Assembly (NCBI GenBank): GCA_012520995.1
Contig: JAAYNI010000046.1
Location: forward strand, 42,650 to 106,649
Origin: Candidatus Rifleibacteriota bacterium
Lineage (GTDB): Bacteria; Muiribacteriota; Ozemobacteria; Ozemobacterales; Ozemobacteraceae
Length of the DNA: 64,000 nucleotides
Reading direction: 5' to 3'
Shown here: one piece after another, positions 1 through 64,000 of the stretch
Layout: each line of letters begins with the position of its first letter
Position numbering within the stretch: position 1 is the stretch's first letter
Program-made: the position numbers and the translations under genes
The notes under the pieces: generated by a model
What the model saw: only the letters and a program-made list of their open reading frames with translations
Told to the model about the DNA's origin: nothing
Database searches by the model: none

Positions 1-1297
1 TGTAGAGGGTCTACTGGCTGAAAACATAAAAATTCTTGATTCTAATGCGAACGATCTGACAAGCCTAATAGAAGACGATGAAATCAAGCTGTTCAATGAA
101 ACTCAGGCACGTCACTTAAAAATTACCACTAACCGCGAAAAATCTCTTAAAGATCGCCTAACTAAAATTCTGCAAAGAGTCTTTGGCGTAGGCAATGTAG
201 AAGTTACTGTTTTTTTAGACATGGACTTCGACAAAAAAGAAGCTCTTAGAGATCTTGTAATTCCGCTTGAAGGAACAAACAGTGGTATAGTTCTTTCCGA
301 AAAGCTTGAGAATGAGGAATACAAAGGCAAAGATCTTGTAGAAGACGGCGAACCCGGAGTAAATTCGAACTTGCCTCCCGGCATGCCAGCCTATCCTTCC
401 ACAGATGAAGGCACCTACAATGAATACAAACGAGCAGGCACTACCAGAAACTATAAGATCAGCCAATCCAAAGAAAAATATATTAAAGAACAGGGCTCGA
501 TACGTCGAATGACCGCATCTGTTGTCATAAGCGGAGATCCTGAGCAGCTTAAAGCGATAGAAGACAAGATTACGGCAATAGCTCAAACAGCTATAGGTTT
601 TGACAAAGAAAGAGGCGACAAAATCACCGTAATGATCACGCCTTTTGAAAGCGAATCTGCCAAAAAAGCTCAGCGAGCTCTTGAATTAAAGAGGCTTCAG
701 GAGAAAAAAATGTTTAAAATATCCATAGCTGTCCTCCTCTCTATACCCATTCTGCTAGGATTAATTTATATTTTAAGCAGGCTTTCCAGAGCGAGGGCAA
801 TAGCCAAAGAGCAAAGACGTCTGCAAGACGCGGAACTCAGAGATGCAGAACTCAATCGTCTTAATGGGCAGCAAAACGAATACAGCCAAAGCCAACGGGA
901 ATTCGTTGATAGCGGATTTCAAAACATTCCCAACCTTTTTCCTGGAATAACCGACCCCGAAGAAAAGAACAACAAACTTCAGGAATTACGTATTCAAGCA
1001 TATCGATATGCTATGGCTAACGATGCTTTGCCCCCTAATTTCGAAAATATGACCCCCGAAGAGAAATATATTTTTAAAGAAGCTTTCACCAAGAAAGCAG
1101 AGGGCTCACTTGCTGCAGGGCTTGAAAATCTGGAAGCTATTTACGACAATCGCGAAAAGCTTAGAGAAGAAGAGCTTGCACGTCTGGACAGCGAAGCTCA
1201 TTCCCGTGAAGAACTTGAGCAACGCATTAGGGAATTAGTCTCCAGCAAACCTGAAGACGCTATAAAAGTTATGCGTCTCTGGCTTGCCAACAGTTAA
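1..1297 (+). CDS. fliF: Flagellar M-ring protein FliF, C-terminal part (5' end lies outside the window)
   Basis: The frame stays open from base 2 with no upstream stop, so the ORF continues leftward out of the window. It has the ...GVGNVEVTVFLDMDFD... block, a second TM helix (MFKISIAVLLSIPILLGLIYIL) and a charged C-terminal tail, as expected for the FliG-binding end of FliF. fliG follows directly. Confidence 0.8.
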   Translation, partial: VEGLLAENIKILDSNANDLTSLIEDDEIKLFNETQARHLKITTNREKSLKDRLTKILQRVFGVGNVEVTVFLDMDFDKKEALRDLVIPLEGTNSGIVLSEKLENEEYKGKDLVEDGEPGVNSNLPPGMPAYPSTDEGTYNEYKRAGTTRNYKISQSKEKYIKEQGSIRRMTASVVISGDPEQLKAIEDKITAIAQTAIGFDKERGDKITVMITPFESESAKKAQRALELKRLQEKKMFKISIAVLLSIPILLGLIYILSRLSRARAIAKEQRRLQDAELRDAELNRLNGQQNEYSQSQREFVDSGFQNIPNLFPGITDPEEKNNKLQELRIQAYRYAMANDALPPNFENMTPEEKYIFKEAFTKKAEGSLAAGLENLEAIYDNREKLREEELARLDSEAHSREELEQRIRELVSSKPEDAIKVMRLWLANS

Positions 1298-1314
1298 TAA
1301 ATACAGGATTCAAA

Positions 1315-2361
1315 ATGGCTGAAGCAGCAGATAAAAAACAAGCAAAAACGAGCGAAGACGCTTCTGAGTTGTCAGGAAGAGCAAAAGCGGCTATTCTAAC
1401 TATTATACTAGATCCCGCCGCCTCAGGTTTGTTAATGCAGGGACTTACTGAAGAAGAGCTGGAAATTCTCACAGCTGAAATGCGAAATCATAAAAAAGTC
1501 TCTACCGAACAAAAAATAGATGTCTTTTTGGAATTCGAACAGCTCATGATGGGCAGAGAGTTTTATGCTGAAGGCGGCTTGGAATACGCCAAAAAGCTTT
1601 TGGAAAAAACATTAGGACCCAAAAAAGCGGCTGAGATAATAAACAAAATCCAAACTCCCAAAAAAATTCAACCTTTCGAAGCGGCGAGACAAGCTGATCC
1701 TCTGGTTGTAGCTTCACTGATACAAAACGAGCATCCTCAAACCATAGCCTTAATTCTTGCTTATCTGCAACCCGCCAACGCAGCCCTTATCCTCCAATCC
1801 ATGCCGCAAGAAACACAGGTAAGAATTGCCAAAAGACTCGCTTTGATGGAGAGAACCAGTCCTGAAATAATAAGTGAAGTAGAAAGGTATTTAAAAGATC
1901 GCCTCACTGCCTCAGCTCAAGAACACACAGACTCTCCAGGCGGGATAGATTCACTGATCAATATTCTGAATGCTGTTGAACGTCCTACTGAGAAAAATAT
2001 AATAGAAACGATGGAAGTTCAAGAGCCTGGCTTAGCAGAAGAAATCAAAAAGAGAATCTTTGTATTTGAAGACGTTATACTTATTGATGACAGAGGCATT
2101 CAAAACATCTTCAAACACATTGATCTTAAAGACTTGGCTTTGGCTCTTAAGGGTGTCAATGATGATGTTCAAGATAAATTCTTCAGAAATATGTCTGAGC
2201 GTGCACGCGAAATGCTAAAAGAAGACATGACATACATGGGTCCAGTCAGAATTGCAGACGTAGACAAAGCTCAGCAGCGAATTGTTGGCGTAATTAAAAA
2301 CCTTGACTCTAAAGGCGAAATAATTATTTCCAGACCAGGCGAGGAGGATTTCGTTGAGTAA
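1315..2361 (+). CDS. fliG: Flagellar motor switch protein FliG
   Basis: 348 aa. Contains EHPQTIALILAYLQPANAALILQSMPQETQVRIAKRLALMER and a C-terminal FEDVILIDDRGIQ...DLALALKG...MSERAREMLKEDM...GEIIISRPGEEDFVE block, the typical FliG middle and C-terminal domains. Confidence 0.9.
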   Translation: MAEAADKKQAKTSEDASELSGRAKAAILTIILDPAASGLLMQGLTEEELEILTAEMRNHKKVSTEQKIDVFLEFEQLMMGREFYAEGGLEYAKKLLEKTLGPKKAAEIINKIQTPKKIQPFEAARQADPLVVASLIQNEHPQTIALILAYLQPANAALILQSMPQETQVRIAKRLALMERTSPEIISEVERYLKDRLTASAQEHTDSPGGIDSLINILNAVERPTEKNIIETMEVQEPGLAEEIKKRIFVFEDVILIDDRGIQNIFKHIDLKDLALALKGVNDDVQDKFFRNMSERAREMLKEDMTYMGPVRIADVDKAQQRIVGVIKNLDSKGEIIISRPGEEDFVE

Positions 2362-2797
2362 TATTTATCCAAGCGAAGAAAGAATTTCAGGTTTGAAAAT
2401 TCTCGCATCAATCATGGAACATTGTGACGCAAGAACCAACAACAATATTATTTCAGGTCTTGCAACTGAACTGCCTCAAATAGCCTCAAAGTTAAAAAGC
2501 ATGCTCTTAAGCTTTGATGATTTGCGTTACGCAAATCCGCAAGGCATAAAACTTTTGTTAAAACAAATCAGCTTCAGAGATCTGGCAGCAGCTCTGCGCG
2601 GTTCCGATGAACGCCTTTTGCCAGTTCTTGCAAAGCATATGTCCAGAAATAACTTACAAGATTTAAGAGAAAAAATAACCTTATCGAACAACATTTCTTT
2701 GGCTGACGTGCAAGAAGCCAGAGAGAAAATTCTTTGCGAAATGTCAGCTTTGATAAAAGAAAACAGGATGTATATAGATAAAAAATGGGCAGAATAA
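2354..2797 (+). CDS. Small FliG C-terminal-domain-like protein (FliG/MgtE_N fold paralogue)
   Basis: TTG start at 2354 with a GAGGAGGA ribosome-binding site 5 nt upstream; overlaps the fliG stop by 8 nt. FDDLRYANPQGIKLLLKQISFRDLAAALRGSDERLLPVLAKHMSRNNLQDLREKI lines up with the FliG_C motif (F-D-L..D..IQ.LL...D.DLA.ALKG...MS.R...LRED). Confidence 0.6.
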   Translation: MSNIYPSEERISGLKILASIMEHCDARTNNNIISGLATELPQIASKLKSMLLSFDDLRYANPQGIKLLLKQISFRDLAAALRGSDERLLPVLAKHMSRNNLQDLREKITLSNNISLADVQEAREKILCEMSALIKENRMYIDKKWAE

Positions 2798-3912
2798 TCA
2801 AAGCTGGACAGCTGGAAATAAACCGAAACAAACCCTATAAAATAGAAAGCAAGCAAGCCTTTCCTGATCTAAAGCCTAAAAAGGCAACCTCAGGCTCAAG
2901 AGTATTTCAAGCTCTCTCACCCGAACTTTTGGCAGGTTTAGGAGAGCAAATAAAAACCTTTGAAACTCCCGAAGCCCCTCCTTCTCTAGAAGATGAAAAG
3001 CTTCATGAAACCATGCTTAATGAAGCTGAATCACTGAAAAAAACGAATGAAACCGCCTCCGAGGAAGATCTCCCTTCCGAGCAAGAAGCAAAAAAGCAAG
3101 AAACTTTATCACAAAATTATGAGCGTAAAAAACTAGAGCTTATAAAAAAAGAAGAAAACCTAAAACTACGAGAAGCCACTATTCAAAAACATGAGCGCGC
3201 ATATTACGAGCTTGAAAAAAAATTTCATGAAGAAACAGCCGAAATACGCAAAAACGCTGAAGCTGAAGCGGCAAACACGCTTAAAATAGCTAAAGAAGCT
3301 GCCGCTTCTATAATGGAATCCGCCAAAGCGGAAGCCGAAGCAATCAAAAAAACCATAAAAATCGAAGAAGAATCCGTAAAAGAAAAAGCCTATAAAGAAG
3401 GTTATTTTCTCGGTGAAGAAAAAGGAATTGAAGCAGGGGAAGAGCAAGGCAGACATGAAGCCGAACTGGATTTCAAAAGCTTGATGCAAGAGGCCGACAT
3501 GCTCATAAAGGAAATACAAAGTTCCAGGACCAGAATTCTAAAATCCGCAGAGGAAGATATGATAAAGCTGGTTTCCGCTTTTGCGAAAGCTGTATTGAAA
3601 ACCGAGCCGCAATTTGACAGGAAAATAGTTTTGAACAACTTGGATGCCGCCTTGGCAAAACTCTCACAAACAGAGAAGTTGACAGTCAGAATAAATATCA
3701 AAGACAAGGCAATGTGCAAAGATCATAAAGATAAGTTCATGACAAAACTCACAGGCAAGCCCGAACTTGAAATAGTAGAAGATCCTGGTTTATTGCCAGG
3801 CGGCATAAGGCTTGAAACTTCATCGGGCGCTATAGACGCGACAATAGAAACACAGACCGCAAAACTGGAAGAAGCTCTCTTTGAAGCTTACAGACTAAGC
3901 ATGGAACAATGA
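2785..3912 (+). CDS. fliH: Flagellar assembly protein FliH with a long K/E-rich N-terminus
   Basis: Sits between fliG and fliI. The C-terminal region (...LPGGIRLETSSGAIDATIETQTAKLEEALFEAYR) matches the FliH/ATP-synthase-b-like stalk. The first ~200 aa are low-complexity and charged. Confidence 0.7.
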   Translation: MGRIIKAGQLEINRNKPYKIESKQAFPDLKPKKATSGSRVFQALSPELLAGLGEQIKTFETPEAPPSLEDEKLHETMLNEAESLKKTNETASEEDLPSEQEAKKQETLSQNYERKKLELIKKEENLKLREATIQKHERAYYELEKKFHEETAEIRKNAEAEAANTLKIAKEAAASIMESAKAEAEAIKKTIKIEEESVKEKAYKEGYFLGEEKGIEAGEEQGRHEAELDFKSLMQEADMLIKEIQSSRTRILKSAEEDMIKLVSAFAKAVLKTEPQFDRKIVLNNLDAALAKLSQTEKLTVRINIKDKAMCKDHKDKFMTKLTGKPELEIVEDPGLLPGGIRLETSSGAIDATIETQTAKLEEALFEAYRLSMEQ

Positions 3913-3913
3913 A

Positions 3914-5221
3914 GTGAAAATCAACTTCGAAGCTTATCAAGAAACTATACTAAAAACAGAGCCTGTCTCCGCAAGCGGGCGAGTAACTCAAGTTGTAGGT
4001 CTTTTAATAGAGGCTACAGGCCCGCAAAATCCCGTAGGCGACCTTTGCAACATTATAACTGAAGAAGGTGCTCTTCCATGCGAAATAGTCGGCTTCAGGA
4101 GAGGCTCTATTCTTTTGATGCCCCTCAAGCACACAGAAGGCATCAGACAGGGAAATGAAGTAGTTCCGGTAGGCACTCCGCTCACAGTGCCAGCTGGTCA
4201 CGAGCTTCTTGGACGTTTGCTCGACGGACTTGGCGAACCATTGGACGATCTCGGTTCATTGCCCTCAGGAATAACAAGAGTTCCAATAAACAGAGAACCT
4301 CCCAACCCATTTTCCAGAAAACGTATAAAAAATGTTCTTTCTACAGGAGTTCGAGTTCTAGACGGTCTTTTGACTATGGGCAACGGTCAGAGGATAGGCA
4401 TTTTTGCTGGTTCCGGAGTAGGCAAAAGCACATTAATGGGCATGATCAGCCGCTCCTCTTCTGCAGACGTAAACGTCATAGGACTTATAGGGGAAAGAGG
4501 CAGAGAAGTCAGAGAGTTTATAGAAAAAGACTTGGGAAAAGAAGGCCTTGCCCGTTCAGTTATAGTAGCAGCCACATCCGATCAGCCTGCTCTGGTAAGA
4601 ATCAAAGCAGCTTTTACGGCAACTGCCATAGCTGAGTATTTCAGAGATCAAGGCAAAAACGTTCTTTTGCTTATGGACTCAGTCACCAGATTTGCTCTGG
4701 CACAAAGAGAGGTCGGACTTGCAACTGGTGAACCCCCATCCACCAGAGGCTATACACCTTCCGTATTTGCCATGCTTCCAAAGCTCCTTGAAAGAGCCGG
4801 CACCTCCCAAAGAGGCACAATAACAGCAATTTACACAGTACTTGTTGAAGGCGGAGATATGGATGAGCCTGTAGCTGACGCTGTCAGAGGTATCTTAGAC
4901 GGGCACCTTGTTTTGAGCAGAACTTTAGCCCAACAAAACATATATCCTGCAGTAGATATTTTAGCAAGCATTTCAAGACTTATGCCTGATATAGCGGAAA
5001 AAGAACATTATAATCTGGCAAACAAAACCAGAAACTATTATGCTACCTATATGAAAAATGCCGACGTTATCAGCCTTGGAGCCTATAAATCTGGTTCGGA
5101 TCCACGTATAGACGAAGCTATAAAAAAACATCCGCTTATAGAAGACTATATCAAGCAGGGGATAAATGAAACCATCACTTTTGATGAAGCTGTCAAAGCT
5201 CTTCAAAAAATAGTATCGTAG
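3914..5221 (+). CDS. fliI: Flagellum-specific ATPase FliI
   Basis: GTG start directly after the fliH stop. Walker A GSGVGKST and Walker B LLLMDSVTRFA are present, with the F1-ATPase beta-like fold typical of type III export ATPases. Confidence 0.92.
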   Translation: MKINFEAYQETILKTEPVSASGRVTQVVGLLIEATGPQNPVGDLCNIITEEGALPCEIVGFRRGSILLMPLKHTEGIRQGNEVVPVGTPLTVPAGHELLGRLLDGLGEPLDDLGSLPSGITRVPINREPPNPFSRKRIKNVLSTGVRVLDGLLTMGNGQRIGIFAGSGVGKSTLMGMISRSSSADVNVIGLIGERGREVREFIEKDLGKEGLARSVIVAATSDQPALVRIKAAFTATAIAEYFRDQGKNVLLLMDSVTRFALAQREVGLATGEPPSTRGYTPSVFAMLPKLLERAGTSQRGTITAIYTVLVEGGDMDEPVADAVRGILDGHLVLSRTLAQQNIYPAVDILASISRLMPDIAEKEHYNLANKTRNYYATYMKNADVISLGAYKSGSDPRIDEAIKKHPLIEDYIKQGINETITFDEAVKALQKIVS

Positions 5222-5231
5222 GAGCTTCAAG

Positions 5232-5687
5232 ATGGCCTTTGTTTTCAAATTGCAAAAGCTCTTGGAGTTAGCCGAACATGAAGAAGAGCAAGTAAAGTTA
5301 GAGCTGGCGGCAAAGGATGCGGAAATAAAAGCCTTGGAAAAAAAAGATCGCGAAGCAGAACAAAAATACAATGCCACAATTGACAGCAGATACGAACATT
5401 TAAAGAATGGCGACATAATTCAGTTAAATATGTGCACAGCATACCTTGATATTATTACTAAAATTAGGTTACAATATAAAGAGGACTTGGCCGATCTCCA
5501 AGCGCAAAGACAGGAGATTGTCCAACGTCTCACAGAAAAGAGAAAAACAACCAAGACCTACGAAAAGATAAAAGAGAATGAAGAAGACAAATATAAAAAA
5601 CACATGCTCAAAATTGAGCAAAAGCAGTTGGACGAATTTGGAAGCAGGTTACGGACATCAGATCCGGAAGGAGAATACAATGCTTGA
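5232..5687 (+). CDS. fliJ: Flagellar export chaperone FliJ
   Basis: 151-aa coiled-coil protein immediately after fliI with a TAGGAG ribosome-binding site. The N-terminus FKLQKLLELAEHEEEQVKLELA is FliJ-like. Confidence 0.65.
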   Translation: MAFVFKLQKLLELAEHEEEQVKLELAAKDAEIKALEKKDREAEQKYNATIDSRYEHLKNGDIIQLNMCTAYLDIITKIRLQYKEDLADLQAQRQEIVQRLTEKRKTTKTYEKIKENEEDKYKKHMLKIEQKQLDEFGSRLRTSDPEGEYNA

Positions 5688-6051
5688 CAACATACAAAAT
5701 GTCACAAACCGCATCGACGTCATCAAAACAAATCTATCAAATCGTCTTCCTGTTATGAATCGTATGGTCTCTTCTGACTTCTCTCAAGAAAATAAAAATT
5801 CAAAAACTATATTTGATAATCAACTTTTAGGTGCAATTGAAATGGGCAGCAAACATATCCGCAACCTAAGGGCAGCTCTTAATAACTTGGTAGCTGAAAC
5901 TTGCATAAAAACAGGTCTTGAGCCTGATGAAGTAAGACAGCTTATTCATCAATTCACAGCAATAGACAAAGCTGATCCATTTTTAATCAATCTAAAGAAA
6001 AGTGCCCCTCGCCAGTTGCGCAATGCTATAAAGCTGGTAAAAATAGAATAG
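5680..6051 (+). CDS. Hypothetical flagellar-operon protein (123 aa)
   Basis: Start moved from the ORF-track position to the ATG at 5680, which has a GGAAGGAGAA ribosome-binding site 6-8 nt upstream. It overlaps the fliJ 3' end by 8 nt. I recognise no family. Confidence 0.4.
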   Translation: MLDNIQNVTNRIDVIKTNLSNRLPVMNRMVSSDFSQENKNSKTIFDNQLLGAIEMGSKHIRNLRAALNNLVAETCIKTGLEPDEVRQLIHQFTAIDKADPFLINLKKSAPRQLRNAIKLVKIE

Positions 6052-6064
6052 GAAAAAATACCCG

Positions 6065-6982
6065 ATGCCCAATCCGGAAGATCTTCTGCCGACTCCGGAA
6101 ACAATCAATGGGGAATCTGGAGCCCCTGCCACTCTAAAAACGAGGATTGCCAAACCTGTGAGTCCTCCTGAAAAACCCTCAATGTTTTTCTCACTCATAA
6201 AAAAAATGGCTTTCCTTGTTTTGCTTTTTGTTTTTATACTTTCTATCCTACTATCCTTGCTGACTTTGGATTTCTTGGATATTTTAGTCTTCAGACACAG
6301 CATTCCTGAAAAGTATGCAGAAAAGCCACTTATAAAAAAATATTTAGACTTTGTCAAACTCCACCAACTCCCGGAAGAAGAAAAATATTACCAACTAATA
6401 TATGAGCAAAGAATGAAATATAATCAGCTCATAACTGAAGGCAGCAGAGATCTCAAAAAAAGAGCCGATCTTCTGGAAAGCTCTTACAGAGATTTGATTA
6501 GAGTTCAAAAAAACAAATATTCCAATGAAATGGAAAATTTACGAAAAGCCAGAGAAGAAGCCGAGCTTGAAAAAAGCAAAACTGCCGCTTTGCAAGCTGA
6601 ACTGGACACGCAAAAAGCCAAACTAGAAAGCGCCAAAGCAGCTCTGGCATCAGAAGCCATCAAAATAGAAGCTGCTCTGATTAAATTCATGGAAAAAGAC
6701 AACCGCTTGGATCAAATTTGCAGCATAGCTGCTCAAATGGAGCCGTTGCCATTGGCCAAAATTTTTGACGAGATCTCAGACGATCAGCTTATATATGACA
6801 TATTAGGCGGTTTGGAGCCAGCTCACTCAGCTAAAGTTTTAGCAGGCATGGATAGAGAAAAAGCTGGCAAAATAATGAGAATAGGCGCAATACCTCAAAC
6901 TGTGCCAGGATATGAAGGAGTTGCTCAAGGACAGCTTCCACAAGAACTGCGACAAGCTCTTCAAAATGCGAAAGACATCTAG
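6065..6982 (+). CDS. Membrane-anchored coiled-coil flagellar protein with MgtE_N-like C-terminal domain (YlxF-like)
   Basis: One TM helix (FLVLLFVFILSILLSLL), a long coiled coil, and a C-terminus (QMEPLPLAKIFDEISDDQLIYDILGGLEPAHSAKVLAGMDREKAGKIM) resembling the MgtE N-terminal/FliG-like fold. Its position after fliJ mirrors ylxF in Bacillus-type fla operons. Confidence 0.55.
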   Translation: MPNPEDLLPTPETINGESGAPATLKTRIAKPVSPPEKPSMFFSLIKKMAFLVLLFVFILSILLSLLTLDFLDILVFRHSIPEKYAEKPLIKKYLDFVKLHQLPEEEKYYQLIYEQRMKYNQLITEGSRDLKKRADLLESSYRDLIRVQKNKYSNEMENLRKAREEAELEKSKTAALQAELDTQKAKLESAKAALASEAIKIEAALIKFMEKDNRLDQICSIAAQMEPLPLAKIFDEISDDQLIYDILGGLEPAHSAKVLAGMDREKAGKIMRIGAIPQTVPGYEGVAQGQLPQELRQALQNAKDI

Positions 6983-8100
6983 TGCTGTTCGAGAGTGATA
7001 TCGGCAATAAAAAGACTCAGAGTTCTTTCAGGATCGTCAGCTGCCCCCTTCATTTTAAGGTCGGTTTCAACCATCATTTCGGAAAAACGCAAAGCTTCAC
7101 TCAAACTGAAATTAACAGCTTGAGAAAGGTTTCTAATCTGCAAACTGTTTGTCAAACCCAAAGAGTCAGAAATTTTTTGCGGTAAATGCGCTGATATTTC
7201 TTGTATCTCTTTGACTATTTCTCTTTTTTGATTATTAGAAGCCCAATCCTCTTTGTCAGCTATTCTGGAATATCGTTTCAAAAGCTGGCTTACAGGAGCC
7301 AGCAAATCAGGTCTGTCAGCTTCAAGGGAAAGAAAAAGCCTTATCAGCCTTAGACGTTTTACCAGCATGAACCAAACCATTTGCGGTGCTTCACCGCTTT
7401 GCAAAAGTTTTTGCAATATTCTGAGCGACTTGCCCGTATCCCTGTCACCAACTGTGTTTAAAAAATCAAAAACATTGTCTTCTTTAGAATAGGAAACCTG
7501 TTTTTTTACATCCTCAAGCGAAATCTGAGCTTTTTTCTTCCCTGCCGAAAGCTTCACCAATTCAGAATAAATAACTGGCAAGCTAGTGCCTGTAAGCTCT
7601 AAAAGCAGCTCTGCCGCCTCAGTGCTTATAGCAGTGCCCAATCTACTTGCTTGCTCTTTAACCCATGCAGGCAATTTATTTGCGAAGGGCTTCCAGAAAT
7701 CTACCTGGTCAGATTGTCGTTTCAGAGCCGACTCAATTTCCTTAGCATGGCGAGAATTTGAAACTTCAAAAAGTATACAGGTATTAGATGGAATCTGAGA
7801 GTCCGAAAGACTTTTCAGAAGGTTTTTACGATCTGCGGCTTTTGCTTCAGAAAAATCCGAAAGATAGAGAAACCGCATATCGGAATTAAAGGAAAAAACA
7901 TTCAGCTCTCCAAAAAGAGCACTCAAATTATCGCTGCTTATTCTTATGTGATTTGCCGCTCTGTTCTCAGGAGCAACATAATTAGAGAGCAAAGACTGTA
8001 GTGCCTGCTCTTTTAAAAAAGGCTCGTTGCCCGCAAAAACATACGCGGGCAACAGAGCCTGTTTTTTTTTAATTATCTGTTCAAATTCTTCAGATTTCAA
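6979..8100 (-). CDS. holA: DNA polymerase III delta subunit
   Basis: N-terminal LLPAYVFAGNEPFLKEQAL... and a clamp-loader delta-like helical domain. It is convergent with the flagellar operon and overlaps its last gene by 4 nt. Confidence 0.7.
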   Translation of the reverse strand: MKSEEFEQIIKKKQALLPAYVFAGNEPFLKEQALQSLLSNYVAPENRAANHIRISSDNLSALFGELNVFSFNSDMRFLYLSDFSEAKAADRKNLLKSLSDSQIPSNTCILFEVSNSRHAKEIESALKRQSDQVDFWKPFANKLPAWVKEQASRLGTAISTEAAELLLELTGTSLPVIYSELVKLSAGKKKAQISLEDVKKQVSYSKEDNVFDFLNTVGDRDTGKSLRILQKLLQSGEAPQMVWFMLVKRLRLIRLFLSLEADRPDLLAPVSQLLKRYSRIADKEDWASNNQKREIVKEIQEISAHLPQKISDSLGLTNSLQIRNLSQAVNFSLSEALRFSEMMVETDLKMKGAADDPERTLSLFIADITLEQH

Positions 8101-8101
8101 A

Positions 8102-9526
8102 TCAGTAAGAATTTTCCATGAAGACCTTATAAGCGCTTACAGAATAATGGTAGTCAACTTTTGAAACAAGTTCAAATGGCGAGTGCAAGCAAAGAGTCGG
8201 CATACAGAGATCCACAACTTCCATGTTGTTGTTGGCAAGCATATAAGCAACAGTTCCGCCGCCGCCTTCCTCAACTTTTCCCATTTCACCGAACTGATAA
8301 GGAATATTTTCCTTATTGAACATTCTGCGGAGGTAACCTAGGAACTCCATGTCCACTTCACTGCTTCCCGACTTGCCATTCTTGCCGGAAAATTTGGCAA
8401 CCCAAGGACCTTTGCCGATTTTGCCTGAGTTCAATGGGTCATAGGCGCTTTCCCACGATGGGTCTATGGCAGCATTGGTATCGATCGAGAGAACCTTTGT
8501 GTTTACAATTGCATTTCTGATTGAAGCAAAATCCGTTTTGCCGGAAGTAGCTTCACAAAGCATAGCCATAAAATCTGCAACCAAATCGGACTGAGCTCCG
8601 TTAGGGCCTGTTGAACCTACTTCTTCTTTGTCGAGCATTAGAGCTGCTGCTGTATGCTCGGGAACATCTATCGAAGCAATAGCTTGAAAACCAGCATAAA
8701 CACAAACTCTGTCATCATGCCCATAAGCACCAATCATAGAGCGATCGAAACCAACTTCTCTGGGTTTATATGCTGGTACCACGCGAATTTCTGCCCACGA
8801 CAAATCTTCTTCTGTGATTTTGTATTCTTTTTTCAAAATCTCCAGAACCATTTTTTTGACTCTGTCCTGTTTTTCTTCTTCCGTACCTGGAGCAGTTCTG
8901 TGCCCCACAAGCAGGTTGAGTTCTTCGCCATGGATCAGTTCTTCGCTGGTTCTCGGCTTTTGAAGTTTGGCGGCAACGTGAGGCGCCAAGTCTGTTATTG
9001 TGAAAACGGGATCATCAGGTTTCTCCCCTATAACAAAGGATATTTCCTTGCCTTCAAGGCTCATAACGTTTACATGCAATGAAAGAGGAACTGTAACCCA
9101 TTGGTATTTTCTTATTCCGCCATAATAGTGGGTTTTGAAAAGAGCCATATTGTGTTTTTCATAAAGCGGATTCGATTTGACATCAATCCTGGGAACATCT
9201 AAATGGGCAGCTACCATGCGAATCCCTTCGCTGATTGGTCTCTTGCCAATAACAGCGAAACCTATCGCTTTGTTCTTATTTATAAAATAAACTTTTGAAC
9301 CAGGCTTTAAAGCTTTTCCAGCTCCAAGCGGCGGCAATTCTTTGAAACCGAGCTTTGCAGCTTCTGCTTTCAGATATTTGAGAGTGGCTCGCTCAGTTTT
9401 ACAAGCGCCCACAAACTTCATATAGTTTGCGACACGTTCATTCATCAATTTTTCTTCAGAGGGCGACAAAAGCTCCCAAGCTGAAGCATTTGAATAAAGC
9501 ACATTTTTATCTTTGGATTCTTGCAT
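8102..9526 (-). CDS. M18-family aminopeptidase (aspartyl aminopeptidase-like)
   Basis: 474 aa. Blocks AAHLDVPRIDVK, GAYGHDDRVCVYAGFQAI, EMGKVEEGGGGTVAY and LHSPFELVSKVDYHYSVSAYKVF resemble M18 (ApeA-type) zinc aminopeptidases. Confidence 0.65.
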   Translation of the reverse strand: MQESKDKNVLYSNASAWELLSPSEEKLMNERVANYMKFVGACKTERATLKYLKAEAAKLGFKELPPLGAGKALKPGSKVYFINKNKAIGFAVIGKRPISEGIRMVAAHLDVPRIDVKSNPLYEKHNMALFKTHYYGGIRKYQWVTVPLSLHVNVMSLEGKEISFVIGEKPDDPVFTITDLAPHVAAKLQKPRTSEELIHGEELNLLVGHRTAPGTEEEKQDRVKKMVLEILKKEYKITEEDLSWAEIRVVPAYKPREVGFDRSMIGAYGHDDRVCVYAGFQAIASIDVPEHTAAALMLDKEEVGSTGPNGAQSDLVADFMAMLCEATSGKTDFASIRNAIVNTKVLSIDTNAAIDPSWESAYDPLNSGKIGKGPWVAKFSGKNGKSGSSEVDMEFLGYLRRMFNKENIPYQFGEMGKVEEGGGGTVAYMLANNNMEVVDLCMPTLCLHSPFELVSKVDYHYSVSAYKVFMENSY

Positions 9527-9775
9527 GTTGTTTCCTTTCCAAATCTAGAATGATTCAGATCAATATATTAATTTAATAGCGTTTGGCTGATATGATATCA
9601 CAGTTGCCTATTTCGTCAACAAAGGCATTATTTTTAACCTGTTATTGAAAATCTGGGATTAACGCCTAGCAACATTGATGCAAAGCCAGATAACAAAGAA
9701 AGCATTGCAGAGTTGTATTGTAAATAATGCAAATTTTAGATGTTAAACAGAACTAGCTTATGTTAATCTTCTGCT

Positions 9776-11413
9776 ATGACAAACATTGAAGCCGAACAAT
9801 TAAACAAAATAAACGAAGCTGCAAGCGAAACTTCCGCTTCTGAAACCACAATAAATCTCAGCAGAATTGCCTTGGCCACTTCAGCAATGATTGCTTTGGC
9901 AGTCAGCCTGTTCGTTATTTTTTACAAAAAACCTGTATTAAATTTTGTTATTTTAGGAATGGGCAGGGGCAATGTTTATCCGACAAAAGGGAAATTTGAG
10001 CCGCATAAAGGCCGTACAGTAGGCGGCTATGAGACAATAGCAACTATGATTCAAAAACGCCTGGAAACATATCAAAAGAAAAAACAGCCTTCCTTTACAA
10101 TATCTCTTGGCACAGAACTCGTCGGGAGCGCTGAGGCTTTAATGACTGAAGGCGAAATAATTGTAGAAGCTTTCAATACTTTGGGAGTTGAAGCTATGCT
10201 TTTGAGCAATATAGACTTCACTTACGGAGTTTCTCGTCTTAAAGAACTAAAAAGAAAAGCAAAGTTCCCCTTTATTGCAACTAACGTTTCAGACGAAAAC
10301 CTGACTTCTCCGCCTTTCTACTCTTCCTATGCTGTAGTCAAACCCTCCGGAATCTTATTCCCAAGTTCTTCTATTAAAGTAGCATTTTTGGGCATCACCC
10401 CAGTAGACACCCCGAATCTGACTCCTGCGGAAAACATAGAAGGGCTAACCTTTCACAACCCAGCCAACATTTTATCCGAAGCAGTTCAAAAACAACGCAG
10501 CAATGGAGCAAACCTGGTAGTTTTAATGACGCAATACAGCCGTGAATATATTACAAATGCCGAATGGCAAGCCATAGCCAAAGCAGCCCCAGACATTTGT
10601 TTCATGCTAGATCACGCCATTGAAGCTCCAAGACCGTATATGCGCGACGGAATTCTTGTTTCTACTATAAGCGCCTATAACCGTACATACGAGACAGACT
10701 TCTTGGCAGTTGAAATAGAACCTTTCACAGGCAAGATTTCCAATGTCTCATATGAACGTCTTCCAAATGACTCCGCTATTTACGAAAAAAATCCAAAAAT
10801 GACGGCAATGCTAGCCTCTTCAACAGTCAAAATTGCATCAACCAGAGATGAAATTATAGGTTATTTTGCAAACTCTGCTGAAAAAGCTTACAAAAGCGAA
10901 TGCCCCATAGGAAACTTTATAACAGATATAATGAGAGAAACAACAAGCACCGACATTGCTTTCCAAAACAGCGGATCAATTCGTTCCTCTGTGAACGCTG
11001 GCGCCTTTACTTACGGAGATCTATGCTTGCTGCTGCCATTTGATAACAATATTGTTGAAATGGAGCTGACAGGCGAACAAATTATGACACTCTTAAGAAA
11101 GTCTCTCCATATGAAACGTGGGCTTTTACAGGTTTCAGGATTAAGATATAAAAAAGTTCCTTCTGAAAAACCACATAACTTTGAAATAGAAGTCACCCTG
11201 GACAACGAGACTCCTTTTGAACTGCAAACCACTTACAAAGTTGTAACCAACTCCTTTTTGGCTGGAGGCGGAGACCTTTTCCAAGAACTCGCTGAAGGCA
11301 AAAATATAAAACACTTCGGTTCTTTACGCGAAGCCCTAAAAAAAGCCATAGAAACCTCTTCTCCTGAAGCTCCCATAACCCTGAAGACCGAGGGCAGAAT
11401 TTTTGCCGAATGA
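9776..11413 (+). CDS. 5'-nucleotidase/UshA-family protein, membrane-anchored, with degenerate metallophosphatase motifs
   Basis: N-terminal TM helix. The C-terminal domain has the 5'-nucleotidase substrate-binding signature (GNFITDIMRE..., NSFLAGGGDLFQEL). The N-terminal phosphoesterase motifs are replaced: GMGRGNV for DHH, ISLGTELVGS for GGD, SNIDFTYG for GNHEFD. Confidence 0.55.
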   Translation: MTNIEAEQLNKINEAASETSASETTINLSRIALATSAMIALAVSLFVIFYKKPVLNFVILGMGRGNVYPTKGKFEPHKGRTVGGYETIATMIQKRLETYQKKKQPSFTISLGTELVGSAEALMTEGEIIVEAFNTLGVEAMLLSNIDFTYGVSRLKELKRKAKFPFIATNVSDENLTSPPFYSSYAVVKPSGILFPSSSIKVAFLGITPVDTPNLTPAENIEGLTFHNPANILSEAVQKQRSNGANLVVLMTQYSREYITNAEWQAIAKAAPDICFMLDHAIEAPRPYMRDGILVSTISAYNRTYETDFLAVEIEPFTGKISNVSYERLPNDSAIYEKNPKMTAMLASSTVKIASTRDEIIGYFANSAEKAYKSECPIGNFITDIMRETTSTDIAFQNSGSIRSSVNAGAFTYGDLCLLLPFDNNIVEMELTGEQIMTLLRKSLHMKRGLLQVSGLRYKKVPSEKPHNFEIEVTLDNETPFELQTTYKVVTNSFLAGGGDLFQELAEGKNIKHFGSLREALKKAIETSSPEAPITLKTEGRIFAE

Positions 11414-11453
11414 ACATATTGTTTAACTGGCAATTTATGGTAGAATATCTCAT

Positions 11454-13031
11454 ATGATAAGAACTCCATGGTTTGACAACAAACAAGTCTCAGCACGTGA
11501 AGCTGAACTTGCTAAAGAAAATGAGCTTCTAAAAAAGCAGATCAGGGACTTGCTCACTCTTGAGGAGACGGGTTTCTTTGTTGAGCTCGATTCTCTCTTA
11601 AGAGCCACTTTGAATAAAACTCTCATGCTCTGCAAAGCAGAAGCCTCTTTCCTTGCGTTGACCGGCGACAAACCATACGACCTTGATGTAAGAATCAGCA
11701 ACAGTGTTCCCGAAGAAAAACTTCAAGAAATAAAAGACGCATTCAAAGATATGTATGATGAATGGCAAGAACATGAAAGTAATATCATATCCATTAAGGA
11801 ATTTACTCTTCTTCCATTAATGCGCCGTCATAAACTGCTGGGAATGATCGGTCTGAAGCTCAATTCTTCAGCTCCTGACAATCTAATGGATATACTTCCT
11901 ATTTTGGCAAGCAGAGCGGCATCTTCATTAGAGAGTGCCATACTTTACGAAAAGATGTTCAAACGTCTGCTAGTTTTGAGCAATGTTTTTGTTCTTGGCA
12001 AGGAAATTGTCTCCAACATAGACATTAATTCACTTTTAGAAAAATTCAGTTCTATATCATGTGATGGAACTGAAAGCCAAGTCGCTTGCGTTTATCGTTT
12101 CCAAAACACAGATATAGCCTCACAATATGCTCGCTGCTCCATAGGAGGAGAAACAGTCATAGTATCAAACGTAAGGCTTTATACTCCTATTCTTGAAGAA
12201 GTCAGGAATAAAGGCAAAATGATACTGGAAAACGACTTAGAAAATTCAAAATATAAAGACACTGAGCCTGACAAGATCCCAGGAGTTAAATTAAAAGACA
12301 CTTTAATTATACCTTTGAGCCAACAAGACAAAAGCCTAGGCGCCATACAGGTAGCCAATAAGCAAAGCCCTGGCGGTTATACTGTTGATGACATAGATCT
12401 TTTGCAGATACTTGCCAATCAGCTGGCTTCCGTTTTGCAAAATGCAGATTTGTTTTACAATCTGCAAAAAGCTTACATGGACACGCTTTCTGCTCTAACA
12501 AGCGCAATAGATGCAAAAGACAGCTATACCAAAGGTCATTCAGACAGAGTCACAGAAATCAGCGTGACTTTGGGAGCAGCACTTAATCTGCCGCAAAGCG
12601 AGATAGAAAAACTCAGACTCGGCGGAATGTTGCATGATATCGGAAAAATAGGCATTCCGGAACTCGTTCTCAACAAGCCCGGGCACCTTAGCGATGACGA
12701 ATACAATATAATGAAGTCCCATCCCACACAAGGCGTAGCCATTCTCGAAAACGTTCAGTTTCTAGAAAATGTTATTCCGATAGTTCGCTCCCATCACGAG
12801 CGCTATGACGGACGAGGCTATCCAGATTCCCTCAAAGGAGATGAGATACCTTTTTTGGCAAGAATAGTCAGTATAGCTGATACCTATGACGCAATGACGA
12901 CAGATCGCCCATACAGAAAAGCTTTGTCAGCACAGGAAGCTGTTAAAGAAATTAAGAGATGTGCTGGCACCCAATTCGACCCGCATATTGCAAAAACTTT
13001 TATAGAATTAGTTGAGAAAACAAAGATTTAA
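11454..13031 (+). CDS. GAF-domain HD-GYP c-di-GMP phosphodiesterase
   Basis: The C-terminal HD-GYP block is HSDRVTEISVTLG...LGGMLHDIGKIGIPE...VRSHHERYDGRGYPD...IADTYDAMTTDRPYRKA. The N-terminal ~330 aa are GAF-like. Confidence 0.8.
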   Translation: MIRTPWFDNKQVSAREAELAKENELLKKQIRDLLTLEETGFFVELDSLLRATLNKTLMLCKAEASFLALTGDKPYDLDVRISNSVPEEKLQEIKDAFKDMYDEWQEHESNIISIKEFTLLPLMRRHKLLGMIGLKLNSSAPDNLMDILPILASRAASSLESAILYEKMFKRLLVLSNVFVLGKEIVSNIDINSLLEKFSSISCDGTESQVACVYRFQNTDIASQYARCSIGGETVIVSNVRLYTPILEEVRNKGKMILENDLENSKYKDTEPDKIPGVKLKDTLIIPLSQQDKSLGAIQVANKQSPGGYTVDDIDLLQILANQLASVLQNADLFYNLQKAYMDTLSALTSAIDAKDSYTKGHSDRVTEISVTLGAALNLPQSEIEKLRLGGMLHDIGKIGIPELVLNKPGHLSDDEYNIMKSHPTQGVAILENVQFLENVIPIVRSHHERYDGRGYPDSLKGDEIPFLARIVSIADTYDAMTTDRPYRKALSAQEAVKEIKRCAGTQFDPHIAKTFIELVEKTKI

Positions 13032-13112
13032 TTTAGAGCCGTTCTGCCTAAAACTTGCAGACGTTTGCTCGCATAGATATAGAGTTGCTCTTAAAGAAGG
13101 AGACTTTCTGAA

Positions 13113-14399
13113 ATGACTTTTGAAACAGAATATGCTGCCGGTAAGCAGGCTCATAAAGAGAAAAACTTCAAAAAAGCTAAGGAGCATCTGGAAAAAGCCT
13201 TAGCAATAAAGCCTAACGATGTTTACGCAATGAACAAACTGGCAGTGGTTCTCAGAGAAATGGGGGATTTAAAAGGAGCCGAAGATATCTTAGGCTATTC
13301 TTTGCAAGTTAAAAATGATGACCTTTACTCCAATTATCTTCTCGGAAATACTCTTATAGAAAAGGGCGATTTTAAGAGTGCTATAAAAAACCTTAAGCAC
13401 ACTTTAAAACTCAAACCCAACGACAAGTACACCCTAAACTCCTTGGCTTTGGCAAACAAAATGATGGGCGACTATGATGAATGTATCGTCATTCTAAAAA
13501 AAATCTTAGAAATAGACCCTGACGATCTCTATAACAAGGTCAGCCTTGCCACCACCTACATGGAAATGGGCGAGTTTGATTTGGCTCGTGACCTTCTTGA
13601 GGAAATACTGAAAAAAGATGAAACAAACGTTGACGCTAACGTTCTTGAAGGCAGGCTTTTTCTTGAAAACAAAGACTACCAGAGAGCCCAAAACAGTTTC
13701 AACAAAGCACTGAACACTAATCCCGAACATAGCGCTGCACATTATTATTTAGGCAGAGTATGCCTCGAAATAAACTACTCCGATGAAGCCAGATTGCATT
13801 TCAACGAAGCTTTGCGTTTTACAAGAAATCAAATTCCAATACTGCTGAATTTAGGCATTATTTTCACTAGTAAGCGCATGTACGATGATGCAGAAGAAAA
13901 CCTTTCAATGGCTTTGGATTTGGAAAGTGAAAATGCCGATGCTCTTACTAATATGGGAAAACTCCTTATACTGCAAGGCAAGCCCAATGAAGCAATATTG
14001 CACCTGAATAAGGCATTAGGACTTGATCCTAACTCTGCCTTCGCATATTACAACTTGGCAAAAGCCTATCAAGCTTTGAACAAGCCGGATAACGTTATAA
14101 AGAACCTCTATCTAGCCCTTAAATACGAACCGGAAGACTTCTATGCCGCTAACGAACTTGGCAAGCTTTTACTGGAACGAAAAGAATATGAAGAAGCCAT
14201 AAAAGTTTTCGATACTGGCGCAAAGGGAGCCTACCCTGACAAATATTCTCTTTTAGGCAAGGCTCAAGCTTTAAAAGCCTTAGGCAAAAACAGAGCAGCA
14301 CTCAAAATTGTAAAACAAATTGAAAAAGATTTTGATAACTTCACTGATTCTTTCACTGACGAACTCACTTATATGAAAACTATTCTCAAGGGTTCCTAA
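13113..14399 (+). CDS. TPR-repeat protein
   Basis: About 11 tandem 34-aa TPR-like units (A/Y/L periodicity); AAGGAGA ribosome-binding site. Confidence 0.7.
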   Translation: MTFETEYAAGKQAHKEKNFKKAKEHLEKALAIKPNDVYAMNKLAVVLREMGDLKGAEDILGYSLQVKNDDLYSNYLLGNTLIEKGDFKSAIKNLKHTLKLKPNDKYTLNSLALANKMMGDYDECIVILKKILEIDPDDLYNKVSLATTYMEMGEFDLARDLLEEILKKDETNVDANVLEGRLFLENKDYQRAQNSFNKALNTNPEHSAAHYYLGRVCLEINYSDEARLHFNEALRFTRNQIPILLNLGIIFTSKRMYDDAEENLSMALDLESENADALTNMGKLLILQGKPNEAILHLNKALGLDPNSAFAYYNLAKAYQALNKPDNVIKNLYLALKYEPEDFYAANELGKLLLERKEYEEAIKVFDTGAKGAYPDKYSLLGKAQALKALGKNRAALKIVKQIEKDFDNFTDSFTDELTYMKTILKGS

Positions 14400-15316
14400 T
14401 GCAAACGCAATTTACCATTGTTGTTCCGGATAACCTTGAAGAATCTCTGTTTTTATTAGGTGAAATAAATTATTTCCCGGTTTTCTCAGCTCCAGTCATC
14501 CTTGAAGAGGGAAAAACCGAAATGGGATACTCACTCACGGGGAAAACCTCTGTCACTTTGACTGCTTCCGGAGATGATGAAGCAAACAAGCTGAAAGAGC
14601 TATTGCTAATTTGGCTAAAAGAGAACGATATCCCTTTTTCTGCCATGACTTCTGAAAAATATGCAGAAAACAAAAACTGGATGGAAAACTTCAAAGAGTT
14701 TTTCAAGCCAATAGAAATAGCTGACAAAATTGTTGTAAGACCGACTTGGGAACCCCCGCTCCCTGCAGAAAATAAACCAGGAGCCACAATAATTCTCATT
14801 GAGCCTGGAATGGCTTTTGGCACAGGAACTCACGAAACCACGAAACTTTGCTTAGAATTGATGTCAGAAACAGACTTTTCTGGAAAAACTCTTTATGACT
14901 TAGGCGCAGGTTCAGGCATATTATCTTTTTATGCTTTAAAAAATGGAGCCAAGGAAGCTATCGCCATAGAAATTGAAGAAGAAGCCGTAGAAAACCTCAA
15001 AGAAAATGCGGCTTTAAATAAAATTCCTGAAGATAAGTTTCTTCCTGTTTGTGCAGATCTTGCAAACTTTAAGCCAGAAAAACCCGCCGATGTGCTTCTT
15101 GCCAATATCGACTCTCCCACAATACTGAAAAATTTAAATTTCTTCCCCAGTTACCTAAAAAAAGGAGGATTGGCCTTCTTTTCAGGTATAGGCATGAGAC
15201 TGGCTGAAGAAGTAAAACAGGGTCTCCAAAACAACGGCTGGGAACTTCTTGAAGAAAGACTAATGAATGACTGGCGAGCCCTTCTGGCACGTCTTAAGAA
15301 AACCAGTGATAAGTGA
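14399..15316 (+). CDS. prmA: Ribosomal protein L11 methyltransferase
   Basis: IEPGMAFGTGTHETTKLCLE and DLGAGSGILS (SAM motif I). The start overlaps the upstream stop (TAATG). Confidence 0.8.
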   Translation: MQTQFTIVVPDNLEESLFLLGEINYFPVFSAPVILEEGKTEMGYSLTGKTSVTLTASGDDEANKLKELLLIWLKENDIPFSAMTSEKYAENKNWMENFKEFFKPIEIADKIVVRPTWEPPLPAENKPGATIILIEPGMAFGTGTHETTKLCLELMSETDFSGKTLYDLGAGSGILSFYALKNGAKEAIAIEIEEEAVENLKENAALNKIPEDKFLPVCADLANFKPEKPADVLLANIDSPTILKNLNFFPSYLKKGGLAFFSGIGMRLAEEVKQGLQNNGWELLEERLMNDWRALLARLKKTSDK

Positions 15317-15428
15317 TAAATAGCGAGCAGGGAGTTTTAATAATGTAAAGTGTAGAATGTAGAGTGCAAAAACAAATGTTCGGTTTTCTGTTCTTTCTAC
15401 TCCCTACGCTCTAATCCCTACTCCCTGA

Positions 15429-15550
15429 GGCTGTCCGAAAACTCCATTTTTCTCCGATTTTCGAGATTTTTTTCAAACTCACTATTTAAGCCTATTTCAG
15501 AGACTGAGTTTTTTTTGAATTTTAAGTTTTTAGGTAGTTTTCGGACAGTC
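15429..15550. repeat. Inverted repeat (ctgtccgaaaact / agttttcggacag) in the convergent prmA/HD-gene gap
   Basis: 13-bp perfect inverted arms at 15431-15443 and 15536-15548, extendable to about 17 bp with one mismatch (gaggctgtccgaaaact vs agttttcggacagtctc). The arms are about 92 bp apart. Confidence 0.5.
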
Positions 15551-15626
15551 TCCCCTAATTTTAAGCTGTGCTTAAAATCCCGTCTTCGTAATCTGTGAAT
15601 AGAAAAGTTCTAGAGAAAAAGCAGCA

Positions 15627-16091
15627 TCAGGATGCGTCGTCGAACCTCTGGAATATAGCCAGAAGTTCTGTAGGCGGCACTTTGGAATTATGCATTAGCG
15701 CCTCTCTTGCGTAAACTTCAAACCCATCATATTTTTTAAGCAAATTATATCCTGTTATGCAATGAAGACTTTTAGAACGTCTCAACAAAATATCTGCAAC
15801 TTTTTTCAGAAGGCTTCTATGATTATTATACTTGCCTATATCATGAAGCAAAGCAGTCTTCTGCAAGTGAGCTCGTTCCTCATCCGACAAAAACTTTGCA
15901 GCTGTTATTTTTTTGTGTAGCCTGCAAAGATGTTTTTTATCTGCTTTGCTCATCAAACTTAACTTATCACGCAAATCTGCCGGCAATCCTTTGGAAGCCT
16001 CCATCAAGTAAACTTCGTCCAGCGGCTCTAAAATAGCTAGCGAAAACTGCCTGAAACGTATAGCAAAGGCTGACAAAATTTTAAAAATCAC
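15627..16091 (-). CDS. Small HD-domain-like protein (hypothetical)
   Basis: LLHDIGK motif with His residues spaced like an HD hydrolase. Overlaps the rarA stop by 4 nt, so it is probably co-transcribed. Confidence 0.4.
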   Translation of the reverse strand: MIFKILSAFAIRFRQFSLAILEPLDEVYLMEASKGLPADLRDKLSLMSKADKKHLCRLHKKITAAKFLSDEERAHLQKTALLHDIGKYNNHRSLLKKVADILLRRSKSLHCITGYNLLKKYDGFEVYAREALMHNSKVPPTELLAIFQRFDDAS

Positions 16092-17422
16092 TTTTTATAT
16101 CTCTCTGGCCAACGTTCTTTAAGTTGCTTGATAGCATTATTTTCCTTGCCTCTCGCATTAGGCTCATAAAATTGTTCAAAAGGCATTTCATCAGGAAAAT
16201 AATTTTCTTTTACAAAGGCATCTGGAAAATCATGAGGATATCTGTAATCTTTAGCATAGCCAAGATTTTTCATCAACTTGGTAGGCGCATTTCTTAGATG
16301 CTGAGGAACAGGATAATCCGGATTTTGTCTTATAAATGCCTTTGCTTTTTTCTCTGCCACATAAAGGCTGTTACTCTTTGGAGCCGCCGCCAGATAAACA
16401 GCCAGTTGAGCCAAAAAGAGATGACCTTCGGGAGGACCTGTATAATCAAAAGCTTGAGCAGCAGACATTGCTAATGTCAAGGCGAAGGGATCTGCCATGC
16501 CGACATCCTCCGCAGCAAACCTTATCATGCGCCTTAAAACAAACTTGGAGTTTTCTCCCGATTCTATAATTCTATAAAGCCAATAAAGAGCCGCGTCAGG
16601 ATCGGAGCCTCTTAATGATTTATGCAGAGCGGAAATAAGGTTATAGTGCTCTTCACCTGTTTTGTCATATTTAAAGACTCTGCTCTTGAATGTTTCAGCT
16701 AACAAATCCTGAGTTACGACCGGCTTTTCAGGGTTTACATTTCTAGCCAGATTCACAGCCGTTTCCAACATATTCAAAGCAATCCTTGCATCTCCTTGGG
16801 CATATTCGGCGATGCTTTCCAAGGATTCATCCGATATTTCTGGAACAACAGGAAAATTTATTTTTTCATCTTGAGCCAGAGCTCTTACAAGAGCCTGAAT
16901 AAGAGCAGATTTTGAGAGAGCTCTCAATACCACCACCCTGCATCTGGAGAGAAGTGCCGCAACCACTTCAAAACTTGGATTTTCCGTAGTAGCACCAATA
17001 AGCGTAATTAAACCTGATTCAACATGAGGTAAAAGAGCATCTTGCTGTGCCTTATTGAATCTGTGAATCTCGTCTACAAATAGAACAGTTTTCTTGCCGA
17101 CTTTCCGATTGTTTTTAGCTGCCTCAAAAGCATCTTTCAGATCTTTGACTCCTGAGGTCACCGCAGACAACTGTAAAAATATTGCATCAGCATAACGTGA
17201 CATGACTTGAGCCAAAGTAGTTTTACCGCAGCCAGGCGGTCCCCAAAATATCACTGAGCCAGCTTGGCCCGACTCAGCCAAAATACGGAAAGGCCTTCCC
17301 TCGCCTGTAATTTCCTCTTGGCCTACTATTTCATCAAATGTCACAGGTCTCATACGATCCGGGAGAGGGCTGTGGACTTCCGTAAATTGTGCCGAACCTT
17401 CGGAAAAATTGAATAAATCCAT
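16088..17422 (-). CDS. rarA: Replication-associated recombination protein A (AAA+ ATPase)
   Basis: GPPGCGKTTLA Walker A, VLFVDEIHRFNKAQQDALLPHVE, and a MgsA C-terminal domain. Confidence 0.9.
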   Translation of the reverse strand: MDLFNFSEGSAQFTEVHSPLPDRMRPVTFDEIVGQEEITGEGRPFRILAESGQAGSVIFWGPPGCGKTTLAQVMSRYADAIFLQLSAVTSGVKDLKDAFEAAKNNRKVGKKTVLFVDEIHRFNKAQQDALLPHVESGLITLIGATTENPSFEVVAALLSRCRVVVLRALSKSALIQALVRALAQDEKINFPVVPEISDESLESIAEYAQGDARIALNMLETAVNLARNVNPEKPVVTQDLLAETFKSRVFKYDKTGEEHYNLISALHKSLRGSDPDAALYWLYRIIESGENSKFVLRRMIRFAAEDVGMADPFALTLAMSAAQAFDYTGPPEGHLFLAQLAVYLAAAPKSNSLYVAEKKAKAFIRQNPDYPVPQHLRNAPTKLMKNLGYAKDYRYPHDFPDAFVKENYFPDEMPFEQFYEPNARGKENNAIKQLKERWPERYKK

Positions 17423-17493
17423 AGTTAGAGTGAAAATTCTCGCAATTATTTAATTACATTTAACAAATAACCTGTTATCATGCGATTATAGCA

Positions 17494-17499
17494 TATAAT
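17494..17499 (+). promoter_or_regulatory. Candidate -10 hexamer TATAAT upstream of the HIT gene
   Basis: TATAAT at 17494-17499, about 20 nt before the ATG at 17518. I found no convincing -35, so this is weak. Confidence 0.25.
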
Positions 17500-17517
17500 T
17501 TTTAGAGAGTTGCAACT

Positions 17518-18021
17518 ATGGTATATGACAAACAACTTTTTATTCCAAATAAGAGAGATTATATTAAGGGGGATAAACGACCCGATGTTGAATGCATAAT
17601 CTGCTCGATCTTGGATGAGGATCCTGAAGTAACAAATCTGCTCATTTGGAAAAACGATCAGCTCGGCATCTCAGTAAATCTCTATCCCTACAATGCCGGG
17701 CATGTTATGATTTTTCCTACCAGGCATGTCACAGATGTGCGTGAACTGACAGAGGAAGAAATGCTCAATATAGAGCGCTTAACTGCTAAAACCATGGACA
17801 TTCTGGATAAGCAATATCAGCCTGCCGGCTACAACATTGGCTACAACATTGGCTATGCCTCCGGAGCCAGTGTCAAACACCTTCACAAACACATTGTACC
17901 GCGATATATAAGAGAACTTGGCTTCATGGACGTAATAGGTGGTTCTAAGATCATCATAGAAGATCCCAAAGTCACTGTCAAAAACCTGACAGAGGCCTTT
18001 AAAAATGTTAAGCTGCCTTGA
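17518..18021 (+). CDS. HIT-family (histidine triad) nucleotide hydrolase
   Basis: HxHxHxx motif KHLHKHIVPR and the HIT fold pattern. Contains an internal GYNIGYNIGY tandem duplication. Confidence 0.75.
   Translation: MVYDKQLFIPNKRDYIKGDKRPDVECIICSILDEDPEVTNLLIWKNDQLGISVNLYPYNAGHVMIFPTRHVTDVRELTEEEMLNIERLTAKTMDILDKQYQPAGYNIGYNIGYASGASVKHLHKHIVPRYIRELGFMDVIGGSKIIIEDPKVTVKNLTEAFKNVKLP
17827..17856 (+). repeat. In-frame 12-nt tandem duplication (ggctacaacatt x2 + ggctat) inside the HIT gene
   Basis: Two perfect 12-nt copies at 17827-17838 and 17839-17850, then a partial third. They encode GYNI-GYNI-GY. Confidence 0.8.
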
Positions 18022-18116
18022 AAATATAAGCATATTTTTCTCTATAAAAAACTAAGAGAATATACCTAAGATGTGTTATACTTCCCCTGTTAATGTTTTG
18101 AAAGGAAAAGGTACAA

Positions 18117-18904
18117 TGAAAAAACTCCTTGCCTGTCTTCTAATTTTCGGTCTTTTAGCTTCTGCCAACACTCTTTTAGCTTTCTCAGAAGGCGATTGCG
18201 AATATTTTGGCTACTCTGATGACATGCGTGATTTCATAGCTGAAAACACTGGTCTTTTTCAAACAAAAGCTCAAAAAAAAGCAGAGGAAAGAGCAGCAAA
18301 AAAAGCCGCACAAGAAGCTGCCGCACTTGCAGCAAGACAAGGCAAGAATTCTTGTATTAACTGCCCCGAGCACTGTGGAGGGGTACATTCTTCTTTGCCG
18401 GCAGCAAAGGAACAAATAATTTCTGAAGCCTTAACAGAAGAAGCTGACTACACAACTGAACAGCTCAAAGAATTGGCTGTCACACGTTCAATTGATCCCA
18501 ATCAGCCTTCTAACGCTCTGGGGATTCACAGTAAAGTATACAGCTATTGGGACTACATGTCTCCTGCAGAAGGTCCTCAGCCTCTAAGCGAAGACATTAA
18601 ACAAGCTATCAAAGAAAACATGGCCTATGCCCTTCAGCAAAAAGGCTACCAGATTGTACAGTTAGAACTTTTACCTCTGCCGGAAAACAATCCTCAAGAA
18701 GCTCTCAGAGCACTTGTAAGAGTCACAAAACCTCTCAAGTCCAGACGTTCTTATAAAGAAATTCAGGGAAACTTGTCAGAAATAAAAAAGGTTTGTGCAA
18801 CTGCTGCAACCCTAGACGGTAAAAATTATCTTTCCGAGATGACCACCTTCATTGCTGAAAATCCGAGCAACCAGTATTATTACGAAAAGACAATACTTCA
18901 CTGA
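18117..18904 (+). CDS. Secreted hypothetical protein
   Basis: Start chosen at the ATG at 18117, which has an AAAGGAAAAGG ribosome-binding site. Signal peptide MKKLLACLLIFGLLASANTLLA. No recognisable domain. Confidence 0.5.
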
Positions 18905-18912
18905 GCTTCTCG

Positions 18913-19347
18913 ATGAAACTACCCAAGAGCAAAAACTTTGCAATTTTACAGTATGCTATGGGCTTGCTGCTAATAATAGCATTCTCTGCCATAGCATCTG
19001 TAATTTTGTATTCTTTTAAGCCGCAATTCGCTTTAATGGGAGTATTAGCAGGCGGTACCTTAGGAGCTGTGTTAGCTGTTCATGAATACACTGTTTATGG
19101 CTGTGTTGCAGGAATGCTTTTAGGCTTTCTGATAGCTCCGATCTTTTTCTTTGCTGTTGACTTGGAAACAGCAGGTTTAGCTCTCTTTATTTGCTCTCTC
19201 ATGGGCGCTATCTTGGGTGAACCTGCTAGAGCTTTTTTTATGCCGGAGACTTATGAAGAGCATAACTCCAAGTATTCTAATAAAACTCCCAAGAAATTAA
19301 AAGATGCCACAGAAGCAACGGCTTCCTCGCAAACTCTTGAGCGTTAA
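18913..19347 (+). CDS. Small integral membrane protein (hypothetical)
   Basis: 3-4 predicted hydrophobic helices (glycine-rich TM segments). Confidence 0.45.
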   Translation: MKLPKSKNFAILQYAMGLLLIIAFSAIASVILYSFKPQFALMGVLAGGTLGAVLAVHEYTVYGCVAGMLLGFLIAPIFFFAVDLETAGLALFICSLMGAILGEPARAFFMPETYEEHNSKYSNKTPKKLKDATEATASSQTLER

Positions 19348-19349
19348 CT

Positions 19350-19754
19350 ATGAGCCGTTTGCGTCTTCTTTTGCTATCCGAGAAAGAAAAAGTCTCAGGA
19401 CTGATTCCCTCATATGGGGTTTTGCCAGTTCTATACGCCGTTTCCACTGACCCTTCAGACTTAACAAACTTTTGGAACAATGTAAAAATAGCAGATAAGT
19501 CTTTAGAGAAGCTTTTTACTGCCGCAATAGACCCTTCCCCTACAATGAAACCTAACTCAGAAGGCCTGCTCGTAGTAAACTTTGCAGAAAAAATTATTTC
19601 ATCATTTCAAAGATATCTGCCTATAAGAAGAGCTGGCACCTTGTCTCATCACAACGGCTTATTTTCAGAGCAGGAACTCCCAGACTCACAGCCCCTTTTC
19701 TACAAGCTGCCAACCTCATGGCAAATAAAAAATTATCCCTTTGGAAAAAAGTAG
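19350..19754 (+). CDS. Hypothetical protein
   Basis: ORF co-directional with and abutting its neighbours. No recognisable motif. Confidence 0.35.
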   Translation: MSRLRLLLLSEKEKVSGLIPSYGVLPVLYAVSTDPSDLTNFWNNVKIADKSLEKLFTAAIDPSPTMKPNSEGLLVVNFAEKIISSFQRYLPIRRAGTLSHHNGLFSEQELPDSQPLFYKLPTSWQIKNYPFGKK

Positions 19755-19758
19755 ACCG

Positions 19759-22065
19759 ATGCAATGTCCAGACTGTAAAACTGTTAATCCCGACTCAGCC
19801 CTTTTTTGGTCTTTGTGCGGCAAATCTCTTAAGAGACCTTGCCCTGGTTGCGGTGTTCTTAATAAAATCACCGCAAACTTTTGCTCCAATTGTTTCCAAA
19901 GTTTTTTAGAACAGCCTACTTATCGACCCTACCAACCTCAAGAGCACAGCAAACAGAAGCTGCCAAAACGCCCTTTCTTTATGATATTGATAGGCACTGT
20001 CTCGTTTATGCTAGTAAACTTCACTAGTCTCTTCAGAGGAAATAACGCTATTTTTGCTTCAGCACTGCTTATAACTGCTGGAATAGCTCTGTGGGGCATA
20101 GGCGAATTAGTATTCCATCTTCTCTCTCAGGATCCCTACACCTCTGAACAGTTAAAAATCGCAAAAGATTTTCCCGCAGTCTATATTGAAGAGCTCTCTC
20201 AATCCTATCCCTCTTTTTCAGCCGCAGAAAAGGAACTTGAAGAAACTCAAACAGCAGTTCCCCACACTTCTCCGATCGCAACTTTAGATCATCTCCCTGA
20301 AACTTCCAGTCTCCTGACAGCACAGATAGAAGAAACTGTTAATCGTCTTGAATCAGAAACAAACACACAAGACACTCAATCTTCTTATTCTACAGTTGCA
20401 GAATTTCTGACTAAAAGTCTTGACTCAGAAATAGTAGAACTTCAAGAAAAATTTGATAAATCTCCCTCAAATACAACCATTGCAATGGATCTTGCTCGTC
20501 TATATGAAGAAAAAGGCGATCTAAGATCTGCTGAAAAAACCTTGAGGAACTTGGCAAAACGCAAGACACATAAAGCCGATCTCCCTCTTTACTATGCAAC
20601 TCTTTTACATAGACTTGGAAAAATTGAAGATGCAAAAAAATCCCTTGAAAAAGCTGAAAGCATAAACCCCTCAATGAGCAAAATCTTCTACAGAAAAGGC
20701 TTGTTAGCAGCTTCTGAAAAAAACTATGCCGAAGCGAAAACAGCTTTCCAACGCTGTATACAGCTTGCACCAGATGATCCTTACGCTCATTACCACTTAG
20801 GAATGATTTACAGAGCTTCCGGCGATCATGACCTTGCCATGCAAGCTATAAAACGAGCTACAATACTGCATCCTGATGACTCTTATGGGCACAGCAAGCT
20901 CGGTATCCTATGTCGTGAATCAGGAAACTACGCCGAAGCTCTCAAGGCCTTTTCTAAAGCTTTAAGCCTTAAGCCTGATGACATTTTTCTTTATAAACAG
21001 CTTGCCGAGATAACCTCTTTAAGCGGAGAATACGAAAAATCTTCGGAGCTTTACAAAGAAATTATAGTGAGAGAAAGCCCGCCGAAATCAGAAACCCTCA
21101 TAGATTTTTGCAAAGTTCTGCGAAAACTAAACGCATATGGAGATATAGAAGAAATTATAAATGAGGTTTTAACAGCTGAGCCAGAAAACAAAGAAGCTCT
21201 ACTCATAAAAGCTATAGCCTGTACTCGTTTAGAAAAATACAACGAAGCCAAGCCGATTTTTAAATACTTAGTAGCAGATCCTGATGTCTCTTATGAAGCT
21301 TGGTTAGAATTAGGAAAAATTTACCAAATAGAAAATCAATCTGAGAAAGCCTTGGTAGCTCTTGTAAAGGCTGCATCCACAGCTCCAGATCAAGCTGGCA
21401 TATGGAACCGTATCGGCATTCTGCTCTCAAAACAACAAGCTTATAAAGAAGCTCTTGCAGCCTTCAGAAAGGCCGCAAGCTTTGATTATACCGACAAAAA
21501 TATAAGCGGAAATCTAGCCGCTTTAACAGAAAAAGTAGAAGAAGACCTCAACCGAATAATAGAGCAATCCGCCCAAAGCATTTCTAGAAATCCTGATGAC
21601 GCTATATCCTACATGCAGATGGGCAATGCCTATGAAGACCTGAACCGCTTGGAAGAAGCTATGCTGGCATACCAAAAATGTATTTCCCTGCAGCCTGATA
21701 ATATAAACGCGCTCTCGCGTTATGCTGACATTCTCAGAAAAAGAGGCAATCTGCCACTTGCAATACGTTGCTGTAAAGAAATATTAAAAAGCAATCCTAA
21801 CCACATGGAAACTCATCTATTTTTAATTCAAGCATATCTAAACCGAGGCTTTGTGGATAAAGCTTTGAGATATGCAACTCAAGCAAAACAAATAGAAGAA
21901 AAAGATCCTAAGCTCCACTTCCTACTTGGCAAGATTTACTTTGCAAAAGGTCTGTTTAAGCGAGCCTTGGATGAATTCACAATTGTTTCTCAACTCCCTG
22001 TCGAGCCCGACATGATAGCATGGGCTGAACTCATGCGCAGACGACTCTTAAAAGCAAAAACGTGA
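19759..22065 (+). CDS. Double zinc-ribbon / transmembrane / TPR-repeat protein
   Basis: N-terminal CPDC...CPGC...CSNC zinc-ribbon pair, two TM helices, then more than 12 TPR-like repeats. The ATG at 19759 is preferred over the upstream TTG at 19741. Confidence 0.6.
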   Translation: MQCPDCKTVNPDSALFWSLCGKSLKRPCPGCGVLNKITANFCSNCFQSFLEQPTYRPYQPQEHSKQKLPKRPFFMILIGTVSFMLVNFTSLFRGNNAIFASALLITAGIALWGIGELVFHLLSQDPYTSEQLKIAKDFPAVYIEELSQSYPSFSAAEKELEETQTAVPHTSPIATLDHLPETSSLLTAQIEETVNRLESETNTQDTQSSYSTVAEFLTKSLDSEIVELQEKFDKSPSNTTIAMDLARLYEEKGDLRSAEKTLRNLAKRKTHKADLPLYYATLLHRLGKIEDAKKSLEKAESINPSMSKIFYRKGLLAASEKNYAEAKTAFQRCIQLAPDDPYAHYHLGMIYRASGDHDLAMQAIKRATILHPDDSYGHSKLGILCRESGNYAEALKAFSKALSLKPDDIFLYKQLAEITSLSGEYEKSSELYKEIIVRESPPKSETLIDFCKVLRKLNAYGDIEEIINEVLTAEPENKEALLIKAIACTRLEKYNEAKPIFKYLVADPDVSYEAWLELGKIYQIENQSEKALVALVKAASTAPDQAGIWNRIGILLSKQQAYKEALAAFRKAASFDYTDKNISGNLAALTEKVEEDLNRIIEQSAQSISRNPDDAISYMQMGNAYEDLNRLEEAMLAYQKCISLQPDNINALSRYADILRKRGNLPLAIRCCKEILKSNPNHMETHLFLIQAYLNRGFVDKALRYATQAKQIEEKDPKLHFLLGKIYFAKGLFKRALDEFTIVSQLPVEPDMIAWAELMRRRLLKAKT

Positions 22066-23210
22066 AACTTCTCGCAAGCTCTTTATTAATACTCTTACTT
22101 TTCTCTCACACTCCTGCAGCCATGGCAGCTTCAGGCTATTCACCCTTGAGAGATTACAACACAGCGGGAGATATTTTACTTCACTCTGAAAAACAGTCCA
22201 AATCTGACTCATATTACCTGCTGGCTCTCCAAGAGATCAAGAAAAACAACCCTCTCAGAGCTTTTAACTCAATTAATGCCGGGCTTAGAGAAAATAAATA
22301 TGATATAAGACTTTTGCGTCTGCGAGGATTTCTTTTTGCAAGGAGCGGCAAACTCAAAGAAGCTTATGCGGATTTTTCTCGAATTTTGCTTCTCTCTCCG
22401 GAAGATGAATACTCCACCTTAGCCCTTAGAGAAGTAAAAACGGCCATTGATAATGCCCAAAGCTCCATTGAACTTCTTTACACCCCGCCAGAAGAACAAA
22501 AAAATAGAAGTGCGAAAGACAAAGCTCCAAAAGTTGACGAAACTTCGGAAAAAACACCTGAAAAAATCCTAACTTCCTCATATTTCGACAATATGCGAGA
22601 TAAGCAACAATGTCTCCATAACATGGACACACTTCAAAGAGCTTACGAAAACTATAAAAAAACAAATTCAAACAAACCTTTCTCCATAAAAGATATGATG
22701 CTTTCATTAGCTCTTAAATTTGAGCCCTTATGTCCTAACAGAGGAAACTATACTTGGACTAATAATCAAATAGAATGTTCCGTGCATGGTAAAGAAAAAC
22801 CCTTAAGAGGTGAAGTAACAAAAATATTCGGCGACTTTAACAATGCTTTGCAGCAAAAACAAAGAAAAAATTACTTAGAAGCTGAAAAACTCTTCAAACA
22901 AGCTCTAATCTTTTATCCAAAATGGCCTGAACTCTATTATCAGCTTGGAGATACCTATTTTAAGATGGGGAGACTTCAAGAGGCCATAACCCATCTTGAG
23001 AAAGCTCTTTCCATGGCTCCTGACAATCTAGACATACAAATGCTTCTGGCTCATGCTCATTTTAAGCAAGGTAGCCGTGCTGCAGCTCTCGCCCATCTTG
23101 ACAAAATAATTAAAGAAAACAAAAGTGTTATTCACAGCATGTCAGCCAAAAGTATCGCAAGAAAAATTCGTGAAGGAAAATCTTATGAAGCCGTCTTCCC
23201 AACCTACTAA
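22062..23210 (+). CDS. Secreted TPR-repeat protein
   Basis: GTG start overlapping the upstream stop, signal peptide MKLLASSLLILLLFSHTPAAMA, TPR-like repeats. Confidence 0.6.
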   Translation: MKLLASSLLILLLFSHTPAAMAASGYSPLRDYNTAGDILLHSEKQSKSDSYYLLALQEIKKNNPLRAFNSINAGLRENKYDIRLLRLRGFLFARSGKLKEAYADFSRILLLSPEDEYSTLALREVKTAIDNAQSSIELLYTPPEEQKNRSAKDKAPKVDETSEKTPEKILTSSYFDNMRDKQQCLHNMDTLQRAYENYKKTNSNKPFSIKDMMLSLALKFEPLCPNRGNYTWTNNQIECSVHGKEKPLRGEVTKIFGDFNNALQQKQRKNYLEAEKLFKQALIFYPKWPELYYQLGDTYFKMGRLQEAITHLEKALSMAPDNLDIQMLLAHAHFKQGSRAAALAHLDKIIKENKSVIHSMSAKSIARKIREGKSYEAVFPTY

Positions 23211-24087
23211 TCAGGAAACTGCCAAAAAAATTTCCAGTTTTTTCTGTACATCTCACATTCTTAGAGCTCCTGATAAAACAACATTACAGCTGATTTTGGA
23301 TTGGGGAAAAAAAAACAATGTAGTCCTGAAGTTTTCCAAGGAACTCGCTTCTTTTTCTAATATGCCTGAAGCTGCTCCGGAAGATGAAGCAATCTTTCTG
23401 CGAGAATCAGCGGAAATGATTCTTGTTTTTGGAGGAGACGGTACAATCATATCTGCTGTTCGTAACTATGCGGACTATAACCTTCCGTTTGCTGGCATTA
23501 ACTTTGGAAACCTAGGTTTTTTGACCACCGCTGACCCTAAAAACATGCTTTCTGTTTTTGAGCATCTGAAAAATGGCATATATTGCCTTGAAAATCGCAT
23601 GATGCTCAATGTTTCTGTTAAGCGAGAAGGAGAAGAAGTTTTTTCCTGTGATGTGCTCAATGAAGTAGCCATGCAAAGACTTTTATTAAAAAAAGCCGCT
23701 AAAATTGATGTATATATTAGCGGCACTCATGTCAGCTCTTACGAAGGCGACGGAGTAATATTTGCAACTCCGACAGGCTCTACGGCCTATGCCCTTTCTG
23801 CTGGAGGTCCAATAGTCCCTCCTTGGGTAAACCTGATACTTATCTCCCCTCTCAACTGTCACACATTGGCAGTCCGCAGTGTTTTAACATCTGAAGATGA
23901 AATAATCACAGCTACCCTTGAAAATCCATACTCGGAACTCATATTAGTATTAGACGGACAAAAAGGCTATGAGCTTAAAACCGGCGACCAGGTAGAAGTC
24001 AAGAAAAGCAAAAAAAATTGCCGCACTGTTATAACAGATAACGGCAACTTCTTTGATATTTTACGCAGAAAGATGGGCTGGGGCTGA
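23185..24087 (+). CDS. nadK: NAD kinase
   Basis: GGDGTIISAVRNYADYNLPFAGINFGNLGFLT and DGVIFATPTGSTAYALSAGGPIV motifs. Start chosen at the ATG at 23185, which has an AAGGAAAA ribosome-binding site. Confidence 0.85.
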   Translation: MKPSSQPTNQETAKKISSFFCTSHILRAPDKTTLQLILDWGKKNNVVLKFSKELASFSNMPEAAPEDEAIFLRESAEMILVFGGDGTIISAVRNYADYNLPFAGINFGNLGFLTTADPKNMLSVFEHLKNGIYCLENRMMLNVSVKREGEEVFSCDVLNEVAMQRLLLKKAAKIDVYISGTHVSSYEGDGVIFATPTGSTAYALSAGGPIVPPWVNLILISPLNCHTLAVRSVLTSEDEIITATLENPYSELILVLDGQKGYELKTGDQVEVKKSKKNCRTVITDNGNFFDILRRKMGWG

Positions 24088-24125
24088 CTGGTGCTTTGCT
24101 TATACCCTAACCCCTAGTCCCTGAT

Positions 24126-24899
24126 TTAAAGTCCTGTGGGCAGATCTATAAATTCGTATTCAAGCTTGAATTTCTCTGCCACATGTTGAGTTAGAGCCTT
24201 CACTCCAAATATTTCAGTAGCATAATGACCAAGAGAAAGCATATTCACTTCTCTTTCTCTGCACATAGCCACCTGTTGATGTATAATCTCGCCTGTCAAA
24301 AGCAAATCTGCTTTTCCGTCATAGATAGCCGGATCTTTGACATAACTGCCTCCGCCGCCTGAAACTATGGCTATATTGCTGACAGTATCTTTGCCAAAGT
24401 CCAATTCAGTTATGATTTTTCCTATTTTAGATTCAGCAAGAGCTTTAAATTCTGCAAGTTTAATAGGCTTAGCTGTTTTAGCTATATAACCAATAGGATA
24501 ACCTTTTGTGACAGCAAAAGGACCTGTTATTGTCAAACCTAATTCTTTTGCTATACAAGCGTTATTGCCGAACTCTTTGTGAGCATCCAGCGGCAAATGG
24601 CTAGCATAAAGATTCAAGTCTATTTCATCCAAAGCTTTGAAAATTCTTTTATTCAGCCTGTCAAGCCTACTCCATTCCCCGCCCTTCCAAAAGAGACCAT
24701 GGTGAACTATAGCAAAATCCGCATTGCTTTTTTTAGCGGCATCAAAAAATTCCAAAGTGGCATCGACTCCAGCTACAATCTTCTTAACCTTAGGTTTGCC
24801 CTCAAACTGCAAACCGTTGTATGAATAATCCTCCATTTGATAATCTTGGAAGACTTCATTTAGATAATTCAGTATGTCAATTGTTTTTACACTTTTCAT
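24126..24899 (-). CDS. Nif3-family dinuclear metal-centre protein (YqfO/YbgI-like)
   Basis: FDAAKKSNADFAIVHHGLFW..., LYASHLPLDAH and LSLGHYATE motifs. Start at 24899 (AAGGA ribosome-binding site) preferred over the longer ORF-track start. Confidence 0.8.
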   Translation of the reverse strand: MKSVKTIDILNYLNEVFQDYQMEDYSYNGLQFEGKPKVKKIVAGVDATLEFFDAAKKSNADFAIVHHGLFWKGGEWSRLDRLNKRIFKALDEIDLNLYASHLPLDAHKEFGNNACIAKELGLTITGPFAVTKGYPIGYIAKTAKPIKLAEFKALAESKIGKIITELDFGKDTVSNIAIVSGGGGSYVKDPAIYDGKADLLLTGEIIHQQVAMCREREVNMLSLGHYATEIFGVKALTQHVAEKFKLEYEFIDLPTGL

Positions 24900-24924
24900 A
24901 AGTTTGTATCCTTCAATTTCAATT

Positions 24925-26649
24925 TCAATTTTGCAACAACACAAATTTGTAAGAGTGGGAAACGGTAAAGTCGAATTTATCTGAACGAGCTAAGCTGGAA
25001 AGTTCAAAAGCGTTTTGTTCCGCTTCAAGGTCAACACTGAAAATTATCTGGGTTGAAAGCATATTTTTGTGATAAGCCAAGTGCATAGTCGAATAAAGAG
25101 TAGGATCTATAGAAACCCAACCTCTGTTGTTCTCATAAACTTCCAGCCATTGATGGCCTACCGTGTCATCGGTGCCCAGCATCTCCTCTTTGATTAAGTA
25201 GCCGTTTACAAGCCTTGCGGGCATACCCTTTTTTAAAGCCAGAGCCAAGAAAAGTAAAGCATATTCTGTACAGTCACATTTTCCCGGATTATCAAATATC
25301 CAATCTAGACCGTATCTGGTTCTATTTTCATAGTAAGAGAGCCCTTGATTTACAACCCTGTTTGCATTGATTAAGAAATCGCCTTCAAGGCTGTTTACAT
25401 ATCTATAAAGCATTTCAAGACGTCTGTTTGTCAAATCCACACCGCTTTTCCGGATAATCTCGTTTATGTCAGGAACAGGTGCTTGTTGAGGTTTAAAGAA
25501 AGGTTTTACGCTGATTTTTCTGAGAACTTCTATAGAAAGCTTGGTTCCCCAAGCTGAACGCGGAATATCGACATAAAGGCTTCCGTCCTCTCTGGCTATA
25601 GGTTTCAAAATTGTTTTGCGGTTTCTGGAAATTACCGCAACTTCCATCAACGAGATGCTTTGTCTCTCAGACTCGTTTATTTGAGGCAAAGAACAAGTCA
25701 GCTTCTCCAACTCCGAAGCCATATTTAAAGAAGCATTTAAGGTAGACGTAAATAGATATGTCTTAGGTGTGAGGCTATTAATTATAAGTTCTGTAGACTT
25801 GGCATTGTCACTTTCCGGAAATTTTCTTAGCGCTTTCTGTGCTATCTCTAGCAAACCTTCATGCTTTCCAAGAGAAAATCTGGCTCTGACATAGGCATGA
25901 GCAAGAAAAGGGTCATTTTCTCTAGTCGGGGAAGTTTTTAAAAAAGCCTCAGCCTCATAAAATTTGTTTTTCTCAAAAAGAGCCGAGACAAGAAAAACTG
26001 CCGTCTGAGTATCTTGTGGCATTTTTCTCATATGCCCAAATGCCTGCTCTATGAGAGTTTTTCTGTATTTGCCTGTAGCATAAAGCGAAGCAACAAGGCT
26101 TTGAGTTATTTGTGTGTTATTAGGTTCAAACTTTGCCGCATAATGCAAATATTCCGCTGCACGCTTATAGTTATTAAAACTGTTAAAATAAATTGTAGCT
26201 GCCAACAAAGCCGCCTTGATATTGCGCGGATTAATTGCCAAAAGCCTGAGAGCTATCTCGTCCAAACGCTTTTCAAAGGCGATGTCTTTTACATTTTGAG
26301 TCATTTGGGCCTTCTGAGCCATAACCATCAGATAGTTATTCAAAATTTTTGCATCAAAAGGGTTATAAGCCAAAGCTTCATCAAAAAGCTCAATTGCACT
26401 GTCGAAGTCTTTCGACAGCGACTTGTTTATAGCCTCGTCATTCAAAGTGGCCGCATAGTATTTATTGTCATAGGAAACCTCTTCAAAACCTTCCTGAACT
26501 TCTAAAAAGTTCAAGCCGGAAGATTCAAAAACATCATCACGTGTTGTTTCAGGAGGCAATAAAAAGCTCTTTATATACGAAGTCTCTGCTGACAGCAGTG
26601 AGCAAAATATGAGACCAAGAGCCGTTAGAATGACAATTTTTACTCTCAT
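24925..26649 (-). CDS. Secreted TPR protein with C-terminal transglutaminase-like cysteine-protease core
   Basis: Signal peptide; TPR-like helical repeats; C-terminal GKCDCTEYALLFLALALKKGMPARLVNGY...GHQWLEVY resembles the transglutaminase-like Cys-His-Asp core. Confidence 0.6.
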   Translation of the reverse strand: MRVKIVILTALGLIFCSLLSAETSYIKSFLLPPETTRDDVFESSGLNFLEVQEGFEEVSYDNKYYAATLNDEAINKSLSKDFDSAIELFDEALAYNPFDAKILNNYLMVMAQKAQMTQNVKDIAFEKRLDEIALRLLAINPRNIKAALLAATIYFNSFNNYKRAAEYLHYAAKFEPNNTQITQSLVASLYATGKYRKTLIEQAFGHMRKMPQDTQTAVFLVSALFEKNKFYEAEAFLKTSPTRENDPFLAHAYVRARFSLGKHEGLLEIAQKALRKFPESDNAKSTELIINSLTPKTYLFTSTLNASLNMASELEKLTCSLPQINESERQSISLMEVAVISRNRKTILKPIAREDGSLYVDIPRSAWGTKLSIEVLRKISVKPFFKPQQAPVPDINEIIRKSGVDLTNRRLEMLYRYVNSLEGDFLINANRVVNQGLSYYENRTRYGLDWIFDNPGKCDCTEYALLFLALALKKGMPARLVNGYLIKEEMLGTDDTVGHQWLEVYENNRGWVSIDPTLYSTMHLAYHKNMLSTQIIFSVDLEAEQNAFELSSLARSDKFDFTVSHSYKFVLLQN

Positions 26650-26721
26650 GCAGCCTATTGTATCATTATCTTTTTTTCACGTAAACCAAAAGTAAGAATT
26701 ATCAGCAGACAAAAAACAGCA

Positions 26722-26793
26722 AGCAGTGCTCAGCGAGCAATGAAGCCGAAGCAATGTAAAGTATAGAGGGCTTCAATAAATTAGAAAGCACTG
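26722..26793. repeat. Short inverted-repeat element (gcagtgct ... agcactg) related to the ctagtgct/agcactag family
   Basis: 7-bp inverted arms about 57 bp apart in the gap between the transglutaminase-like gene start and the pilin-like gene end. It shares the agtgct/agcact core with the elements at 44.9, 49.1 and 61.0 kb. Confidence 0.35.
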
Positions 26794-26980
26794 TAAAGTA
26801 CAGAATTCAGAGTGTCAAAATCAAAAGAAAAAGACGTACACAATCGATTAGCAATATGCCGTCACACATAAAAAGAAGAAGAGAAACGTATAAAGTTATA
26901 AAGATATTAATAAAATCCGTCAATTAGCTTTATTGCCACACATCACTCACAAGTGTCTTTTAAGAGCAAATAGGATGCTT

Positions 26981-27478
26981 TCAGTGTTTTAGCAAATTCG
27001 GAGTAAAGAAAACAGCTCTATCCCAGAAAGTCTCAGAAGATTCGGTAGGGTCATAATAATAGGAAGACAAAAAAACAGTCGTCTTAGCTCCTGAGTTTTT
27101 GATACTGAAGTCCTTAATATTGTTTAATTTTAATGTAGAGTTTCCTTCTGGAATTGTCTTCCTCTCCAAGGTTTTATCATATTCTTTAAATTCATATGAG
27201 TATCCTTTGTCAGGGGAAAGCTTAGAGTAAATCTCCCAAGTTTTTATTGAGGGAACAGTAGAGTATATTATCTTTACAGCTCTGTTCAGATCCTGTTCCA
27301 CCGTAGTCATGACAGTTTTTGAATAGTTCATGCTGTAAAGCTGCTTATGTCCGTCTTGCCAAACGTTCCCCATCAAAGATACCAAGGACAGCAAAGACAA
27401 AAGTATCATGGACAAAACTATAGTAGCAGTCAGAACTTCTGCAAGACTAAAACCTCGGCGAACAAAGCAAATTGTCAT
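26981..27478 (-). CDS. Type IV pilin-like (prepilin N-terminal) protein
   Basis: N-terminus MTICFVRRGFSLAEVLTATIVLSMILLSLL: Gly plus FSLAEVL fits the prepilin-peptidase cleavage and methylation motif. Start chosen at the internal Met. Confidence 0.55.
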   Translation of the reverse strand: MTICFVRRGFSLAEVLTATIVLSMILLSLLSLVSLMGNVWQDGHKQLYSMNYSKTVMTTVEQDLNRAVKIIYSTVPSIKTWEIYSKLSPDKGYSYEFKEYDKTLERKTIPEGNSTLKLNNIKDFSIKNSGAKTTVFLSSYYYDPTESSETFWDRAVFFTPNLLKH

Positions 27479-27527
27479 AGTAAAACTCTCCCTTTCAATT
27501 TTACTCCAAAACAACTCCTTTCCGCAA

Positions 27528-27640
27528 TCTAGTGCTGTATTTTGTCTAAAACTTTCTTTTGAAAGACATCTTGCTCAACAATAAATCATAGTTGGCAGCT
27601 ACTAAGATCGCACCGTGGTGAGTGGCAAGTAAGAATCAAC
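27528..27640. repeat. Copy A of a dispersed intergenic element (ctagtgctgt...tctaaaac ... aagatcgcaccgtggtgagtgg)
   Basis: It shares both the 5' block and the 3' block with the elements at 61006-61130 and 49109-49245, with similar spacing between them. Confidence 0.5.
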
Positions 27641-27734
27641 ATTCATAACAGCCCTTCTATCCGCAGATGAGGGCAAAAACTCTTAAAGCAAGCTTAAGAT
27701 AAAACAGACTGCCAGAGGCTTTAGAGCAACTTTC

Positions 27735-27763
27735 TTGGAGTATTTTCAACGATATGTTATAAT
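27735..27763 (+). promoter_or_regulatory. Candidate sigma70-type promoter for glmM (-35 TTGGAG, extended -10 TGTTATAAT)
   Basis: TTGGAG at 27735-27740, 17-nt spacer, TGTTATAAT at 27755-27763. The TAAGGAG ribosome-binding site and ATG at 27797 follow. Confidence 0.45.
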
Positions 27764-27796
27764 CTTAAGCAACACTATAAGGAGTTCATTAAATAA

Positions 27797-29146
27797 ATGG
27801 GCAGACTATTCGGCACAGACGGCATTCGCGGAGTAGCCAATAAATTTCCCTTAGACGGGATAACCGTTTACAGAGTGGCTCAGTTGGCCGCAAAAAGATT
27901 GCTTTCCAACTACAAAAAACGCAACAGACCTTTTTTCATAGGTAAAGATACTAGAATTTCCGGCGGAATATTGGAACATGCTGTAGCAGCCGGAGTAGCC
28001 TCTACGGGGGCTGATGTTCGCTTGCTTGGAGTAGTTCCGACACCGGCAGTGGCATATCTTGTAAAAGAGCTTCAAGGGCTTGGCGGAATAATGATAAGCG
28101 CATCCCACAATCCCTTCCAAGACAACGGCATAAAAATATTCGGTTCTGACGGCTACAAGCTAAACGACGCTATTGAAGAGGCCATCGAAGATGACCTCTT
28201 TTCTAACACGCGGCACGAAACACCAATAGGCGAAAAGGTCGGCACAATCTCTTCAGACGAAAATTCAGCCCAGTTTTGGCTTTCACACGTGCAAAGAGCA
28301 TACGGCGACATACAGCCGTCAAAAAAGCTAAAGATAGCCATAGACTGTGCTAACGGTTCTTTATCTCGCTGGGCTCCAAAGTTTTTTGCTGATTTGGGTT
28401 TCAGCGTTGATGCAATAGGCGTAAACCCCAACGGAACAAACATAAACAAAAATGTCGGCTCAACATCTCTTGAAGCCATACTGAATGTTATGAGCAAAGA
28501 ACACTTCCATATAGGCTTTGCTTTTGACGGTGATGCGGACAGGGTTATAGCTATTTCGAGCGAAGGCGACATTATAGACGGCGATTATATACTGGCCATT
28601 ACAGCCAAATATCTCAAAGACAAAGAGAAATTGCCAGGCAACACAATGGTAACAACAGTTATGGCTAACCTAGGCTTAGATATAGCCATGAAGAACAACA
28701 ATATTAAAGTATTTAAAACCCAAGTAGGCGACAGGTATGTGCTGGAAGAAATGCAAAAGACCCAGTCTATACTAGGCGGCGAACAAAGCGGACACATAAT
28801 ATTGTCAGAACATGCGACCACTGGCGACGGACTTTTGACAGCCTGCATGCTTCTAAGAATAATGCATGAAACAGGTGCCAGCCTTAGAGAATTGAGCGGC
28901 GTTATGAGCAAACTGCCTCAACTTCTTGTAAACATTAAGGTTAAAGACAAGAACTACAAAAACTGTCCCGAAATACTTGAAGTTATCCGAAATACCGAAG
29001 AAAAGCTTGAGGGCAAAGGCAGATTGCTTATAAGACCTTCAGGCACAGAAGATCTTCTGAGGGTTATGGCTGAAGGCCCAGACGAAACGGAAATAAAAGT
29101 TCTGGTTAACGGTATAGCTAAAACCATATCCAAGTATCTTTGCTGA
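27797..29146 (+). CDS. glmM: Phosphoglucosamine mutase
   Basis: GRLFGTDGIRG..., active-site SASHNPFQDNGIKIF, GDGDADR metal-binding loop. Confidence 0.9.
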   Translation: MGRLFGTDGIRGVANKFPLDGITVYRVAQLAAKRLLSNYKKRNRPFFIGKDTRISGGILEHAVAAGVASTGADVRLLGVVPTPAVAYLVKELQGLGGIMISASHNPFQDNGIKIFGSDGYKLNDAIEEAIEDDLFSNTRHETPIGEKVGTISSDENSAQFWLSHVQRAYGDIQPSKKLKIAIDCANGSLSRWAPKFFADLGFSVDAIGVNPNGTNINKNVGSTSLEAILNVMSKEHFHIGFAFDGDADRVIAISSEGDIIDGDYILAITAKYLKDKEKLPGNTMVTTVMANLGLDIAMKNNNIKVFKTQVGDRYVLEEMQKTQSILGGEQSGHIILSEHATTGDGLLTACMLLRIMHETGASLRELSGVMSKLPQLLVNIKVKDKNYKNCPEILEVIRNTEEKLEGKGRLLIRPSGTEDLLRVMAEGPDETEIKVLVNGIAKTISKYLC

Positions 29147-29158
29147 GTTTAATGATCC

Positions 29159-29812
29159 ATGGATAAAAAAAGCCTAATTATAACAGGATTTGTAACAGCT
29201 TTTCTTACACTTCTCTTTTTAATTGGGCTTTTTATCATAGTTCCTGGTCTAGACCAACCTTCGAAAGAAGAAATAGAACATATAGAATCAGTTCTTCAAA
29301 GATACGATGGCATCGCAAAGGCTTTCATAGAAGAAAATCCTAACAGCAGAGAAGCAATCGAATTAAAAGCAACAATTAAAACCTATGAAAGATACGAAAA
29401 GCTCATAAAAGAAGCTGGAATACCTTTGCAGTCGTTGCCTTCAAATTCAAATACTGTCTCTGCAAATACAAATAAAACTTTGTTCGATGAGCCTTTTATC
29501 CCTAGCTCTTCCCATCCCGACTATCTGAAAGCTTTATCTCTCTTCAAGGAACAGAAATATGCGGGAGCCTTGGAGCTCTTCAGCCAAATAATGAAAGAAG
29601 CTCCTGACAGCAAAGAAGCTCTCTATTCTGAATATGCAATAGCTTACATATATTTTCGCACCAAAGACTTCAAAACAGCTCAAAAACTCTTCAAAACCTT
29701 GGCTGAAAAAGATCCATACGGCCACGTAGGTCAAAGCTCTTCGAATGCGGTCAAATATTTGGCAAATCTCGACAAACACGAAGACAACCTGCATTTTCCT
29801 ATAGAAAGATAA
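29159..29812 (+). CDS. Membrane-anchored TPR-like protein (hypothetical)
   Basis: N-terminal TM helix and C-terminal TPR-like helices (ALSLFKEQKYAGALELFSQI...). Confidence 0.45.
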   Translation: MDKKSLIITGFVTAFLTLLFLIGLFIIVPGLDQPSKEEIEHIESVLQRYDGIAKAFIEENPNSREAIELKATIKTYERYEKLIKEAGIPLQSLPSNSNTVSANTNKTLFDEPFIPSSSHPDYLKALSLFKEQKYAGALELFSQIMKEAPDSKEALYSEYAIAYIYFRTKDFKTAQKLFKTLAEKDPYGHVGQSSSNAVKYLANLDKHEDNLHFPIER

Positions 29813-29840
29813 TAAAAGGCGAAATTAAGGAGACTAAACT

Positions 29841-30311
29841 GTGAAGAGACAAGTAAACGCTTTTACACTCCTTGAAGTAATGATAGCCGCCTTCATTTTG
29901 GCAGCAACGCTCATCCCCGTTCTTTCTGTCTTTTCTGCAAGCAACAAGCAAACTGAAAGAAGCGCAATAACTTTAGAAGTAGCCGTAACCGCACAAGACT
30001 TGCTGGATGAAATTCGTCGTTCTAATATTTTGCGAAGTTCCTCTTTACCGATGAAAATAGAACTTCCTTCTGATATGTATCCGCAATTCCCAATATCAGA
30101 AAGAATTGCAAAGAAATATCAAGGCAAAGTTGTGATAACAATTTCAAATCCTGCAGGGCATACAGATCTGAGAGGAAAAAAAGAAGAGGACCTAATAGAG
30201 ATCATGGTTAAAGTAGACTGGACAGAAGGAGAAATGACGCCTTCATACACAGCAAGAGCCTATGTGACCCTGCTGGGTCAGCATTTAATAACCACAACGA
30301 GCGTGCCATAA
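29841..30311 (+). CDS. Prepilin-type pseudopilin/minor pilin
   Basis: GTG start with an AAGGAGA ribosome-binding site. N-terminus MKRQVNAFTLLEVMIAAFILAATLIP has the class III signal FTLLEV. Confidence 0.65.
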   Translation: MKRQVNAFTLLEVMIAAFILAATLIPVLSVFSASNKQTERSAITLEVAVTAQDLLDEIRRSNILRSSSLPMKIELPSDMYPQFPISERIAKKYQGKVVITISNPAGHTDLRGKKEEDLIEIMVKVDWTEGEMTPSYTARAYVTLLGQHLITTTSVP

Positions 30312-30949
30312 TGAAATCAACCCGCATTAAATCAGTAAGTTCCAAACAGTCGGCTTACACTCTTATGGAAGCTTTAATTGCAGTAGCCATCGCTTCCATA
30401 ATAAGCCTTACGATATTTGCCGCACTGCGAACCAGTCTTGCGAATGTCGCTTTAGGACAAAAAAAACTTAGAACAACTGAAAAGATACAGGCTATAACTA
30501 AATCGATTTTTTTCGATCTGAAGCGCACAGGCCTCTTAGCTCACGGATTTAACATTTCAGGAGAGACAAGAGGCAAATTCACTCCTCATAATGTCCTATT
30601 GCTCAAGTTCCCCGAAGAACCCTCAGACAATCTCCAAATGATTAACACATCCCCAGGACAAGGCAAAGGCACAACGACAGTCTACCTTCTCATAGACGAA
30701 CCGAATTCTCAATTGTCTTCATTGGTACGTATAAGCAAATCCGGTCCCATTATTCGCAGAATTACCAAGGTTGCAAACGCAATTAAAGACTTCAGGGTCC
30801 ATGCTGATCCTTACAACAAAAACAAAGTAAGAATCACCATGACAGTTTATGATAGCCTAGAACCAACTAGAAGCGAAAAATTAGATTTCAGCGTTCATCT
30901 GGATTCCGACCTTGTGCGTGCAAAACAGTATATTCTCGTAAAAGGATAA
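30311..30949 (+). CDS. Prepilin-type minor pilin-like protein
   Basis: N-terminus ...SAYTLMEALIAVAIASIISLTIFAAL, with a pilin-like hydrophobic helix after a T-L-M-E-A motif. Start codon abuts the upstream stop. Confidence 0.55.
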   Translation: MKSTRIKSVSSKQSAYTLMEALIAVAIASIISLTIFAALRTSLANVALGQKKLRTTEKIQAITKSIFFDLKRTGLLAHGFNISGETRGKFTPHNVLLLKFPEEPSDNLQMINTSPGQGKGTTTVYLLIDEPNSQLSSLVRISKSGPIIRRITKVANAIKDFRVHADPYNKNKVRITMTVYDSLEPTRSEKLDFSVHLDSDLVRAKQYILVKG

Positions 30950-30951
30950 AC

Positions 30952-31479
30952 ATGCAATATTTCAACAAAAACAAAGGCTATATAATGTTTACAGTGATAA
31001 TGTGCATAGTTTGTCTTGCAATATTTGCAGCCGGTTACTTTTATTATTCTGGAAGCATAAACACCAGAGTCTTTTCTGAAGCCCATAAAATCAAGGCTGT
31101 CAATTACGCCAAAGCAGGTTTGGAGAAAGCAAAGCTTGACATATACAACAGCTACTCCATGGGAATATATGATGTCTCCACAGAAAGCGGCAAGCTGATC
31201 AAGAATCGGGCTGGCTCAAACGAATACAAATTCGAGTTTCCTGACGGCGGATACGAAATAATATCTATTAAGGCACAAACTATGATGGTTCCCGAAAAGC
31301 CTGGCAGCTCCAAAATGGTGGAAGCTCCCGTAGCAGATATTGAGCGCACCTCAAAAGGAGAACCATCTGGCACATACGATATATGGATTATAGAAACTCG
31401 AGGTTATACTAAAAGGCCTTCTGCAAAAATAAAGCTGAGAACTTTATTGAAAATTTACAGGGATAAAAACTTTTTTTAA
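30952..31479 (+). CDS. Small membrane-anchored protein in the pilin operon (PilX-like position)
   Basis: Single N-terminal TM (MFTVIMCIVCLAIFAAGYFYY); co-directional and tightly packed with the pilins. Confidence 0.4.
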   Translation: MQYFNKNKGYIMFTVIMCIVCLAIFAAGYFYYSGSINTRVFSEAHKIKAVNYAKAGLEKAKLDIYNSYSMGIYDVSTESGKLIKNRAGSNEYKFEFPDGGYEIISIKAQTMMVPEKPGSSKMVEAPVADIERTSKGEPSGTYDIWIIETRGYTKRPSAKIKLRTLLKIYRDKNFF

Positions 31480-31505
31480 TTAAAAATATCAGGAGATATC
31501 TCACA

Positions 31506-32801
31506 ATGACATGCTGTACATGGCTGAATAAAAAATACAGCCAACTTTGTCTCTGCGTTGCCTTTTTTTTCATGAGCTCCCCTATGATACTCAATGCCCA
31601 AGCCGTACCTTCTGAACCTCCTTCAAACATAGTGCCCCTGGAAAGTGCCATTTTCACTACTCTTAGACCTTTAAGTGACCTAAACGAGGACGGATACACG
31701 GAACTTTTAGCCGGCGGCGTTGACGGCAACCTGAAATTGATTTCCGTAAATCCCAAGGAAACAGGTGAATACCTAGACTTTCCAAAGTGGCCACAATTTT
31801 TGGATGCTCCCTTAACAGGAGGTATTAAAACTATAGGAAAAGGTCACAAAACAGTCATAGTTGCTACCACATCGGGAGAATCGCAATATTTTTTCAACCG
31901 GAATGGCAGAAACATTTGCAATATGCAATTTCAGAAAACTCCTGGTTCTGAATGGCAAGTATATGAAACCGGAGAAGGCTCAGTCAATATGACCATTCCT
32001 GGTAAAGACCATATACATGTAGTCTCAGTATCCGATGGAAACGTTGCCTGTTTTGAACCGATAAAAGCCAAAGAACCTCCTATCGGAGACTCCATACTGA
32101 TACCCGGAGGACTTTTAGGTTACAAAACAAAAAATGGAAGAGTCTACGTAACCGACATGGAGGGAAATCCTCTAAAAGGCTGGCCAAAGACCACAAGTTC
32201 CAGCAACGACAGTTGGGGTTACAATATGGGCTCAGCAGACGTAGCCGGCGATGGCGGCTCGGTAATTTATACCACTACTGCCAGCAACCAATTTATAATG
32301 TGGGATCTTGAAGGCAATGAACTAAAAAAATTCAACATAAGTTCGCCCGCTTTTCCGGCACCCACTTTTGAAGACGTTGACGGTAATGGAATTACCGATG
32401 TAATAATTGCCCAAAAAAGTGGAGAAGTCATGGTTTGCAACTTAGACGGAAAACCTCTAAAAGGCTGGCCTTACAGGGGTTCCGGTTCAATACTTCACCA
32501 GCCCAAATTCATAGACATAGACGGAGACGGCCACAAAGACTTGGTGTTTGTGACCTCCCGACAAGGAGGACAAGGACGTTTGGTAGCTCTGGATCGTAAC
32601 GGCAAAACTCTATCCGGCTACCCTAAAGATCTTGGACAAACCTATAGCAATCCAGTATTTTCAGATATAAACAATGATGGATATATGGAGATTATCTTGG
32701 CCTCCATCAAGAACGAAGAGCCCCATATACATGTTTTCCCCACAAAGGCAAAAAGCAGAATCAGGATGGTAACTCTAGGACATGAGCTCGTGCTTGAATA
32801 A
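31506..32801 (+). CDS. Secreted FG-GAP-repeat beta-propeller protein
   Basis: Signal peptide. Repeated Ca-binding-like loops DLNEDGYTELLAGG, DVDGNGITDVIIA, DIDGDGHKDLVFV, DINNDGYMEIILA and a recurring PLKGWP motif. AGGAGA ribosome-binding site. Confidence 0.6.
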   Translation: MTCCTWLNKKYSQLCLCVAFFFMSSPMILNAQAVPSEPPSNIVPLESAIFTTLRPLSDLNEDGYTELLAGGVDGNLKLISVNPKETGEYLDFPKWPQFLDAPLTGGIKTIGKGHKTVIVATTSGESQYFFNRNGRNICNMQFQKTPGSEWQVYETGEGSVNMTIPGKDHIHVVSVSDGNVACFEPIKAKEPPIGDSILIPGGLLGYKTKNGRVYVTDMEGNPLKGWPKTTSSSNDSWGYNMGSADVAGDGGSVIYTTTASNQFIMWDLEGNELKKFNISSPAFPAPTFEDVDGNGITDVIIAQKSGEVMVCNLDGKPLKGWPYRGSGSILHQPKFIDIDGDGHKDLVFVTSRQGGQGRLVALDRNGKTLSGYPKDLGQTYSNPVFSDINNDGYMEIILASIKNEEPHIHVFPTKAKSRIRMVTLGHELVLE

Positions 32802-34200
32802 AAAACTTTTAACAATCTGTTTTTTTTTCCTGCTGATATGTTCAGTTCTCTTGGCAAGAGTTGAAGAAACCGCATCATTTCTGAAAGCAGGCCAATTGGC
32901 TTTTCTTCGTGGCGATTATAATGCAGCCGAAATAGAATTTTCAAACATACTTTTAATTGATCCTGAAAATTTTGAAGGCCGTATTTGGCTTGCTAAAGTA
33001 TACTTGGCTCAAAAAAATCTCACAGGTGCTTCAAAACTCCTATCTGAAGCCTCAAAACAAGCTCCGGCTCACTTCATGATTGTAAAGCTTCAAGATGAGC
33101 TCAGAGCTGAAGAAACAGATGAAAGCCTTTCCGGTATTGACCCGATGATGGAAGAGCGGCTCAGCCTTTTAAAAAATGACATTCCTGTCCGCAGATACGG
33201 TTTGGTAATACCCGAACAAAACATTCATATTCCAAGAGAAGAAACAAAAGACGTTCAATCACTTTTAGCAATTTTAAACGACACATACGAAGAGACATCT
33301 CCAATTGAATCTATAGACAATGAAGTTCTCCTAGATAAGCCAAGTGACTTTCAGAACCATTTTTCAATAAGCAAAAGAGAAAGCGGCAATCCATTAGAAA
33401 AAGTATTCGCAACTCTTGAGAGCAAAGGTATGAATGCGGCTCTGGATCTCTATGTCGAAATGGCTATAAACGACCCGAAAACGGGCACTTACTCCGACAG
33501 AGGCTTTTTACAAAGAGCCTCAGCTCTCTATCAGCAAAGAATGCGAGCCAACCCCTACGACTTGGAAGCCCAGTATTATTGCGCAGCCGCTAAATATTTT
33601 GACGGGCTCCATGACGATGCAGGAAAAATCATAAAAATGTTGAATCAGAGACCCTACGAGCCCAGAAAAAAAGAAATAGACTACATATCGAACAAGCTGG
33701 AGAGTTATTTTCGAAGCATAGCATCCTACAACAGACAGCAAGAACAAAGCAGAAGCGCGGCTGAAGCAAAAAAAGCATCTGAGGCAAAAGCAGCTGCAAA
33801 ACCAGATGGACAAGAGAAGTTTTGGAAAAAGCTGGAAGAAAAAAGAAGACTTGAAATCAACGAGCAGACAACAAAAGAGTCTCAATTTCTGCACGATGAC
33901 GGCTTTAAGCTTTATAAACAAGGCAGACTGGATGAAGCTATAAAAAAATACCGGCAAGCCTTGGAAATCAGCCCAAATAATCCGGAATTTAACTATCACT
34001 TGGGATTAGCGCTTTCTGACAAAGCCTTATCAGGAGAGTCCGTTTACTTCACACAAGCTCTGGAAGCTTTTAATAGAGCAGCTTTAGCCGATCCTTCTTC
34101 AAAGTATGCAAAAGATGCAAAGAAAATGGTCAATAATATAGAAGAAATGCAAGCCATATTAGAAGATCCTCATGGAGAAAAATACGATTCAGATTTTTAA
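32782..34200 (+). CDS. Secreted TPR-repeat protein
   Basis: Signal peptide MSSCLNKKLLTICFFFLLICSVLLA; TPR-like repeats at both ends. Confidence 0.55.
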   Translation: MSSCLNKKLLTICFFFLLICSVLLARVEETASFLKAGQLAFLRGDYNAAEIEFSNILLIDPENFEGRIWLAKVYLAQKNLTGASKLLSEASKQAPAHFMIVKLQDELRAEETDESLSGIDPMMEERLSLLKNDIPVRRYGLVIPEQNIHIPREETKDVQSLLAILNDTYEETSPIESIDNEVLLDKPSDFQNHFSISKRESGNPLEKVFATLESKGMNAALDLYVEMAINDPKTGTYSDRGFLQRASALYQQRMRANPYDLEAQYYCAAAKYFDGLHDDAGKIIKMLNQRPYEPRKKEIDYISNKLESYFRSIASYNRQQEQSRSAAEAKKASEAKAAAKPDGQEKFWKKLEEKRRLEINEQTTKESQFLHDDGFKLYKQGRLDEAIKKYRQALEISPNNPEFNYHLGLALSDKALSGESVYFTQALEAFNRAALADPSSKYAKDAKKMVNNIEEMQAILEDPHGEKYDSDF

Positions 34201-34248
34201 TACTAAATGTGATATTTTAAGACTGAAAAGAAGAACGGAGACAAAAAT

Positions 34249-34983
34249 ATGGAAAACATCAATCAATCCGGCATTGAGCTTGCTAATGACTCCTCACTGC
34301 TCCATGGAACCGTAACTGAACTTTTGCCAACGCTTCCATTTGATTTTTTTTCATATTTAAAAAAAGAGTACATAGATGAAGAAGAAGGAATAGATGAAGT
34401 AACTATCAGTTGCGCCTTCAGCCGAATAAATGAACCCGTTGACTGGAACAATATAAAAAGCTTTATAATGATGCCAGAATGGGGAACAACTCCTCTTAGG
34501 CGTTCTTGGATTGTACGAGTGCCCACTTATTACAAAGGCTCAGACAAATTTCTTTTCCACTACTATTTTCAAATCAAATATGCAGACGGCAAAGAAATAT
34601 TAAGTGAAAACTATACTCAGCTGATAACAGCCAAAGAATTCGAATATATAGACCACACATCCAGCCTCACAAATATTACTCTTCACTGGAGCCTGAATGA
34701 CTGGTCTTATCCCCAAGATACTCCGATGGAAGCTGAAGGCATAGATTGGGAAAATGAATGTTCTATCAGCCGTTCACCTTATAAAGCAGGTGACAAACTC
34801 TATCGAGAAGCCAGGCGTTTAAAAATTGAAAAGTTACCTCATCCCAGGCGCTTCAAAACAATCATAGCCGTTCCCTCAAAAGAAACAGTGAACTATTGTT
34901 TCAAGCTGGAAGGTTACAAAGAAGGAGAGCCATTTACCAAATGGGACAACAATGAAGGCAAAAACTTTCTTGTTCGCCTCTGA
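34249..34983 (+). CDS. Hypothetical protein
   Basis: 244 aa with no clear family. The C-terminal ...EPFTKWDNNEGKNFLV is loosely like the end of starch/glycogen-binding modules; that is speculative. Confidence 0.35.
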   Translation: MENINQSGIELANDSSLLHGTVTELLPTLPFDFFSYLKKEYIDEEEGIDEVTISCAFSRINEPVDWNNIKSFIMMPEWGTTPLRRSWIVRVPTYYKGSDKFLFHYYFQIKYADGKEILSENYTQLITAKEFEYIDHTSSLTNITLHWSLNDWSYPQDTPMEAEGIDWENECSISRSPYKAGDKLYREARRLKIEKLPHPRRFKTIIAVPSKETVNYCFKLEGYKEGEPFTKWDNNEGKNFLVRL

Positions 34984-35072
34984 TTTGCCACTAAACATTG
35001 AAAAATATACTCTGACGTTGTATTTTGGTATATTCTTGGACTTTCAACACTATCCACTTAAGGAGCTTTAAC

Positions 35073-36152
35073 ATGACCAAGGTTCTAATGAAAGGCAACG
35101 AAGCCATAGGAGAAGCAGCCATACTTGCGGGTTGCAGGCATTATTTCGGTCACCCGATGCCCCCCCAATCCGAGCTTCTTGCTTATCTAGCCAAGCGACT
35201 CCCCGAAGTAAACGGAGTATTTTTGCAAGCAGAAAACGAAACTGCGGCGATCCATATGACATATGGCGCAGGCAGTGCAGGTGCCAGAGTCATGACATCA
35301 AGTTCCAGCCCAGGAATGAGCCTTTTTCAAGAAGGTATTTCTCATATGGCAGGTGCTGAAATTCCCTGCGTTATAGCAGATATCATGAGAGGCGGTCCAG
35401 GTCTTGGCAATGTCTCCGCTGCACAAGCCGACTACTGGCAAGCAGTCAAATGCGGAGGTCACGGCGACTACAGAACTATAGTTTTTGCGCCGGCATCTGT
35501 TCAAGAAATGATAGATATGACTATAAGTGCTTTTGACTATGCTGACCGTTACAGAAATCCAGTGGTTATTCTTGCGGACGGCGTATTGGCACAGATGATG
35601 GAACCGGTTACTCTGCCGGCTCCGACAGATCATACTCCTGACAGCAAAAAATGGGCCTTAGGCAACAACTTCAAAGAAAAAAAGTCAGGAAACTATTCAA
35701 CTTCCATTTTCAAAGCTAAAGAAGAGCTGGAAGAACACAACTGGGGACTCTACCAAAAATATCAGGTTATTTCCGATCACTTCCGAAAAGACAAACCGGA
35801 ACTGACTTACGAAGAATATCTCTGCGAAGATGCGGACATCATACTGACAGGATATGGAATAATAGCCAGAGTCCTACAGACAGTTGTTGAAAAATGCCGC
35901 AAGAGAGGTATTAAAGCAGGTTTACTCAGACCAAAAACTCTCTGGCCATTCCCAGTTGAAGCTTTCCAGCAATATGCTGAAACAGCTTCAATGTTTTTAG
36001 CAGTAGAAATGTCTTGCGGACAAATGGTGGAAGACGTAAAACTGGCTCTTAACGGAAAAAAACCGGTATACTTCTTCGGCCGTGCAGGCGGTTCTGTCCC
36101 GTCAGACTTCGAAATCTTCAACGAAGTCGACAAATTGGCAGGAAGAAATTGA
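35073..36152 (+). CDS. korA: 2-oxoacid:ferredoxin oxidoreductase alpha subunit
   Basis: Start at the ATG at 35073 (AAGGAG ribosome-binding site). MTSSSSPGMSLFQEGISHMAGAEIPCVIADIMRGGPGLGN is the KorA/PorA signature. Confidence 0.8.
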   Translation: MTKVLMKGNEAIGEAAILAGCRHYFGHPMPPQSELLAYLAKRLPEVNGVFLQAENETAAIHMTYGAGSAGARVMTSSSSPGMSLFQEGISHMAGAEIPCVIADIMRGGPGLGNVSAAQADYWQAVKCGGHGDYRTIVFAPASVQEMIDMTISAFDYADRYRNPVVILADGVLAQMMEPVTLPAPTDHTPDSKKWALGNNFKEKKSGNYSTSIFKAKEELEEHNWGLYQKYQVISDHFRKDKPELTYEEYLCEDADIILTGYGIIARVLQTVVEKCRKRGIKAGLLRPKTLWPFPVEAFQQYAETASMFLAVEMSCGQMVEDVKLALNGKKPVYFFGRAGGSVPSDFEIFNEVDKLAGRN

Positions 36153-36162
36153 GGATATAACA

Positions 36163-36915
36163 ATGGCATACGAAAAAGACAACTCCAAAATTCTCTCAGA
36201 AACGGCTTTACACTGCCAAAACAACGATTATAAAATAATCCACGGAATAATAGTGGATACAATTGAAAAACTTAAACTTGAATCCTCTACTATAGGAGTG
36301 GTTTCAGCTGGTTTTTCTGTTTTCATAAAAGAACCCTATCTACCTGACCTGAGCGTAGCTCCCCAAGGCAGAGCTCCTGCGGTCGCAACAGGCATCAAAC
36401 GCGTCAGACCCAACTGCGTGGTTTTCACATGCCAAGAGGATGGCGACTTGGCCTCCAGCGGTCTCTCTGAAATAATTCATGCCGCCAACAGAGGCGAAAA
36501 TATAACAGCAATATTTATCAATCATGCTACTTATTCAACGGCAGATGATCAAATTCCTCTAGGTGAATCACCAGACGAAAAGCCAAGGCTTCTCACCTGC
36601 TCTTTCGGAGCAGCTGATGCCGCCAATCCTCCGAAAATTCCAGAAATCCTCGCAACCTTGGACAAGCCTGTTTACATCACAAGAGTTGCCCTTAACATCG
36701 AAGATAACGTTGAACAAGCCAAAAAAGCTATTTACAATGCTTTTAAACTGCAAAGCGAAAACAAGGGTTTTTCATTTGTCGAAGTTATTTCTCCCAGAGC
36801 TGCAAATGATAATGATGCCATTATAGAAGAGCAGCTTCAGGAATATCACAAAAAAGTTTTGGAGAAATTCCCCGTCAAAACATTCAAAGACACTTACAAC
36901 GTCGATAAACCTTGA
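36163..36915 (+). CDS. korB: 2-oxoacid:ferredoxin oxidoreductase beta-subunit homologue with divergent TPP-binding motif
   Basis: The backbone aligns to KorB/OorB (GRAPAVATGIKRV...HAANRGENITAIFIN). CPGCG is replaced by HCQNND, GGDGD by CQEDGD, and NNQIYGMTGGQ by NHATYSTADDQ. GAGGA ribosome-binding site. Confidence 0.6.
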   Translation: MAYEKDNSKILSETALHCQNNDYKIIHGIIVDTIEKLKLESSTIGVVSAGFSVFIKEPYLPDLSVAPQGRAPAVATGIKRVRPNCVVFTCQEDGDLASSGLSEIIHAANRGENITAIFINHATYSTADDQIPLGESPDEKPRLLTCSFGAADAANPPKIPEILATLDKPVYITRVALNIEDNVEQAKKAIYNAFKLQSENKGFSFVEVISPRAANDNDAIIEEQLQEYHKKVLEKFPVKTFKDTYNVDKP

Positions 36916-36941
36916 ACCGAGGATAAGGAGAAAGAAAAAGA

Positions 36942-37544
36942 ATGTCAGCAAAAGTAGAAAGAATAATTTTGGCGGGCTTCGGCGGACAAGGCGTACTTTT
37001 CTTAGGAAGGCTATTGGCAGAAGCTGCTTTAAAAGCGGATAAAAATGTCTCTTGGGTACCTTCATACGGTTATGAAATTCATACTCCGACAGCAAATTGT
37101 TCCTTAATTATAGCCGAAAATCAGATTGCCTCTCCTATGATTACGGTTCCGGACAGTGTTATTGCTATGAACACTCCATCCCTGAACAAATTCAGTCAAA
37201 AAATAAAAGGCGGCGGCATGCTGATGTACAACTCATCACTTATAGACAGACAAGAGTTCCGAGACGATATACGCTTAGTTGAAATCCCCGCTACCGATAT
37301 GGCTAACGATTTGGGCGATCCTTCTTTGGCCAGCCTAGTTATGGCAGGAGCCTATGCCAAGTTCAGCAATTTGGTTACCTATGAAGGCGTTGAAGAAGCT
37401 TTAAGAAAACTTTTAGAAAAGCAGCGCATAAAAGAAGATGAAATAAATCTCAACATTGAGGCTTTAAAGCAAGGTTTCAAATATGTTGAAGAAACAAGAT
37501 ACATGAGCGGCAGATATGCTCATGCGGTTTTCAGAGGAATATAA
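36942..37544 (+). CDS. korC: 2-oxoacid:ferredoxin oxidoreductase gamma subunit
   Basis: RIILAGFGGQGVLFLGRLLAEAAL...VSWVPSYGYEIHT matches the gamma-subunit (Pyr-flavodoxin/ferredoxin oxidoreductase domain III) fold. Confidence 0.75.
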   Translation: MSAKVERIILAGFGGQGVLFLGRLLAEAALKADKNVSWVPSYGYEIHTPTANCSLIIAENQIASPMITVPDSVIAMNTPSLNKFSQKIKGGGMLMYNSSLIDRQEFRDDIRLVEIPATDMANDLGDPSLASLVMAGAYAKFSNLVTYEGVEEALRKLLEKQRIKEDEINLNIEALKQGFKYVEETRYMSGRYAHAVFRGI

Positions 37545-37550
37545 CAACAA

Positions 37551-37913
37551 ATGCAAAATAACAGCTCTGTGAATAAAGAATTGCCAAAAGCTCTAAGTGA
37601 CATACTAGATATACTGCAAGATAAAAAGGTTGAGGACTTACAGGTTTTGGACGTTTCCAAACTTGTGTCCTACACAGATTATTTCATAATCGGTACCGCG
37701 AATAACACTCCTCACGCTCAAACTCTGATAAACTCAGTTGAAAGATATGTAAAGGTGCCAGGTGTTGGCGGCTTTGACTTGGAAAACGATCCAACAGCAA
37801 GCTGGCTGCTTTTTGACGGCGGCGACTTCATATTGCATATTTTCCAAGCTGAAACAAGAAAGTATTACAATTTGGAAGAGCTTTGGGAAGACGCGAAGCC
37901 AGTTGCAATATGA
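37551..37913 (+). CDS. rsfS: Ribosomal silencing factor RsfS (Iojap)
   Basis: LQVLDVSKLVSYTDYFIIGTANNTPHAQTL...DLENDPTASWLLFDGGDFILHIFQAETRKYYNLEELW. Confidence 0.85.
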   Translation: MQNNSSVNKELPKALSDILDILQDKKVEDLQVLDVSKLVSYTDYFIIGTANNTPHAQTLINSVERYVKVPGVGGFDLENDPTASWLLFDGGDFILHIFQAETRKYYNLEELWEDAKPVAI

Positions 37914-38623
37914 CCAAGCCCGTTTCACACGGCAGGGTTCTTGAAAAAGCGCCTGAAGGCCTTCTGAGTGAAGAAAACAGACACAGACTTATAAATGTTC
38001 TCAGAATGAAACCAGGAGACAGCTTTATTATTACAGACGGTTCGGGTCATGAAGCTGAAGCAGTTCTCCAAGAAAATGCCACTTACACGTCTAACGGCTG
38101 GGAAGAACCTATGCGCGAGCCAGCACTCAAAGCTATTCTTTATGCAGCCGTGACAAAAGGCGACAGGTTTGAGACCCTTATCGAAAAAGCGGTTGAAATG
38201 GGTACAGCCAAAATAGTTCCTGTCATTTCCGAAAGATGCTTGGTAAAACAACCAAATGAAAACAAACTTGACAGATGGCGAAAAATCGCTATATCCGCTA
38301 TGATACAATGTGGCGGCTGCATATTGCCAGAAATAGCCGACCCGGTTTTTTTCGATGAAATACCCGCGCCAGAAAAAGGAGCCAAAGCCTTTCTTTTTCA
38401 CGAGAAACCTCTAGAGCAAAGTATAAATTCTCTCCAAAAAGCAGATACCGAAAGCAAGAAAGTTTACTTGGCAACAGGTCCTGAAGGTGGTTTTACCCAA
38501 GAAGAAGCCGAAAAACTCATAAAGCTTTCGTGGCAACCAATATGGCTTGGCAAAAGACTTTTCAGAGCTGACACAGCACCTATCATCGCTCTGGCTAATC
38601 TTCTTTCTCCATACTGGATTTAA
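37910..38623 (+). CDS. rsmE: 16S rRNA (uracil1498-N3)-methyltransferase
   Basis: ATG at 37910 overlapping the rsfS stop. A PUA-like N-terminus and a C-terminal LATGPEGGFTQEEAEKL...WLGKRLFRADTAPIIALANL knot-type methyltransferase signature. Confidence 0.8.
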   Translation: MTKPVSHGRVLEKAPEGLLSEENRHRLINVLRMKPGDSFIITDGSGHEAEAVLQENATYTSNGWEEPMREPALKAILYAAVTKGDRFETLIEKAVEMGTAKIVPVISERCLVKQPNENKLDRWRKIAISAMIQCGGCILPEIADPVFFDEIPAPEKGAKAFLFHEKPLEQSINSLQKADTESKKVYLATGPEGGFTQEEAEKLIKLSWQPIWLGKRLFRADTAPIIALANLLSPYWI

Positions 38624-38631
38624 AACTGAAT

Positions 38632-39867
38632 ATGTACACATTTTCCATAAAAACTCTTGGCTGCAAAGTGAGTCAATGCGACGCTGACAACTTGGCAAAA
38701 CACCTTACTGATTTGGGCTTGCAAATGTCAGAAAACTCTCCTGAACTTTGCATAGTCCACGGCTGCTCTGTAACTGGGCGAGCTTCCCAAAAAACAGCGC
38801 AAACTATCAGATCCTTGAAAAAACGTTTTCCCTCCAGCACAGTAATTCTTTCTGGATGTGAAGCTTTGCTTGCCGAAAAATCAGGCAAGAGTTTACAGAA
38901 TGCCGATTATATTTTAACAGAAACAACAAAAGAAGCTGTCAAAAAAATGCTGGATGTATTCGGAATAGAAGCAACGCAGAATAATACTGCTCACTATCAT
39001 AACGGCCATACAAGAGCTTTTTTAAAAATTCAAGACGGCTGCTCACAGTTCTGTTCCTATTGCATAGTTTGCAGAATTAGAGGCAAAGAACGTTCAAAAG
39101 CTATATCCGAAGTTTACAATGAAGCTCAGGAATTAGTTAAGCAAGGTTTTAAAGAAATAGTATTAACAGGAATTCACTTAGGACACTATGAGCCCTCGCT
39201 TCCAGAACTTTTAAGAAAACTGGAAAAAATAGAAGGTATTGCAAGGATAAGGCTAGGTTCAGTTGAATCTCTGGAAACCACTGATGAGCTTATAGAACTG
39301 GCACAAAGCTCAAAAAAGATCTGCCACCACTTCCATATGCCACTGCAATCTGGCTGTGACCGTATTCTCAAAGCAATGAATCGCCCATACAAAGCCGTTG
39401 ACTATCTTGATACGGTCAACAAAATAAGAAACACAATGCCGAACGCTTCTATAGGAACAGACCTTATAACAGGCTTTCCAGGCGAAACAGATGAAGAACA
39501 TCAAGAAACCTTGGCTTTCTTGGAAAAAATAGGGTTCGCAAGAATTCATATTTTCAGATATTCCAAAAGATCAGGAACTCCAGCAGCTGAAATGCCAGAC
39601 CAGGTTCCAGAAGATATTAAAATCAGACGTTCAGGCGAAATAGAAAAATTACGCGACAAGCTTGTATTAGAAGCCTATAAGGGCTATGAAAACAAACAGC
39701 TCAGAGTAATCTGGGAAACACTTGAAGATGGCTACTATTGTGGTCTCTCTGACGAATATATTCCCTGCAAGGTTTTAGCTCCTCAAAAGAACTTAAGCGG
39801 TTCAATAACTCTTGTTAAAGCTTTACAAGCTGAGCCAGATGGACTTATTGTCGAATTACAGTCTTAA
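38632..39867 (+). CDS. MiaB-family radical-SAM methylthiotransferase (MtaB/RimO-like)
   Basis: N-terminal MTTase domain (IKTLGCKVSQCDAD...), radical-SAM CSQFCSYC and a C-terminal TRAM-like domain. 411 aa. Confidence 0.75.
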   Translation: MYTFSIKTLGCKVSQCDADNLAKHLTDLGLQMSENSPELCIVHGCSVTGRASQKTAQTIRSLKKRFPSSTVILSGCEALLAEKSGKSLQNADYILTETTKEAVKKMLDVFGIEATQNNTAHYHNGHTRAFLKIQDGCSQFCSYCIVCRIRGKERSKAISEVYNEAQELVKQGFKEIVLTGIHLGHYEPSLPELLRKLEKIEGIARIRLGSVESLETTDELIELAQSSKKICHHFHMPLQSGCDRILKAMNRPYKAVDYLDTVNKIRNTMPNASIGTDLITGFPGETDEEHQETLAFLEKIGFARIHIFRYSKRSGTPAAEMPDQVPEDIKIRRSGEIEKLRDKLVLEAYKGYENKQLRVIWETLEDGYYCGLSDEYIPCKVLAPQKNLSGSITLVKALQAEPDGLIVELQS

Positions 39868-39934
39868 AGCAGCGAATATTTTCAGAAGAAATTTTATGTT
39901 TTTATGTGGCTTTTCAGAAGTTTGTTAGGTATTA

Positions 39935-40330
39935 TTGTTGAAACAAGGCGATTGGATACTATCTATGAAAGATTTCATGTGGAAATGGCTGTTTCAATTC
40001 TCTTCGGTTTTTTGCGTTCTTTTAGCAGCCAGTTTAGTTTTAGCTTACACACTTTATAACACAGCCCCATCCAACGCCTATACCCCTGTTTTTGCTTCCG
40101 CATTCGGTTTTGCTTTGGGCTTTATAGGCCTCGGCGCATTTATTATTAATTGCTTTGATAAACTTCAACATGCAGAACCTATTTTTGAAGAAACTAAACA
40201 CGAAATAATGAACAGGGTTATAAGAGAAATGCCATTTTTCTTTTTTGCCCTCCTCTACTTTTTTTCCTTAGCACTCTACATGGGTCTTTTCATACTTTTC
40301 TTAACCTACATCAGAAACACATTTATATGA
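39935..40330 (+). CDS. Small integral membrane protein (hypothetical)
   Basis: Three hydrophobic helices. Confidence 0.4.
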   Translation: MLKQGDWILSMKDFMWKWLFQFSSVFCVLLAASLVLAYTLYNTAPSNAYTPVFASAFGFALGFIGLGAFIINCFDKLQHAEPIFEETKHEIMNRVIREMPFFFFALLYFFSLALYMGLFILFLTYIRNTFI

Positions 40331-41514
40331 AAAAACGCGACAACTTTATCATTGCTTTTATCAAGAACTTGACTAAAACACTTAAAGGATTCGACATATA
40401 TCAATTGTCTGCTATTCCTCTTCTAATGCTTGTTTTATTTCTTCTATTGGATTTCCAAAACAACACAATTAAAATCGGAGTAATTTTTCCCTTCACAGGT
40501 GAACATTCTGAACGTTCGAAACAGGCTTTAAACGGATTGATACTAGCAAGAGATAATATTAACGAAGCTGGAGGCATTCAGGGAAAAACCATTGAACTGC
40601 TAATCAAGGACACTGAAAATAATCTTGAAAAAACGGCTCAAACTGCAAGAGACCTGATATATAAAAACCATGTCACAGCTATCATAGGCGGTTTTTTGCC
40701 CAAAGATGCAAGAATTATTCAATTACTTGCGGAGCGTTCAAAAACTCCTTTTTTAACTCCAATTTGCACTCATTTCGATATTGCGAAAAGTTCGCAGTAC
40801 ACATTCAGAACTATAAGTGACGACATAGCACAATTTGAAGCCCTTGTTAATTACACTAACGATATCCTCAAAGCTAAAAGTTTTATAATAATTTATGACA
40901 ACGAACTATACGGATATGAGAGTGCAAAACGCTATATTGACTTGGCACAAAAAGCAGGGCAAAGTCTGTCGGTCACTCTTCCTGTATCTAATAAGGAACT
41001 CAACTTCAAAGAAACTTTGGATGTGTTGAAGGTTTATAACCCTGATTACACTCTGATACTAGCTCCCGAAAAAACTTCAGCTCTTCTCGTCCTCCAACTG
41101 CGTGAAATAAAGTACGAAAACACTATCTTAGGAGCCAACCGTATGAGCTCCCAATCCTTTATAAGGCTCGCAGGAATGGACTCCGAGTCAGTAGTAGTGA
41201 CCTTGCCATTCAACCCACGCTCCGGCGGACAAAGAGCCGACTATTTTCTCTCAGCCTACAATGAAAAGTTTGAAAAAATCGCAAATGCTGACGCAGCTAT
41301 ATCTTATGAAGCAATGATGATTTTAGCTATTGCACTCAGACAAGAAACAGCAGACAGAAAAATCATCAGAGAGATACTGGGCTCTCTGCACGGATGGGAC
41401 AGCATAATAGGCGCAGGCGGCTTTGACAAATACGGCAACCAAGTGCGCCCATCGGAAATTGCCATAATAAAAGGCAAGCAAGCTGTACCGCTCACAATGG
41501 AGGAAATGTTCTGA
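40327..41514 (+). CDS. ABC-type periplasmic substrate-binding protein, branched-chain amino-acid (LivK/Peripla_BP_6) family, orphan
   Basis: TM anchor followed by IKIGVIFPFTGEHSERSKQALNGLILARDNINEAGGIQGKTIELLIKDTEN...AIIGGF. No permease or ATPase genes are adjacent. Confidence 0.7.
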   Translation: MKKRDNFIIAFIKNLTKTLKGFDIYQLSAIPLLMLVLFLLLDFQNNTIKIGVIFPFTGEHSERSKQALNGLILARDNINEAGGIQGKTIELLIKDTENNLEKTAQTARDLIYKNHVTAIIGGFLPKDARIIQLLAERSKTPFLTPICTHFDIAKSSQYTFRTISDDIAQFEALVNYTNDILKAKSFIIIYDNELYGYESAKRYIDLAQKAGQSLSVTLPVSNKELNFKETLDVLKVYNPDYTLILAPEKTSALLVLQLREIKYENTILGANRMSSQSFIRLAGMDSESVVVTLPFNPRSGGQRADYFLSAYNEKFEKIANADAAISYEAMMILAIALRQETADRKIIREILGSLHGWDSIIGAGGFDKYGNQVRPSEIAIIKGKQAVPLTMEEMF

Positions 41515-41515
41515 T

Positions 41516-42634
41516 ATGACAAACCGCAAACCTTCTTCATCCATACCTGGCTGGATTCATCTGCTATTCATTTTAGCGGTTTTTTTTATTCTCCGACAAG
41601 TTTCAACCACCAGCCGTGAAAAACCTCCTAGAAAAGAAACAGCTTATGTCACAATTGACACTTCCGCTTTGCTAAAAGAAACCACCCAGCTGATTACTCC
41701 AGTCAAAAGTTCATCTGTCATACCGACACCTTTCAGCAACTTGATAACCACTGCTCCTGTCAACGACATTTTAATAGAGCCCGACGGAAGCGTCTGGGCA
41801 GCGACAGAAGAAGGTGCAGCAACATATATAAACGGCCATATAACCGAGTATACTTCAGCAGACGGCACCTTCCCTTTTGAACAGGCAACCTCACTCTTGC
41901 TTTCAAAAGATACTCTGTTTGTCTCAGGATTTTACGGGGTAGCTAAAAGAACTAAAAACAAATTTATCACATCAAATATAGACATATCTCTCATTTGGGA
42001 TTCTCTGCAAGATGGGGCTTCCACTTGGTTTTCCACACAAACTGGTCTTTATTTAGTAACAGAAAAAGACGAAAACCCAGTAAAAATAGACAAAGACTCC
42101 ACAAATAACGGGCTGCGATATAATTGGTGCAGAAACCTTCTCAGAACCGGTTCAAAACTTTTTATTATACAAGACTCTTGCCTCAGTATTTGGGAACTTT
42201 CTCTACCCGCTTCCAACCCTAACTCTTGGAAAAGAATCGAATATTCAGACTTAAACATCAACTCCCCTGTCAACTCTGTCGGCTTTGACGGAACGCATCT
42301 ATGGCTAGCAACAAACAGCGGTCTCTTCCGCATTTTACCTCCATTGAATGAGTTCGGCATGCCAATAAAACATTCCGCTGAACTATTTACCACACTTAAC
42401 AACCTGCCCTCCAACAAAATAAATACTGTTCTTGGACACAAAGGCAATCTCTGGGTAGGCACAGAGCAAGGCTTGGCAGTTGTAACCCAAGGCGGCTCTA
42501 TCAAACAAATAGTGCCAGACAAACCCTATAGACCTTTGCCCATCAGAGCGCTAAGCTTTTATGGCGAGATTCTTTGGATAGGCACGGACAGCGGTTTGCA
42601 GTTTATTAACACAGCTATGTTTCAACTCACATGA
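41516..42634 (+). CDS. Membrane-anchored beta-propeller protein with two-component-regulator-propeller-like repeats
   Basis: Recurring LWLATNSGLFRI, LWVGTEQGLAVV, ILWIGTDSGLQFI blades after an N-terminal TM helix. Confidence 0.55.
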   Translation: MTNRKPSSSIPGWIHLLFILAVFFILRQVSTTSREKPPRKETAYVTIDTSALLKETTQLITPVKSSSVIPTPFSNLITTAPVNDILIEPDGSVWAATEEGAATYINGHITEYTSADGTFPFEQATSLLLSKDTLFVSGFYGVAKRTKNKFITSNIDISLIWDSLQDGASTWFSTQTGLYLVTEKDENPVKIDKDSTNNGLRYNWCRNLLRTGSKLFIIQDSCLSIWELSLPASNPNSWKRIEYSDLNINSPVNSVGFDGTHLWLATNSGLFRILPPLNEFGMPIKHSAELFTTLNNLPSNKINTVLGHKGNLWVGTEQGLAVVTQGGSIKQIVPDKPYRPLPIRALSFYGEILWIGTDSGLQFINTAMFQLT

Positions 42635-44868
42635 CAAAAACTCCTGAAATTCAAATAAACTCTCTAAGAGAACAAATAAGACACCACGAATATCTATATT
42701 ATGTAAAATCGGAACCTGTCATATCTGATCAGGACTTCGATTACATGATGAAAGAACTCGAAAAGCTTGAAAGTGAAAATCCGAATCTAATCACTCCAGA
42801 CTCCCCGACTCAAAGAGTCGGAGAAGACAGCACTTCATTTGAGAAAGAAACACACAGAGTTCCAATGCTCAGCATAGACAACTCCTACAACGAGGCTGAA
42901 ATAGCAAACTGGCTGGAAAGATGTGAGAAAACTTTAGGTAAAAACCCTTTTCCGGTTGTAGCCGAATTAAAAATAGATGGTGTCTCAGGCTCTTTCAAAT
43001 ATCAAGAAGGATTACTGCAAACAGCTGTAACAAGAGGAGACGGTCAAACTGGCGATATTATAACAGAAAATGCCAGAACAATACGCAACCTGCCTCTCAA
43101 AATTGCTTCCGACTTTGACATGGATATAAGAGGCGAAATTTATACGCCTTTATCCACCTTCAATCAATGCAATGAAGAAATTATACAAGAAGCGGACAAA
43201 AAACTTGAAGAAAAAGAAATGGAGCTTTCTCAGATCGAAAAACAATTGCAAAGTTCTCTAACTCTTAGCGGTGCTCCTGATCCGCAACTTCAAGAAAAGC
43301 TTGAAAAATATCAAGAAGCATTTGAAAAGCTTAGTCACCAAAAGCCAAAACTTTTCAAAAACAGCAGAAACTTCACCTCAGGCACAATTAAATCATTAAA
43401 GCCAACGACAGTGAGCAAGCGAGGCCTGAGAGTCATGGTATATGGCATAGCTCAAGCTTTTGAACTTGGTTTTGAAACTCACACTCAGGTGATGAACTTC
43501 CTCCACAAAGAGGGCTTCAACATAAATGTGCGATGGAAAACCTGCTCAACATTTGAAGAAATTACGGCTTTTATAAACAACATAAAAAATGAAAAGGCTG
43601 ATTTCGACTTCGACATAGACGGCATTGTCTTGAAAATAGACAATCTGGCCGCTCAACAAGAACTTGGAACCACAGCTAAATCGCCGAGATGGGCATTAGC
43701 CTACAAATATCCTCAGGAAGCTGTAAAAACAAAAATTATAAACGTCAGATGGCAACCTGGCAGAACCAGACTGACCCCCGTAGCAGATCTCGAGCCTGTT
43801 CAAATTGCTGGTACAACTGTTTCAAAAGCCACTCTTCATAATGCGGATTTTATCAAAGAAAAAGACATAAGGCTCGGTGACGTTGTTTTCCTTGAAAAAG
43901 CCGGCTATATAATTCCGCAAATAATAGAACCAATCGTAGAAGAACGCGACGGAACCGAAAAAATAATTGAGCTGCCTACTATTTGCCCACTTTGTTCTAT
44001 GCCTACTGAAATAACTTCTCAACTTAGAAAAGTCTCTTCTTCAGACAAAAATGAAGATGCAGATCCAGACGAAGAAAATTCAGAGCAAGATTCAGATGAA
44101 AACATACTTCCAAGCATGCGTTCATTCACTCTAGTAACCTGCTCAAACCCTGAATGTTTCGGTTTTCTGCTGAACAGAACTCTAAACTTTGTTAAATGTG
44201 CTGAAATAGAGCATTTCGGCATAAAAAGAGTTGAAGGCGCAATAGAAAGTGGATTAATCAACAAGCTTGAAGACATTTTTACTCTGAATGAAACAGATTT
44301 AGCTGCCGTTGACTCTATCAAAGAAAAATCCGCTCAAAAAATAATTGCCAGCATAGCAGAAGCAGCAAAACAGCCTCTTGCCAATATAATTTGTGCCCTT
44401 GGCATACCCAATGTAGGCAAAGTTAGAAGTGCTGAGCTCGCCGATTTGGCAAATAATTCATTAGAAAACTTTTTAAGTTTTACTGAGAAAGATCTTCTTG
44501 AGGAAGAAAAAGAAGAAGCTGTAATAGGAAACAGTGTTCTAGAATTTATCAGAACTCCTTGCAACAAACCCCTGTTTGAGGCAATAGCCAAGTGGTGGAA
44601 AGGCCCGGACAAACAACAAAGTACAGAAGAAAGCAAACTCAAAGGTTTGGAATTTGTTTTTACAGGCTCTGCCACAATGCCTCGCAACAAACTATCAGAA
44701 CTAGCTGTTGCAAACGGCGCAAAAGTGAAATCTTCAACCACCAAACAAACAGACTATTTGGTAATAGGCTCCAATGAACCGCTGGATTATAACTCTTCTA
44801 AAAAGCAAAAAGCCGAAAAGTTCGGAGTGAAAATAATCAATGAATTTGATTTTTTAGCAATGCTCTAA
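42631..44868 (+). CDS. ligA: NAD-dependent DNA ligase
   Basis: Adenylation motif KIDGVSGSF, OB fold, Zn-finger CPLC...CSNPEC, HhH repeats and a C-terminal BRCT domain. At 745 aa it is long because of two insertions. Confidence 0.9.
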   Translation: MTKTPEIQINSLREQIRHHEYLYYVKSEPVISDQDFDYMMKELEKLESENPNLITPDSPTQRVGEDSTSFEKETHRVPMLSIDNSYNEAEIANWLERCEKTLGKNPFPVVAELKIDGVSGSFKYQEGLLQTAVTRGDGQTGDIITENARTIRNLPLKIASDFDMDIRGEIYTPLSTFNQCNEEIIQEADKKLEEKEMELSQIEKQLQSSLTLSGAPDPQLQEKLEKYQEAFEKLSHQKPKLFKNSRNFTSGTIKSLKPTTVSKRGLRVMVYGIAQAFELGFETHTQVMNFLHKEGFNINVRWKTCSTFEEITAFINNIKNEKADFDFDIDGIVLKIDNLAAQQELGTTAKSPRWALAYKYPQEAVKTKIINVRWQPGRTRLTPVADLEPVQIAGTTVSKATLHNADFIKEKDIRLGDVVFLEKAGYIIPQIIEPIVEERDGTEKIIELPTICPLCSMPTEITSQLRKVSSSDKNEDADPDEENSEQDSDENILPSMRSFTLVTCSNPECFGFLLNRTLNFVKCAEIEHFGIKRVEGAIESGLINKLEDIFTLNETDLAAVDSIKEKSAQKIIASIAEAAKQPLANIICALGIPNVGKVRSAELADLANNSLENFLSFTEKDLLEEEKEEAVIGNSVLEFIRTPCNKPLFEAIAKWWKGPDKQQSTEESKLKGLEFVFTGSATMPRNKLSELAVANGAKVKSSTTKQTDYLVIGSNEPLDYNSSKKQKAEKFGVKIINEFDFLAML

Positions 44869-44876
44869 AAGACATT

Positions 44877-44935
44877 GGCGAGTGCTGAGTGACGTGCAAG
44901 AAAGTTTTAGACAAAAACAAAGCACTAGAGTTTTT
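44877..44935. repeat. Partial copy D of the agtgct/agcactag element, terminator-like, just after ligA
   Basis: ggcgagtgctgagtgacgtgc ... caaagcactagag followed by TTTTTC. 6-bp inverted arms agtgct/agcact. Confidence 0.4.
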
Positions 44936-45028
44936 CATTGGCATATCTTGCATTTAAAAGGCTTTTCTTGTATGCTGTATTTGTTTGCAAAAGACAATTG
45001 TTAACTGGTTAAACAAAGGATAGACAGA

Positions 45029-45724
45029 ATGAAAAAACTTCTTAGCTTAACAAATCTGACCGCGTTGTTTGTGTCAGCTTGTTTGTTTGTGTCCGTTTTC
45101 GCCATACCTTCCATGCTTTCAGCACAGGAACCCGAGTATTTTTCTCCCGCTTTATTGCAAAACGCCTATCAGTATTATGCTGAACAACGCTTCGAAGAGG
45201 CTCACAACGAAATACAAAACCTTTTCAACAGAATACCTCCCGCAGGATACAATTACGAAAACGACAACCCTGACGAAGATGAACTAATCTCTGCAGAAGA
45301 ACTCAGGCTCTTTGACATATCAGTTTGCATTTCAGCAGCCTATGACAGCTTCTTCAATATGACGCCTGAAGCTCTTTGGATAACCAGAGCTGTTGAAGAA
45401 ACAGCCAAGCTCCAAGATGAAGCAACAACCGAAGAAATCATGGCTCTCCTTGACACAGCTAATGCGGTTTCCATGATTTGCAGCATGTATCAAAATGAAG
45501 ACTATGGCGATGTCCTAGACGCTATTCTTGAAACAGAAAAAGAAGCCGCACCCACGGATCACGAGTTTTTCATGTTTGAAATTAAAGCTCTAATCTCATG
45601 CGGTGAAAAACTGCTCAACCGAGACCTGATCAATCAAGCTCATTCTCTCTACAAGTTTGCCGTTGATGAAATGAAGCTTGAAGATTATAAAATGGCTCGT
45701 CTCAAAAAGATTCTCGGATATTGA
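45029..45724 (+). CDS. Secreted hypothetical protein
   Basis: Signal peptide MKKLLSLTNLTALFVSACLFVSVFAIPSMLSA. Confidence 0.45.
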   Translation: MKKLLSLTNLTALFVSACLFVSVFAIPSMLSAQEPEYFSPALLQNAYQYYAEQRFEEAHNEIQNLFNRIPPAGYNYENDNPDEDELISAEELRLFDISVCISAAYDSFFNMTPEALWITRAVEETAKLQDEATTEEIMALLDTANAVSMICSMYQNEDYGDVLDAILETEKEAAPTDHEFFMFEIKALISCGEKLLNRDLINQAHSLYKFAVDEMKLEDYKMARLKKILGY

Positions 45725-46491
45725 GCCTCAGATATAATCCTCAATCTTACGAGAAACAGCTCTCAAAATCAGGACTTCTCTCTGACAATAGTGCAGAGAC
45801 CCTTTCCGAAGACCTCAACATCAGAGTACAACAGCTGCTCGGAAAACCTGGGTTCAAGATTCCTAACCCTATAAAAAACTTCACAAATCTTGAACCTCAG
45901 GTTTTTAAAGAGTACGGCAGCGATGCCGTAAGACTCGCGTTGCTTACAGACCATGATAATCCCGAGAGCCTCTATGACTCCGCATATAACAGGCTCAGCC
46001 ATTGGTTTTCTCTTCTCAATATCGAGCAAAAAGCAGCTGAACAAGAGACAGATCTTGAAACAAGCTTCTTGCTCACCGCCCTCATGAGACTTGAAGAACA
46101 AATACTAGAAAGAAACAAACCCCACGCTGTGATTTCAATGGCTGCGAACTTCTTTAACCGACATAAAACCTTGAGCCTCTCTTACAGAACCAGAAAACTT
46201 CTGGGAACCTTGCTTTATCCTTTTGTGCCTGTTTTCGCAATTTCAGAGCTTCTTGATTCTTCCGCTGTGCCTGTTATTAACGAAATATATGATTTTTTTC
46301 CTGAATATCTCTTCACAGAATATAAAATAGAGAAAAGCTCTTGGCAAAAAATAGCTATAAAAAACGACCCGGCCGCTGGTAAAAGCTTTGAAAAAAGTTT
46401 ACTGGACTTGCCAAGACTTCAACCCTTGAGGAAAAATGGCGAGATATTATTTAAAACTACCCAAAGAGGTATCTTGATATGCCTCGCCTGA
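45721..46491 (+). CDS. Hypothetical protein
   Basis: ORF overlaps its neighbours by 4 nt and 13 nt. No recognisable motif. Confidence 0.4.
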   Translation: MSLRYNPQSYEKQLSKSGLLSDNSAETLSEDLNIRVQQLLGKPGFKIPNPIKNFTNLEPQVFKEYGSDAVRLALLTDHDNPESLYDSAYNRLSHWFSLLNIEQKAAEQETDLETSFLLTALMRLEEQILERNKPHAVISMAANFFNRHKTLSLSYRTRKLLGTLLYPFVPVFAISELLDSSAVPVINEIYDFFPEYLFTEYKIEKSSWQKIAIKNDPAAGKSFEKSLLDLPRLQPLRKNGEILFKTTQRGILICLA

Positions 46492-46916
46492 ATTCACAAA
46501 ACTGCAAGCATTTGCGTATTCTTATTTCCTTAGTATTAGCCTTAGGAGCTTTACATCTTTTTATGAAGCCTCCAGTTACACAAGCAAAAGATATTTTCAA
46601 AGAGAGTCTGCAAAAGCTTGATGTAACAATATACAAACAAGGAAAAAAAATTGCGGTACAATCTGTAACTCAGTCTTACCAAACAGCCTCGCCCGAACTA
46701 ATCACTTTTAATGACGCAACCTATTCGGAATTAACAGCCTGTAAATATATTTCTCCTGCAATAGCCGATCAGATCATAAAAGAACGAAAGAAACGTCCTT
46801 TTGATGATTGGGATGATTTTTCAAAAAGAATCAAAGGCATGGGAAAAGAAAAAATCTCATACTATAAAACAATAGGTCTAAAAATAAACAGAGAGCAAAA
46901 ACTTGAGACCCCCTAA
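46479..46916 (+). CDS. comEA: ComEA-like helix-hairpin-helix DNA-binding protein
   Basis: Signal/TM segment plus C-terminal ...ITFNDATYSELTACKYISPAIADQIIKERKKRPFDDWDDFSKRIKGMGKEKI, which resembles the ComEA HhH domain. It directly precedes comEC. Confidence 0.5.
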   Translation: MPRLNSQNCKHLRILISLVLALGALHLFMKPPVTQAKDIFKESLQKLDVTIYKQGKKIAVQSVTQSYQTASPELITFNDATYSELTACKYISPAIADQIIKERKKRPFDDWDDFSKRIKGMGKEKISYYKTIGLKINREQKLETP

Positions 46917-49077
46917 GAATGTTGTCAAAACCCTGAAACTCGACACTGTGACTCTCTTCACAGCTCTTTTTATTTCAGGCCTCCTTGTATCTTCAATTTT
47001 CCCTACTGAGTATGCCCTCCTCTGGCTTGCAGCTTCAATTCTTTGCTTTGCGGCATCTTTCAAAGCAAAGAATAAAAAAGCTTTAATATCTTTGCTTGCT
47101 GCAGCTGCCATTTTAGCCTCCATGTTTTATGCTGCAGTCAAATTTACTCCAAGCTTAGCCACAAAAGATCTTCAAACCCTTGAGGGAACAAAAGGGGAAA
47201 TCACAGGCATATTTTCAGGTTCCATAAAAAAGCTGAAGGACGGCTCATGCTCATTTCTTTTACGTGAATCCTATTACAGAACAGGTGAAAGGCTCTTAAG
47301 TCTTCCTATGCCAATAAGATGTAAAGCTCCAGCATCTGCCTGCCACATAGTTTCAGACAGTAAAGTCACCTTAACAGGCTATATGGAGGCATTGCCAAAG
47401 AGCAACCGAGTCCGTTTTGAAGCTGAAAATTGCAAGCTGGGAGAAAAAATTATAAAGTCCCATGTTTTCGCCTATTTTGATACACTTAGAAACAAAATAA
47501 TCACAAAGCTTCAGAGCATTTTAAAACCCGAACATGCTTCTTTCATATCTGCCATAATATTTGGCGAAACTTCATTTTTGGAAAACAACGAACTCTATCG
47601 CAAAACGGGAATCACTCATTTAATGGCTGTCTCTGGTCAACATTTAATGATCTTGGCTTTATTTTTGACTGCGATTCTCTACAAAACAGGAGTTCCCCCT
47701 CTTTCCAGAATCATATTCGTATCTGTATGCCTCTTGTTTTATGCGTTATTAACGGCAGGTTCACCATCGGTTTGGAGAGCCTTGCTCATGTATGTTTTCG
47801 TAGCCTTGACAGCCTATTTGGATGCGGAACACGTGCCAACCAGAGCAATTTCAATAGCCGCCCTGCTTATTTTGCTTTATAACCCTGCAAATCTGTACAG
47901 CCCTGCCTTTGTGCTCAGCTTCATAGCAGTGTTGTCTATAATATTTTTAAGAAAGCCTCTTGAAAAACTATTTTCCAAGCTCCGCCTGCCCCAATCAGTC
48001 AACCGATACTTGGCTGCGAGTACTGCCGCAAACATAGGCACTTTACCAGCTTCAGCCTGTTTATTTGGCTCGCTGCCCATTTCAGGTCTCATTGTAAACC
48101 CGCTTATTCTCTGGATATTTGCATATATATTCCCAATGTCTTTTACAATAGCCATTCTAGCTCTTATATCGCCAGAATTCGCCTTAAAATTCGTTCCCTT
48201 TCTCTCACTTGTCTTAGATGGAGTGACAATATTTTTGGAGTTTTTTGAAAAAAACTTGGGTCTATATTTTGAGTTCAACAAAATCTCTCCCTTCATAGCC
48301 TCCTTGCTGTATGCGATATTATTTGCCGCTGCAGCTTATTTCAACAGAAAAGAAGCAGAAACAGCAAAAGAAACTGCCAACTCTCTTGAAACAATCCGAA
48401 AAAAACGTTCTCAGCGACAAAGACAAAATCGTATTGAACAAGAGACTCAAAGTGAAAAAGAAGAACCAAAAGCTATAAAAGTCCCTCCTAAAAGGAAAGC
48501 CTTGGAAAACAGAAATTTATTGCGCGAAATAGATAATAGACTGATGCAACTTCCAAGACTTCCTGTTAAAGGCTCAGAATTGAAAATACATCCTAAGCTT
48601 GATCCAAAGCTCCTTCAAATAAACGCACAAAACCTTTACCATCGTGTCATGGAAGCTGACTCAAAACTATACATGGAAAGTCCTGACAGACTTTTAGAAT
48701 CTTGCACATCTCTTTTAGGAATAGTTTCCATGGAACTTCTTTCAAGAGTTTCGAGACTTTCCTCCAAGCCCAATTTTTCTCCATCTGATATAAAAATTAA
48801 GTTTCGCGTGGAACACAGAGAATTAGCTATGGCAGCAATTACTGACAGCATATTGGCTCCAGCCTTCATAATAGAAGTTCCTGACGAAAAATTTAAAATA
48901 ATGCTCTCAGAACTCCAAGGATTGTTCAATAAAGCAAGCGACCTTCTTGAAGGCCTTCTCTCGCCAACAGATTTATCAAAACTCCAAAAAGATTATGAAC
49001 TGCTGCGCAGCGAGCTTTTTTCTTGGTGCAGCGACTTTATAACTCTAGATCTGAATCAAAAACACAAAAAACCTTAA
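46903..49077 (+). CDS. comEC: ComEC/Rec2-family DNA-uptake channel protein lacking the metallo-beta-lactamase domain
   Basis: Competence-domain signature TGITHLMAVSGQHLMILALFL and a multi-TM core. The C-terminal ~240 aa are charged and helical, with no HxHxDH motif. The only start codon I see is the TTG at 46903, which is uncertain. Confidence 0.7.
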   Translation: MRPPKNVVKTLKLDTVTLFTALFISGLLVSSIFPTEYALLWLAASILCFAASFKAKNKKALISLLAAAAILASMFYAAVKFTPSLATKDLQTLEGTKGEITGIFSGSIKKLKDGSCSFLLRESYYRTGERLLSLPMPIRCKAPASACHIVSDSKVTLTGYMEALPKSNRVRFEAENCKLGEKIIKSHVFAYFDTLRNKIITKLQSILKPEHASFISAIIFGETSFLENNELYRKTGITHLMAVSGQHLMILALFLTAILYKTGVPPLSRIIFVSVCLLFYALLTAGSPSVWRALLMYVFVALTAYLDAEHVPTRAISIAALLILLYNPANLYSPAFVLSFIAVLSIIFLRKPLEKLFSKLRLPQSVNRYLAASTAANIGTLPASACLFGSLPISGLIVNPLILWIFAYIFPMSFTIAILALISPEFALKFVPFLSLVLDGVTIFLEFFEKNLGLYFEFNKISPFIASLLYAILFAAAAYFNRKEAETAKETANSLETIRKKRSQRQRQNRIEQETQSEKEEPKAIKVPPKRKALENRNLLREIDNRLMQLPRLPVKGSELKIHPKLDPKLLQINAQNLYHRVMEADSKLYMESPDRLLESCTSLLGIVSMELLSRVSRLSSKPNFSPSDIKIKFRVEHRELAMAAITDSILAPAFIIEVPDEKFKIMLSELQGLFNKASDLLEGLLSPTDLSKLQKDYELLRSELFSWCSDFITLDLNQKHKKP

Positions 49078-49108
49078 TAATAAAATCTCCATGTTTCACA
49101 TGAAACCA

Positions 49109-49245
49109 CTAGTGCTGTGTAGCATCTAAATGTTTATTGTCGGACAGATTTTTTTCTATCCACAGATGGACACAGATAGGATTTTTAAGCTAGCTTAAAA
49201 ATCAGTGCTGGGTGGTGAGTGACGAGTTGAATTATTTAGATTCAA
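49109..49245. repeat. Copy C of the dispersed intergenic element (ctagtgctgtgtagcatctaaa ... gtgagtgacgagttgaatt)
   Basis: Matches element B (61006-61130) at both blocks with similar spacing, and shares the 5' block with element A. Confidence 0.5.
49180..49203. promoter_or_regulatory. Perfect 24-bp palindrome gatttttaagctagcttaaaaatc upstream of the second pilin operon
   Basis: Self-complementary over all 24 nt. It lies about 230 nt upstream of the 49431 start codon. Confidence 0.5.
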
Positions 49246-49430
49246 ACACTAAAACTGACAACTGCTTTAAGATGCTAATAAATAGTCGAAACTTTAAGAT
49301 TTGAAAAATAGAGAACAACCTTGATGCAACTTTAATATACCAGACAGCAACAGAAAAGGCGGTTCACTTGCCCCCATTTTCCTTCTCATGTTAAAGTCTA
49401 TAGGCGACTTAATACATTTGGAAATTTAAC

Positions 49431-49889
49431 ATGATATCTCGTATAAAAAATGCCTATACTCTTCCAGAGCTTCTGATTACTGTTTTGCTGCTGGCAATAC
49501 TGCTATCCTTGGGCATTGTTTTTTCCTCAATAATGGCAAAAGGGCAAAAAAACAAGAGTTATGCAGTCGCTCTAGCTTTTGCTCAGCAAGCCATAGAGTT
49601 GGCAAGAGGCGCTCCCTTTGAAATCTTAAGTTCATCTGATGCTGGTGAAGCCAGTGTTGAATATGATCTGAATAACAAATCCAGCGACAATGATTTGCTT
49701 ATTCCTACTTTAGAAAACGGTGAAGCTGTTTATACCAGAACAGTGAAAATAAGAGACATAAAAACAAAAGATGACCCTGACAGTAACGCTGGCTTGAAAC
49801 ATATCAGCGTAAAAGTTGAATGGATCTCCCCTGAAAATAACAAGCCTGATACTCTTGAAATTAACTCGCTGATAGCCAATATCAACTAA
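49431..49889 (+). CDS. Prepilin-type pseudopilin/minor pilin
   Basis: N-terminus MISRIKNAYTLPELLITVLLLAILLSLGIV. Confidence 0.65.
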   Translation: MISRIKNAYTLPELLITVLLLAILLSLGIVFSSIMAKGQKNKSYAVALAFAQQAIELARGAPFEILSSSDAGEASVEYDLNNKSSDNDLLIPTLENGEAVYTRTVKIRDIKTKDDPDSNAGLKHISVKVEWISPENNKPDTLEINSLIANIN

Positions 49890-49890
49890 T

Positions 49891-50640
49891 ATGTACAAAA
49901 GTTTCAACAAAAACCTATCGGAAAAAAGAGCCTTCACTCTAACAGAGATGTTATTGGCCTTAGCTCTCACCGCAATGGTTTTAGCAGCCGCTTACAAAGT
50001 TTTTATTGAACAACAAAAACTGGTGAAATTTTCGGTTGAAACCGTTCATGCAAATGAATCTTTCAGAAAAGTGACCTTCTTTATGGGAGAAGACATAAAG
50101 AAAGCCACCCGCATAGTCAGACCTACGCCAGTTCCATTGGCCTCCGCTTCCGAGCTGATAACAAAAGTCGGCACTATTATGACCGTACAGACTTCCGAGA
50201 TAGATCCAAGAATCAAATTTGACAGTTCTCTTGGCACGCAGATTGCCAAGAGAACTCACATTGACTACGAGCTGGAACTTATGCCAAACTTCAATGAAGA
50301 TTCCGAAGAAGTGCCCGTTTACAGACTAATACGAAATGCCGTTCTCGACGAGGAAGACGGAACCCATTCAGGACAAAGACAAGTGATAGCGGAAAACATA
50401 CAAGATCTTATAATCTACAGAACTGTTCGCGAGCCATTCAAAATTCATTCACTCTCAGAACCTTCAGATCGCATGATTGAGCCTAGAAGTCTAAGCGAAA
50501 CAGGAACAGGCAATAATATAATACACGTAAAAATGGCTATCGAGCGTGACAGATATAAAAAAGAAAAGGGCTCGGTTTACTCGGTTACTATGGAAACCTC
50601 CTTTTACAAACGCGGAAAAGAGATATTCCTGAACCCATGA
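49891..50640 (+). CDS. Prepilin-type minor pilin (PilW/GspJ-like)
   Basis: N-terminus ...KRAFTLTEMLLALALTAMVLAAAYKVF. Confidence 0.6.
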   Translation: MYKSFNKNLSEKRAFTLTEMLLALALTAMVLAAAYKVFIEQQKLVKFSVETVHANESFRKVTFFMGEDIKKATRIVRPTPVPLASASELITKVGTIMTVQTSEIDPRIKFDSSLGTQIAKRTHIDYELELMPNFNEDSEEVPVYRLIRNAVLDEEDGTHSGQRQVIAENIQDLIIYRTVREPFKIHSLSEPSDRMIEPRSLSETGTGNNIIHVKMAIERDRYKKEKGSVYSVTMETSFYKRGKEIFLNP

Positions 50641-52886
50641 AAAATTTGCTGAATTCAAAAAGAGGATACGGAATTATCATTGTCATTCTTTTCATGACAG
50701 TGATGTTTGTATTGTTCGCCGTTTATTTTAAGATGCAAAGCGCTCATTCCTTTTTATATTCCAAGCATGTCAGACGCTCAGTCGCTTCAAACCTTGCGGA
50801 AGGCGTTTTAAACTGCATTATTGCCGAACTGGATGCTAACAGAACATTCGCCACTCACTGGAACTACGACGCAAAAGACACATACACTTTCAAAAGCCCT
50901 GTAAAAAGCCGTGAAACATCCTTGGGGCCTATACCAAACTTTAAAATTGGAGGAGTAAAAAACGGAATTTACTATGGAAGCAGCGACTATGGCACTTTTA
51001 AAGCAAAGTTCGCCCCTTGCTTCGGAGGCTTCGAAAACCCAAAAACCAAAACTCTTTCTGAAAGCAGCATGTACACAAAAGCCGAGATAGCAGTTAAAAC
51101 TGAGGCTGGAAAAACCTCAAAAGATGAGCCTGTCTGCATCAAACTTTCAGCTATTCTCGAAAGACGATTCCCTTCGGCAGAACATGCTCTATATGACGGA
51201 GAAGTATTAGACATAGGCGCTTTGGGTCCATATAACAGCAGCCCCAACGAAATTCGCAGAGCAAGACTTTACGGACATCACTCCATTTTCTTCACTTCAA
51301 AAGGCGCAGGCGATCATGGAACAGAGCTTTTCGAAATTGAAAAAATCGAAACTCCAGGAATGATAAGAGTTACATCAGATACAGATGTCAAATTTTCTGA
51401 CAACACCTCTACTGTGCTGTGCCCTGAAAACGACTCTTTGAACATAACCGCCTTCAACTCTTTTGAAGGCTATCTGATAGACGGCACACATGGAGCTCAC
51501 TCTATAAAACTGAATCGCATTCCTAAAGAGAGATTGCTGAATTACGTGCAAACATATAAGAAAAGCTCTGGAGTTTACATAGACAGTTCGACTTTGCCAG
51601 AATCTGAATATAGAAATCCTTATGATCCTCAAACAAAGTATTACGATCTTGACTTCGGCGAATACAGATTAACAAGCGAGGGCGAAAAACTCGGAAGCGA
51701 CGATCCAAAATGTATAAAAGAAAAAAACGGAGAAAAAATTGTTGTTTATTCAAAAGTTCCCTTAAGAATATGGGGCTCTCCCGACAAAAGCATAACCATC
51801 TACAGCGAAAAAGATATTGTTATAGCCGGTGATTACAACCAAAAGCATTCGACAAGACAAGTATATAAGGACAACCGATATTTAGACTATGCTACAAGAA
51901 TTTACAACGGGAAATACAACCATAAAGTAGGCTCTCTGATAATGACCGAAGGAAGAATAATCATAGACTATTCTGATCCTTCTCTATTTGCAAAAAACGA
52001 AATAAAGCCATATTTTCTTTGGAAACTTGCTGAAAGCATGAATCCCTATTCCCAGAAAATAGCCGGCGAAATCAAAACCGCCCTAGCTCCTCCAGATCCC
52101 TCTGAGAGAACAGCTATTTTCGGAGTTGAAGAAAACATAGACGCTACAGGCAAACTTATACCCAGACTTGGCACCATAGCGTTTCTCTACAACTTTCCTG
52201 AAGTTGATGAAGGCGGCAGCTATAATGCAAACATGGAAGACCTCATAGCATTTTTCACTCCAGGAACTCCAAAATCCATATTCCCTATAAAAAATACACA
52301 GGGTCGCGAAGAGCTTATAGAAATAATTAAGGATGCTTGCAGAACAAACGGCGATTTGACGCTAGCAGAGCAAGATGAAATATTCAACTTTGCTTGGCAA
52401 AAAGCTCTAGAAGACCGTAAAGAAGCTCCTGACGAAAAATGTGCAATAATGGAGATAATTCCCCATCTCTTTAAGGATGCCGCCAAAGACCACAGGGACG
52501 GTCTATTTATACCGGAAATGACAATAAACTCTTTCCTGATCAGTTCAGAAAAACGTTCCTCAATCTGGAGACAAGGCAATAATTCCAACAAGGCCATGGA
52601 TGAAATAGGCAACGTCGGAGATAAGAAATATATTAAACCGCCAGGATTTATAATACTTAGAATTTACGGCGGATATGCTCGTATAGGACGAAAAGAACCT
52701 TCATATTTTATTTCAGGAGAACATACCACAAAAACAGGAGTTCTCAGACGCATAGTCTGGGACAATACTAACCTGACAAATCAAGACTATCGCCCATTAG
52801 AGCAGCCTGTTACCCACAACGTGCTGACAATAAGCGAAACTTTAATAACAGAAAAAGAATATGAAGAGTTTAGCGGCAAAGAATAA
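50637..52886 (+). CDS. Large pilus-associated protein (PilX/PilY1-like position), N-terminally membrane-anchored
   Basis: 749 aa. N-terminal TM GIIIVILFMTVMFVLFAVYF; overlaps the upstream pilin stop. No recognisable catalytic motif. Confidence 0.45.
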   Translation: MKNLLNSKRGYGIIIVILFMTVMFVLFAVYFKMQSAHSFLYSKHVRRSVASNLAEGVLNCIIAELDANRTFATHWNYDAKDTYTFKSPVKSRETSLGPIPNFKIGGVKNGIYYGSSDYGTFKAKFAPCFGGFENPKTKTLSESSMYTKAEIAVKTEAGKTSKDEPVCIKLSAILERRFPSAEHALYDGEVLDIGALGPYNSSPNEIRRARLYGHHSIFFTSKGAGDHGTELFEIEKIETPGMIRVTSDTDVKFSDNTSTVLCPENDSLNITAFNSFEGYLIDGTHGAHSIKLNRIPKERLLNYVQTYKKSSGVYIDSSTLPESEYRNPYDPQTKYYDLDFGEYRLTSEGEKLGSDDPKCIKEKNGEKIVVYSKVPLRIWGSPDKSITIYSEKDIVIAGDYNQKHSTRQVYKDNRYLDYATRIYNGKYNHKVGSLIMTEGRIIIDYSDPSLFAKNEIKPYFLWKLAESMNPYSQKIAGEIKTALAPPDPSERTAIFGVEENIDATGKLIPRLGTIAFLYNFPEVDEGGSYNANMEDLIAFFTPGTPKSIFPIKNTQGREELIEIIKDACRTNGDLTLAEQDEIFNFAWQKALEDRKEAPDEKCAIMEIIPHLFKDAAKDHRDGLFIPEMTINSFLISSEKRSSIWRQGNNSNKAMDEIGNVGDKKYIKPPGFIILRIYGGYARIGRKEPSYFISGEHTTKTGVLRRIVWDNTNLTNQDYRPLEQPVTHNVLTISETLITEKEYEEFSGKE

Positions 52887-52892
52887 AAGCCT

Positions 52893-53261
52893 TCAAAATA
52901 TAACTGGTTTAGGCGAAGCATTTATAGCGACAACAAGATCAAAGTGATTGGCTAATCTGCCTGCCCTGAGAGAGTTTTTAATTTTAAATTTTGTGACAGC
53001 CTGTTCCGAAACAAGGATTCTGACTCCAGCTTTTTCCAGCTCAAGAACTGCCGGCAAGAGCTTATGACCTTCCGAACAAACCTCAGCCGCTTCATTCCAG
53101 AAAACCACTGTTTCAGGCACATTGTAATTTTCAGCCAAAGCTTCTAAAAAGGATTCAAAAGAGCTGACTCCCAAGTCGTTATTTTCGCCTATATAAGGTT
53201 TGGTAAACATTATAAGATAGGGAAGCAATCTCTCAGGAGGTTCCCAGATATTCTGTCGCAT
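52893..53261 (-). CDS. DsrE/DsrF (YchN)-like small protein
   Basis: 122 aa with a layout reminiscent of the DsrE fold (hydrophobic N-terminal strand, ...VVFWNEAAEVCSEGHKLL..., C-terminal ...DLVVAINASPKPVIF). Weak. Confidence 0.35.
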   Translation of the reverse strand: MRQNIWEPPERLLPYLIMFTKPYIGENNDLGVSSFESFLEALAENYNVPETVVFWNEAAEVCSEGHKLLPAVLELEKAGVRILVSEQAVTKFKIKNSLRAGRLANHFDLVVAINASPKPVIF

Positions 53262-53373
53262 TGATAGATACTCGAAAAATATATCCTGTTTAATATTATT
53301 GCTCCTTAGTGTGATCCCTAAGAAATTGTACTATAACAAAAAGAAAAATTGAAGATTAATTATTTCTATATTC

Positions 53374-53402
53374 TTGACAGAGATAAGGCAGTGTGCTAAT
53401 TT
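53374..53402 (+). promoter_or_regulatory. Candidate promoter (-35 TTGACA, TG-extended -10 TGCTAATTT)
   Basis: TTGACA at 53374-53379, 17-nt spacer, TAATTT at 53397-53402 preceded by TG. It lies 95 nt upstream of the ATG at 53497. Confidence 0.4.
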
Positions 53403-53496
53403 TGTTATGTTATTAAGCCCGGAAAAGCTGACGGGTATATTATCTTTTAAACAGCCTCTAAATACTTAGGAGGACTTGAAAGGAGACTTGTTTTAC

Positions 53497-54270
53497 ATGA
53501 TGAAACGCATCTCAATTATAGCGACGGCAATACTTTTTATCTCTGCCGCATTTACCGCTACCGCTGCAGACAGTGTGCTGTTGCAATATAATCCCGCAGC
53601 AGGAACCACAACCAAGTATCAGATGAATCTGAAGGGCAATACAACTGTTGCCGCTTATGGGCGCTCCCAGACCACCAACCTTGAAACCAATATGCTGATC
53701 CAGCAAAAGGTTACAGGCGTTGATAGAGTCGGCAATGTCACCATGGAAACCCTTATTATGGATGGCAAAATCCTGATTAACGGTCAAGCCACACAGCTCC
53801 CTGAACTCGGCAACCTCACAACCGTCAAAATGGCAAAAGACGGCGAAATTCTTGAGCAATCTGAAGGCATGGGCGATGCTACACAGCAAAACGCTCAAAT
53901 GCAAATCAGATTCCCCAAAACTCCCGTAAGCGTAGGTCATACTTGGAAAAGCAGAATTGAACCCAATCCTCAGCTTCCCATTCCTATGGAAACAACCTAT
54001 GAAATCGTTTCCCTCACCGAAATGGTTAATGGTGAAAAATGTGCTGTTATCAAATCTACAGTCACAACCGACAAAGCAGCTGGCGGCAGCATCAACCTTG
54101 ATGTCAGAGCTGACGGCACAATCTGGTTTGCCTATGAAAAAGGCATAATGCTCAGAAACGAAGTCAGATCCAGAATGCTCATGCTCATGCAAAACGATAT
54201 GGGCGACGGCAACAAAGAAAACATTCAGACCAGAATGAATCTCATTCTCAGAATGGATGTAGTAAAATAA
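53497..54270 (+). CDS. Secreted hypothetical protein (beta-rich)
   Basis: Start at the ATG at 53497 after AGGAGG / AAAGGAGA. Signal peptide MMKRISIIATAILFISAAFTATAA. Confidence 0.5.
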   Translation: MMKRISIIATAILFISAAFTATAADSVLLQYNPAAGTTTKYQMNLKGNTTVAAYGRSQTTNLETNMLIQQKVTGVDRVGNVTMETLIMDGKILINGQATQLPELGNLTTVKMAKDGEILEQSEGMGDATQQNAQMQIRFPKTPVSVGHTWKSRIEPNPQLPIPMETTYEIVSLTEMVNGEKCAVIKSTVTTDKAAGGSINLDVRADGTIWFAYEKGIMLRNEVRSRMLMLMQNDMGDGNKENIQTRMNLILRMDVVK

Positions 54271-54282
54271 TTTGTCGACCTC

Positions 54283-54311
54283 TTGACGTTTCCCGTACAT
54301 AACCGTATAAT
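54283..54311 (+). promoter_or_regulatory. Strong sigma70-type promoter (TTGACG-17-TATAAT)
   Basis: TTGACG at 54283-54288, exactly 17 nt, TATAAT at 54306-54311. It lies about 80 nt upstream of an intrinsic terminator. Confidence 0.55.
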
Positions 54312-54394
54312 TGTTGTAAAGCATCAAGCTAGGCTCATTGACAACAATATATGGAGTTGGAAACCAGCTTAACGGCTATTAACTTTGTGTTCTT

Positions 54395-54430
54395 GGCTCC
54401 GCTTTTACCCGAGGCGGAGCCTTTTTATAT
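54395..54430 (+). terminator. Rho-independent terminator (ggctccgc-loop-gcggagcc + T-run)
   Basis: 8-bp GC-rich stem at 54395-54402 and 54414-54421, then TTTTTATAT. Confidence 0.7.
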
Positions 54431-54513
54431 ATCCCGATACTACCCGGTATCACGTTCTTTTTTTTACCTACCCAATCAATATCACTACACTTCTTTATGA
54501 AGGAGGACAATCT

Positions 54514-55422
54514 ATGAGATTGACTAAGAGGCTTATGCGACTGACAGCAGCTACTCTCGTAGTAACCGTGCTGTTCATGACAATGCTCACAGCTCCCGCA
54601 GAAGCCGCCGGACTCTTCTCCAGGCTCAAAAAGACAGCAACTGAGAAGAAGTCTCCTGTCAAGACAGCTCTTGTAGGTGTAGCTGCGGTTGGCGGCGCTA
54701 TTCTGGCAGCCCCACTTCTGTCCACTGCTCTCGGATTCGCATCCGGTTCAGTTGCAGGTTTGGCTGGCGGAGCGACGACAGCGTTGGCTGCAGCAGGTAC
54801 TGGCTTGGCTGGAATCGGAGGCGCAATTTGGGGTGGACTATCAGCTGCAGGCGGTTTCGTAACAGGCGCTATTGGCGCACTGGGCGGAGCATTAGGCAGT
54901 ATGTTCGCAGGGATTGCAGGCTTCATTGGTTCAATTATCTCAAGTCCGTTGCTTGTCCCGGCTCTTTTGATAGCAGGAGCAGCAGTTGCAGGTTATTATC
55001 TGTATAAGAAATACAAGAGACAACCCCAGACCATAACCAACAGCAACAATATTCCCGCAAAGAAAGCAGACGCCATCAAGCAACAACCGGTCACAACCGT
55101 AACAGCTCATAAGGCTGAGATACCAATAGCAGCTTCACAAGCGCAAACACAAGCACAAGAAGAAACGGCTATGCCCGTTACACAAGGAAATGCGCCGCTG
55201 CCAGCAGTATCAGGCTCTGATGAACTCACTCAGGCTCACGCCGCTTACGTAAAAGCATATAACGACTATATGAGTAAGGTAACAAGAATCGGCGGCTCTG
55301 AAAATCCTGATGAGGAAATGAGATCCAATATGCTCCGCGATGACACTCAGCAAGCTCTGAACGAATATCGCAAGGCATATAACAAGTATGTGACTCTCTT
55401 GAGAGCGAACAAAAGCAAGTAG
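54514..55422 (+). CDS. Secreted/membrane Gly-Ala-rich glycine-zipper protein with conserved C-terminal YRKAYNxY motif
   Basis: Start at the ATG at 54514 (AAGGAGG ribosome-binding site). Signal peptide, about 130 aa of GxxxG/A-rich hydrophobic sequence, a basic KKYKRQP stop-transfer segment, and C-terminal ...QALNEYRKAYNKYVTLLRA. Confidence 0.6.
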   Translation: MRLTKRLMRLTAATLVVTVLFMTMLTAPAEAAGLFSRLKKTATEKKSPVKTALVGVAAVGGAILAAPLLSTALGFASGSVAGLAGGATTALAAAGTGLAGIGGAIWGGLSAAGGFVTGAIGALGGALGSMFAGIAGFIGSIISSPLLVPALLIAGAAVAGYYLYKKYKRQPQTITNSNNIPAKKADAIKQQPVTTVTAHKAEIPIAASQAQTQAQEETAMPVTQGNAPLPAVSGSDELTQAHAAYVKAYNDYMSKVTRIGGSENPDEEMRSNMLRDDTQQALNEYRKAYNKYVTLLRANKSK

Positions 55423-55433
55423 CCCTGAATAAA

Positions 55434-55467
55434 ATACCCGGGAGTTCTTCCCGGGTATTTTTATTTT
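55434..55467 (+). terminator. Rho-independent terminator (atacccggg-loop-ccgggtat + T-run)
   Basis: Stem at 55434-55442 and 55451-55458, followed by TTTTATTTT. Confidence 0.7.
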
Positions 55468-55743
55468 AGCCAAAATGAAAAATACAAGAACTTTTGAAAG
55501 CACAAAAACAAAAAAAAGTTTTTTACTACGAAAAATCATATAAACCATAGAAACCAGAATGTCGTTTTTTTTTCTGATGTAGAGTTTTGCCGGTTTTCAG
55601 ACCATCTCCACTCTTTATCAGCAAAATTTTAGAAGCACATATACCTATAAACTGTAAATAAATTTGTCCTTCTTCTACTGGTTTTTTAGCTCTAGAGCCT
55701 TTATACTGCTTATAGATAATATTTAATACAGAAAGAGGATTAA

Positions 55744-58365
55744 ATGAAAAGAAAAATTTTTATTCTGCTTCTTTTGCTTTTGATATTGCCCCCCTTTTTT
55801 ACACCTTATAAAGCTCATGCAACATCAGAGCAAAATCCCGTAGAGATTATTGGCACATGGAATCTGATCAACAAAAAAGAATATCATGACACTGAAATTC
55901 TTCAGGTATTGCCTACTCGCGACGGAAAGATAAACACTCTTTCAATTGATCAAAATGGAACCTTTGTAAATACTCGTTACGAAGAAAGTCGCCTTAACTT
56001 TAACAAACAAGGGCAAAAACTCCCTCAATACGAAATGAAAGATGGGGGCACAACTAGAACAGTAAATTCTTGGACTTGCAGCGGCAACCTTTTGAAATTG
56101 AAAAACCGAGGCGACTGGTATTATGAACTAAAAGACAATAATCTCTGGCTGAAAGATCGTGCTGAAAATGCAAGAGTAATACGTGTGTTCAGCAAAACAA
56201 AACAACCTTCGCCATTGCCTGGCGATCTTCTTCTGGGAACATGGCATATGACTCAGCTGAAAGAGTATCATGATTCTGAACCTCTTCAGGTATGGCCTAA
56301 CCAAGCAGGAGAAACAAACACTCTGCAAATAAATAAAGACGGAACTCATACTACCATAAACTATCAAAAAGAGCGTCTTAATTTTGAGCGACATGGTTAT
56401 AACTTGCCACAATATGAAATAAAAACTGGAGATACAGTAACCCAAAAAGAAGGTCACTGCAAAGCTTACAATAACTCTGTCTTGTGGCTGGAAGGACAAG
56501 ATGCTTGGGCATACAAACTTAAAAACGACAATCAGGAATTGTGGCTCCAAGATCGTGCCGACAAACCAAATACAATATATGTTTACTCTAAAACTCCGCC
56601 GAAAAGCACCTTACCCTCTACGGAGCTTATAGGCACTTGGCATATAATCAAACAAAAAGAGTATCATGATTCTGAACCTCTTCAGGTATGGCCTAACCAA
56701 TCAGAAAAAACTCATACTCTGGTAATCAATAAAGACGGAACCCACTCAAGAACTGATTATGAACAATATCGTCTCAATTTCAACAACTATGGTCATGAGT
56801 TGTCACAATATCAAATAAAGGATGGAGGCACAGCAGTCCAAAAAGAAGGCTACGCTAAATCCTATTATGACAATGTTTTATGGCTGGAAGGCAAAGACAA
56901 CTGCACATACGAATTAAAAAACGACAATCAGGAGTTGTGGCTGAAAAACCGTGTCAAAGATGCCAATACAATATATATTTACAGCAAGAAGTCGCCACAA
57001 AACACCTTGCCGACTGCTGATTTGACAGGCACTTGGCACATGATTCAGCTTAAAGAGTATCATGATTCTGAACCCTTCAAGATATGGCCTACCGAAGACG
57101 GAAAAAACAACACTCTAATTATTAATAAAGACGGAACTCATACTACCATAAACTATCAAAAAGAGCGTCTTAATCTCAGCCGCTACGGTTATGAGCAATT
57201 ACAATACCAAATAAAGAATGAAGTCTCAGAAAAGAAGGAAGGATACGCTAAATCTTATTACGGCGATGTTTTGCGATTAGAGAATCAGGAAGACTGGTAT
57301 TACGAACTTAAAGGCAACGAATTATACCTTAAGAATCGCCTTAAAGATGCCAATACAATACGTATTTACAGCAAAACTCCTCCACAAAGCCCTTTACCGC
57401 AAGCATCTCTCATTGGCACATGGAATATCTATAAGATAAAATGGCATGACAGCGATCTGCATAGGGTAACACCACACGAAGATGGAAATAGAGACAGCAT
57501 AACTATTGATGCAAAAGGAACCCACTCAAGCGCTACTTATAACCACAGCCGCCGCCAATTTGCAAACGAAGAAAAAACATATACAACACACGGCGATCCG
57601 AAAAAACGCTCAGGTTTCTGCAGATCATATTTTGGAAATGTTCTAATACTTGAAAATATGGGAACCTTCAGTTATGAAGTTAATGACAATGAACTGAGCC
57701 TTAAGGATCTCCCAACAGACCCTCGAAGCATTGACCTTTACAAAAAAGTTTCTTCACCGAAAACCCCAGCAGAGGGCACAGCCGTTGCAACAAAACCTGT
57801 CACCTCTGACACAAAAGTTTCAGGAGCAACTCAAGAAGCAAAGACTGGAGCTACCAGCACAAAAACTTCAGGAACAACCCAAGGAACAAAGACTGAAACT
57901 GCTGGCACAAAAACTTCAGGAACAACTCAAGAAGCAAAGACCGGAGCTACTGGCAAAAAAACTACAGATTCAGCTCAAGAAGCAAAAACTGGAGCTGCCG
58001 GCACAAAAACTACAGGTTCAACCCAAGAAACAAAGACTGGAACTACTGGCACAAAAGCTTCGGGAACAACCCAAGGAACAAAGACGACCTCGCCCACACA
58101 AAAGACGCAAACATACGATGAAGCATATGACACAGATATACCGCCTTTTCCTGCAAATCTGCCTGTTCCAACAGAAGAAGATGACTATGAATTTATGCAG
58201 GTTTATCTAGATTACGTAACAACGCATAAAGAATACACAATTCTTAAAGCTTCAGCTAAAGAACTCGGCGTCCGCATACCTCCAGGCAAACTTGAACAAG
58301 CGCTGGACGCTTATCGGAAGGCATATAACAGATATAAAAATATGGCTCTCACCAGGAAGAAGTGA
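55744..58365 (+). CDS. Large secreted protein: 5 tandem ~130-aa GTW-motif domains + Thr/Gly/Lys-rich 13-aa repeats + conserved C-terminal YRKAYNxY motif
   Basis: AGAGGA ribosome-binding site; signal peptide. Five repeats each begin L(I/L/T)GTW(N/H)...KEYHDSEPLQVWP, then TSGTTQEAKTGAT-type repeats, then a C-terminal ...QALDAYRKAYNRYKNMAL. Confidence 0.7.
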   Translation: MKRKIFILLLLLLILPPFFTPYKAHATSEQNPVEIIGTWNLINKKEYHDTEILQVLPTRDGKINTLSIDQNGTFVNTRYEESRLNFNKQGQKLPQYEMKDGGTTRTVNSWTCSGNLLKLKNRGDWYYELKDNNLWLKDRAENARVIRVFSKTKQPSPLPGDLLLGTWHMTQLKEYHDSEPLQVWPNQAGETNTLQINKDGTHTTINYQKERLNFERHGYNLPQYEIKTGDTVTQKEGHCKAYNNSVLWLEGQDAWAYKLKNDNQELWLQDRADKPNTIYVYSKTPPKSTLPSTELIGTWHIIKQKEYHDSEPLQVWPNQSEKTHTLVINKDGTHSRTDYEQYRLNFNNYGHELSQYQIKDGGTAVQKEGYAKSYYDNVLWLEGKDNCTYELKNDNQELWLKNRVKDANTIYIYSKKSPQNTLPTADLTGTWHMIQLKEYHDSEPFKIWPTEDGKNNTLIINKDGTHTTINYQKERLNLSRYGYEQLQYQIKNEVSEKKEGYAKSYYGDVLRLENQEDWYYELKGNELYLKNRLKDANTIRIYSKTPPQSPLPQASLIGTWNIYKIKWHDSDLHRVTPHEDGNRDSITIDAKGTHSSATYNHSRRQFANEEKTYTTHGDPKKRSGFCRSYFGNVLILENMGTFSYEVNDNELSLKDLPTDPRSIDLYKKVSSPKTPAEGTAVATKPVTSDTKVSGATQEAKTGATSTKTSGTTQGTKTETAGTKTSGTTQEAKTGATGKKTTDSAQEAKTGAAGTKTTGSTQETKTGTTGTKASGTTQGTKTTSPTQKTQTYDEAYDTDIPPFPANLPVPTEEDDYEFMQVYLDYVTTHKEYTILKASAKELGVRIPPGKLEQALDAYRKAYNRYKNMALTRKK
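55846..57790 (+). repeat. Five in-frame tandem coding repeats, period about 384-396 nt
   Basis: The GTW codon triplets recur at 55852, 56236, 56632, 57028 and 57415. Repeats 2-4 share long near-identical DNA stretches, for example aaagagtatcatgattctgaacctcttcaggtatggcctaaccaa. Confidence 0.8.
57780..58110 (+). repeat. About 39-nt (13-aa) tandem repeats encoding a Thr/Gly/Lys-rich linker
   Basis: Repeating acaaaaacttcaggaacaac(c/t)caag(g/a)a(a/g)caaagac(t/c)gga... units, about 7-8 copies. Confidence 0.75.
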
Positions 58366-58409
58366 TGTATGCGGAAAACTGATGCAATATAGAATATAGA
58401 GTATAAAAA

Positions 58410-58445
58410 AACATCGCAGTTATTAAACTGCGATGTTTTTTTATT
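58410..58445. terminator. Bidirectional rho-independent terminator between convergent genes
   Basis: aaaaaaacatcgcagt-tattaa-actgcgatgttttttt: an 11-bp stem flanked by an A-run on one side and a T-run on the other. Confidence 0.65.
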
Positions 58446-58533
58446 CTGTTATTTGATTATCAAAAGAATTCAAGGCGATTTTTCTATCCAAGCAAGGGAG
58501 TTAGGCCTTATGCACTAATCCATACGCCCTAAA

Positions 58534-60516
58534 TTAGTATGTATTTAAATGAACTTTTGAAGGATCATATTTCTCTTTGGGTTTTTCGCCGCCTAGAGGA
58601 TAACCAATGGGAATCACGCATAGAGGAACAACATTCTCAGGCAGATTCAAGATCTTTTGCAAGTTAGCAGTGCGTTCATCTGAAGGATAAACTGAATTCC
58701 AGACAGCTCCGAGTGAATAACTCTCAGCCGTAAGCAAGATATTCTGAGCTGCTATAGCACAGTCCAGCATCCAGAAAGGAAGAGTATTTCCTTCTTCGGC
58801 TATTTTCAAGTCTCCGCAGACTACTATGGCTCCGCCTGCCGTATTCATAGTTATAGGTCTTATAATACCTTCAAGAGAGTGCAAATGCGAATGTTCTATA
58901 ATAACAAAACGCCAAGGCTTTACATTCATAGCAGTAGGAGCCGCCGATCCTGCTTTTACCAATGCGTAAAGCACATCAGTAGAGACAGGCAGGCCTTTAA
59001 ACTCTCTAACGCTCTTTCTGGCAAAAATATTTTTAGTAACTTCGTTTGATAGGGTTATTTTTTCAGTAACAGTTTGTGATTGATTCAAAATCGGCTGATT
59101 CAATGGCTGACTAGGTTCAATCGTCTTTGCAGCGCCTTTAGTCTCAATTAGAGGCATTGTTTGTTGCACCCCGGTTTCGTAATCTTTAGGCAAATATAAA
59201 ATCACAACGACAATCGCTATGACAAAAATAATGTTGAAAATATCAGAAACACTCATTCGTTTCTCTCCAGAATCCCCTTCCTGTTTTTTATATCTGCACT
59301 TCTCTAGAGCCTCGCCCAATGGACAAATATAATTGCACCAAGGCCGTGGCACAAACAAAGCAAGCAAGAGCACCACAAGTACTATTACCTTGACCGATCG
59401 AGCTGTAGTTCCTATATAAAATATGGAAAATGGCTCAACTTCACTTAAGTTTAACCTAAATCCTAATAAAAAGTAACATAATAGTAATATAAAAATCGAA
59501 ATACGCAAGTGTTTAAAGTATTTTAAGTATTTATGTTTAATTTTGTATTCTTTTGATACACATTTGTTAGATAATTCTTGCAAGGCTCCAAAAGGGCAAT
59601 ACCAAACACAATAGAAGTTTCTATTGAAAACAAGAGGAATAAAAAAAGCACAGAAGGCTAAGATTATCAAAAAAAGATCTTTCTTTAAGCTTATGCCATT
59701 TACAAGTGCAGAATAAAGCATATCTGCCGACAAAAGACTTGGAAATATAACACCTGGTATAAGCACAGCTAAAAACAGCCAAAACTTACGATATTTAGCC
59801 AAAGAGCCCACATTGAAACAAGCTGCAAGGGCTAAAAGCAAAAATATGGAAAGCGCCGAGTATTTGCGACGGTTTTGTTTGCTTTGCTGTATTTCTTTTG
59901 CAACAATATTTTCATAATTTGAAATTGTCCTATTCAGACTCTGTATCATACAAGAGCTGCTTCTTGTAGCCCTTGTTATTGTGTCAGGAGCAAAAGTAGC
60001 CGCTTCTTTTGTATGTTTGCCTCTATAGGCCTTTAAAAGGCCAGCGTCTTCTATTCTTTTCATAAAGCTGGGAGTTTCTGAGTTTTTATGAACAAGAATA
60101 TCCAAAATCATGTTGTCCATATCCAGAATCACCGACATGGGAATATTAGAGGAAAATCCTATTAGATCTTGGCAAAGAGGCATAGTCTGCAAAACTCTGC
60201 CGATCTGATTGCCATTGGCATCCAAGATTGCCGCTTGAGCCTTGCCTTTTTCTTGTTCTATTATTTCGGCTAAGTTCAGTTTTGCAATTTGCTTTATATC
60301 ATTTATCTTGGGCAATTCAGGTATATAAGGTTTGACTATTGCCTTTTCTTTGAAGTCATGACCGAAAAAGCGTTTATCCTGATAAGAAATTATAGCCGCA
60401 AATAAAATAAATATTAATATAATGGGTAATTTAGCTTTGGTTTGTTCAATAAATTTATTCTTTGTCTTCACTGAGTTTTCTCCAAGATTTTCAAGGTTTT
60501 TCTTGATTAATTTCAT
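58534..60516 (-). CDS. Tripartite membrane redox protein: FMN-bind-like periplasmic domain + NapH/NosR-like 2x(CX3CP) polyferredoxin membrane domain + C-terminal nitroreductase domain
   Basis: N-terminal TM, then GFSSNIPMSVILDMDNMILDILVHKNSETPSFMKRI (FMN_bind-like). TM region with CVWYCPFGALQE and CNYICPLGEALE. C-terminal FARKSVREFKGLPV...APTAMNVKPWRFVIIE...LDCAIAAQNILLTAESYSLGAVW (nitroreductase fold). Confidence 0.6.
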   Translation of the reverse strand: MKLIKKNLENLGENSVKTKNKFIEQTKAKLPIILIFILFAAIISYQDKRFFGHDFKEKAIVKPYIPELPKINDIKQIAKLNLAEIIEQEKGKAQAAILDANGNQIGRVLQTMPLCQDLIGFSSNIPMSVILDMDNMILDILVHKNSETPSFMKRIEDAGLLKAYRGKHTKEAATFAPDTITRATRSSSCMIQSLNRTISNYENIVAKEIQQSKQNRRKYSALSIFLLLALAACFNVGSLAKYRKFWLFLAVLIPGVIFPSLLSADMLYSALVNGISLKKDLFLIILAFCAFFIPLVFNRNFYCVWYCPFGALQELSNKCVSKEYKIKHKYLKYFKHLRISIFILLLCYFLLGFRLNLSEVEPFSIFYIGTTARSVKVIVLVVLLLALFVPRPWCNYICPLGEALEKCRYKKQEGDSGEKRMSVSDIFNIIFVIAIVVVILYLPKDYETGVQQTMPLIETKGAAKTIEPSQPLNQPILNQSQTVTEKITLSNEVTKNIFARKSVREFKGLPVSTDVLYALVKAGSAAPTAMNVKPWRFVIIEHSHLHSLEGIIRPITMNTAGGAIVVCGDLKIAEEGNTLPFWMLDCAIAAQNILLTAESYSLGAVWNSVYPSDERTANLQKILNLPENVVPLCVIPIGYPLGGEKPKEKYDPSKVHLNTY

Positions 60517-60535
60517 GCTATCATGAACTCTGCAT

Positions 60536-61009
60536 ATGATTGAAATAGAAAGAAAATTTTTAACAAAAAATTCTGATTGGAAAAATTTAATTTCCTATTC
60601 CCAAAGTTTAAAACAAGCTTATTTGCTTTCGTCGAAGGAAATAACACTGCGAGTTCGCACAATAAATCAAAGCGAAGCTTTTCTAACCATAAAAGGCAAA
60701 AACTTAAATTCAGGTTTAAGCAGAGAAGAATTTGAATATTCCATTCCTTTCGCCGAAGCCGAAGAAATGATTAAAAGTTTTTGCAGAGGTAAGACAATAG
60801 CAAAAACACGCTATATTTGCTTTTTTGAGGGAAAAAGGTGGGAAATAGACGAGTTTGAAGGGGAACTGGCTGGCTTGACCATAGCAGAAATAGAACTTGA
60901 AAACGAAAACGAAATCTTTGCCAAACCTAATTGGATAGGAAAAGAAGTCACAGGCGACCCAGCTTACTATAATGCTGTCCTCTGGAAAAAAATCAATAAC
61001 AATGCCTAG
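60536..61009 (+). CDS. CYTH-domain protein (triphosphate tunnel metalloenzyme / CyaB-like)
   Basis: N-terminal EIERKFL signature plus the characteristic alternating acidic/basic beta-strand residues (RVR, KGK, EFE, EIDEFEGE, EIELE). Confidence 0.75.
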   Translation: MIEIERKFLTKNSDWKNLISYSQSLKQAYLLSSKEITLRVRTINQSEAFLTIKGKNLNSGLSREEFEYSIPFAEAEEMIKSFCRGKTIAKTRYICFFEGKRWEIDEFEGELAGLTIAEIELENENEIFAKPNWIGKEVTGDPAYYNAVLWKKINNNA

Positions 61010-61166
61010 TGCTTTGTAACATCTAAAAATTTCCTGTTAGCCTTTCAAAATTCACAAGACAATATCCACTTATAAGATCGCACCGTGATGAGTGGTGCGT
61101 GGCGAGTGACGAGTTGAATTGTTTAAAACGGCTTAAAAGGAAGTTGAAGCTGAAACGAAGCACTAG
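61006..61166. repeat. Copy B of the dispersed intergenic element, with inverted termini ctagtgct / agcactag embedding both convergent stop codons
   Basis: 5' block cctagtgctttgtaacatctaaaaat, core aagatcgcaccgtgatgagtgg...ggcgagtgacgagttgaatt, 3' end gaagcactag. The CYTH stop TAG sits at 61007-61009 and the rsmG stop (reverse-complement TAG) at 61163-61165. Confidence 0.55.
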
Positions 61167-61897
61167 CAGAGAGGTTTTGCGGCAGCAATTCCTGGACGTC
61201 TTGGATATTTTTTAGGCACACTTTTCATTCGCCGAGCTATAAAAAAGTTTCGCTCATATGGCAACTGCTCTGAAGAAAATCGCTTTATAGACATATTTTC
61301 CGGTGTTATCCCAAATATTTTCATAGAATTAACAGCTTCAGAAACTTCTTCATCGAGCTTTGGCCCCTTATAAAAAATTGCTTGTCCGCCTTTTTTTAAA
61401 AGAGGCATTGAAAACTCCAACAAAACACTCAATGAAGATAAAGCTCTTGAAACAACGATATCAAATTGCTCACGATACAGAAAATCTTGTCCGAAATCTT
61501 CAATTCTGCATTGCAATACTTCCAAGTTGTTCAAATTAAGCTTTTCTGCAATTTTAGAAACAAAGTCAGCTGATTTTTTCCTGGAATCTACTGCCATTAT
61601 TTTCGAATCCGGCAACATAATTGCCAAAGGCAAAGCTGGAAAACCGCCTCCTGTACCCAGATCTACAACTCGCTTCCCTTTCAAGGCTTCTTTCGAAAAA
61701 ACAAGAGGCAAAAGCGAATCCAAAACATGCTTCAAAGCGTATTCTTCTGGTTCAAATATAGTAGAAAAAGTCTTGTACATAGAATCCGAAAGCATTTCAA
61801 AACGCATTTTTTCCAAGGAATTAAATTCTTCCTGCGTAATCTGTAAATGCAAGAATTCCAAATATGGCTTTAAGGTTTCATAAAGAGCTGTTGTCAT
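61163..61897 (-). CDS. rsmG: 16S rRNA (guanine527-N7)-methyltransferase
   Basis: VVDLGTGGGFPALPLAIMLPDSKIMAVDSRKKSADF... The gene order mnmG then rsmG is conserved. Confidence 0.9.
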   Translation of the reverse strand: MTTALYETLKPYLEFLHLQITQEEFNSLEKMRFEMLSDSMYKTFSTIFEPEEYALKHVLDSLLPLVFSKEALKGKRVVDLGTGGGFPALPLAIMLPDSKIMAVDSRKKSADFVSKIAEKLNLNNLEVLQCRIEDFGQDFLYREQFDIVVSRALSSLSVLLEFSMPLLKKGGQAIFYKGPKLDEEVSEAVNSMKIFGITPENMSIKRFSSEQLPYERNFFIARRMKSVPKKYPRRPGIAAAKPLC

Positions 61898-61900
61898 GAT

Positions 61901-63763
61901 TCAAGCCTTTTTAAGAGAAATTAAGATGGTAGCCAAGTCTCCAGCTCTGACAGCAGAAATTCTGGAAAGCTCTTCAACATTGGATGGTCTCACAGCTTTT
62001 ATTTTAAGCTTTGCCTCTGTACTGAGAGCTTTAGGCATATTTTCATAGAATGAATCATCCAACTTTACCTCTTTCATGGAATCAAGAAGCTTAAATTCCT
62101 TGAGCTGCTGCACAAAATAACCTTCATATTTTATTAAGGTTTCCACCTCATTTTTTGCCAATTGAGGCAGCGAGGAGAATTCCGGAATATATTCTGTTAT
62201 ATCTTCAAAAGTGTATTGAGAAGATTTAAGAAGATCGGAAACAGAAACTCGCTTTTTACTCCCTGGATTAAAATCAGGAAAATCTTCGGATAGTTTTTCT
62301 AAAGGAATCTCTGTATTTTGGCAGGCATTCAAAGCTTCATGAGAATACTCAATTAAGGAAAGAATCTTTCCGTATTCTTCTTCAGTAAGCAAACCATAGC
62401 GAAAAGCAATCTCAGAAAGCCTATTTTCCGCATTAGACATTCTCAAGTTGAGCCTAAACGGAGAGCGTGAAGTAAAAACTCTGTAAGGCTCAATTATTTC
62501 CCTGGTAGTAATATCATTGATCATAAGACCAGTATAAGATTGTTCCGGCGGCATGATCAGCATTTGTTTTCCAAGAACAATAGCAGCCGCATTAAGCCCT
62601 GCCAATAGACCTTGAGCAGCGGCTTCCTCATAGCCCGATGTTCCGTTCACTTGCCCTGCCAAGAAGAGATTTGGCAAAGTTTTAGACATAAGAGTCGGAA
62701 AAAGATCTGCAGGATTAAAAATATCATATTCTATAGCATAACCGGGCCTAACAATCTCCGCTTTTTCAAGACCTTTTACGCTTCTTATAACTTCAGCTTG
62801 AACTTCTTCTGGCAGGCTGGTTGAAAGACCCTGTAAGTAAATTTCTGAGCTTTCAGAGCCTTCTGGTTCCAAAAAAACTTTGTGAGCCTGCTTATCAGGG
62901 AACTTCTTGAGCTTATCCTCAATCGAAGGACAATATCTGGCTCCCATTCCTGTAATTTTGCCAGAATACATTGCAGAACGTTCGAAGTTTTTGCTTATAA
63001 TTTCATGGGTGAGATCGTTTGTGTATGTTATATAACAAGGCTTAGACTTAAAAGGAGAAGTAAAAGATCTGTAAGAAAATGGCGGCACTTCAGCTTCGTC
63101 TTCTTGAAGCTGCAAACCTTCAACATTTACTTGTGAAGCGTTTATACGCGGCGGAGTACCCGTTTTGAATCTCATGGGTTGTAAACCTGCATTCACAAGC
63201 GATTCTGTAAGCTTAAGCGAAGGAGGTTCCCCTGCCCTGCCCGCAGGATAAGAAACATCGCCTATATGAATCATGCCGTTTAAGAAAGTTCCAGCAGCAA
63301 CAATGATAGCTCCGGCATACCAAGTCTCACCAGAAACGGCTCTCACTCCTACAGCTTTACCGCTTTCTCTAATCACTTCTGTAACTTTCATCTGCAAAAG
63401 GCGAAGATTGGGTTGCTTCAAAATTGCCTGCAACATTGCCGAACTATATGCTTTTTTGTCCGACTGAAATCTATTGGCTCTTACAGCCATGCCTTTTCTG
63501 GTATTAAGAGAACGTCTCTGCAAACTTGTTTCGTCTGCAATAATACCCATGATGCCGCCCATAGCATCAACTTCTCTAACCAGCTGAGCTTTGCCTTGTC
63601 CTCCGATACTCGGATTACATGGGAGATCTGCTACAGTATCCAAGTTAATCGTACATAATAATGTTGAGGCACCAGCTCTTGCGGCTGCCATAGCCGCTTC
63701 ACAACCAGCATGCCCCGCTCCGACCACTATAACGTCATAAGTATGATTCTGTTCTGTTTTCAT
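61901..63763 (-). CDS. mnmG: tRNA uridine 5-carboxymethylaminomethyl modification enzyme MnmG (GidA)
   Basis: FAD-binding YDVIVVGAGHAGCEAAMAAARAGASTLL, full-length 620 aa, MnmG C-terminal domain. Confidence 0.95.
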   Translation of the reverse strand: MKTEQNHTYDVIVVGAGHAGCEAAMAAARAGASTLLCTINLDTVADLPCNPSIGGQGKAQLVREVDAMGGIMGIIADETSLQRRSLNTRKGMAVRANRFQSDKKAYSSAMLQAILKQPNLRLLQMKVTEVIRESGKAVGVRAVSGETWYAGAIIVAAGTFLNGMIHIGDVSYPAGRAGEPPSLKLTESLVNAGLQPMRFKTGTPPRINASQVNVEGLQLQEDEAEVPPFSYRSFTSPFKSKPCYITYTNDLTHEIISKNFERSAMYSGKITGMGARYCPSIEDKLKKFPDKQAHKVFLEPEGSESSEIYLQGLSTSLPEEVQAEVIRSVKGLEKAEIVRPGYAIEYDIFNPADLFPTLMSKTLPNLFLAGQVNGTSGYEEAAAQGLLAGLNAAAIVLGKQMLIMPPEQSYTGLMINDITTREIIEPYRVFTSRSPFRLNLRMSNAENRLSEIAFRYGLLTEEEYGKILSLIEYSHEALNACQNTEIPLEKLSEDFPDFNPGSKKRVSVSDLLKSSQYTFEDITEYIPEFSSLPQLAKNEVETLIKYEGYFVQQLKEFKLLDSMKEVKLDDSFYENMPKALSTEAKLKIKAVRPSNVEELSRISAVRAGDLATILISLKKA

Positions 63764-63803
63764 GCTGCATAATTGTTTCTAATTGTTATATATAGAGTAA
63801 AGT

Positions 63804-64000
63804 TTAAAGTTTCTTTTTTGAAATCATGGACTTAACTGTGTCATTGGGATCATTAAGCATTTTTTTCGCAAGCTCTGAAAATTCAGGAGTATTTCGTCTG
63901 ACCAAAATTTTTGCAGCTGAAATTCTAACCGCATCATTTTTATGTTTTACAGCAACTTCTAAGAGATGCAGCTGATCTTCCCCCATAACAAACATCATGT
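63804..64000 (-). CDS. C-terminal end of a HEAT/PBS-lyase-like repeat protein (5' part outside the window)
   Basis: The ORF runs to within 2 nt of the window edge. ...HKNDAVRISAAKIL...NDPNDTVKSM resembles HEAT-like repeats. Confidence 0.3.
   Translation of the reverse strand, partial: MMFVMGEDQLHLLEVAVKHKNDAVRISAAKILVRRNTPEFSELAKKMLNDPNDTVKSMISKKKL

Follow-up and report, generated by a model that had tools for sequence, protein, structure and literature searches.

Several described families of short bacterial repeats bear on the element considered here. Bacterial MITEs include the Correia elements of Neisseria, RUP of the pneumococcus and Nezha of cyanobacteria, while the cyanobacterial STRR sequences are intergenic direct repeats of heptamers. 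A REP unit is a short (20-40 bp) extragenic palindrome with many dispersed copies. REP and BIME sequences carry a conserved GTAG or CGTC tetranucleotide as a tag at one end of the stem, and they are mobilized by RAYT transposases (PMC3733652). In Beggiatoaceae, TAACTGA also forms intergenic heptamer direct repeats (PMC4679880). Finally, the BOX elements of the pneumococcus, with the arrangement boxA-boxB(n)-boxC, were first noticed beside competence genes and proposed to be regulatory, and later proved to be a dispersed family, copies of which can modulate neighboring genes as a side effect (PMC3049150). Here, we describe a perfect palindrome that lies between a competence gene and a pilin-like operon in a Riflebacteria genome, and argue that it is probably the stem-loop of a dispersed, modular intergenic repeat of the MITE/REP/BOX-like kind, its place ahead of the pilin-like genes being incidental.

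The palindrome was found in a 64-kb window, by which we mean the whole stretch of DNA that was analyzed (64,000 nucleotides). Rereading the letters at 49180-49203 confirms the original prediction that GATTTTTAAGCTAGCTTAAAAATC is exactly self-complementary over its 24 bp. It is the sole even perfect palindrome in the window with arms of at least 12 nt, and the longest there. Base composition leads one to expect 0.005 palindromes with such arms per 64 kb, and 12-nt arms were reached in 2 of 300 block shuffles, which together argue that the 24-bp palindrome is not a product of chance at the scale of the window. No second match to the 24-mer with three or fewer mismatches occurs in the window. The palindrome lies inside the 353-bp gap between comEC and the pilin-like operon, beginning 102 bp past the comEC stop codon, and the distance from its end to the ATG of the operon is 227 bp, in agreement with the earlier figure of about 230 bp. 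It had also been placed inside a repeat element, and its flanks indeed recur at 61088-61125, 15559-15606 (minus strand), 27655-27697 and 44848-44894; the first, second and fourth of these stretches, which were found by a sensitive self-comparison of the gap, lie in other intergenic regions of the window. The features discussed below are collected in Table 1.

Table 1. Positions of the palindrome, its modules, related elements and neighboring genes. Coordinates are those of the 64-kb window; entries such as L024:9648 are positions in further loci.
Feature	Position	Strand	Evidence or remark
Palindrome, stem-loop of the core module (10-bp stem, CTAG loop)	49180..49203	.	GATTTTTAAGCTAGCTTAAAAATC; folds, palindrome scan
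Box part of the core module, TTTTCTATCCACAGATGGACACAGATAG	49152..49179	+	box sequence recurs in aligned copies
5' module M1, CTAGTGCTGTGTAGCATCTAAATGTTTATTGTCGGACAGATTT	49109..49151	+	recurs at L024:9648, L017:3662, L022:1435, L018:5983, L026:12423
G-rich heptamer-like tail after the hairpin, AGTGCTGGGTGGTGAGTGACG	49204..49224	+	GTGNCGA units here; GTAGGGN runs in other copies
3' module M3, GAGTGACGAGTTGAATTATTTAGATTCAAACACTAAAACTGACAACTGCTTTAAGATGCTA...	49215..49285	+	recurs in both orientations: L024:9830-9771 (90% identity), L026, L017, L015, L016, window 61104
Second core copy, T4/A4, ACA center	15553..15606	-	21 nt past the stop codon of an HD-domain gene, between convergent genes
Third core copy, degenerate, 4 perfect pairs left in the hairpin	27654..27701	+	96 bp upstream of glmM
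126-bp segment with 15-17-nt inverted ends, GAGACTGTCCGAAAACT...AGTTTTCGGACAGCCTC	15430..15555	.	divides the second copy: hairpin versus GTAGGG tail
Related mosaic element, no palindrome	61003..61135	+	both ends common to 49109-49285, interior differs; 85% identity to L022:1130-1244
comEC, upstream neighbor (context)	46903..49077	+	Pfam Competence, E = 1.2e-44
Three-gene pilin-like operon (152, 249 and 749 aa), downstream neighbor (context)	49431..52886	+	249-aa protein with N_methyl

The genes around the palindrome (42631-52886) make up a competence-type neighborhood that comprises ligA, two unknown genes, comEA (HHH_3), comEC and the pilin-like operon. The NCBI name of the 152-aa product, whose gene starts at 49431, is prepilin-type protein, from a Candidatus Riflebacteria MAG, and exact-protein matches of the comEC-pilin locus come from biogas-fermenter metagenomes. 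Unlike its neighbors, this first pilin-like gene has no obvious Shine-Dalgarno sequence, and the N-terminus of its product, MISRIKNAYTLPELL (region 49431-49475), has A instead of the usual G before the mature N-terminus. Perhaps the start codon or the processing of this gene product is atypical.

The repeat unit is larger than the palindrome. The 14-mer TTCTATCCACAGAT occurs with at most one mismatch at three places in the window (49154, 15591 on the minus strand, and 27655), and at each of them a TTAAGC..GCTTAA palindrome follows 15-17 nt further on. Because box and palindrome occur together at all three places, the unit is best taken as box plus hairpin, a core module of ~52 nt that consists of the TTCTATCCACAGAT box, ~15 nt and the hairpin. 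The box part holds two CACAGAT repeats 10 bp apart (49161-49167 and 49171-49177), with a third repeat, as GACAGAT, at 49143-49149. The box sequence TTCTATYCRCAGAT is invariant or nearly so across 14 aligned copies.

Further copies come from JGI metagenome contigs, over which the pattern TTCTATYCRCAGAT-N12-22-AAGC-N1-4-GCTTAA was scanned. The scan returned 15 loci from two digester samples, which reduce to 12 distinct sites; one locus (L020), 98.9% identical to the window over 2.4 kb, is the window's third copy, so that 11 sites are new. The contigs were assigned to the same organism via this one near-identical contig, their composition and the shared repeats. Loci of at least 7 kb correlate with the tetranucleotide signature of the window at r = 0.89-0.96, as compared with 0.97 between the two halves of the window and 0.51-0.61 for unrelated controls. 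With an HMM of the core, 18 full copies were found at distinct sites in 179 kb of non-redundant sequence, three of them within the 64-kb window and four of them missed by the strict pattern. The identical 24-mer is present at three other sites (L016:12633, L018:5894 and L019:5501), and a 23-nt T4/A4 form, GATTTTAAGC-NNN-GCTTAAAATC, at nine. Counting only copies that were not used for sequence selection (three in the 64-kb window and four in ~115 kb of loci), the density is ~1 copy per 20-30 kb, which, if extrapolated, would put the total at roughly a hundred copies per genome or above. In a species-representative genome collection, the module pattern matched once, in the flavobacterium Christiangramia aestuarii (L010); by our own estimate about one match is expected by chance, and we treat it as such.

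The original prediction had proposed a search for recurrences of the half-site. Such recurrences exist, yet they belong to the repeat family, and the genes behind them are not related to one another: the matches lie nearly all inside repeat copies, with none elsewhere in the 64-kb window. The exceptions are a solo 12-nt match at L015:6215, ~130 nt from the L015 copy, and shorter matches at L015:8232 and L017:7587. DNA uptake sequences (DUS/USS) are short motifs over-represented throughout a genome, inside genes too, at about 1 per kb; given the near confinement of the half-sites to repeat copies, we rejected this class for the palindrome.

Where do the copies lie? All 18 are intergenic, and they occur in either orientation. 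Gaps between co-directional genes hold six copies in the sense and five in the antisense orientation, four copies lie between convergent genes, one (the window's third copy) lies in a divergent gap, and two have no called 5' neighbor. The neighboring genes include housekeeping genes such as those for a class A penicillin-binding protein (PBP), rpoN, dnaG, glutaminase, a type III glutamine synthetase and phosphofructokinase (PFK), as well as a fabH-like gene, a YitT-family membrane protein, a methyltransferase, a tRNA, anti-sigma-type proteins and others, and they are functionally unrelated. No pilus or competence gene was found beside the copies outside the window. Two of the three copies in the window lie upstream of operons with pilin-like genes, since glmM heads the operon in which the first two pilin-like genes lie. 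This coincidence weakly favors a regulatory link, and it is the one observation on the copies' surroundings that does.

A regulatory link is implied by the original prediction, which had suggested a binding site for a dimeric regulator; on this reading, the regulator would control the second pilin-like (or competence) operon. A perfect dyad with 11-12-bp half-sites at this distance from the operon is what such an operator might look like, the degenerate core copy ahead of glmM would supply a second instance, and the arms are conserved in a strain variant of the locus. However, the same 24-mer and its module are found in either orientation next to genes that have nothing in common. At least 15 further copies have such neighbors, 4 copies lie between convergent genes, and the palindrome is always accompanied by the box and tail modules. 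For an operator one would look for fixed half-site spacing and related downstream genes; the centers are instead 2 or 3 nt long, and both half-site spacing and arm length vary between subfamilies (see below). The copy before the first pilin operon, moreover, has lost its dyad, with 4 perfect pairs remaining. A transcription-factor operator specific to these genes is thus scarcely credible, and the genomic distribution of the copies has largely refuted it already.

The orthologous loci point the same way. Homologs of the first pilin-like gene in the protein database share 45-52% identity with it, and there are no closer ones. The operons of these relatives (L011, L013 and L014) are conserved, but lpxK stands upstream in place of comEC, and the linkage of comEC to the pilin operon is lineage-specific. 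No similar palindrome or box is present upstream of the three operons, which is a weak test of the operator at 45-52% identity and with lpxK upstream. The original prediction had named two observations that together would count against it, absence of the palindrome from orthologous promoter regions and failure of the half-site to recur; the first is what we find, in relatives too distant for strong footprinting.

If the dyad is not kept as an operator, is it kept as a hairpin? As a single strand, the 24-nt palindrome folds into a 10-bp stem with a 4-nt loop (-8.3 kcal/mol as RNA, -6.6 kcal/mol as DNA, z = -4.5). The alternative offered in the original prediction, a strong hairpin, is therefore right in that the hairpin forms and its stem is conserved, but it is an AT-rich hairpin of modest strength. 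Two subfamilies can be distinguished, one with T5/A5 arms and a TA center and the other with T4/A4 arms and an ATA center. They differ by a matched T/A change that preserves the 10-bp stem, leaving arms of 11 or 10 nt around centers of 2 or 3 nt, and as RNA the folds of the two are worth -8.3 (T5/A5) and -9.9 kcal/mol (T4/A4). The centers seen are TA, CA, ATA, ACA, GGA and ATG, of which CA belongs to a same-species strain variant of the comEC-pilin locus whose arms are intact. Intact arms are seen in 15 of 19 entries, counting the 18 sites and that strain variant, and changes are concentrated in the center, with 5 of 47 positions changed there and 5 of 374 in the arms (Fisher p = 0.002). In the L017 copy, a G stands opposite a T in the stem, an opposition that RNA would accommodate as G-U.

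Since both the spacing of the half-sites and the length of the arms vary, a hairpin fits these data better than does a dimer site on double-stranded DNA. The case for the hairpin comes down to a single matched indel, a single G-T pair and the difference in variability between center and arms, and it does not amount to strong covariation evidence: the copies share ancestry, so that the matched indel may be a single event, and the arms are almost invariant, which makes pair counts uninformative.

A hairpin near the end of a gene might act at the level of RNA, as has been proposed for REP sequences. In the present case, it would stabilize the 3' end of the upstream message against 3'-exonucleases, or else act between comEC and the pilin genes as an attenuator or a weak terminator. 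Nine copies in the sense orientation begin 18-75 nt past a stop codon, the L016 copy, likewise sense, comes immediately after a tRNA gene with its terminator, and all 4 copies in convergent gaps are nearest to the gene for which they are sense. The potential G-U pair in L017 and the greater variability of the center fit an RNA role as well. On the other hand, five copies are antisense in co-directional gaps, the stability is a modest -8 to -10 kcal/mol, and with only 2-3 G-C pairs and no U-tract on either strand the structure is not a canonical intrinsic terminator. While such a role is compatible with a mobile repeat, we consider it unlikely to be what the palindrome is for.

The core at the comEC-pilin locus is embedded in a larger structure. 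Around it extends a composite of ~177 bp (49109-49285) whose terminal inverted repeats are imperfect, in that the end of module M3 is an imperfect inverted copy of the start of module M1 (arms 49120-49130 and 49267-49277, 11 nt, 91% complementary). In the predicted RNA fold of 49110-49285 (176 nt), the inverted ends close the structure and the palindrome forms a central arm (z = -3.0 versus shuffles). The modules are not bound to one another: M1 is present in some copies of the family only, M1, M3 and a type-Y element recur independently and in both orientations, and the core is also found without the terminal modules. Ends of the M1-related form CTAGTGCT..TCTAAA are located in the window at 61003 and 27527 and, on the minus strand, at 44930 and 9760, and L017, L022, L024 and L027 contain larger composites that are bounded by CTAG...TCTAAA modules in inverted orientation. 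The second core copy is interrupted between its hairpin and its tail by the 126-bp segment listed in Table 1, with AGGG on either side of it. No further copy of the segment was found in the 179 kb. A second small element has probably inserted itself here, nested within the copy.

The repeats also leave a trace in assemblies. Logan short-read contigs from several samples start in or just past the element, two of them (L005 and L008) at window position 49250, one (L009) at 49146 and one (L006) at 49341, as expected if a multi-copy repeat interrupts the assembly graphs.

Other repeated sequences share the intergenic regions. Further mosaic modules, with CTAGTGCTNTGT..TCTAAA ends, TAAGATCGCACCGTGRTGAGTGG or GAGTGACGAGTTGAATTGTTTA, are present in at least five more intergenic regions of the window, among them 61003-61135, 27527-27640 and, on the minus strand, 44869-44930 and 9735-9760, and some of them begin at the stop codon of the upstream gene. 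Heptamer arrays of AATGTAG (three units), CTACTCC (four) and AATATAG (three) occupy intergenic positions 15342-15363, 15397-15426 and 58386-58405, and runs of GTAGGGN or GTGNCGA follow the hairpin in L016, L017, L021, L022, L024 and L028. Outside the core, three CRCAGAT units at 9-10 bp spacing (e.g., CCGCAGATGACGCAGATGGCCGCAGATAAAG) are found at L023:~300-340, L019:~6390-6430 and L029:~6620-6660; these runs are iteron-like, and may be protein-binding arrays. An 873-aa open reading frame at 55744-58365, which has no Pfam match, is itself repetitive, with a 396-bp unit present 2.5 times (56242-57220) and a 48-bp unit 5.8 times (57806-58085), and probably encodes a repetitive surface protein. 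Between this gene and the convergent gene at 58534-60516 lies a 48-nt inverted repeat (58400-58447, 87.5% complementary) flanked by A and T runs, which looks like a bidirectional terminator.

How did the copies come to be where they are? That the copies form a family, that they are dispersed, intergenic and modular, and that their stem is conserved is supported directly; mobility and a mode of copying are what we infer. On this view, the repeat would be a non-autonomous mobile element of the MITE/REP-like kind that relied for its spread on a transposase encoded elsewhere, and the copy at 49109-49285 would have come to lie between comEC and the pilin-like operon by chance. The stem-loop probably persists either because it is recognized in single-stranded DNA during copying or because RNA can tolerate, or even use, such a structure in its untranslated regions. 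Recent copying, along with a need for the hairpin in that process or else its tolerance in transcripts, would most likely explain why the stem has been conserved. If pilin expression is affected at all, this would be a side effect of insertion, as with the pneumococcal BOX.

Direct signs of movement were sought at several levels. Same-species variants at the comEC-pilin locus retain the element, and strain variants at the two loci compared (comEC-pilin and HD-prmA) all carry elements, with no empty site or presence/absence polymorphism among them. CTAG stands at both ends of composites, and target-site duplications are indistinguishable from these CTAG ends. Neither a cognate transposase nor a RAYT gene was seen in the 179 kb examined. 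One gene that lies between two inverted copies, as in a REPtron (L019:5615-6220), encodes a SAM methyltransferase and not a RAYT. The only insertion sequence found in the 179 kb belongs to the IS3 family, and its ends are unrelated to the repeat, so that it was set aside as a parent element. Its two copies (L022:3441-4790 and L029:1-715), with an HTH_Tnp_1 orfA and an rve orfB, are 88% identical over 717 bp.

Two other readings start from the conservation of the core and give it a function in the cell. E. coli BIMEs carry IHF or gyrase sites, and the core might similarly be bound, at its dispersed positions, by some abundant DNA-binding protein (e.g., a nucleoid-associated protein, gyrase or a domesticated transposase) that would recognize the 10-bp-phased CACAGAT boxes and the hairpin or cruciform. 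CRCAGAT repeats at 9-10 bp spacing do occur both in the core and in the flanks of the other copies mentioned above (L023, L019 and L029), and in the 14 aligned copies no part of the module other than the arms varies less than the box. This reading is compatible with mobility, but it is purely inferential, the phasing is seen in few copies, and recent copying would explain the conservation equally well; we regard it as very doubtful. By analogy with the pneumococcus, one can also imagine that the family is more than selfish DNA and forms a genome-wide functional system peculiar to Riflebacteria. The core, with its helically phased CACAGAT boxes and its conserved hairpin followed by heptamer runs, would then be what a dedicated protein recognizes (a domesticated transposase, for instance, or a factor of the nucleoid or of RNA processing), and the comEC-pilin copy would tune the expression of DNA uptake as BOX tunes competence. 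This broader proposal seems to us distinctly improbable. We return, then, to the mobile, MITE/REP/BOX-like repeat as the preferred account.

The element was also compared with other classes of sequence. A canonical intrinsic terminator was rejected on the composition of the stem and the lack of a T-run on either strand, and a consensus scan makes no call there. No match to Rfam 15 at the gathering score was found in the window, and within 49050-49440 only chance-level hits occur (E >= 0.15, far below the cut-offs). Searches of phage and plasmid collections and a scan of viral contigs gave no match to the repeat. For a sigma-54 or sigma-70 promoter at the palindrome, inspection by eye shows no GG-N10-GC spacing, and a consensus scan of the gap finds no promoter. 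The 11-2-11 layout resembles that of serine-invertase sites; however, no partner inverted repeat flanks a segment as an invertible promoter or recombinase crossover site would require, and the contig breaks are explained by the repeats. With a 23-24-bp palindromic unit that is extragenic and occupies 18 distinct sites in 179 kb, the family has the general character of a REP, but a classical REP was rejected, as the foot of the stem has neither GTAG nor CGTC, the flanking letters being ATAG/GACG+G on the 5' side and AG(T/G)G on the 3' side. GTAG is found in some tails only, at least 7 nt 3' of the stem, and both its position and its orientation are wrong for a REP. Membership among the MITEs is plausible, though incomplete, in view of the size, the non-coding nature, the inverted ends and the dispersal of the composite.

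A literature search found no description of such repeats in Riflebacteria. Since that search found none and there is no match to a curated family, we conclude that this is a previously undescribed repeat family in Riflebacteria, of a well-known kind of element. Its recognition removes a tempting false lead, namely an operator-like perfect palindrome ahead of competence and pilus genes, and it documents modular, hairpin-bearing intergenic repeats in a candidate phylum that is known from metagenomes only. Such repeats break short-read assemblies and can mislead motif-based prediction of regulons; they may also serve as markers for strain typing or as handles for finding their transposase. The biological stakes are modest unless the elements affect expression.

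How does the family relate to the systems described at the outset? With REP and BIME sequences (PMC3733652) it shares a high copy number of extragenic palindromes, mostly in untranslated regions, complementary changes in the stems of subfamilies, mosaic composites and probable transcription; it differs in having an AT-rich rather than a GC-rich stem, and its copies are single, whereas those of REP and BIME form head-to-head or tail-to-tail dimers. The composite resembles bacterial MITEs in its length of ~177 bp, its non-coding nature, its imperfect terminal inverted repeats with an end-closed fold, its dispersed intergenic copies and the apparent nested insertion in the second copy. Unusually for a simple MITE, the core module also occurs without the terminal modules. 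The tails after the hairpin, which are short heptamer-like runs (GTAGGGN, GTGNCGA), and the further arrays in the window recall STRR and the TAACTGA repeats of Beggiatoaceae (PMC4679880); the unit sequences differ, the arrays here are short (3-5 units), and their tie to a hairpin module is specific to this genome.

The closest analogy is with the BOX element of Streptococcus pneumoniae, a likeness of architecture. Both are short, modular, MITE-like intergenic repeats with stem-loops, in which the modules are combined in variable ways. The two belong to different phyla, and the Riflebacteria repeat is set apart from BOX by its single AT-rich 10-bp hairpin, its CACAGAT box and its heptamer-like tails.

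What the first reader, a model, noticed from the sequence alone, without database searches (positions are those of the whole stretch)
49431..52886. Second, unlinked minor-pilin operon ending in a 749-aa membrane-anchored protein
This operon has the same grammar as the 29.8-kb operon: pseudopilin, pseudopilin, then a large protein with an N-terminal pilin-like TM. The proteins are unrelated in sequence. Two paralogous tip-complex sets, with comEA/comEC nearby, suggest alternative pilus tips for adhesion or DNA uptake.
Basis: inference. Interest (0 to 1): 0.5.

Follow-up and report, generated by a model that had tools for sequence, protein, structure and literature searches.

The report
Pilus-tip minor pilin trio, Riflebacteria
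Three overlapping genes in an uncultured Riflebacteria genome encode two small pilin-like proteins and a 749-residue pilin-like protein carrying a bulky beta-solenoid, most likely the cap that starts and tips a type IV pilus, as ComZ is proposed to do in Thermus; this assigns a likely role to a protein family so far annotated only as hypothetical, but the kind of system is already known.

Summary
Three translationally coupled genes lie at 49431-52886 (152, 249 and 749 aa). The first two carry prepilin signals, and Glu+5 is invariant in 58/58 relatives of each.

I read the trio as a PilV/GspI-like, PilW/GspJ-like, PilX/GspK-like minor-pilin set. Its large subunit would cap a type IV filament.

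The cassette is conserved across Riflebacteria in at least two paralogous clades, and in Muiribacteriota. The same MAG has a further copy near PilB/PilC-like genes.

The comEA/comEC adjacency is not conserved; in relatives that block is inverted or absent. A DNA-uptake role is therefore possible but unsupported, and the ligand is unknown.

There is no sequence similarity to ComZ, GspK or PilY1. The nearest precedents are ComZ and the solenoid-bearing PilX of cyanobacteria. I rate this a new member of a known kind, of moderate interest.

The parts
49078..49430 (+). Intergenic region between comEC and the first pilin gene; presumed promoter region, with no promoter identified.
   Evidence: The sigma-70 scan gave no site upstream of the ATG above shuffle expectation. 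A sigma-54-like GG-N10-GC at 49358-49371 is not conserved in relatives: 16/58 upstream regions against 34% of background windows.
49431..49889 (+). Minor pilin 1 (152 aa). Prepilin leader MISRIKNA|YTLPE. PilV/GspI-like by position and size; fold not tested.
   Evidence: TIGR02532 scores 21.2 bits against a cut-off of 16.3. Pfam N_methyl hits 41/50 family members. Glu+5 is present in 58/58 relatives. It always lies directly upstream of gene 2.
49891..50640 (+). Minor pilin 2 (249 aa). Prepilin leader ..EKRA|FTLTE. GspJ/PilW-class fold.
50637..52886 (+). 749-aa GspK/PilX/ComZ-like tip pilin (whole gene).
50637..50837 (+). Leader (aa 1-10, MKNLLNSKRG|) and long N-terminal alpha-1 helix (aa 11-67) lacking Glu5.
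   Evidence: Helices span aa 11-40 and 43-67 in the model. Gly10 is present in 51/52 homologues, and +5 is Ile/Val in all.
50856..51167 (+). Beta-sheet following alpha-1 (aa 74-177), taken to be the pilin-fold sheet.
51189..51971 (+). Beta-solenoid region (aa ~185-445), ice-binding-protein/ComZ-like.
51993..52481 (+). Helical domain (aa ~453-615), acidic.
   Evidence: The model has seven helices here. The family median pI is 4.9. No specific structural match was assigned.
52515..52847 (+). C-terminal beta region (aa ~627-737). It may complete the pilin sheet or form a separate sandwich.
   Evidence: DSSP is.

Best explanation
The three genes encode a core minor-pilin set of a type IV filament, most likely a type IV pilus.

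Proposed mechanism:
- All three proteins are inserted into the inner membrane by their N-terminal hydrophobic helix.
- A prepilin peptidase encoded elsewhere trims each one: after Ala8 in protein 1, Ala14 in protein 2 and Gly10 in protein 3.
- They then bundle through their alpha-1 helices, as in the GspI-GspJ-GspK / PilV-PilW-PilX complex.
- The 749-aa subunit sits on top. It lacks Glu5, so nothing is added above it.
- The complex primes polymerisation of a major pilin by a PilB/PilC-type motor. It ends up at the filament tip.
- At the tip, the beta-solenoid and helical domains of the large subunit plug the tip and present a binding surface.

Shown here: the prepilin motifs and their conservation; the GspJ-like fold of protein 2; the ComZ/GspK-like fold and missing Glu5 of protein 3; the cassette's conservation and duplication; and PilB/PilC-like genes in the same MAG.

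Inferred: processing, heterotrimer formation, tip location and priming.

Unknown: the ligand. DNA, a polysaccharide or another surface are all open. I lean towards adhesion or surface engagement over DNA.
For: - Operon structure: a 1-nt gap and a 4-nt overlap.
- Class III signal peptides: family hits, with Glu+5 in 58/58 relatives of each small protein.
- Protein 3 N-terminus: Gly-1 in 51/52 and no Glu5. This is the property described for the terminal subunit PilX (bioRxiv 10.64898/2026.02.12.705559); that GspK shares it is from my own knowledge of the family.
- Protein 2 fold: GspJ class.
- Synteny: the trio is contiguous in essentially all of 73 genome loci while its flanks vary. It is also kept in Muiribacteriota.
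- Duplication: whole-cassette paralogues sit in the same genomes. A third copy in the same MAG lies 6-9 kb from MshEN-T2SSE and T2SSF genes.
- Precedent: cyanobacterial PilX proteins all carry such a solenoid, and separate minor-pilin sets prime separate pili.
Against: - The window holds no pilus motor, secretin, prepilin peptidase or major pilin gene among the ORFs I scanned.
- No FimU/GspH-like fourth core subunit lies next to the trio.
- Foldseek found nothing significant in the PDB (best E 0.77).
- Sequence profiles find no PDB or Pfam relative.
- The fold of protein 1 was not tested.
- Both small proteins in this genome have Ala, not Gly, at -1.
Confidence: 0.72

Rival explanations
1. The trio is specifically the tip of a competence pilus. 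The 749-aa protein would be the extracellular DNA receptor, as proposed for ComZ, handing DNA to ComEA and ComEC, which are encoded just upstream.
For: The best structural match is ComZ, which binds DNA (PMC6561018). In this genome the trio starts 354 bp after comEA-comEC on the same strand. Cyanobacteria dedicate one solenoid-PilX set to competence.
Against: The adjacency is not conserved. Only 6 of 73 loci have comEA/comEC within 10 kb, and there the ligA-comEA-comEC block is on the opposite strand with ligA nearest the trio. The deeper-branching relatives inspected have no comEA/comEC in the 10-kb flanks. The solenoid and helical domains are acidic, with family median pI 5.2 and 4.9. There is no sequence similarity to ComZ, so its DNA-binding lysines cannot be mapped. 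In ten deep-branching relatives the gene directly downstream is a CHASE2-GGDEF cyclase, which points to surface/c-di-GMP behaviour instead.
Confidence: 0.2
2. The trio is the GspI-GspJ-GspK tip of a type II secretion pseudopilus and serves protein export rather than a surface pilus.
For: The gene order I-J-K, the GspJ-like fold of protein 2 and the GspK match of protein 3 fit a T2SS equally well. Riflebacteria are diderm (10.1101/2021.05.31.446380). The ATPase and platform found near the third paralogue do not discriminate T2SS from T4P.
Against: No GspC/D/G/H/L/M genes lie near any copy. From my own knowledge, GspK proteins are roughly 300 aa, so a 749-911-aa cap would be unusually large. All solenoid-bearing relatives described so far (ComZ, cyanobacterial PilX) belong to pili. 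Several paralogous sets per genome is the pattern described for pili.
Confidence: 0.1
3. The 749-aa protein is not a filament subunit. It would be a signal-anchored surface or periplasmic protein (adhesin or carbohydrate-active enzyme) that merely shares an operon with two pilins.
For: [quoted passage not shown] Many invariant Asp/Asn/Arg/Lys residues lie in the solenoid region. Conservation is uniform, unlike many adhesins.
Confidence: 0.06

Closest known systems
ComZ (with PilA2) of Thermus thermophilus, PDB 6QVI
Solenoid-bearing PilX of cyanobacteria (Com and EPS/HpsA subfamilies)
   Same: A PilX-class terminal minor pilin whose pilin fold is interrupted by an ice-binding-like solenoid, sometimes with further unknown domains. 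It is encoded with PilV and PilW. Several sets per genome are proposed to prime different filaments, and the solenoid is proposed to replace the PilY1 plug (bioRxiv 10.64898/2026.02.12.705559).
   Different: A profile search of 1.84 billion representative proteins returned only 77 hits; those I looked up are from Riflebacteria or Muiribacteriota. No FimT/FimU-type gene is in the cassette. I did not compare structures with the cyanobacterial models.
GspI-GspJ-GspK pseudopilus tip complex of type II secretion (PDB 3CI0; XcpVWX 5VTM)
   Different: No T2SS genes lie nearby. Family models are not met: TIGR01711 gspJ scores 15.7 bits against a cut-off of 64.85, and there is no Pfam T2SSK hit. The large subunit also carries a solenoid, whereas GspK's inserted domain is alpha-helical.
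FimU-PilV-PilW-PilX-PilY1 priming complex of type IVa pili (Pseudomonas, Myxococcus)
   Same: The same proposed logic: minor pilins prime assembly and stay at the tip, and the terminal subunit lacks Glu5 (PMC7541494 listed).
Tapirins of Caldicellulosiruptor (PDB 4WA0, 6N2B, 6N2C)
   Different: The match is weaker than to ice-binding proteins. From my own knowledge, tapirins are not pilin fusions. Polysaccharide binding is untested here.

Membership tests
Type IV pilin-like proteins (class III signal peptide; Pfam PF07963 / TIGR02532) | Short basic leader, Gly/Ala at -1, hydrophobic +1, Glu at +5, then about 20 hydrophobic residues. | tested here: met
   Protein 1 scores 21.2 bits on TIGR02532 (cut-off 16.3) but 17.7 bits on Pfam N_methyl, below its cut-off of 21.2. 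Protein 2 scores 25.6 bits on Pfam, above the cut-off. Glu+5 is present in 58/58 relatives of each; position -1 is Ala in about half.
GspJ / PilW class minor pseudopilin (protein 2) | GspJ-type globular fold. | tested here: met
GspJ / PilW class minor pseudopilin (protein 2) | Passes the curated sequence model (TIGR01711 gspJ / Pfam T2SSJ). | tested here: not met
   TIGR01711 scores 15.7 bits against a cut-off of 64.85, over the N-terminal helix only. None of 51 family members hits a globular-domain Pfam family.
GspK / PilX class terminal pseudopilin (protein 3) | Pilin-type N-terminus with conserved Gly-1 but no Glu5. | tested here: met
   Gly10 is present in 51/52 homologues, and +5 is Ile/Val in all.
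GspK / PilX class terminal pseudopilin (protein 3) | GspK-like pilin fold. | tested here: met
GspK / PilX class terminal pseudopilin (protein 3) | Passes the sequence models Pfam T2SSK or PilX_N. | tested here: not met
   The only Pfam hit at E<=0.1 is DUF3149, on the TM helix. There is no NCBIfam hit.
ComZ-type tip pilin | Pilin fold fused with a large ice-binding-like beta-solenoid. | tested here: met
ComZ-type tip pilin | Sequence homology to ComZ. | tested here: not met
   The family profile finds no PDB sequence at E<=10, and 6QVI is in that library.
ComZ-type tip pilin | Binds DNA and is required for natural transformation. | not testable with these tools
   This needs biochemistry or genetics. 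Domain charge is acidic. Linkage to comEA/comEC is not conserved.
PilY1 / PilC tip adhesin | C-terminal PilY1-type beta-propeller. | tested here: not met
GspI / PilV class minor pseudopilin (protein 1) | GspI/PilV-type globular fold. | not tested
The assignment rests on gene position, size and the prepilin motif. The PDB profile search hits only N-terminal helices.
Core minor-pilin priming complex (four subunits) | A FimU/FimT/GspH-type adapter encoded with the set. | tested here: not met
   The cassette has three genes in all loci. The upstream neighbours vary and are not pilins. An adapter may be encoded elsewhere.

The most novel reading that the evidence does not exclude
Solenoid-capped PilX/ComZ-type priming complexes may be an ancestral trait of diderm Terrabacteria (Deinococcota, Cyanobacteria, Riflebacteria, Muiribacteriota) that stands in for PilY1. 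In Riflebacteria the repeatedly duplicated V-W-X cassettes would each prime a functionally distinct filament from one shared motor. The copy in this window, next to comEA/comEC in this lineage, could be the DNA-uptake tip. The copies followed by a CHASE2-GGDEF cyclase in deeper lineages could feed surface contact into c-di-GMP signalling.
Probability: 0.2. Interest if true: 0.6.

Novelty: new member of a known kind. Interest (0 to 1): 0.4.

Why it matters
This assigns a probable role to a protein family that is unnamed or annotated only as hypothetical. The family is small: 77 representative clusters among 1.84 billion proteins.

It extends the ComZ / cyanobacterial-PilX architecture, a terminal minor pilin with a built-in beta-solenoid cap, to two further candidate phyla of diderm Terrabacteria. 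That is useful for tracing how pilus tips evolved where PilY1 is absent.

Riflebacteria genomes carry several complete tip cassettes, which fits the 'one motor, several specialised filaments' model.

For annotation, two points follow. Gene-callers truncate these pilins and lose the motif; the NCBI start for gene 2 is an example. And Ala at -1 should be accepted when scanning this phylum for pilins.

It does not open a new mechanism.

Tried and rejected
- Sequence-level assignment of the 749-aa protein failed. Pfam gave only a TM-helix hit, NCBIfam gave nothing, and the family profile against PDB sequences gave nothing at E<=10.
- The afdb50 library was unavailable, so annotated AlphaFold-database relatives could not be checked.
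- A sigma-54-type promoter (GGCGGTTCACTTGC at 49358-49371) looked plausible. GG-N9-TGC occurs upstream of only 16/58 relatives, against 34% of random 360-nt windows, so I rejected it as chance.
- The sigma-70 and terminator scans were no better than shuffles.
- The Rfam scan of 48500-54000 gave one weak hit inside the coding sequence of gene 1 (STnc470, 21 bits against a gathering score of 80). I dismissed it.
- A conserved operonic link to comEA/comEC is rejected by synteny.
- I first took the same-MAG paralogue P0083 to belong to the second Riflebacteria clade. It is about equally distant (22-30%) from both clades, so it is a third lineage. Its PilB/PilC neighbours are not found next to clade A or B copies.
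I rebuilt the alignment for protein 2 from a database search. No quota was left for protein 1.
- The literature searches found no paper describing pili in Riflebacteria.
Full report
**1. What is there**

The region holds three co-oriented ORFs: 49431-49889 (152 aa), 49891-50640 (249 aa) and 50637-52886 (749 aa). Genes 1 and 2 are separated by one base. Genes 2 and 3 overlap by ATGA. Upstream is a 353-bp gap after a ComEC gene (46903-49077). That gene is itself preceded by a comEA-like helix-hairpin-helix gene (46479-46916). Downstream, 6 nt away, is a convergent YedF-like gene.

The organism is an uncultured member of Candidatus Riflebacteria / Ozemobacteraceae from biogas-digester metagenomes. 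The 749-aa protein is identical to GX221_06780 of a Riflebacteria MAG.

**2. The two small proteins are prepilins**

Protein 1 starts MISRIKNA|YTLPELLITVLLL. Protein 2 carries ..SEKRA|FTLTEMLLALAL. The prepilin domain models hit both.

I collected 73 related genome loci and extracted the upstream genes. The motif [GA]|[FYMLV][TS]xxE is present in 58 of 61 copies of each gene, and Glu+5 is present in all 58. Pfam N_methyl hits 41/50 and 51/51 family members. No globular-domain family hits either protein.

Position -1 is Ala in about half of the copies, including both window genes.

Protein 1 is assigned to the GspI/PilV position by gene order and size only. Its fold was not tested.

**3. The 749-aa protein**

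Its N-terminus, MKNLLNSKRG|YGIIIVILFM.., is pilin-like but lacks Glu5. In the family, Gly10 is present in 51/52 sequences, basic residues precede it, and position +5 is always Ile or Val. This is the property described for the terminal subunit PilX, which caps the filament. That GspK shares it is from my own knowledge.

No Pfam, NCBIfam or PDB-sequence relative exists.

With 55 homologues as the alignment, AlphaFold gives a confident model (pLDDT 89.1, pTM 0.85). Its elements in order are:
- a long N-terminal helix (aa 11-67);
- a beta-sheet (aa 74-177);
- a region of short repeated strands (aa ~185-445);
- a helical domain (aa ~453-615);
- a C-terminal beta region (aa ~627-737).

ComZ was described as exactly this combination: a GspK-like pilin fold carrying an ice-binding-like solenoid. 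Its authors argued on steric grounds that it sits at the pilus tip (PMC6561018).

Foldseek did not recover any of this, so the similarity is remote. I could not see the aligned residue ranges, so my domain boundaries and the insertion topology are inferred.

**4. Conservation**

The 749-aa family is small and taxonomically narrow. There are 76 homologues in the 5.8-billion-sequence search, and every named one but a mislabelled bin is from Riflebacteria. A profile search of 1.84 billion representatives gives only 77 hits. The most distant named hits are from Candidatus Muiribacteriota.

In every locus with enough upstream DNA, the three genes are contiguous and in the same order, while the flanks differ. 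Muiribacteriota keep the same trio: 168/235/911 aa and 175/241/904 aa.

Riflebacteria genomes usually carry two copies of the whole cassette. One is an orthologue clade (large protein 34-51% identical to the window's). The other is a paralogue clade in which all three genes are diverged together (27-30%, 25-33% and 21-27%). Examples are Ozemobacter sibiricus L055 + L065 and Rifleibacterium amylolyticum L049 + L061.

The window's own MAG has a further, more divergent cassette (160/215/809 aa, GX221_06065) with the same N-terminal grammar. It lies 6-9 kb downstream of an MshEN-T2SSE ATPase and a T2SSF platform protein. The organism therefore has a type IV filament motor.

**5. What about comEA/comEC?**

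In the window they are immediately upstream on the same strand. Among the 73 loci, only six have them within 10 kb. In those six, the block ligA-p231-p256-comEA-comEC is on the opposite strand with ligA nearest the trio. In the deeper-branching relatives inspected, no comEA/comEC is present in the 10-kb flanks.

The adjacency here therefore looks like a local rearrangement, not a conserved functional link.

In ten deep-branching orthologous loci, the gene directly after the large protein is a CHASE2-GGDEF diguanylate cyclase.

The solenoid and helical domains are acidic (family median pI 5.2 and 4.9) and are as conserved as the pilin part. None of this proves or excludes DNA binding. ComZ also lacks obvious positive patches.

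**6. Relation to the 29.8-kb operon**

That operon encodes, in order:
- a 156-aa prepilin (A|FTLLE);
- a 212-aa prepilin (A|YTLME);
- a 175-aa protein with a Glu5-less pilin-like N-terminus;
- a 431-aa FG-GAP beta-propeller with an ordinary-looking signal peptide;
- a TPR protein.

The small-medium-terminal grammar is shared, but the 'large pilin-like protein' is not.

Only the first genes are detectably related (hhalign E 2e-5, 76% probability, over 122 columns). The others match only in the N-terminal helix or not at all.

**7. Interpretation**

The best-supported reading is a PilV/GspI-like, PilW/GspJ-like, PilX/GspK-like minor-pilin set. It would prime a type IV filament and stay at its tip, with the 749-aa subunit as the cap and the presenter of a binding or plug module.

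A 2026 preprint reports the same design in cyanobacteria. All their PilX proteins carry an ice-binding-like solenoid. Distinct minor-pilin sets prime competence pili versus motility/EPS pili. The solenoid is proposed to replace PilY1.

Riflebacteria are placed among diderm Terrabacteria. From my own knowledge, Thermus and cyanobacteria belong to that grouping too, so a common origin of solenoid-capped tips is conceivable. It is not shown, because no sequence similarity links the families.

The rivals are a T2SS pseudopilus tip, a dedicated DNA receptor, and a non-filament anchored protein. They are listed with their evidence in the rival explanations.

**8. Verdict**

It is overstated on the competence link and on paralogy with the other window operon.

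It is a new, sequence-orphan member of a known kind (ComZ / solenoid-PilX tip pilins). It has moderate interest for pilus evolution and for annotating candidate phyla.

Noticed in passing
window 29841-34200 (+): Another minor-pilin-type operon. It encodes a 156-aa and a 212-aa prepilin (both with Ala at -1), a 175-aa protein with a Glu5-less pilin-like N-terminus, a 431-aa FG-GAP beta-propeller with a signal-peptide-like N-terminus (possibly a PilY1-like tip partner) and a 472-aa TPR protein. Muirbacterium also has TPR and VWA genes upstream of its trio.
   Followed up: partly
L035, L037, L040, L041, L045, L046, L050, L054-L056 (about 12340-14700 in locus coordinates): In deep-branching Riflebacteria, a CHASE2-GGDEF diguanylate cyclase gene follows the large tip-pilin gene directly on the same strand. 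It is absent at this position in the window. This suggests a link between this tip set and c-di-GMP signalling.
   Followed up: partly
L084/L085 1102-12430: The same MAG (GX221) carries a third, divergent cassette (160/215/809 aa) a few kb downstream of an MshEN-T2SSE ATPase and a T2SSF platform protein. A Flp/Fap-type pilin gene lies about 10 kb further on.
   Followed up: partly
window 49431-50640 and 58 related loci: Ala replaces the canonical Gly at position -1 of the prepilin cleavage site in about half of these minor pilins: 31/58 for protein 1 and 29/58 for protein 2.
   Followed up: partly
window 49891-50640: The public annotation of this gene (GX221_06775) is 228 aa. It starts 21 codons later, which removes the prepilin motif. 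Conservation supports the 249-aa start.
   Followed up: yes
window 46903-49077 (+): The ComEC homologue (724 aa) has the Competence membrane domain (aa 219-482) but no metallo-beta-lactamase domain hit. Instead it has a charged C-terminal extension of about 240 aa with no family match.
   Followed up: no
window 42631-49077 versus L011, L014, L021, L023, L031, L048: The block ligA-p231-p256-comEA-comEC is inverted relative to the pilin trio in related genomes, with ligA proximal. In the window it is co-oriented, with comEC proximal. This indicates a local inversion.
   Followed up: partly
window 221-5687 (+): Flagellar export/rotor genes fliF (C-terminal part), fliG, fliH, fliI and fliJ. An extra 147-aa ORF (2354-2797) consists only of a FliG C-terminal domain.
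   Followed up: no
window 54385-55422 and 55744-58365 (+): Two neighbouring proteins share a C-terminal motif..QALNEYRKAYNKY.. and ..QALDAYRKAYNRY... The 873-aa protein contains about five tandem repeats of roughly 130 aa, followed by a Thr/Gly/Lys-rich repeat tract (seen by eye).
   Followed up: no
window 49358-49371 (+): A sigma-54-like element, GGCGGTTCACTTGC, lies 60-73 nt upstream of the first pilin gene. It is not conserved in relatives and is probably chance.
   Followed up: yes
window 18071-19754 (+): Three consecutive ORFs (277, 144 and 134 aa) have no Pfam match. They lie upstream of two large TPR proteins, one of which has an N-terminal double zinc ribbon.
   Followed up: no

Follow-up and report, generated by a model that had tools for sequence, protein, structure and literature searches.

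Organization of the locus

The window, the whole 64,000-nucleotide stretch of DNA analyzed, is part of a Candidatus Riflebacteria genome that was assembled from the metagenome of a biogas fermenter. It contains three consecutive genes, designated g1, g2, and g3, followed by a convergent gene.

53497-54270, plus strand: g1, 257 aa, exported DUF6263 protein with an all-β barrel model
53497-53565 (aa 1-23), plus strand: g1 signal peptide, site TATA/AD, by eye from the sequence
54514-55422, plus strand: g2, 302-aa membrane protein, 42 ortholog matches
54514-54609, plus strand: g2 signal peptide, predicted cleavable, cleavage AEA/AG read from the sequence
55744-58365, plus strand: g3, 873-aa exported protein
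55744-55821, plus strand: g3 signal peptide, site AHA/TS, read from the sequence
58534-60516: convergent gene downstream of g3

Each of the three N-termini begins with basic residues, followed by a hydrophobic segment and an A-x-A site, and each product is predicted to carry a Sec-type signal peptide. The sequence-only reading had described three secreted proteins; the export signals agree with this, but g2 is a membrane protein and not freely secreted.

The g2 ortholog set consists of 42 matches (L011-L052) in Riflebacteria-type genome records and is separate from a g2 paralog family (L053-L082). g1 lies directly 5′ of g2 on the same strand at 39 of 40 informative ortholog loci, and g1-g2 are a gene pair nearly confined to Riflebacteria, an uncultured phylum. 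g3 is limited to the species-level lineage of the window and one close variant. Gene order across genomes points to a conserved g1-g2 pair followed by a lineage-specific g3, not to the one dedicated three-gene module that had been proposed.

The genes are separately punctuated, as first described, by the following signals.

53374..53408, plus strand: g1 promoter-like site, TTGACA, 17-nt spacer, TAATTT, weak −10
53478-53487, plus strand: g1 ribosome-binding site GAAAGGAGAC, conserved phylum-wide
54283-54311, plus strand: g2 sigma-70 promoter TTGACG-N17-TATAAT, 11 of 12 positions matching
54501-54506, plus strand: g2 Shine-Dalgarno AGGAGG, invariant in 31 leaders
55431..55461, plus strand: g2 intrinsic terminator, 14-pair stem and T-tract
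55734-55739, plus strand: g3 ribosome-binding site AGAGGA, by reading of the sequence
58403..58444, both strands scored: bidirectional terminator common to g3 and the convergent gene, 19-pair stem

The TTGACA assigned to g1 is present at 53374, but its TAATTT −10 matches at 3 of 6 positions and falls below the scan threshold, and conservation of the site was sought in orthologous loci and found absent. The AGGAGG assigned to g1 is also present (53469-53474) but lies 22 nt from the ATG; the conserved site is GAAAGGAGAC, and GAAAGGAG precedes g1 in nearly all orthologous loci. The remaining assignments stood. TTGACG-N17-TATAAT is unusually strong and is the best promoter-like site of the region in the promoter scan, which found no strong promoter for g3. 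Promoter-like sites are not enriched as a class (10 found against 12.1 expected from shuffles). What singles out the g2 site is its retention in 39 of 41 orthologous loci, where it lies at −217 to −319 relative to the ATG. The Shine-Dalgarno sites of g2 and g3 are where they had been placed. Terminator-like sites number 16, against 6.1 ± 2.1 in shuffles, and the top three by strength are those at 54395-54421, 55431-55461, and 58403-58444; the terminators proposed at 54395, 55434, and 58410 are all real. The first of these lies downstream of the g2 promoter, so the only terminator available to g1 is the g2 "leader terminator," and the two are a single element. The sequence signals alone suggest that the locus may be highly expressed.

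The g1 and g3 proteins

Pfam DUF6263 (PF19777) is matched by 29 of 29 g1-family proteins, with the g1 of the window itself under the cut-off (23.1 versus 26.7 bits). The AlphaFold2 model of g1 (pLDDT 85.5) matches the barrels of the large lipid transfer proteins vitellogenin, ApoB, and MTP and of Mycobacterium smegmatis LmcA with a Foldseek probability of 1.0 at 7-14% sequence identity. g1 models as a soluble β-barrel of the lipid-binding kind, and like LmcA and LolA it is small and exported. The TM score to outer-membrane barrels is only about 0.2. DUF6263 is a family without a described function and is not mentioned in the literature searched.

g3 is built from repeats, a linker, and a terminal domain.

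55840-57768, plus strand: five lipocalin-like repeats, about 130 aa each
57806-58085, plus strand: DNA repeat of the Thr/Lys/Gly-rich linker, which has 16-aa repeats
58177..58362 (aa 812-873), plus strand: C-terminal tyrosine-rich helical hairpin, profile E = 1.2e-15

Only two database relatives of g3 were found. Sub-threshold matches to Pfam Lipocalin_4 (PF13648) occur in seven of the eight repeats of g3 and its relative P0097, the best with E = 1.2e-3 and below the gathering score. The repeats share the N-terminal GTW motif and the ~130-aa length of Lipocalin_4; they differ in that g3 and P0097 join 5-7 tandem copies to the hairpin domain, and the database search turned up just two such proteins. 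The earlier statement that the products have no recognizable family gives way for g1 and for the g3 repeats and holds for g2 and the hairpin.

The tyrosine-rich hairpin domain

The C-terminal motif reported as common to g2 and g3 is a real domain. The two C-termini align by BLASTP over 92 residues with 28% identity (E = 3e-5), and the profile (A4) describes two helices spanning roughly 62-70 aa with six invariant tyrosines. A short motif, A..Y..AY..Y, is duplicated with one copy in each helix. No Pfam or PDB match was found for the domain. The motif is not unique to these two genes: a profile search of a representative library recovered 75 protein clusters at E ≤ 1e-3. By our classification the domain is C-terminal in 27 clusters, tandem in 4, and near the N-terminus before a long C-terminal region in 19. 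A hydrophobic N-terminal segment precedes it in most clusters, and in P0150 and P0157 it follows a zinc ribbon and one membrane helix, which places it outside the cytoplasm. Many of the proteins that carry it are otherwise unrelated exported proteins, among them HExxH, Sel1/TPR, and lipocalin-repeat types. The sequence distribution identifies the hairpin as a portable domain of exported proteins, previously unannotated and used either at the C-terminus or at the N-terminus directly behind a signal peptide, and it may act as an extracytoplasmic docking or oligomerization module.

SLH domains and dockerins are portable modules at the ends of exported proteins that serve in anchoring or docking. 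The hairpin is likewise short, terminal, joined by low-complexity linkers, and carried by unrelated exported proteins, but its fold of two helices with six conserved tyrosines is different. CpxP, Spy, and ZraP form helical hairpins in the periplasm and carry duplicated LTxxQ motifs. The hairpin domain is also extracytoplasmic and α-helical with a short motif duplicated in each helix; in contrast, its motif differs, with no match to Pfam LTXXQ, and it occurs built into larger proteins and not as a protein by itself. The g3 hairpin is no nearer to the g2 hairpin than to other hairpins. Hairpin proteins are also present in organisms with no detected g2-like gene, such as Ectothiorhodospira, so docking to g2 is not general.

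The g2 protein

Profile searches gave no family assignment for g2, and its parts were delineated as follows.

54661-55008, plus strand: Gly/Ala-rich glycine-zipper hydrophobic region, roughly 110 aa
55006-55020, plus strand: basic cluster KKYKR
55021-55209, plus strand: variable Pro/Ser/Thr/Val stalk, length about 55-80 aa
55210..55419 (aa 233-302), plus strand: C-terminal tyrosine-rich helical hairpin domain

The hydrophobic region ends with an invariant SPLFIPAL and a helix that leads into KKYKR. The AlphaFold2 model has pLDDT values of 84-97 in the hairpin and below 50 in the Gly-rich part. TonB, TolA, and ZipA are anchored proteins that span the periplasm. In g2, as in these proteins, a membrane anchor is followed by a Pro-rich low-complexity stalk and then by a small folded C-terminal domain, with no sequence or family relation to them. 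Its anchor is a ~110-aa glycine-zipper region after a cleavable signal peptide and not a single N-terminal helix, and no ExbBD- or TolQR-like partner was found near g2.

The g2 leader

The g2 leader was examined in an alignment of 31 leaders.

54312..54513, plus strand: g2 5′ leader
54395..54431, plus strand: terminator-like hairpin GGCTCCGC-TTTTACCCGA-GCGGAGCC with T-tract
54436..54451, plus strand: second small hairpin GATAC-TACCCG-GTATC, TACCC loop motif at 54441-54445
54422..54497, plus strand: C-rich, G-poor tract between the leader hairpin and the Shine-Dalgarno, third TACCC at 54469-54473

The leader is about 200 nt long in the window and 230-290 nt in most relatives, contains an invariant TC.TTG block (54335-54340), and has no match in Rfam. 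The terminator-like hairpin is the most robust new feature of the locus. Its stem is paired in 99.4% of cells with compensatory changes at 6 pairs, its loop contains TACCC (54406-54410), and in 26 of 31 leaders the tail has at least 5 T among the first 8 positions. The second small hairpin is kept in about 20 of the 31 leaders and does not vary in sequence among them; the remainder have (ACCCAA)n tracts instead. The tract that follows the terminator-like hairpin is 28% C and 5% G in the window and averages 28.7% C and 12.8% G over the 31 leaders. WACCC occurs 158 times in the leaders against 19.4 ± 4.2 expected, an ~8-fold enrichment, and at least three (U/A)ACCC motifs are conserved. A promoter-like site (at least 9 of 12 positions) lies 3′ of the hairpin in only 2 of 31 leaders, and without a conserved promoter there g2 depends on read-through.

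An upstream block can pair with the 5′ arm of the terminator as an antiterminator. This pairing occurs in 80.7% of cells, both partners have changed at 6 of its pairs, and alignment column 130 covaries with both its antiterminator and its terminator partners. On four of five measures the observed values were reached by only 1-10 of 500 shuffles, an excess that overstates what is limited support because the sequences are related; the pair-type count is unremarkable (352 of 500 shuffles reach it). Minimum-energy folds of the full leaders contain the terminator in 31 of 31, and folds of the nascent leader contain the antiterminator in 19 of 31. The leader of the window is a shortened variant in which 0 of 9 consensus antiterminator pairs are predicted, and a variable inner hairpin is absent from several leaders (mean z −1.18). 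On sequence grounds, transcription of g2 starts at a consensus promoter that hardly varies and runs through a leader with conserved structure, and the leader may be of an attenuator type that also terminates g1.

A model for the g1-g2 pair

The explanation we favor combines a g1-g2 envelope pair, a hairpin docking module, and an attenuator leader; taken whole, it falls a little short of an even chance. g2 would be a membrane-anchored protein whose flexible stalk carries the hairpin into the periplasm. The hairpin would dock or oligomerize, so that g3 and other hairpin-tagged proteins join g2, one another, or a common envelope component, and g1 would deal with a hydrophobic partner, a lipid for instance, in the compartment that holds the g2 hairpin. 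In the nascent leader the upstream block would first capture the terminator's 5′ arm, and the more stable terminator would form next unless prevented. A factor that reads (U/A)ACCC, or Rho through the C-rich tract, would set the level of read-through into g2, and g1 transcripts would end at the same hairpin. Like attenuators and riboswitch platforms, the leader places a hairpin and U-tract between promoter and coding sequence, has a mutually exclusive, covarying upstream pairing, and combines a thermodynamically favored terminator with an antiterminator that is first to form. Neither an aptamer-like conserved core nor a leader peptide was found in it, and the repeated WACCC and C-rich tract point to an input by a protein, an RNA, or Rho more than to a small-molecule ligand.

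The leader could instead lack a regulated switch, with the 54395 hairpin a plain g1 terminator and the leader structures stabilizing a long-lived, heavily translated mRNA. We regard this as possible but distinctly the less probable outcome. ompA and S-layer genes are abundant envelope genes with long structured 5′ UTRs, and the g2 leader can be likened to these, with the C-rich tract an unstructured translation enhancer; that extension is equally doubtful. No other terminator is available to g1, whose stop codon at 54270 is followed by the g2 −35 from 54283. A possible stem near the leader 5′ end, CAAG...CTTG, is 89.5% paired and does not covary, many species have a broken U-tract (e.g., TTCTTCAT), and the leader of the window has no consensus antiterminator. 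However, the hairpin persists in cases where g1 is not at stake, and the WACCC enrichment in its loop, the second loop, and the downstream tract would be superfluous for a terminator or stabilizer. That the upstream block and the terminator's 5′ arm covary also argues for a switch, as does the cost to g2 expression of a hairpin and T-rich tail unless it is overridden.

The sequence-only reading saw one dedicated surface module with high expression, be it S-layer-like, adhesin, or matrix; on this view its proteins are released or displayed together. The Sec signals, the strong g2 promoter and ribosome-binding site, and the repeat, linker, and terminal domain build of g3, typical of surface proteins, fit such a module, and strains differ in their number of g3 repeats (873 aa here versus 1166 aa in P0097). 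No SLH, other S-layer, adhesin, or Ig-like domain was found, however, and g3 is not conserved alongside g1-g2 and has no strong promoter. g2 has a large hydrophobic membrane region, and g1 models as a soluble lipid-binding barrel and not a structural protein, and the module is quite unlikely.

The favored model places the g2 hairpin in the periplasm, which would also set KKYKR there, contrary to the positive-inside rule. In the reverse topology the signal peptide would be cleaved, the Gly-rich region would be periplasmic, the last helix a stop-transfer anchor, and the stalk and hairpin cytoplasmic, with g2 a membrane-stress or scaffold protein whose location is unrelated to g3. This arrangement satisfies the rule, and the 19-aa length difference of the Gly-rich region in g2 paralogs is at odds with a fixed number of membrane helices. 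In at least seven other architectures, g3 among them, the same domain nevertheless follows signal peptides or a zinc ribbon and one membrane helix; the hairpin is exported everywhere else, and a cytoplasmic location in g2 alone is unlikely.

Least probable is that the promoter and hairpin form an independent sRNA of about 110-150 nt whose WACCC loops act in trans on G-rich sites, and a GGGGGU ribosome-binding site of the g2 paralog is a similarly improbable example of a target. The promoter-to-terminator unit does resemble an sRNA gene, the WACCC motifs lie in exposed loops, and the paralog has a conserved ACAGGGGGUU / UUGGGGGUAU ribosome-binding region, but that complementarity covers only about 5 nt and could be chance. 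Against an independent RNA, g2 has no conserved promoter of its own beyond the hairpin, the promoter-hairpin element occurs once per locus and always 5′ of g2, and leader conservation extends past the hairpin to the Shine-Dalgarno site.

A conserved g1–g2 pair with a lineage-specific g3

Three consecutive + strand genes encode exported proteins: g1, a DUF6263 protein; g2, a membrane protein; and g3, a protein of lipocalin-like repeats. The amino terminus of each runs from a basic stretch through a hydrophobic stretch to an A-x-A cleavage site.

Genes and scanned expression signals of the locus
53497–54270, + strand: g1, 257 aa
54283–54311: g2 promoter, TTGACG-17-TATAAT, 11 of 12 consensus positions (scan)
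54395–54421: outstanding terminator-like hairpin (scan)
54514–55422, + strand: g2, 302 aa
55431–55461: outstanding terminator-like hairpin (scan)
55744–58365, + strand: g3, 873 aa
58403–58444: outstanding terminator-like hairpin (scan)

Terminator-like sites are enriched in the region (16 versus 6.1 ± 2.1 in shuffles). Promoter-like sites as a class are not (10 versus 12.1), and the scan returned no strong promoter for g3. The sequence-only reading had assigned g1 a TTGACA promoter and an AGGAGG ribosome-binding site at 53469; the promoter has a poor −10 element and is not conserved, and the conserved ribosome-binding site is instead GAAAGGAGAC (53478–53487). The RNA hairpin at 54395 sits downstream of the g2 promoter, and the g1 terminator and the g2 leader terminator are therefore a single element.

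Proteins identical to those of the window were found on contigs of biogas-fermenter metagenomes, and the NCBI name for the g2 cluster is Candidatus Riflebacteria. There are 91 full-length g2 homologues (46–61% identity), and the named ones all belong to Riflebacteria, Rifleibacterium or Ozemobacteraceae. With one genome scanned for each species, 42 orthologue matches (loci L011–L052) were obtained, together with 30 (L053–L082) to a shorter paralogue that is also present in records labelled Wallbacteria and UBP16. By a local profile search, 39 of the 40 orthologue loci with enough upstream sequence have g1 on the same strand as g2 and directly upstream of it (L021 is the exception), and g1 never adjoins the paralogue. 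The only database relatives of g3 are g3 itself and P0097, a 1166-aa variant that is 74% identical and has more repeats, and none of the other loci has g3 downstream of g2. Only g1–g2 is thus a conserved unit, and the proposed three-gene module gives way to this pair with g3 as a lineage-specific addition.

Four metagenome-assembled genome records (L011, L012, L016 and L037) carry a typical Riflebacteria g1–g2 pair and leader under the labels Avigastranaerophilus, Methylomirabilis or Erysipelotrichia, which are probably binning or labelling errors. Beyond Riflebacteria proper (L068, L073, L076–L078, L080 and L081, including Wallbacteria and UBP16) the paralogue is duplicated in tandem, and a TTGACA-N17-TATAAT promoter precedes the first copy. 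The conserved neighbours of the single Riflebacteria paralogue resemble RecD2-, RsmD- and RecG-type housekeeping genes by sequence, and the paralogue neighborhood provided no functional clue.

The g2 leader carries a conserved terminator and a candidate antiterminator

A TTGACG-N17-TATAAT promoter is located 217–319 nt 5′ of the g2 ATG in 39 of 41 orthologue loci. Alignment of 31 distinct leaders defined the elements of the transcript between this promoter and the g2 start.

Conserved elements of the g2 leader (alignment of 31)
Near the 5′ end: CAAGAU...UCYUUGAAAA
Upstream block: CGGAAUCCAG
Main hairpin: GAAACUGGAGCUCCGC-UUUWACCCGA-GCGGAGCUUC, then UUUUAUA
Second hairpin: UUACCCG loop, or (ACCCAA)n repeats instead
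Block between second hairpin and Shine-Dalgarno: UUACCUACCUACCC
Shine-Dalgarno: AGGAGG, invariant

The main hairpin of the window has an 11-pair stem plus TTTTTATATA. Across the 31 leaders the hairpin is 99.4% paired, 6 of its 12 pairs have changes on both sides, and the following tail has at least 5 T in 8 positions in 26 leaders. A GC-rich hairpin and U-tract lie between promoter and start codon, the arrangement that characterizes an attenuator. A promoter-like site (at least 9 of 12 positions) occurs past the main hairpin in only two leaders, and g2 therefore depends on read-through. A variable inner hairpin between the upstream block and the main hairpin (about 22 of 31 leaders) was rejected as a conserved element because of a mean z of only −1.18 and its absence from the window; it is treated as optional.

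Pairing of the upstream block with the 5′ arm of the main hairpin forms the candidate antiterminator, which is 80.7% paired and has changes on both sides of six pairs. The pairing exceeds all slid controls, and on four of five measures it also exceeds shuffles (only 1–10 of 500 reach the observed value); on the fifth, further pair types, this value is reached by 352 of 500 shuffles. Covariation at alignment column 130 extends to both of the alternative partners of that column. In the predicted folds, the terminator belongs to the minimum-energy structure of every one of the 31 full leaders, and the antiterminator to the nascent transcript of 19. The window's leader is a shortened variant that retains both the main and the second hairpin as well as three TACCC motifs, and none of the nine consensus antiterminator pairs is predicted in its fold. 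The window's fold is consistent with a hairpin that acts as a terminator plus stabiliser only, an explanation against which the covariation of the upstream block with the 5′ arm across species counts.

The motif (U/A)ACCC, or WACCC, occurs 158 times in the 31 leaders versus 19.4 ± 4.2 expected, with at least three copies in every leader. Two copies lie in hairpin loops and the others in a single-stranded tract; those of the window are at 54406–54410, 54441–54445 and 54469–54473. The second hairpin is replaced by (ACCCAA)n arrays in Ozemobacter-type leaders. Between the hairpin and the Shine-Dalgarno lies a tract rich in C (28.7%) and poor in G (12.8%), and candidates for the effector are limited to the repeated WACCC motifs and this tract. 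The alignment contains no conserved leader open reading frame. A leader peptide was rejected because the ATG-initiated frame of the window lacks a ribosome-binding site and its ATG is not conserved.

Rfam returned no match in the whole window at the gathering score, and at E <= 10 only chance-level matches were obtained (ncS54 at 15.2 bits versus a 43-bit cut-off, and one lncRNA fragment). There are no second copies of the leader in the window or the 82 loci, each locus having one element. An independent sRNA would likewise be expected to have a promoter and a terminator of its own; the constant placement of a single copy 5′ of g2, ending in an invariant Shine-Dalgarno, points to a leader.

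The ribosome-binding region of the g2 paralogue, about 10–20 nt 5′ of its start codon, is conserved and unusual: ACAGGGGGUU or CUUGGGGGUAU. This region is complementary in sequence to the WACCC(C) of the g2 leader, which may reflect cross-talk or coincidence.

Domain organization of g2

Alignments establish the order of parts in g2. The signal peptide has a near-invariant A-x-A in front of GLFS and is followed by a short, basic and amphipathic stretch and then by a Gly/Ala-rich hydrophobic region of about 110 aa with many invariant glycines. An invariant SPLFIPAL, a hydrophobic helix and KKYKR come next, then a variable stalk of Pro, Ser, Thr, Val and Glu. The protein ends in a strongly conserved domain, AHxxYIKAYNKY...IGGSENPDEE...ALxxYRxAYNxY. 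Confidence in the AlphaFold2 model is confined to the signal helix, the last membrane helix (147–168) and the C-terminal helices (235–298; pLDDT 84–97).

Database searches with g2 returned no Pfam family at E <= 0.1, no NCBIfam match and no PDB relative, and the Pfam profiles Gly-zipper_Omp, Gly-zipper_YMGG and Rick_17kDa_Anti do not match it. The sole PDB sequence match of the g2 profile, to herpesvirus gB residues 716–816 (E 1.9e-6), was rejected as hydrophobic or low-complexity similarity rather than homology. Foldseek retrieved generic helical hairpins only, all at E >= 1, an uninformative outcome of the kind expected at a mean model pLDDT of 62.

Residues 144–169 of g2 (54943–55020), with SPLFIPAL, the hydrophobic helix and KKYKR, resemble a three-part sortase/exosortase-type sorting signal. 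A C-terminal signal of the LPXTG, PEP-CTERM or GlyGly-CTERM type was rejected because the element is internal, with about 135 residues after it, and has no NCBIfam sorting-domain match.

A tyrosine-rich hairpin domain shared by g2, g3 and other exported proteins

The C-termini of g2 and g3 align (28% identity, E 3e-5), which bears out the common C-terminal motif seen in the sequence-only reading. This two-helix protein domain, here the hairpin domain, has six invariant tyrosines on its two helices and a duplicated A..Y..AY..Y motif; g2 and g3 are its only carriers in the window. A recent origin of the g3 copy from the neighboring g2 was rejected, since the distance of the g3 copy to every hairpin group is about the same.

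A profile of 14 hairpins searched against 1.84 billion representative proteins matches 75 clusters at E <= 1e-3, and the domain has no Pfam or PDB-sequence match. Local classification assigned nine clusters as g2-like and 18 as carrying the domain at the C-terminus of other proteins. The domain is near the N-terminus in 19, mostly preceded by a hydrophobic signal-like segment and followed by a long C-terminal region, and in tandem in four; of 22 further clusters, 12 are short fragments and 10 have other layouts. Its partners include HExxH proteins of 1000–1350 aa and Sel1/TPR proteins, and there is one five-fold tandem array. In some carriers a zinc ribbon in the cytoplasm precedes one membrane helix, and the hairpin and then an SH3_3 domain follow. 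Most carriers looked up are nameless in their source records, and the named ones are all "hypothetical protein" (Riflebacteria, two; Ectothiorhodospira, one; a Chromatiaceae metagenome-assembled genome, one).

Such architectures put the domain on the extracytoplasmic side. A topology with the g2 hairpin domain in the periplasm conflicts with the positive-inside rule, which is one of the main weaknesses of the scheme below and favors the alternative of a cytoplasmic domain in g2.

A second conserved motif, LDTSGIDGIVDID, lies about 15–25 residues past the hairpin domain in P0143, P0144, P0149, P0151 and P0155–P0158, and several of these proteins run on into HExxH regions (about 1000 aa) or Sel1/TPR repeats.

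g1 is a predicted lipid-binding-type barrel and g3 a repeat protein

The g1 sequence scores 23.1 bits against Pfam DUF6263 (PF19777; E 6.5e-5), with a gathering score of 26.7 bits. All 29 aligned members of its family match DUF6263 at E <= 0.01 (best 1.9e-12), and most g1 orthologues carry a precomputed PF19777 match. By profile, g1 belongs to DUF6263, a family with no described function and no mention found in the literature searched. Its AlphaFold2 model is all-beta and of high confidence (pLDDT 85.5, pTM 0.77). This predicted model superposes significantly on solved members of the lipid-binding beta-barrel fold, namely the lipid-transfer barrels of vitellogenin, ApoB and MTP and M. smegmatis LmcA (Foldseek probability 1.0, TM 0.40–0.52). 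An integral outer-membrane beta-barrel was rejected on poor superposition (TM ~0.2) and the lack of a C-terminal aromatic beta-signal. With its signal peptide and no such C-terminal signal, g1 is best read from the model as a soluble periplasmic barrel, which may bind a lipid or other hydrophobic group.

The g3 protein has five repeats of about 130 aa, each opening with GTW, a linker encoded by a 48-nt (16-aa) tandem repeat of 5.8 copies rich in Thr, Lys and Gly, and the hairpin domain at its C-terminal end. Seven of eight g3 and P0097 repeats match Lipocalin_4 (PF13648), all below the gathering score of 22.4 bits; the best E is 1.2e-3, and the first repeat scanned scores 18.6 bits. The repeats are lipocalin-like by sequence profile. 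Repeat number differs between close strains, with five in g3 (55840–57768) and six by GTW motif in P0097, whose N-terminus matches partway into the first g3 repeat and which has one divergent extra domain. The difference fits a fast-evolving exposed protein.

Another explanation, a surface-layer module of g1–g3, draws on three exported products and had been raised for the locus as S-layer-like; Pfam and NCBIfam found no SLH or other S-layer domain in g1–g3.

A proposed scheme for the g1–g2 locus

The anatomy of the locus, its conservation, the distribution of the domain and the RNA pairings are observed. Beyond them, we infer that the glycine-zipper region would hold g2 in the membrane and that a flexible stalk would display its hairpin domain in the periplasm. 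The domain would serve in attachment or oligomerisation, with g3 using the same module, and g1 would bind a hydrophobic partner. The leader would be an attenuator whose read-through is set by a WACCC reader, Rho or both, and it would also terminate g1. The anatomy alone is very probably correct. Regulated attenuation by the leader stands at an even chance, and the composite of anchored g2, hairpin docking, g1 binding and leader attenuation falls slightly short of that. A docking role for the hairpin domain is doubtful, and hairpin-domain proteins from organisms for which no g2-like gene turned up count against the scheme.

A broader pair of proposals, that the leader is a new attenuator class found across the phylum and the tyrosine-rich hairpin domain a new envelope docking system, is improbable when taken jointly. 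A dedicated factor would read the multivalent WACCC motifs (two in loops, one or more single-stranded); a multimeric RNA-binding protein and a G-rich RNA are both candidates for this reader, perhaps acting with Rho. In the docking proposal, g2 would sit in the membrane of this diderm phylum as a receptor for secreted proteins that carry the hairpin, g3 among them, and would display them.

The g2 protein, the hairpin domain and the leader are outside any described family. In kind, g2 is like an anchored, stalked periplasmic protein, the domain like a terminal docking module, and the leader like a terminator-antiterminator leader. Riflebacteria are reported to exceed all other named phyla in unknown gene families per genome, only the unnamed UBP17 being higher, and to have 26 candidate phylum-defining families (PMC10849945). 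They are counted among the diderm Terrabacteria with OmpM tethers (bioRxiv 10.1101/2021.05.31.446380). The literature searched contained no cultured or experimental data on Riflebacteria. The locus offers three handles on their biology: a phylum-conserved gene pair whose products are predicted to act in the cell envelope, an unannotated exported domain in at least 75 protein clusters that include large putative metalloproteases, and a structured mRNA leader missing from Rfam. If the hairpin domain docks, it would be a new way to attach proteins to the diderm Terrabacteria envelope; a leader that proves to be a factor-dependent attenuator would represent a new class of cis-regulatory RNA, recognisable by a simple motif.

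Genes surrounding the locus

Neighboring genes in the window
46903–49077: ComEC/Rec2-like gene
49431–49889 and 49891–50640: two prepilin-type genes with N-terminal methylation motifs, after the ComEC/Rec2-like gene
50637–52886: 749-aa protein, pilin-like hydrophobic N-terminus, no family match
52893–53261, − strand: 122-aa protein, matches the YedF C-terminal half only (E 4.5e-15, below cut-off)
58534–60516, − strand: 660-aa fusion of FMN-binding, polytopic 4Fe-4S membrane (Fer4_5, NosR/NapH-like) and C-terminal nitroreductase domains

A link between the pseudopilin/ComEC cluster (46903–52886) and g1–g2 was rejected because the cluster does not adjoin the pair in other Riflebacteria. YedF is a selenium-metabolism protein. 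L007, L009 and L010 have a small minus-strand gene (124–151 aa) upstream of g1 at the position of the 52893–53261 gene. The fusion gene is convergent on the g3 terminator. Flagellar fliF, fliG, fliH and fliI are at the window start, and the g2-flanking genes of other Riflebacteria (5′-nucleotidase, GAF-HD, phosphoglucomutase, FG-GAP and TPR) are in the window 20–40 kb away, the two groups jointly covering 221–5221, 9776–13031 and 27797–34200. This distance indicates that the neighborhood was rearranged in the window's lineage.
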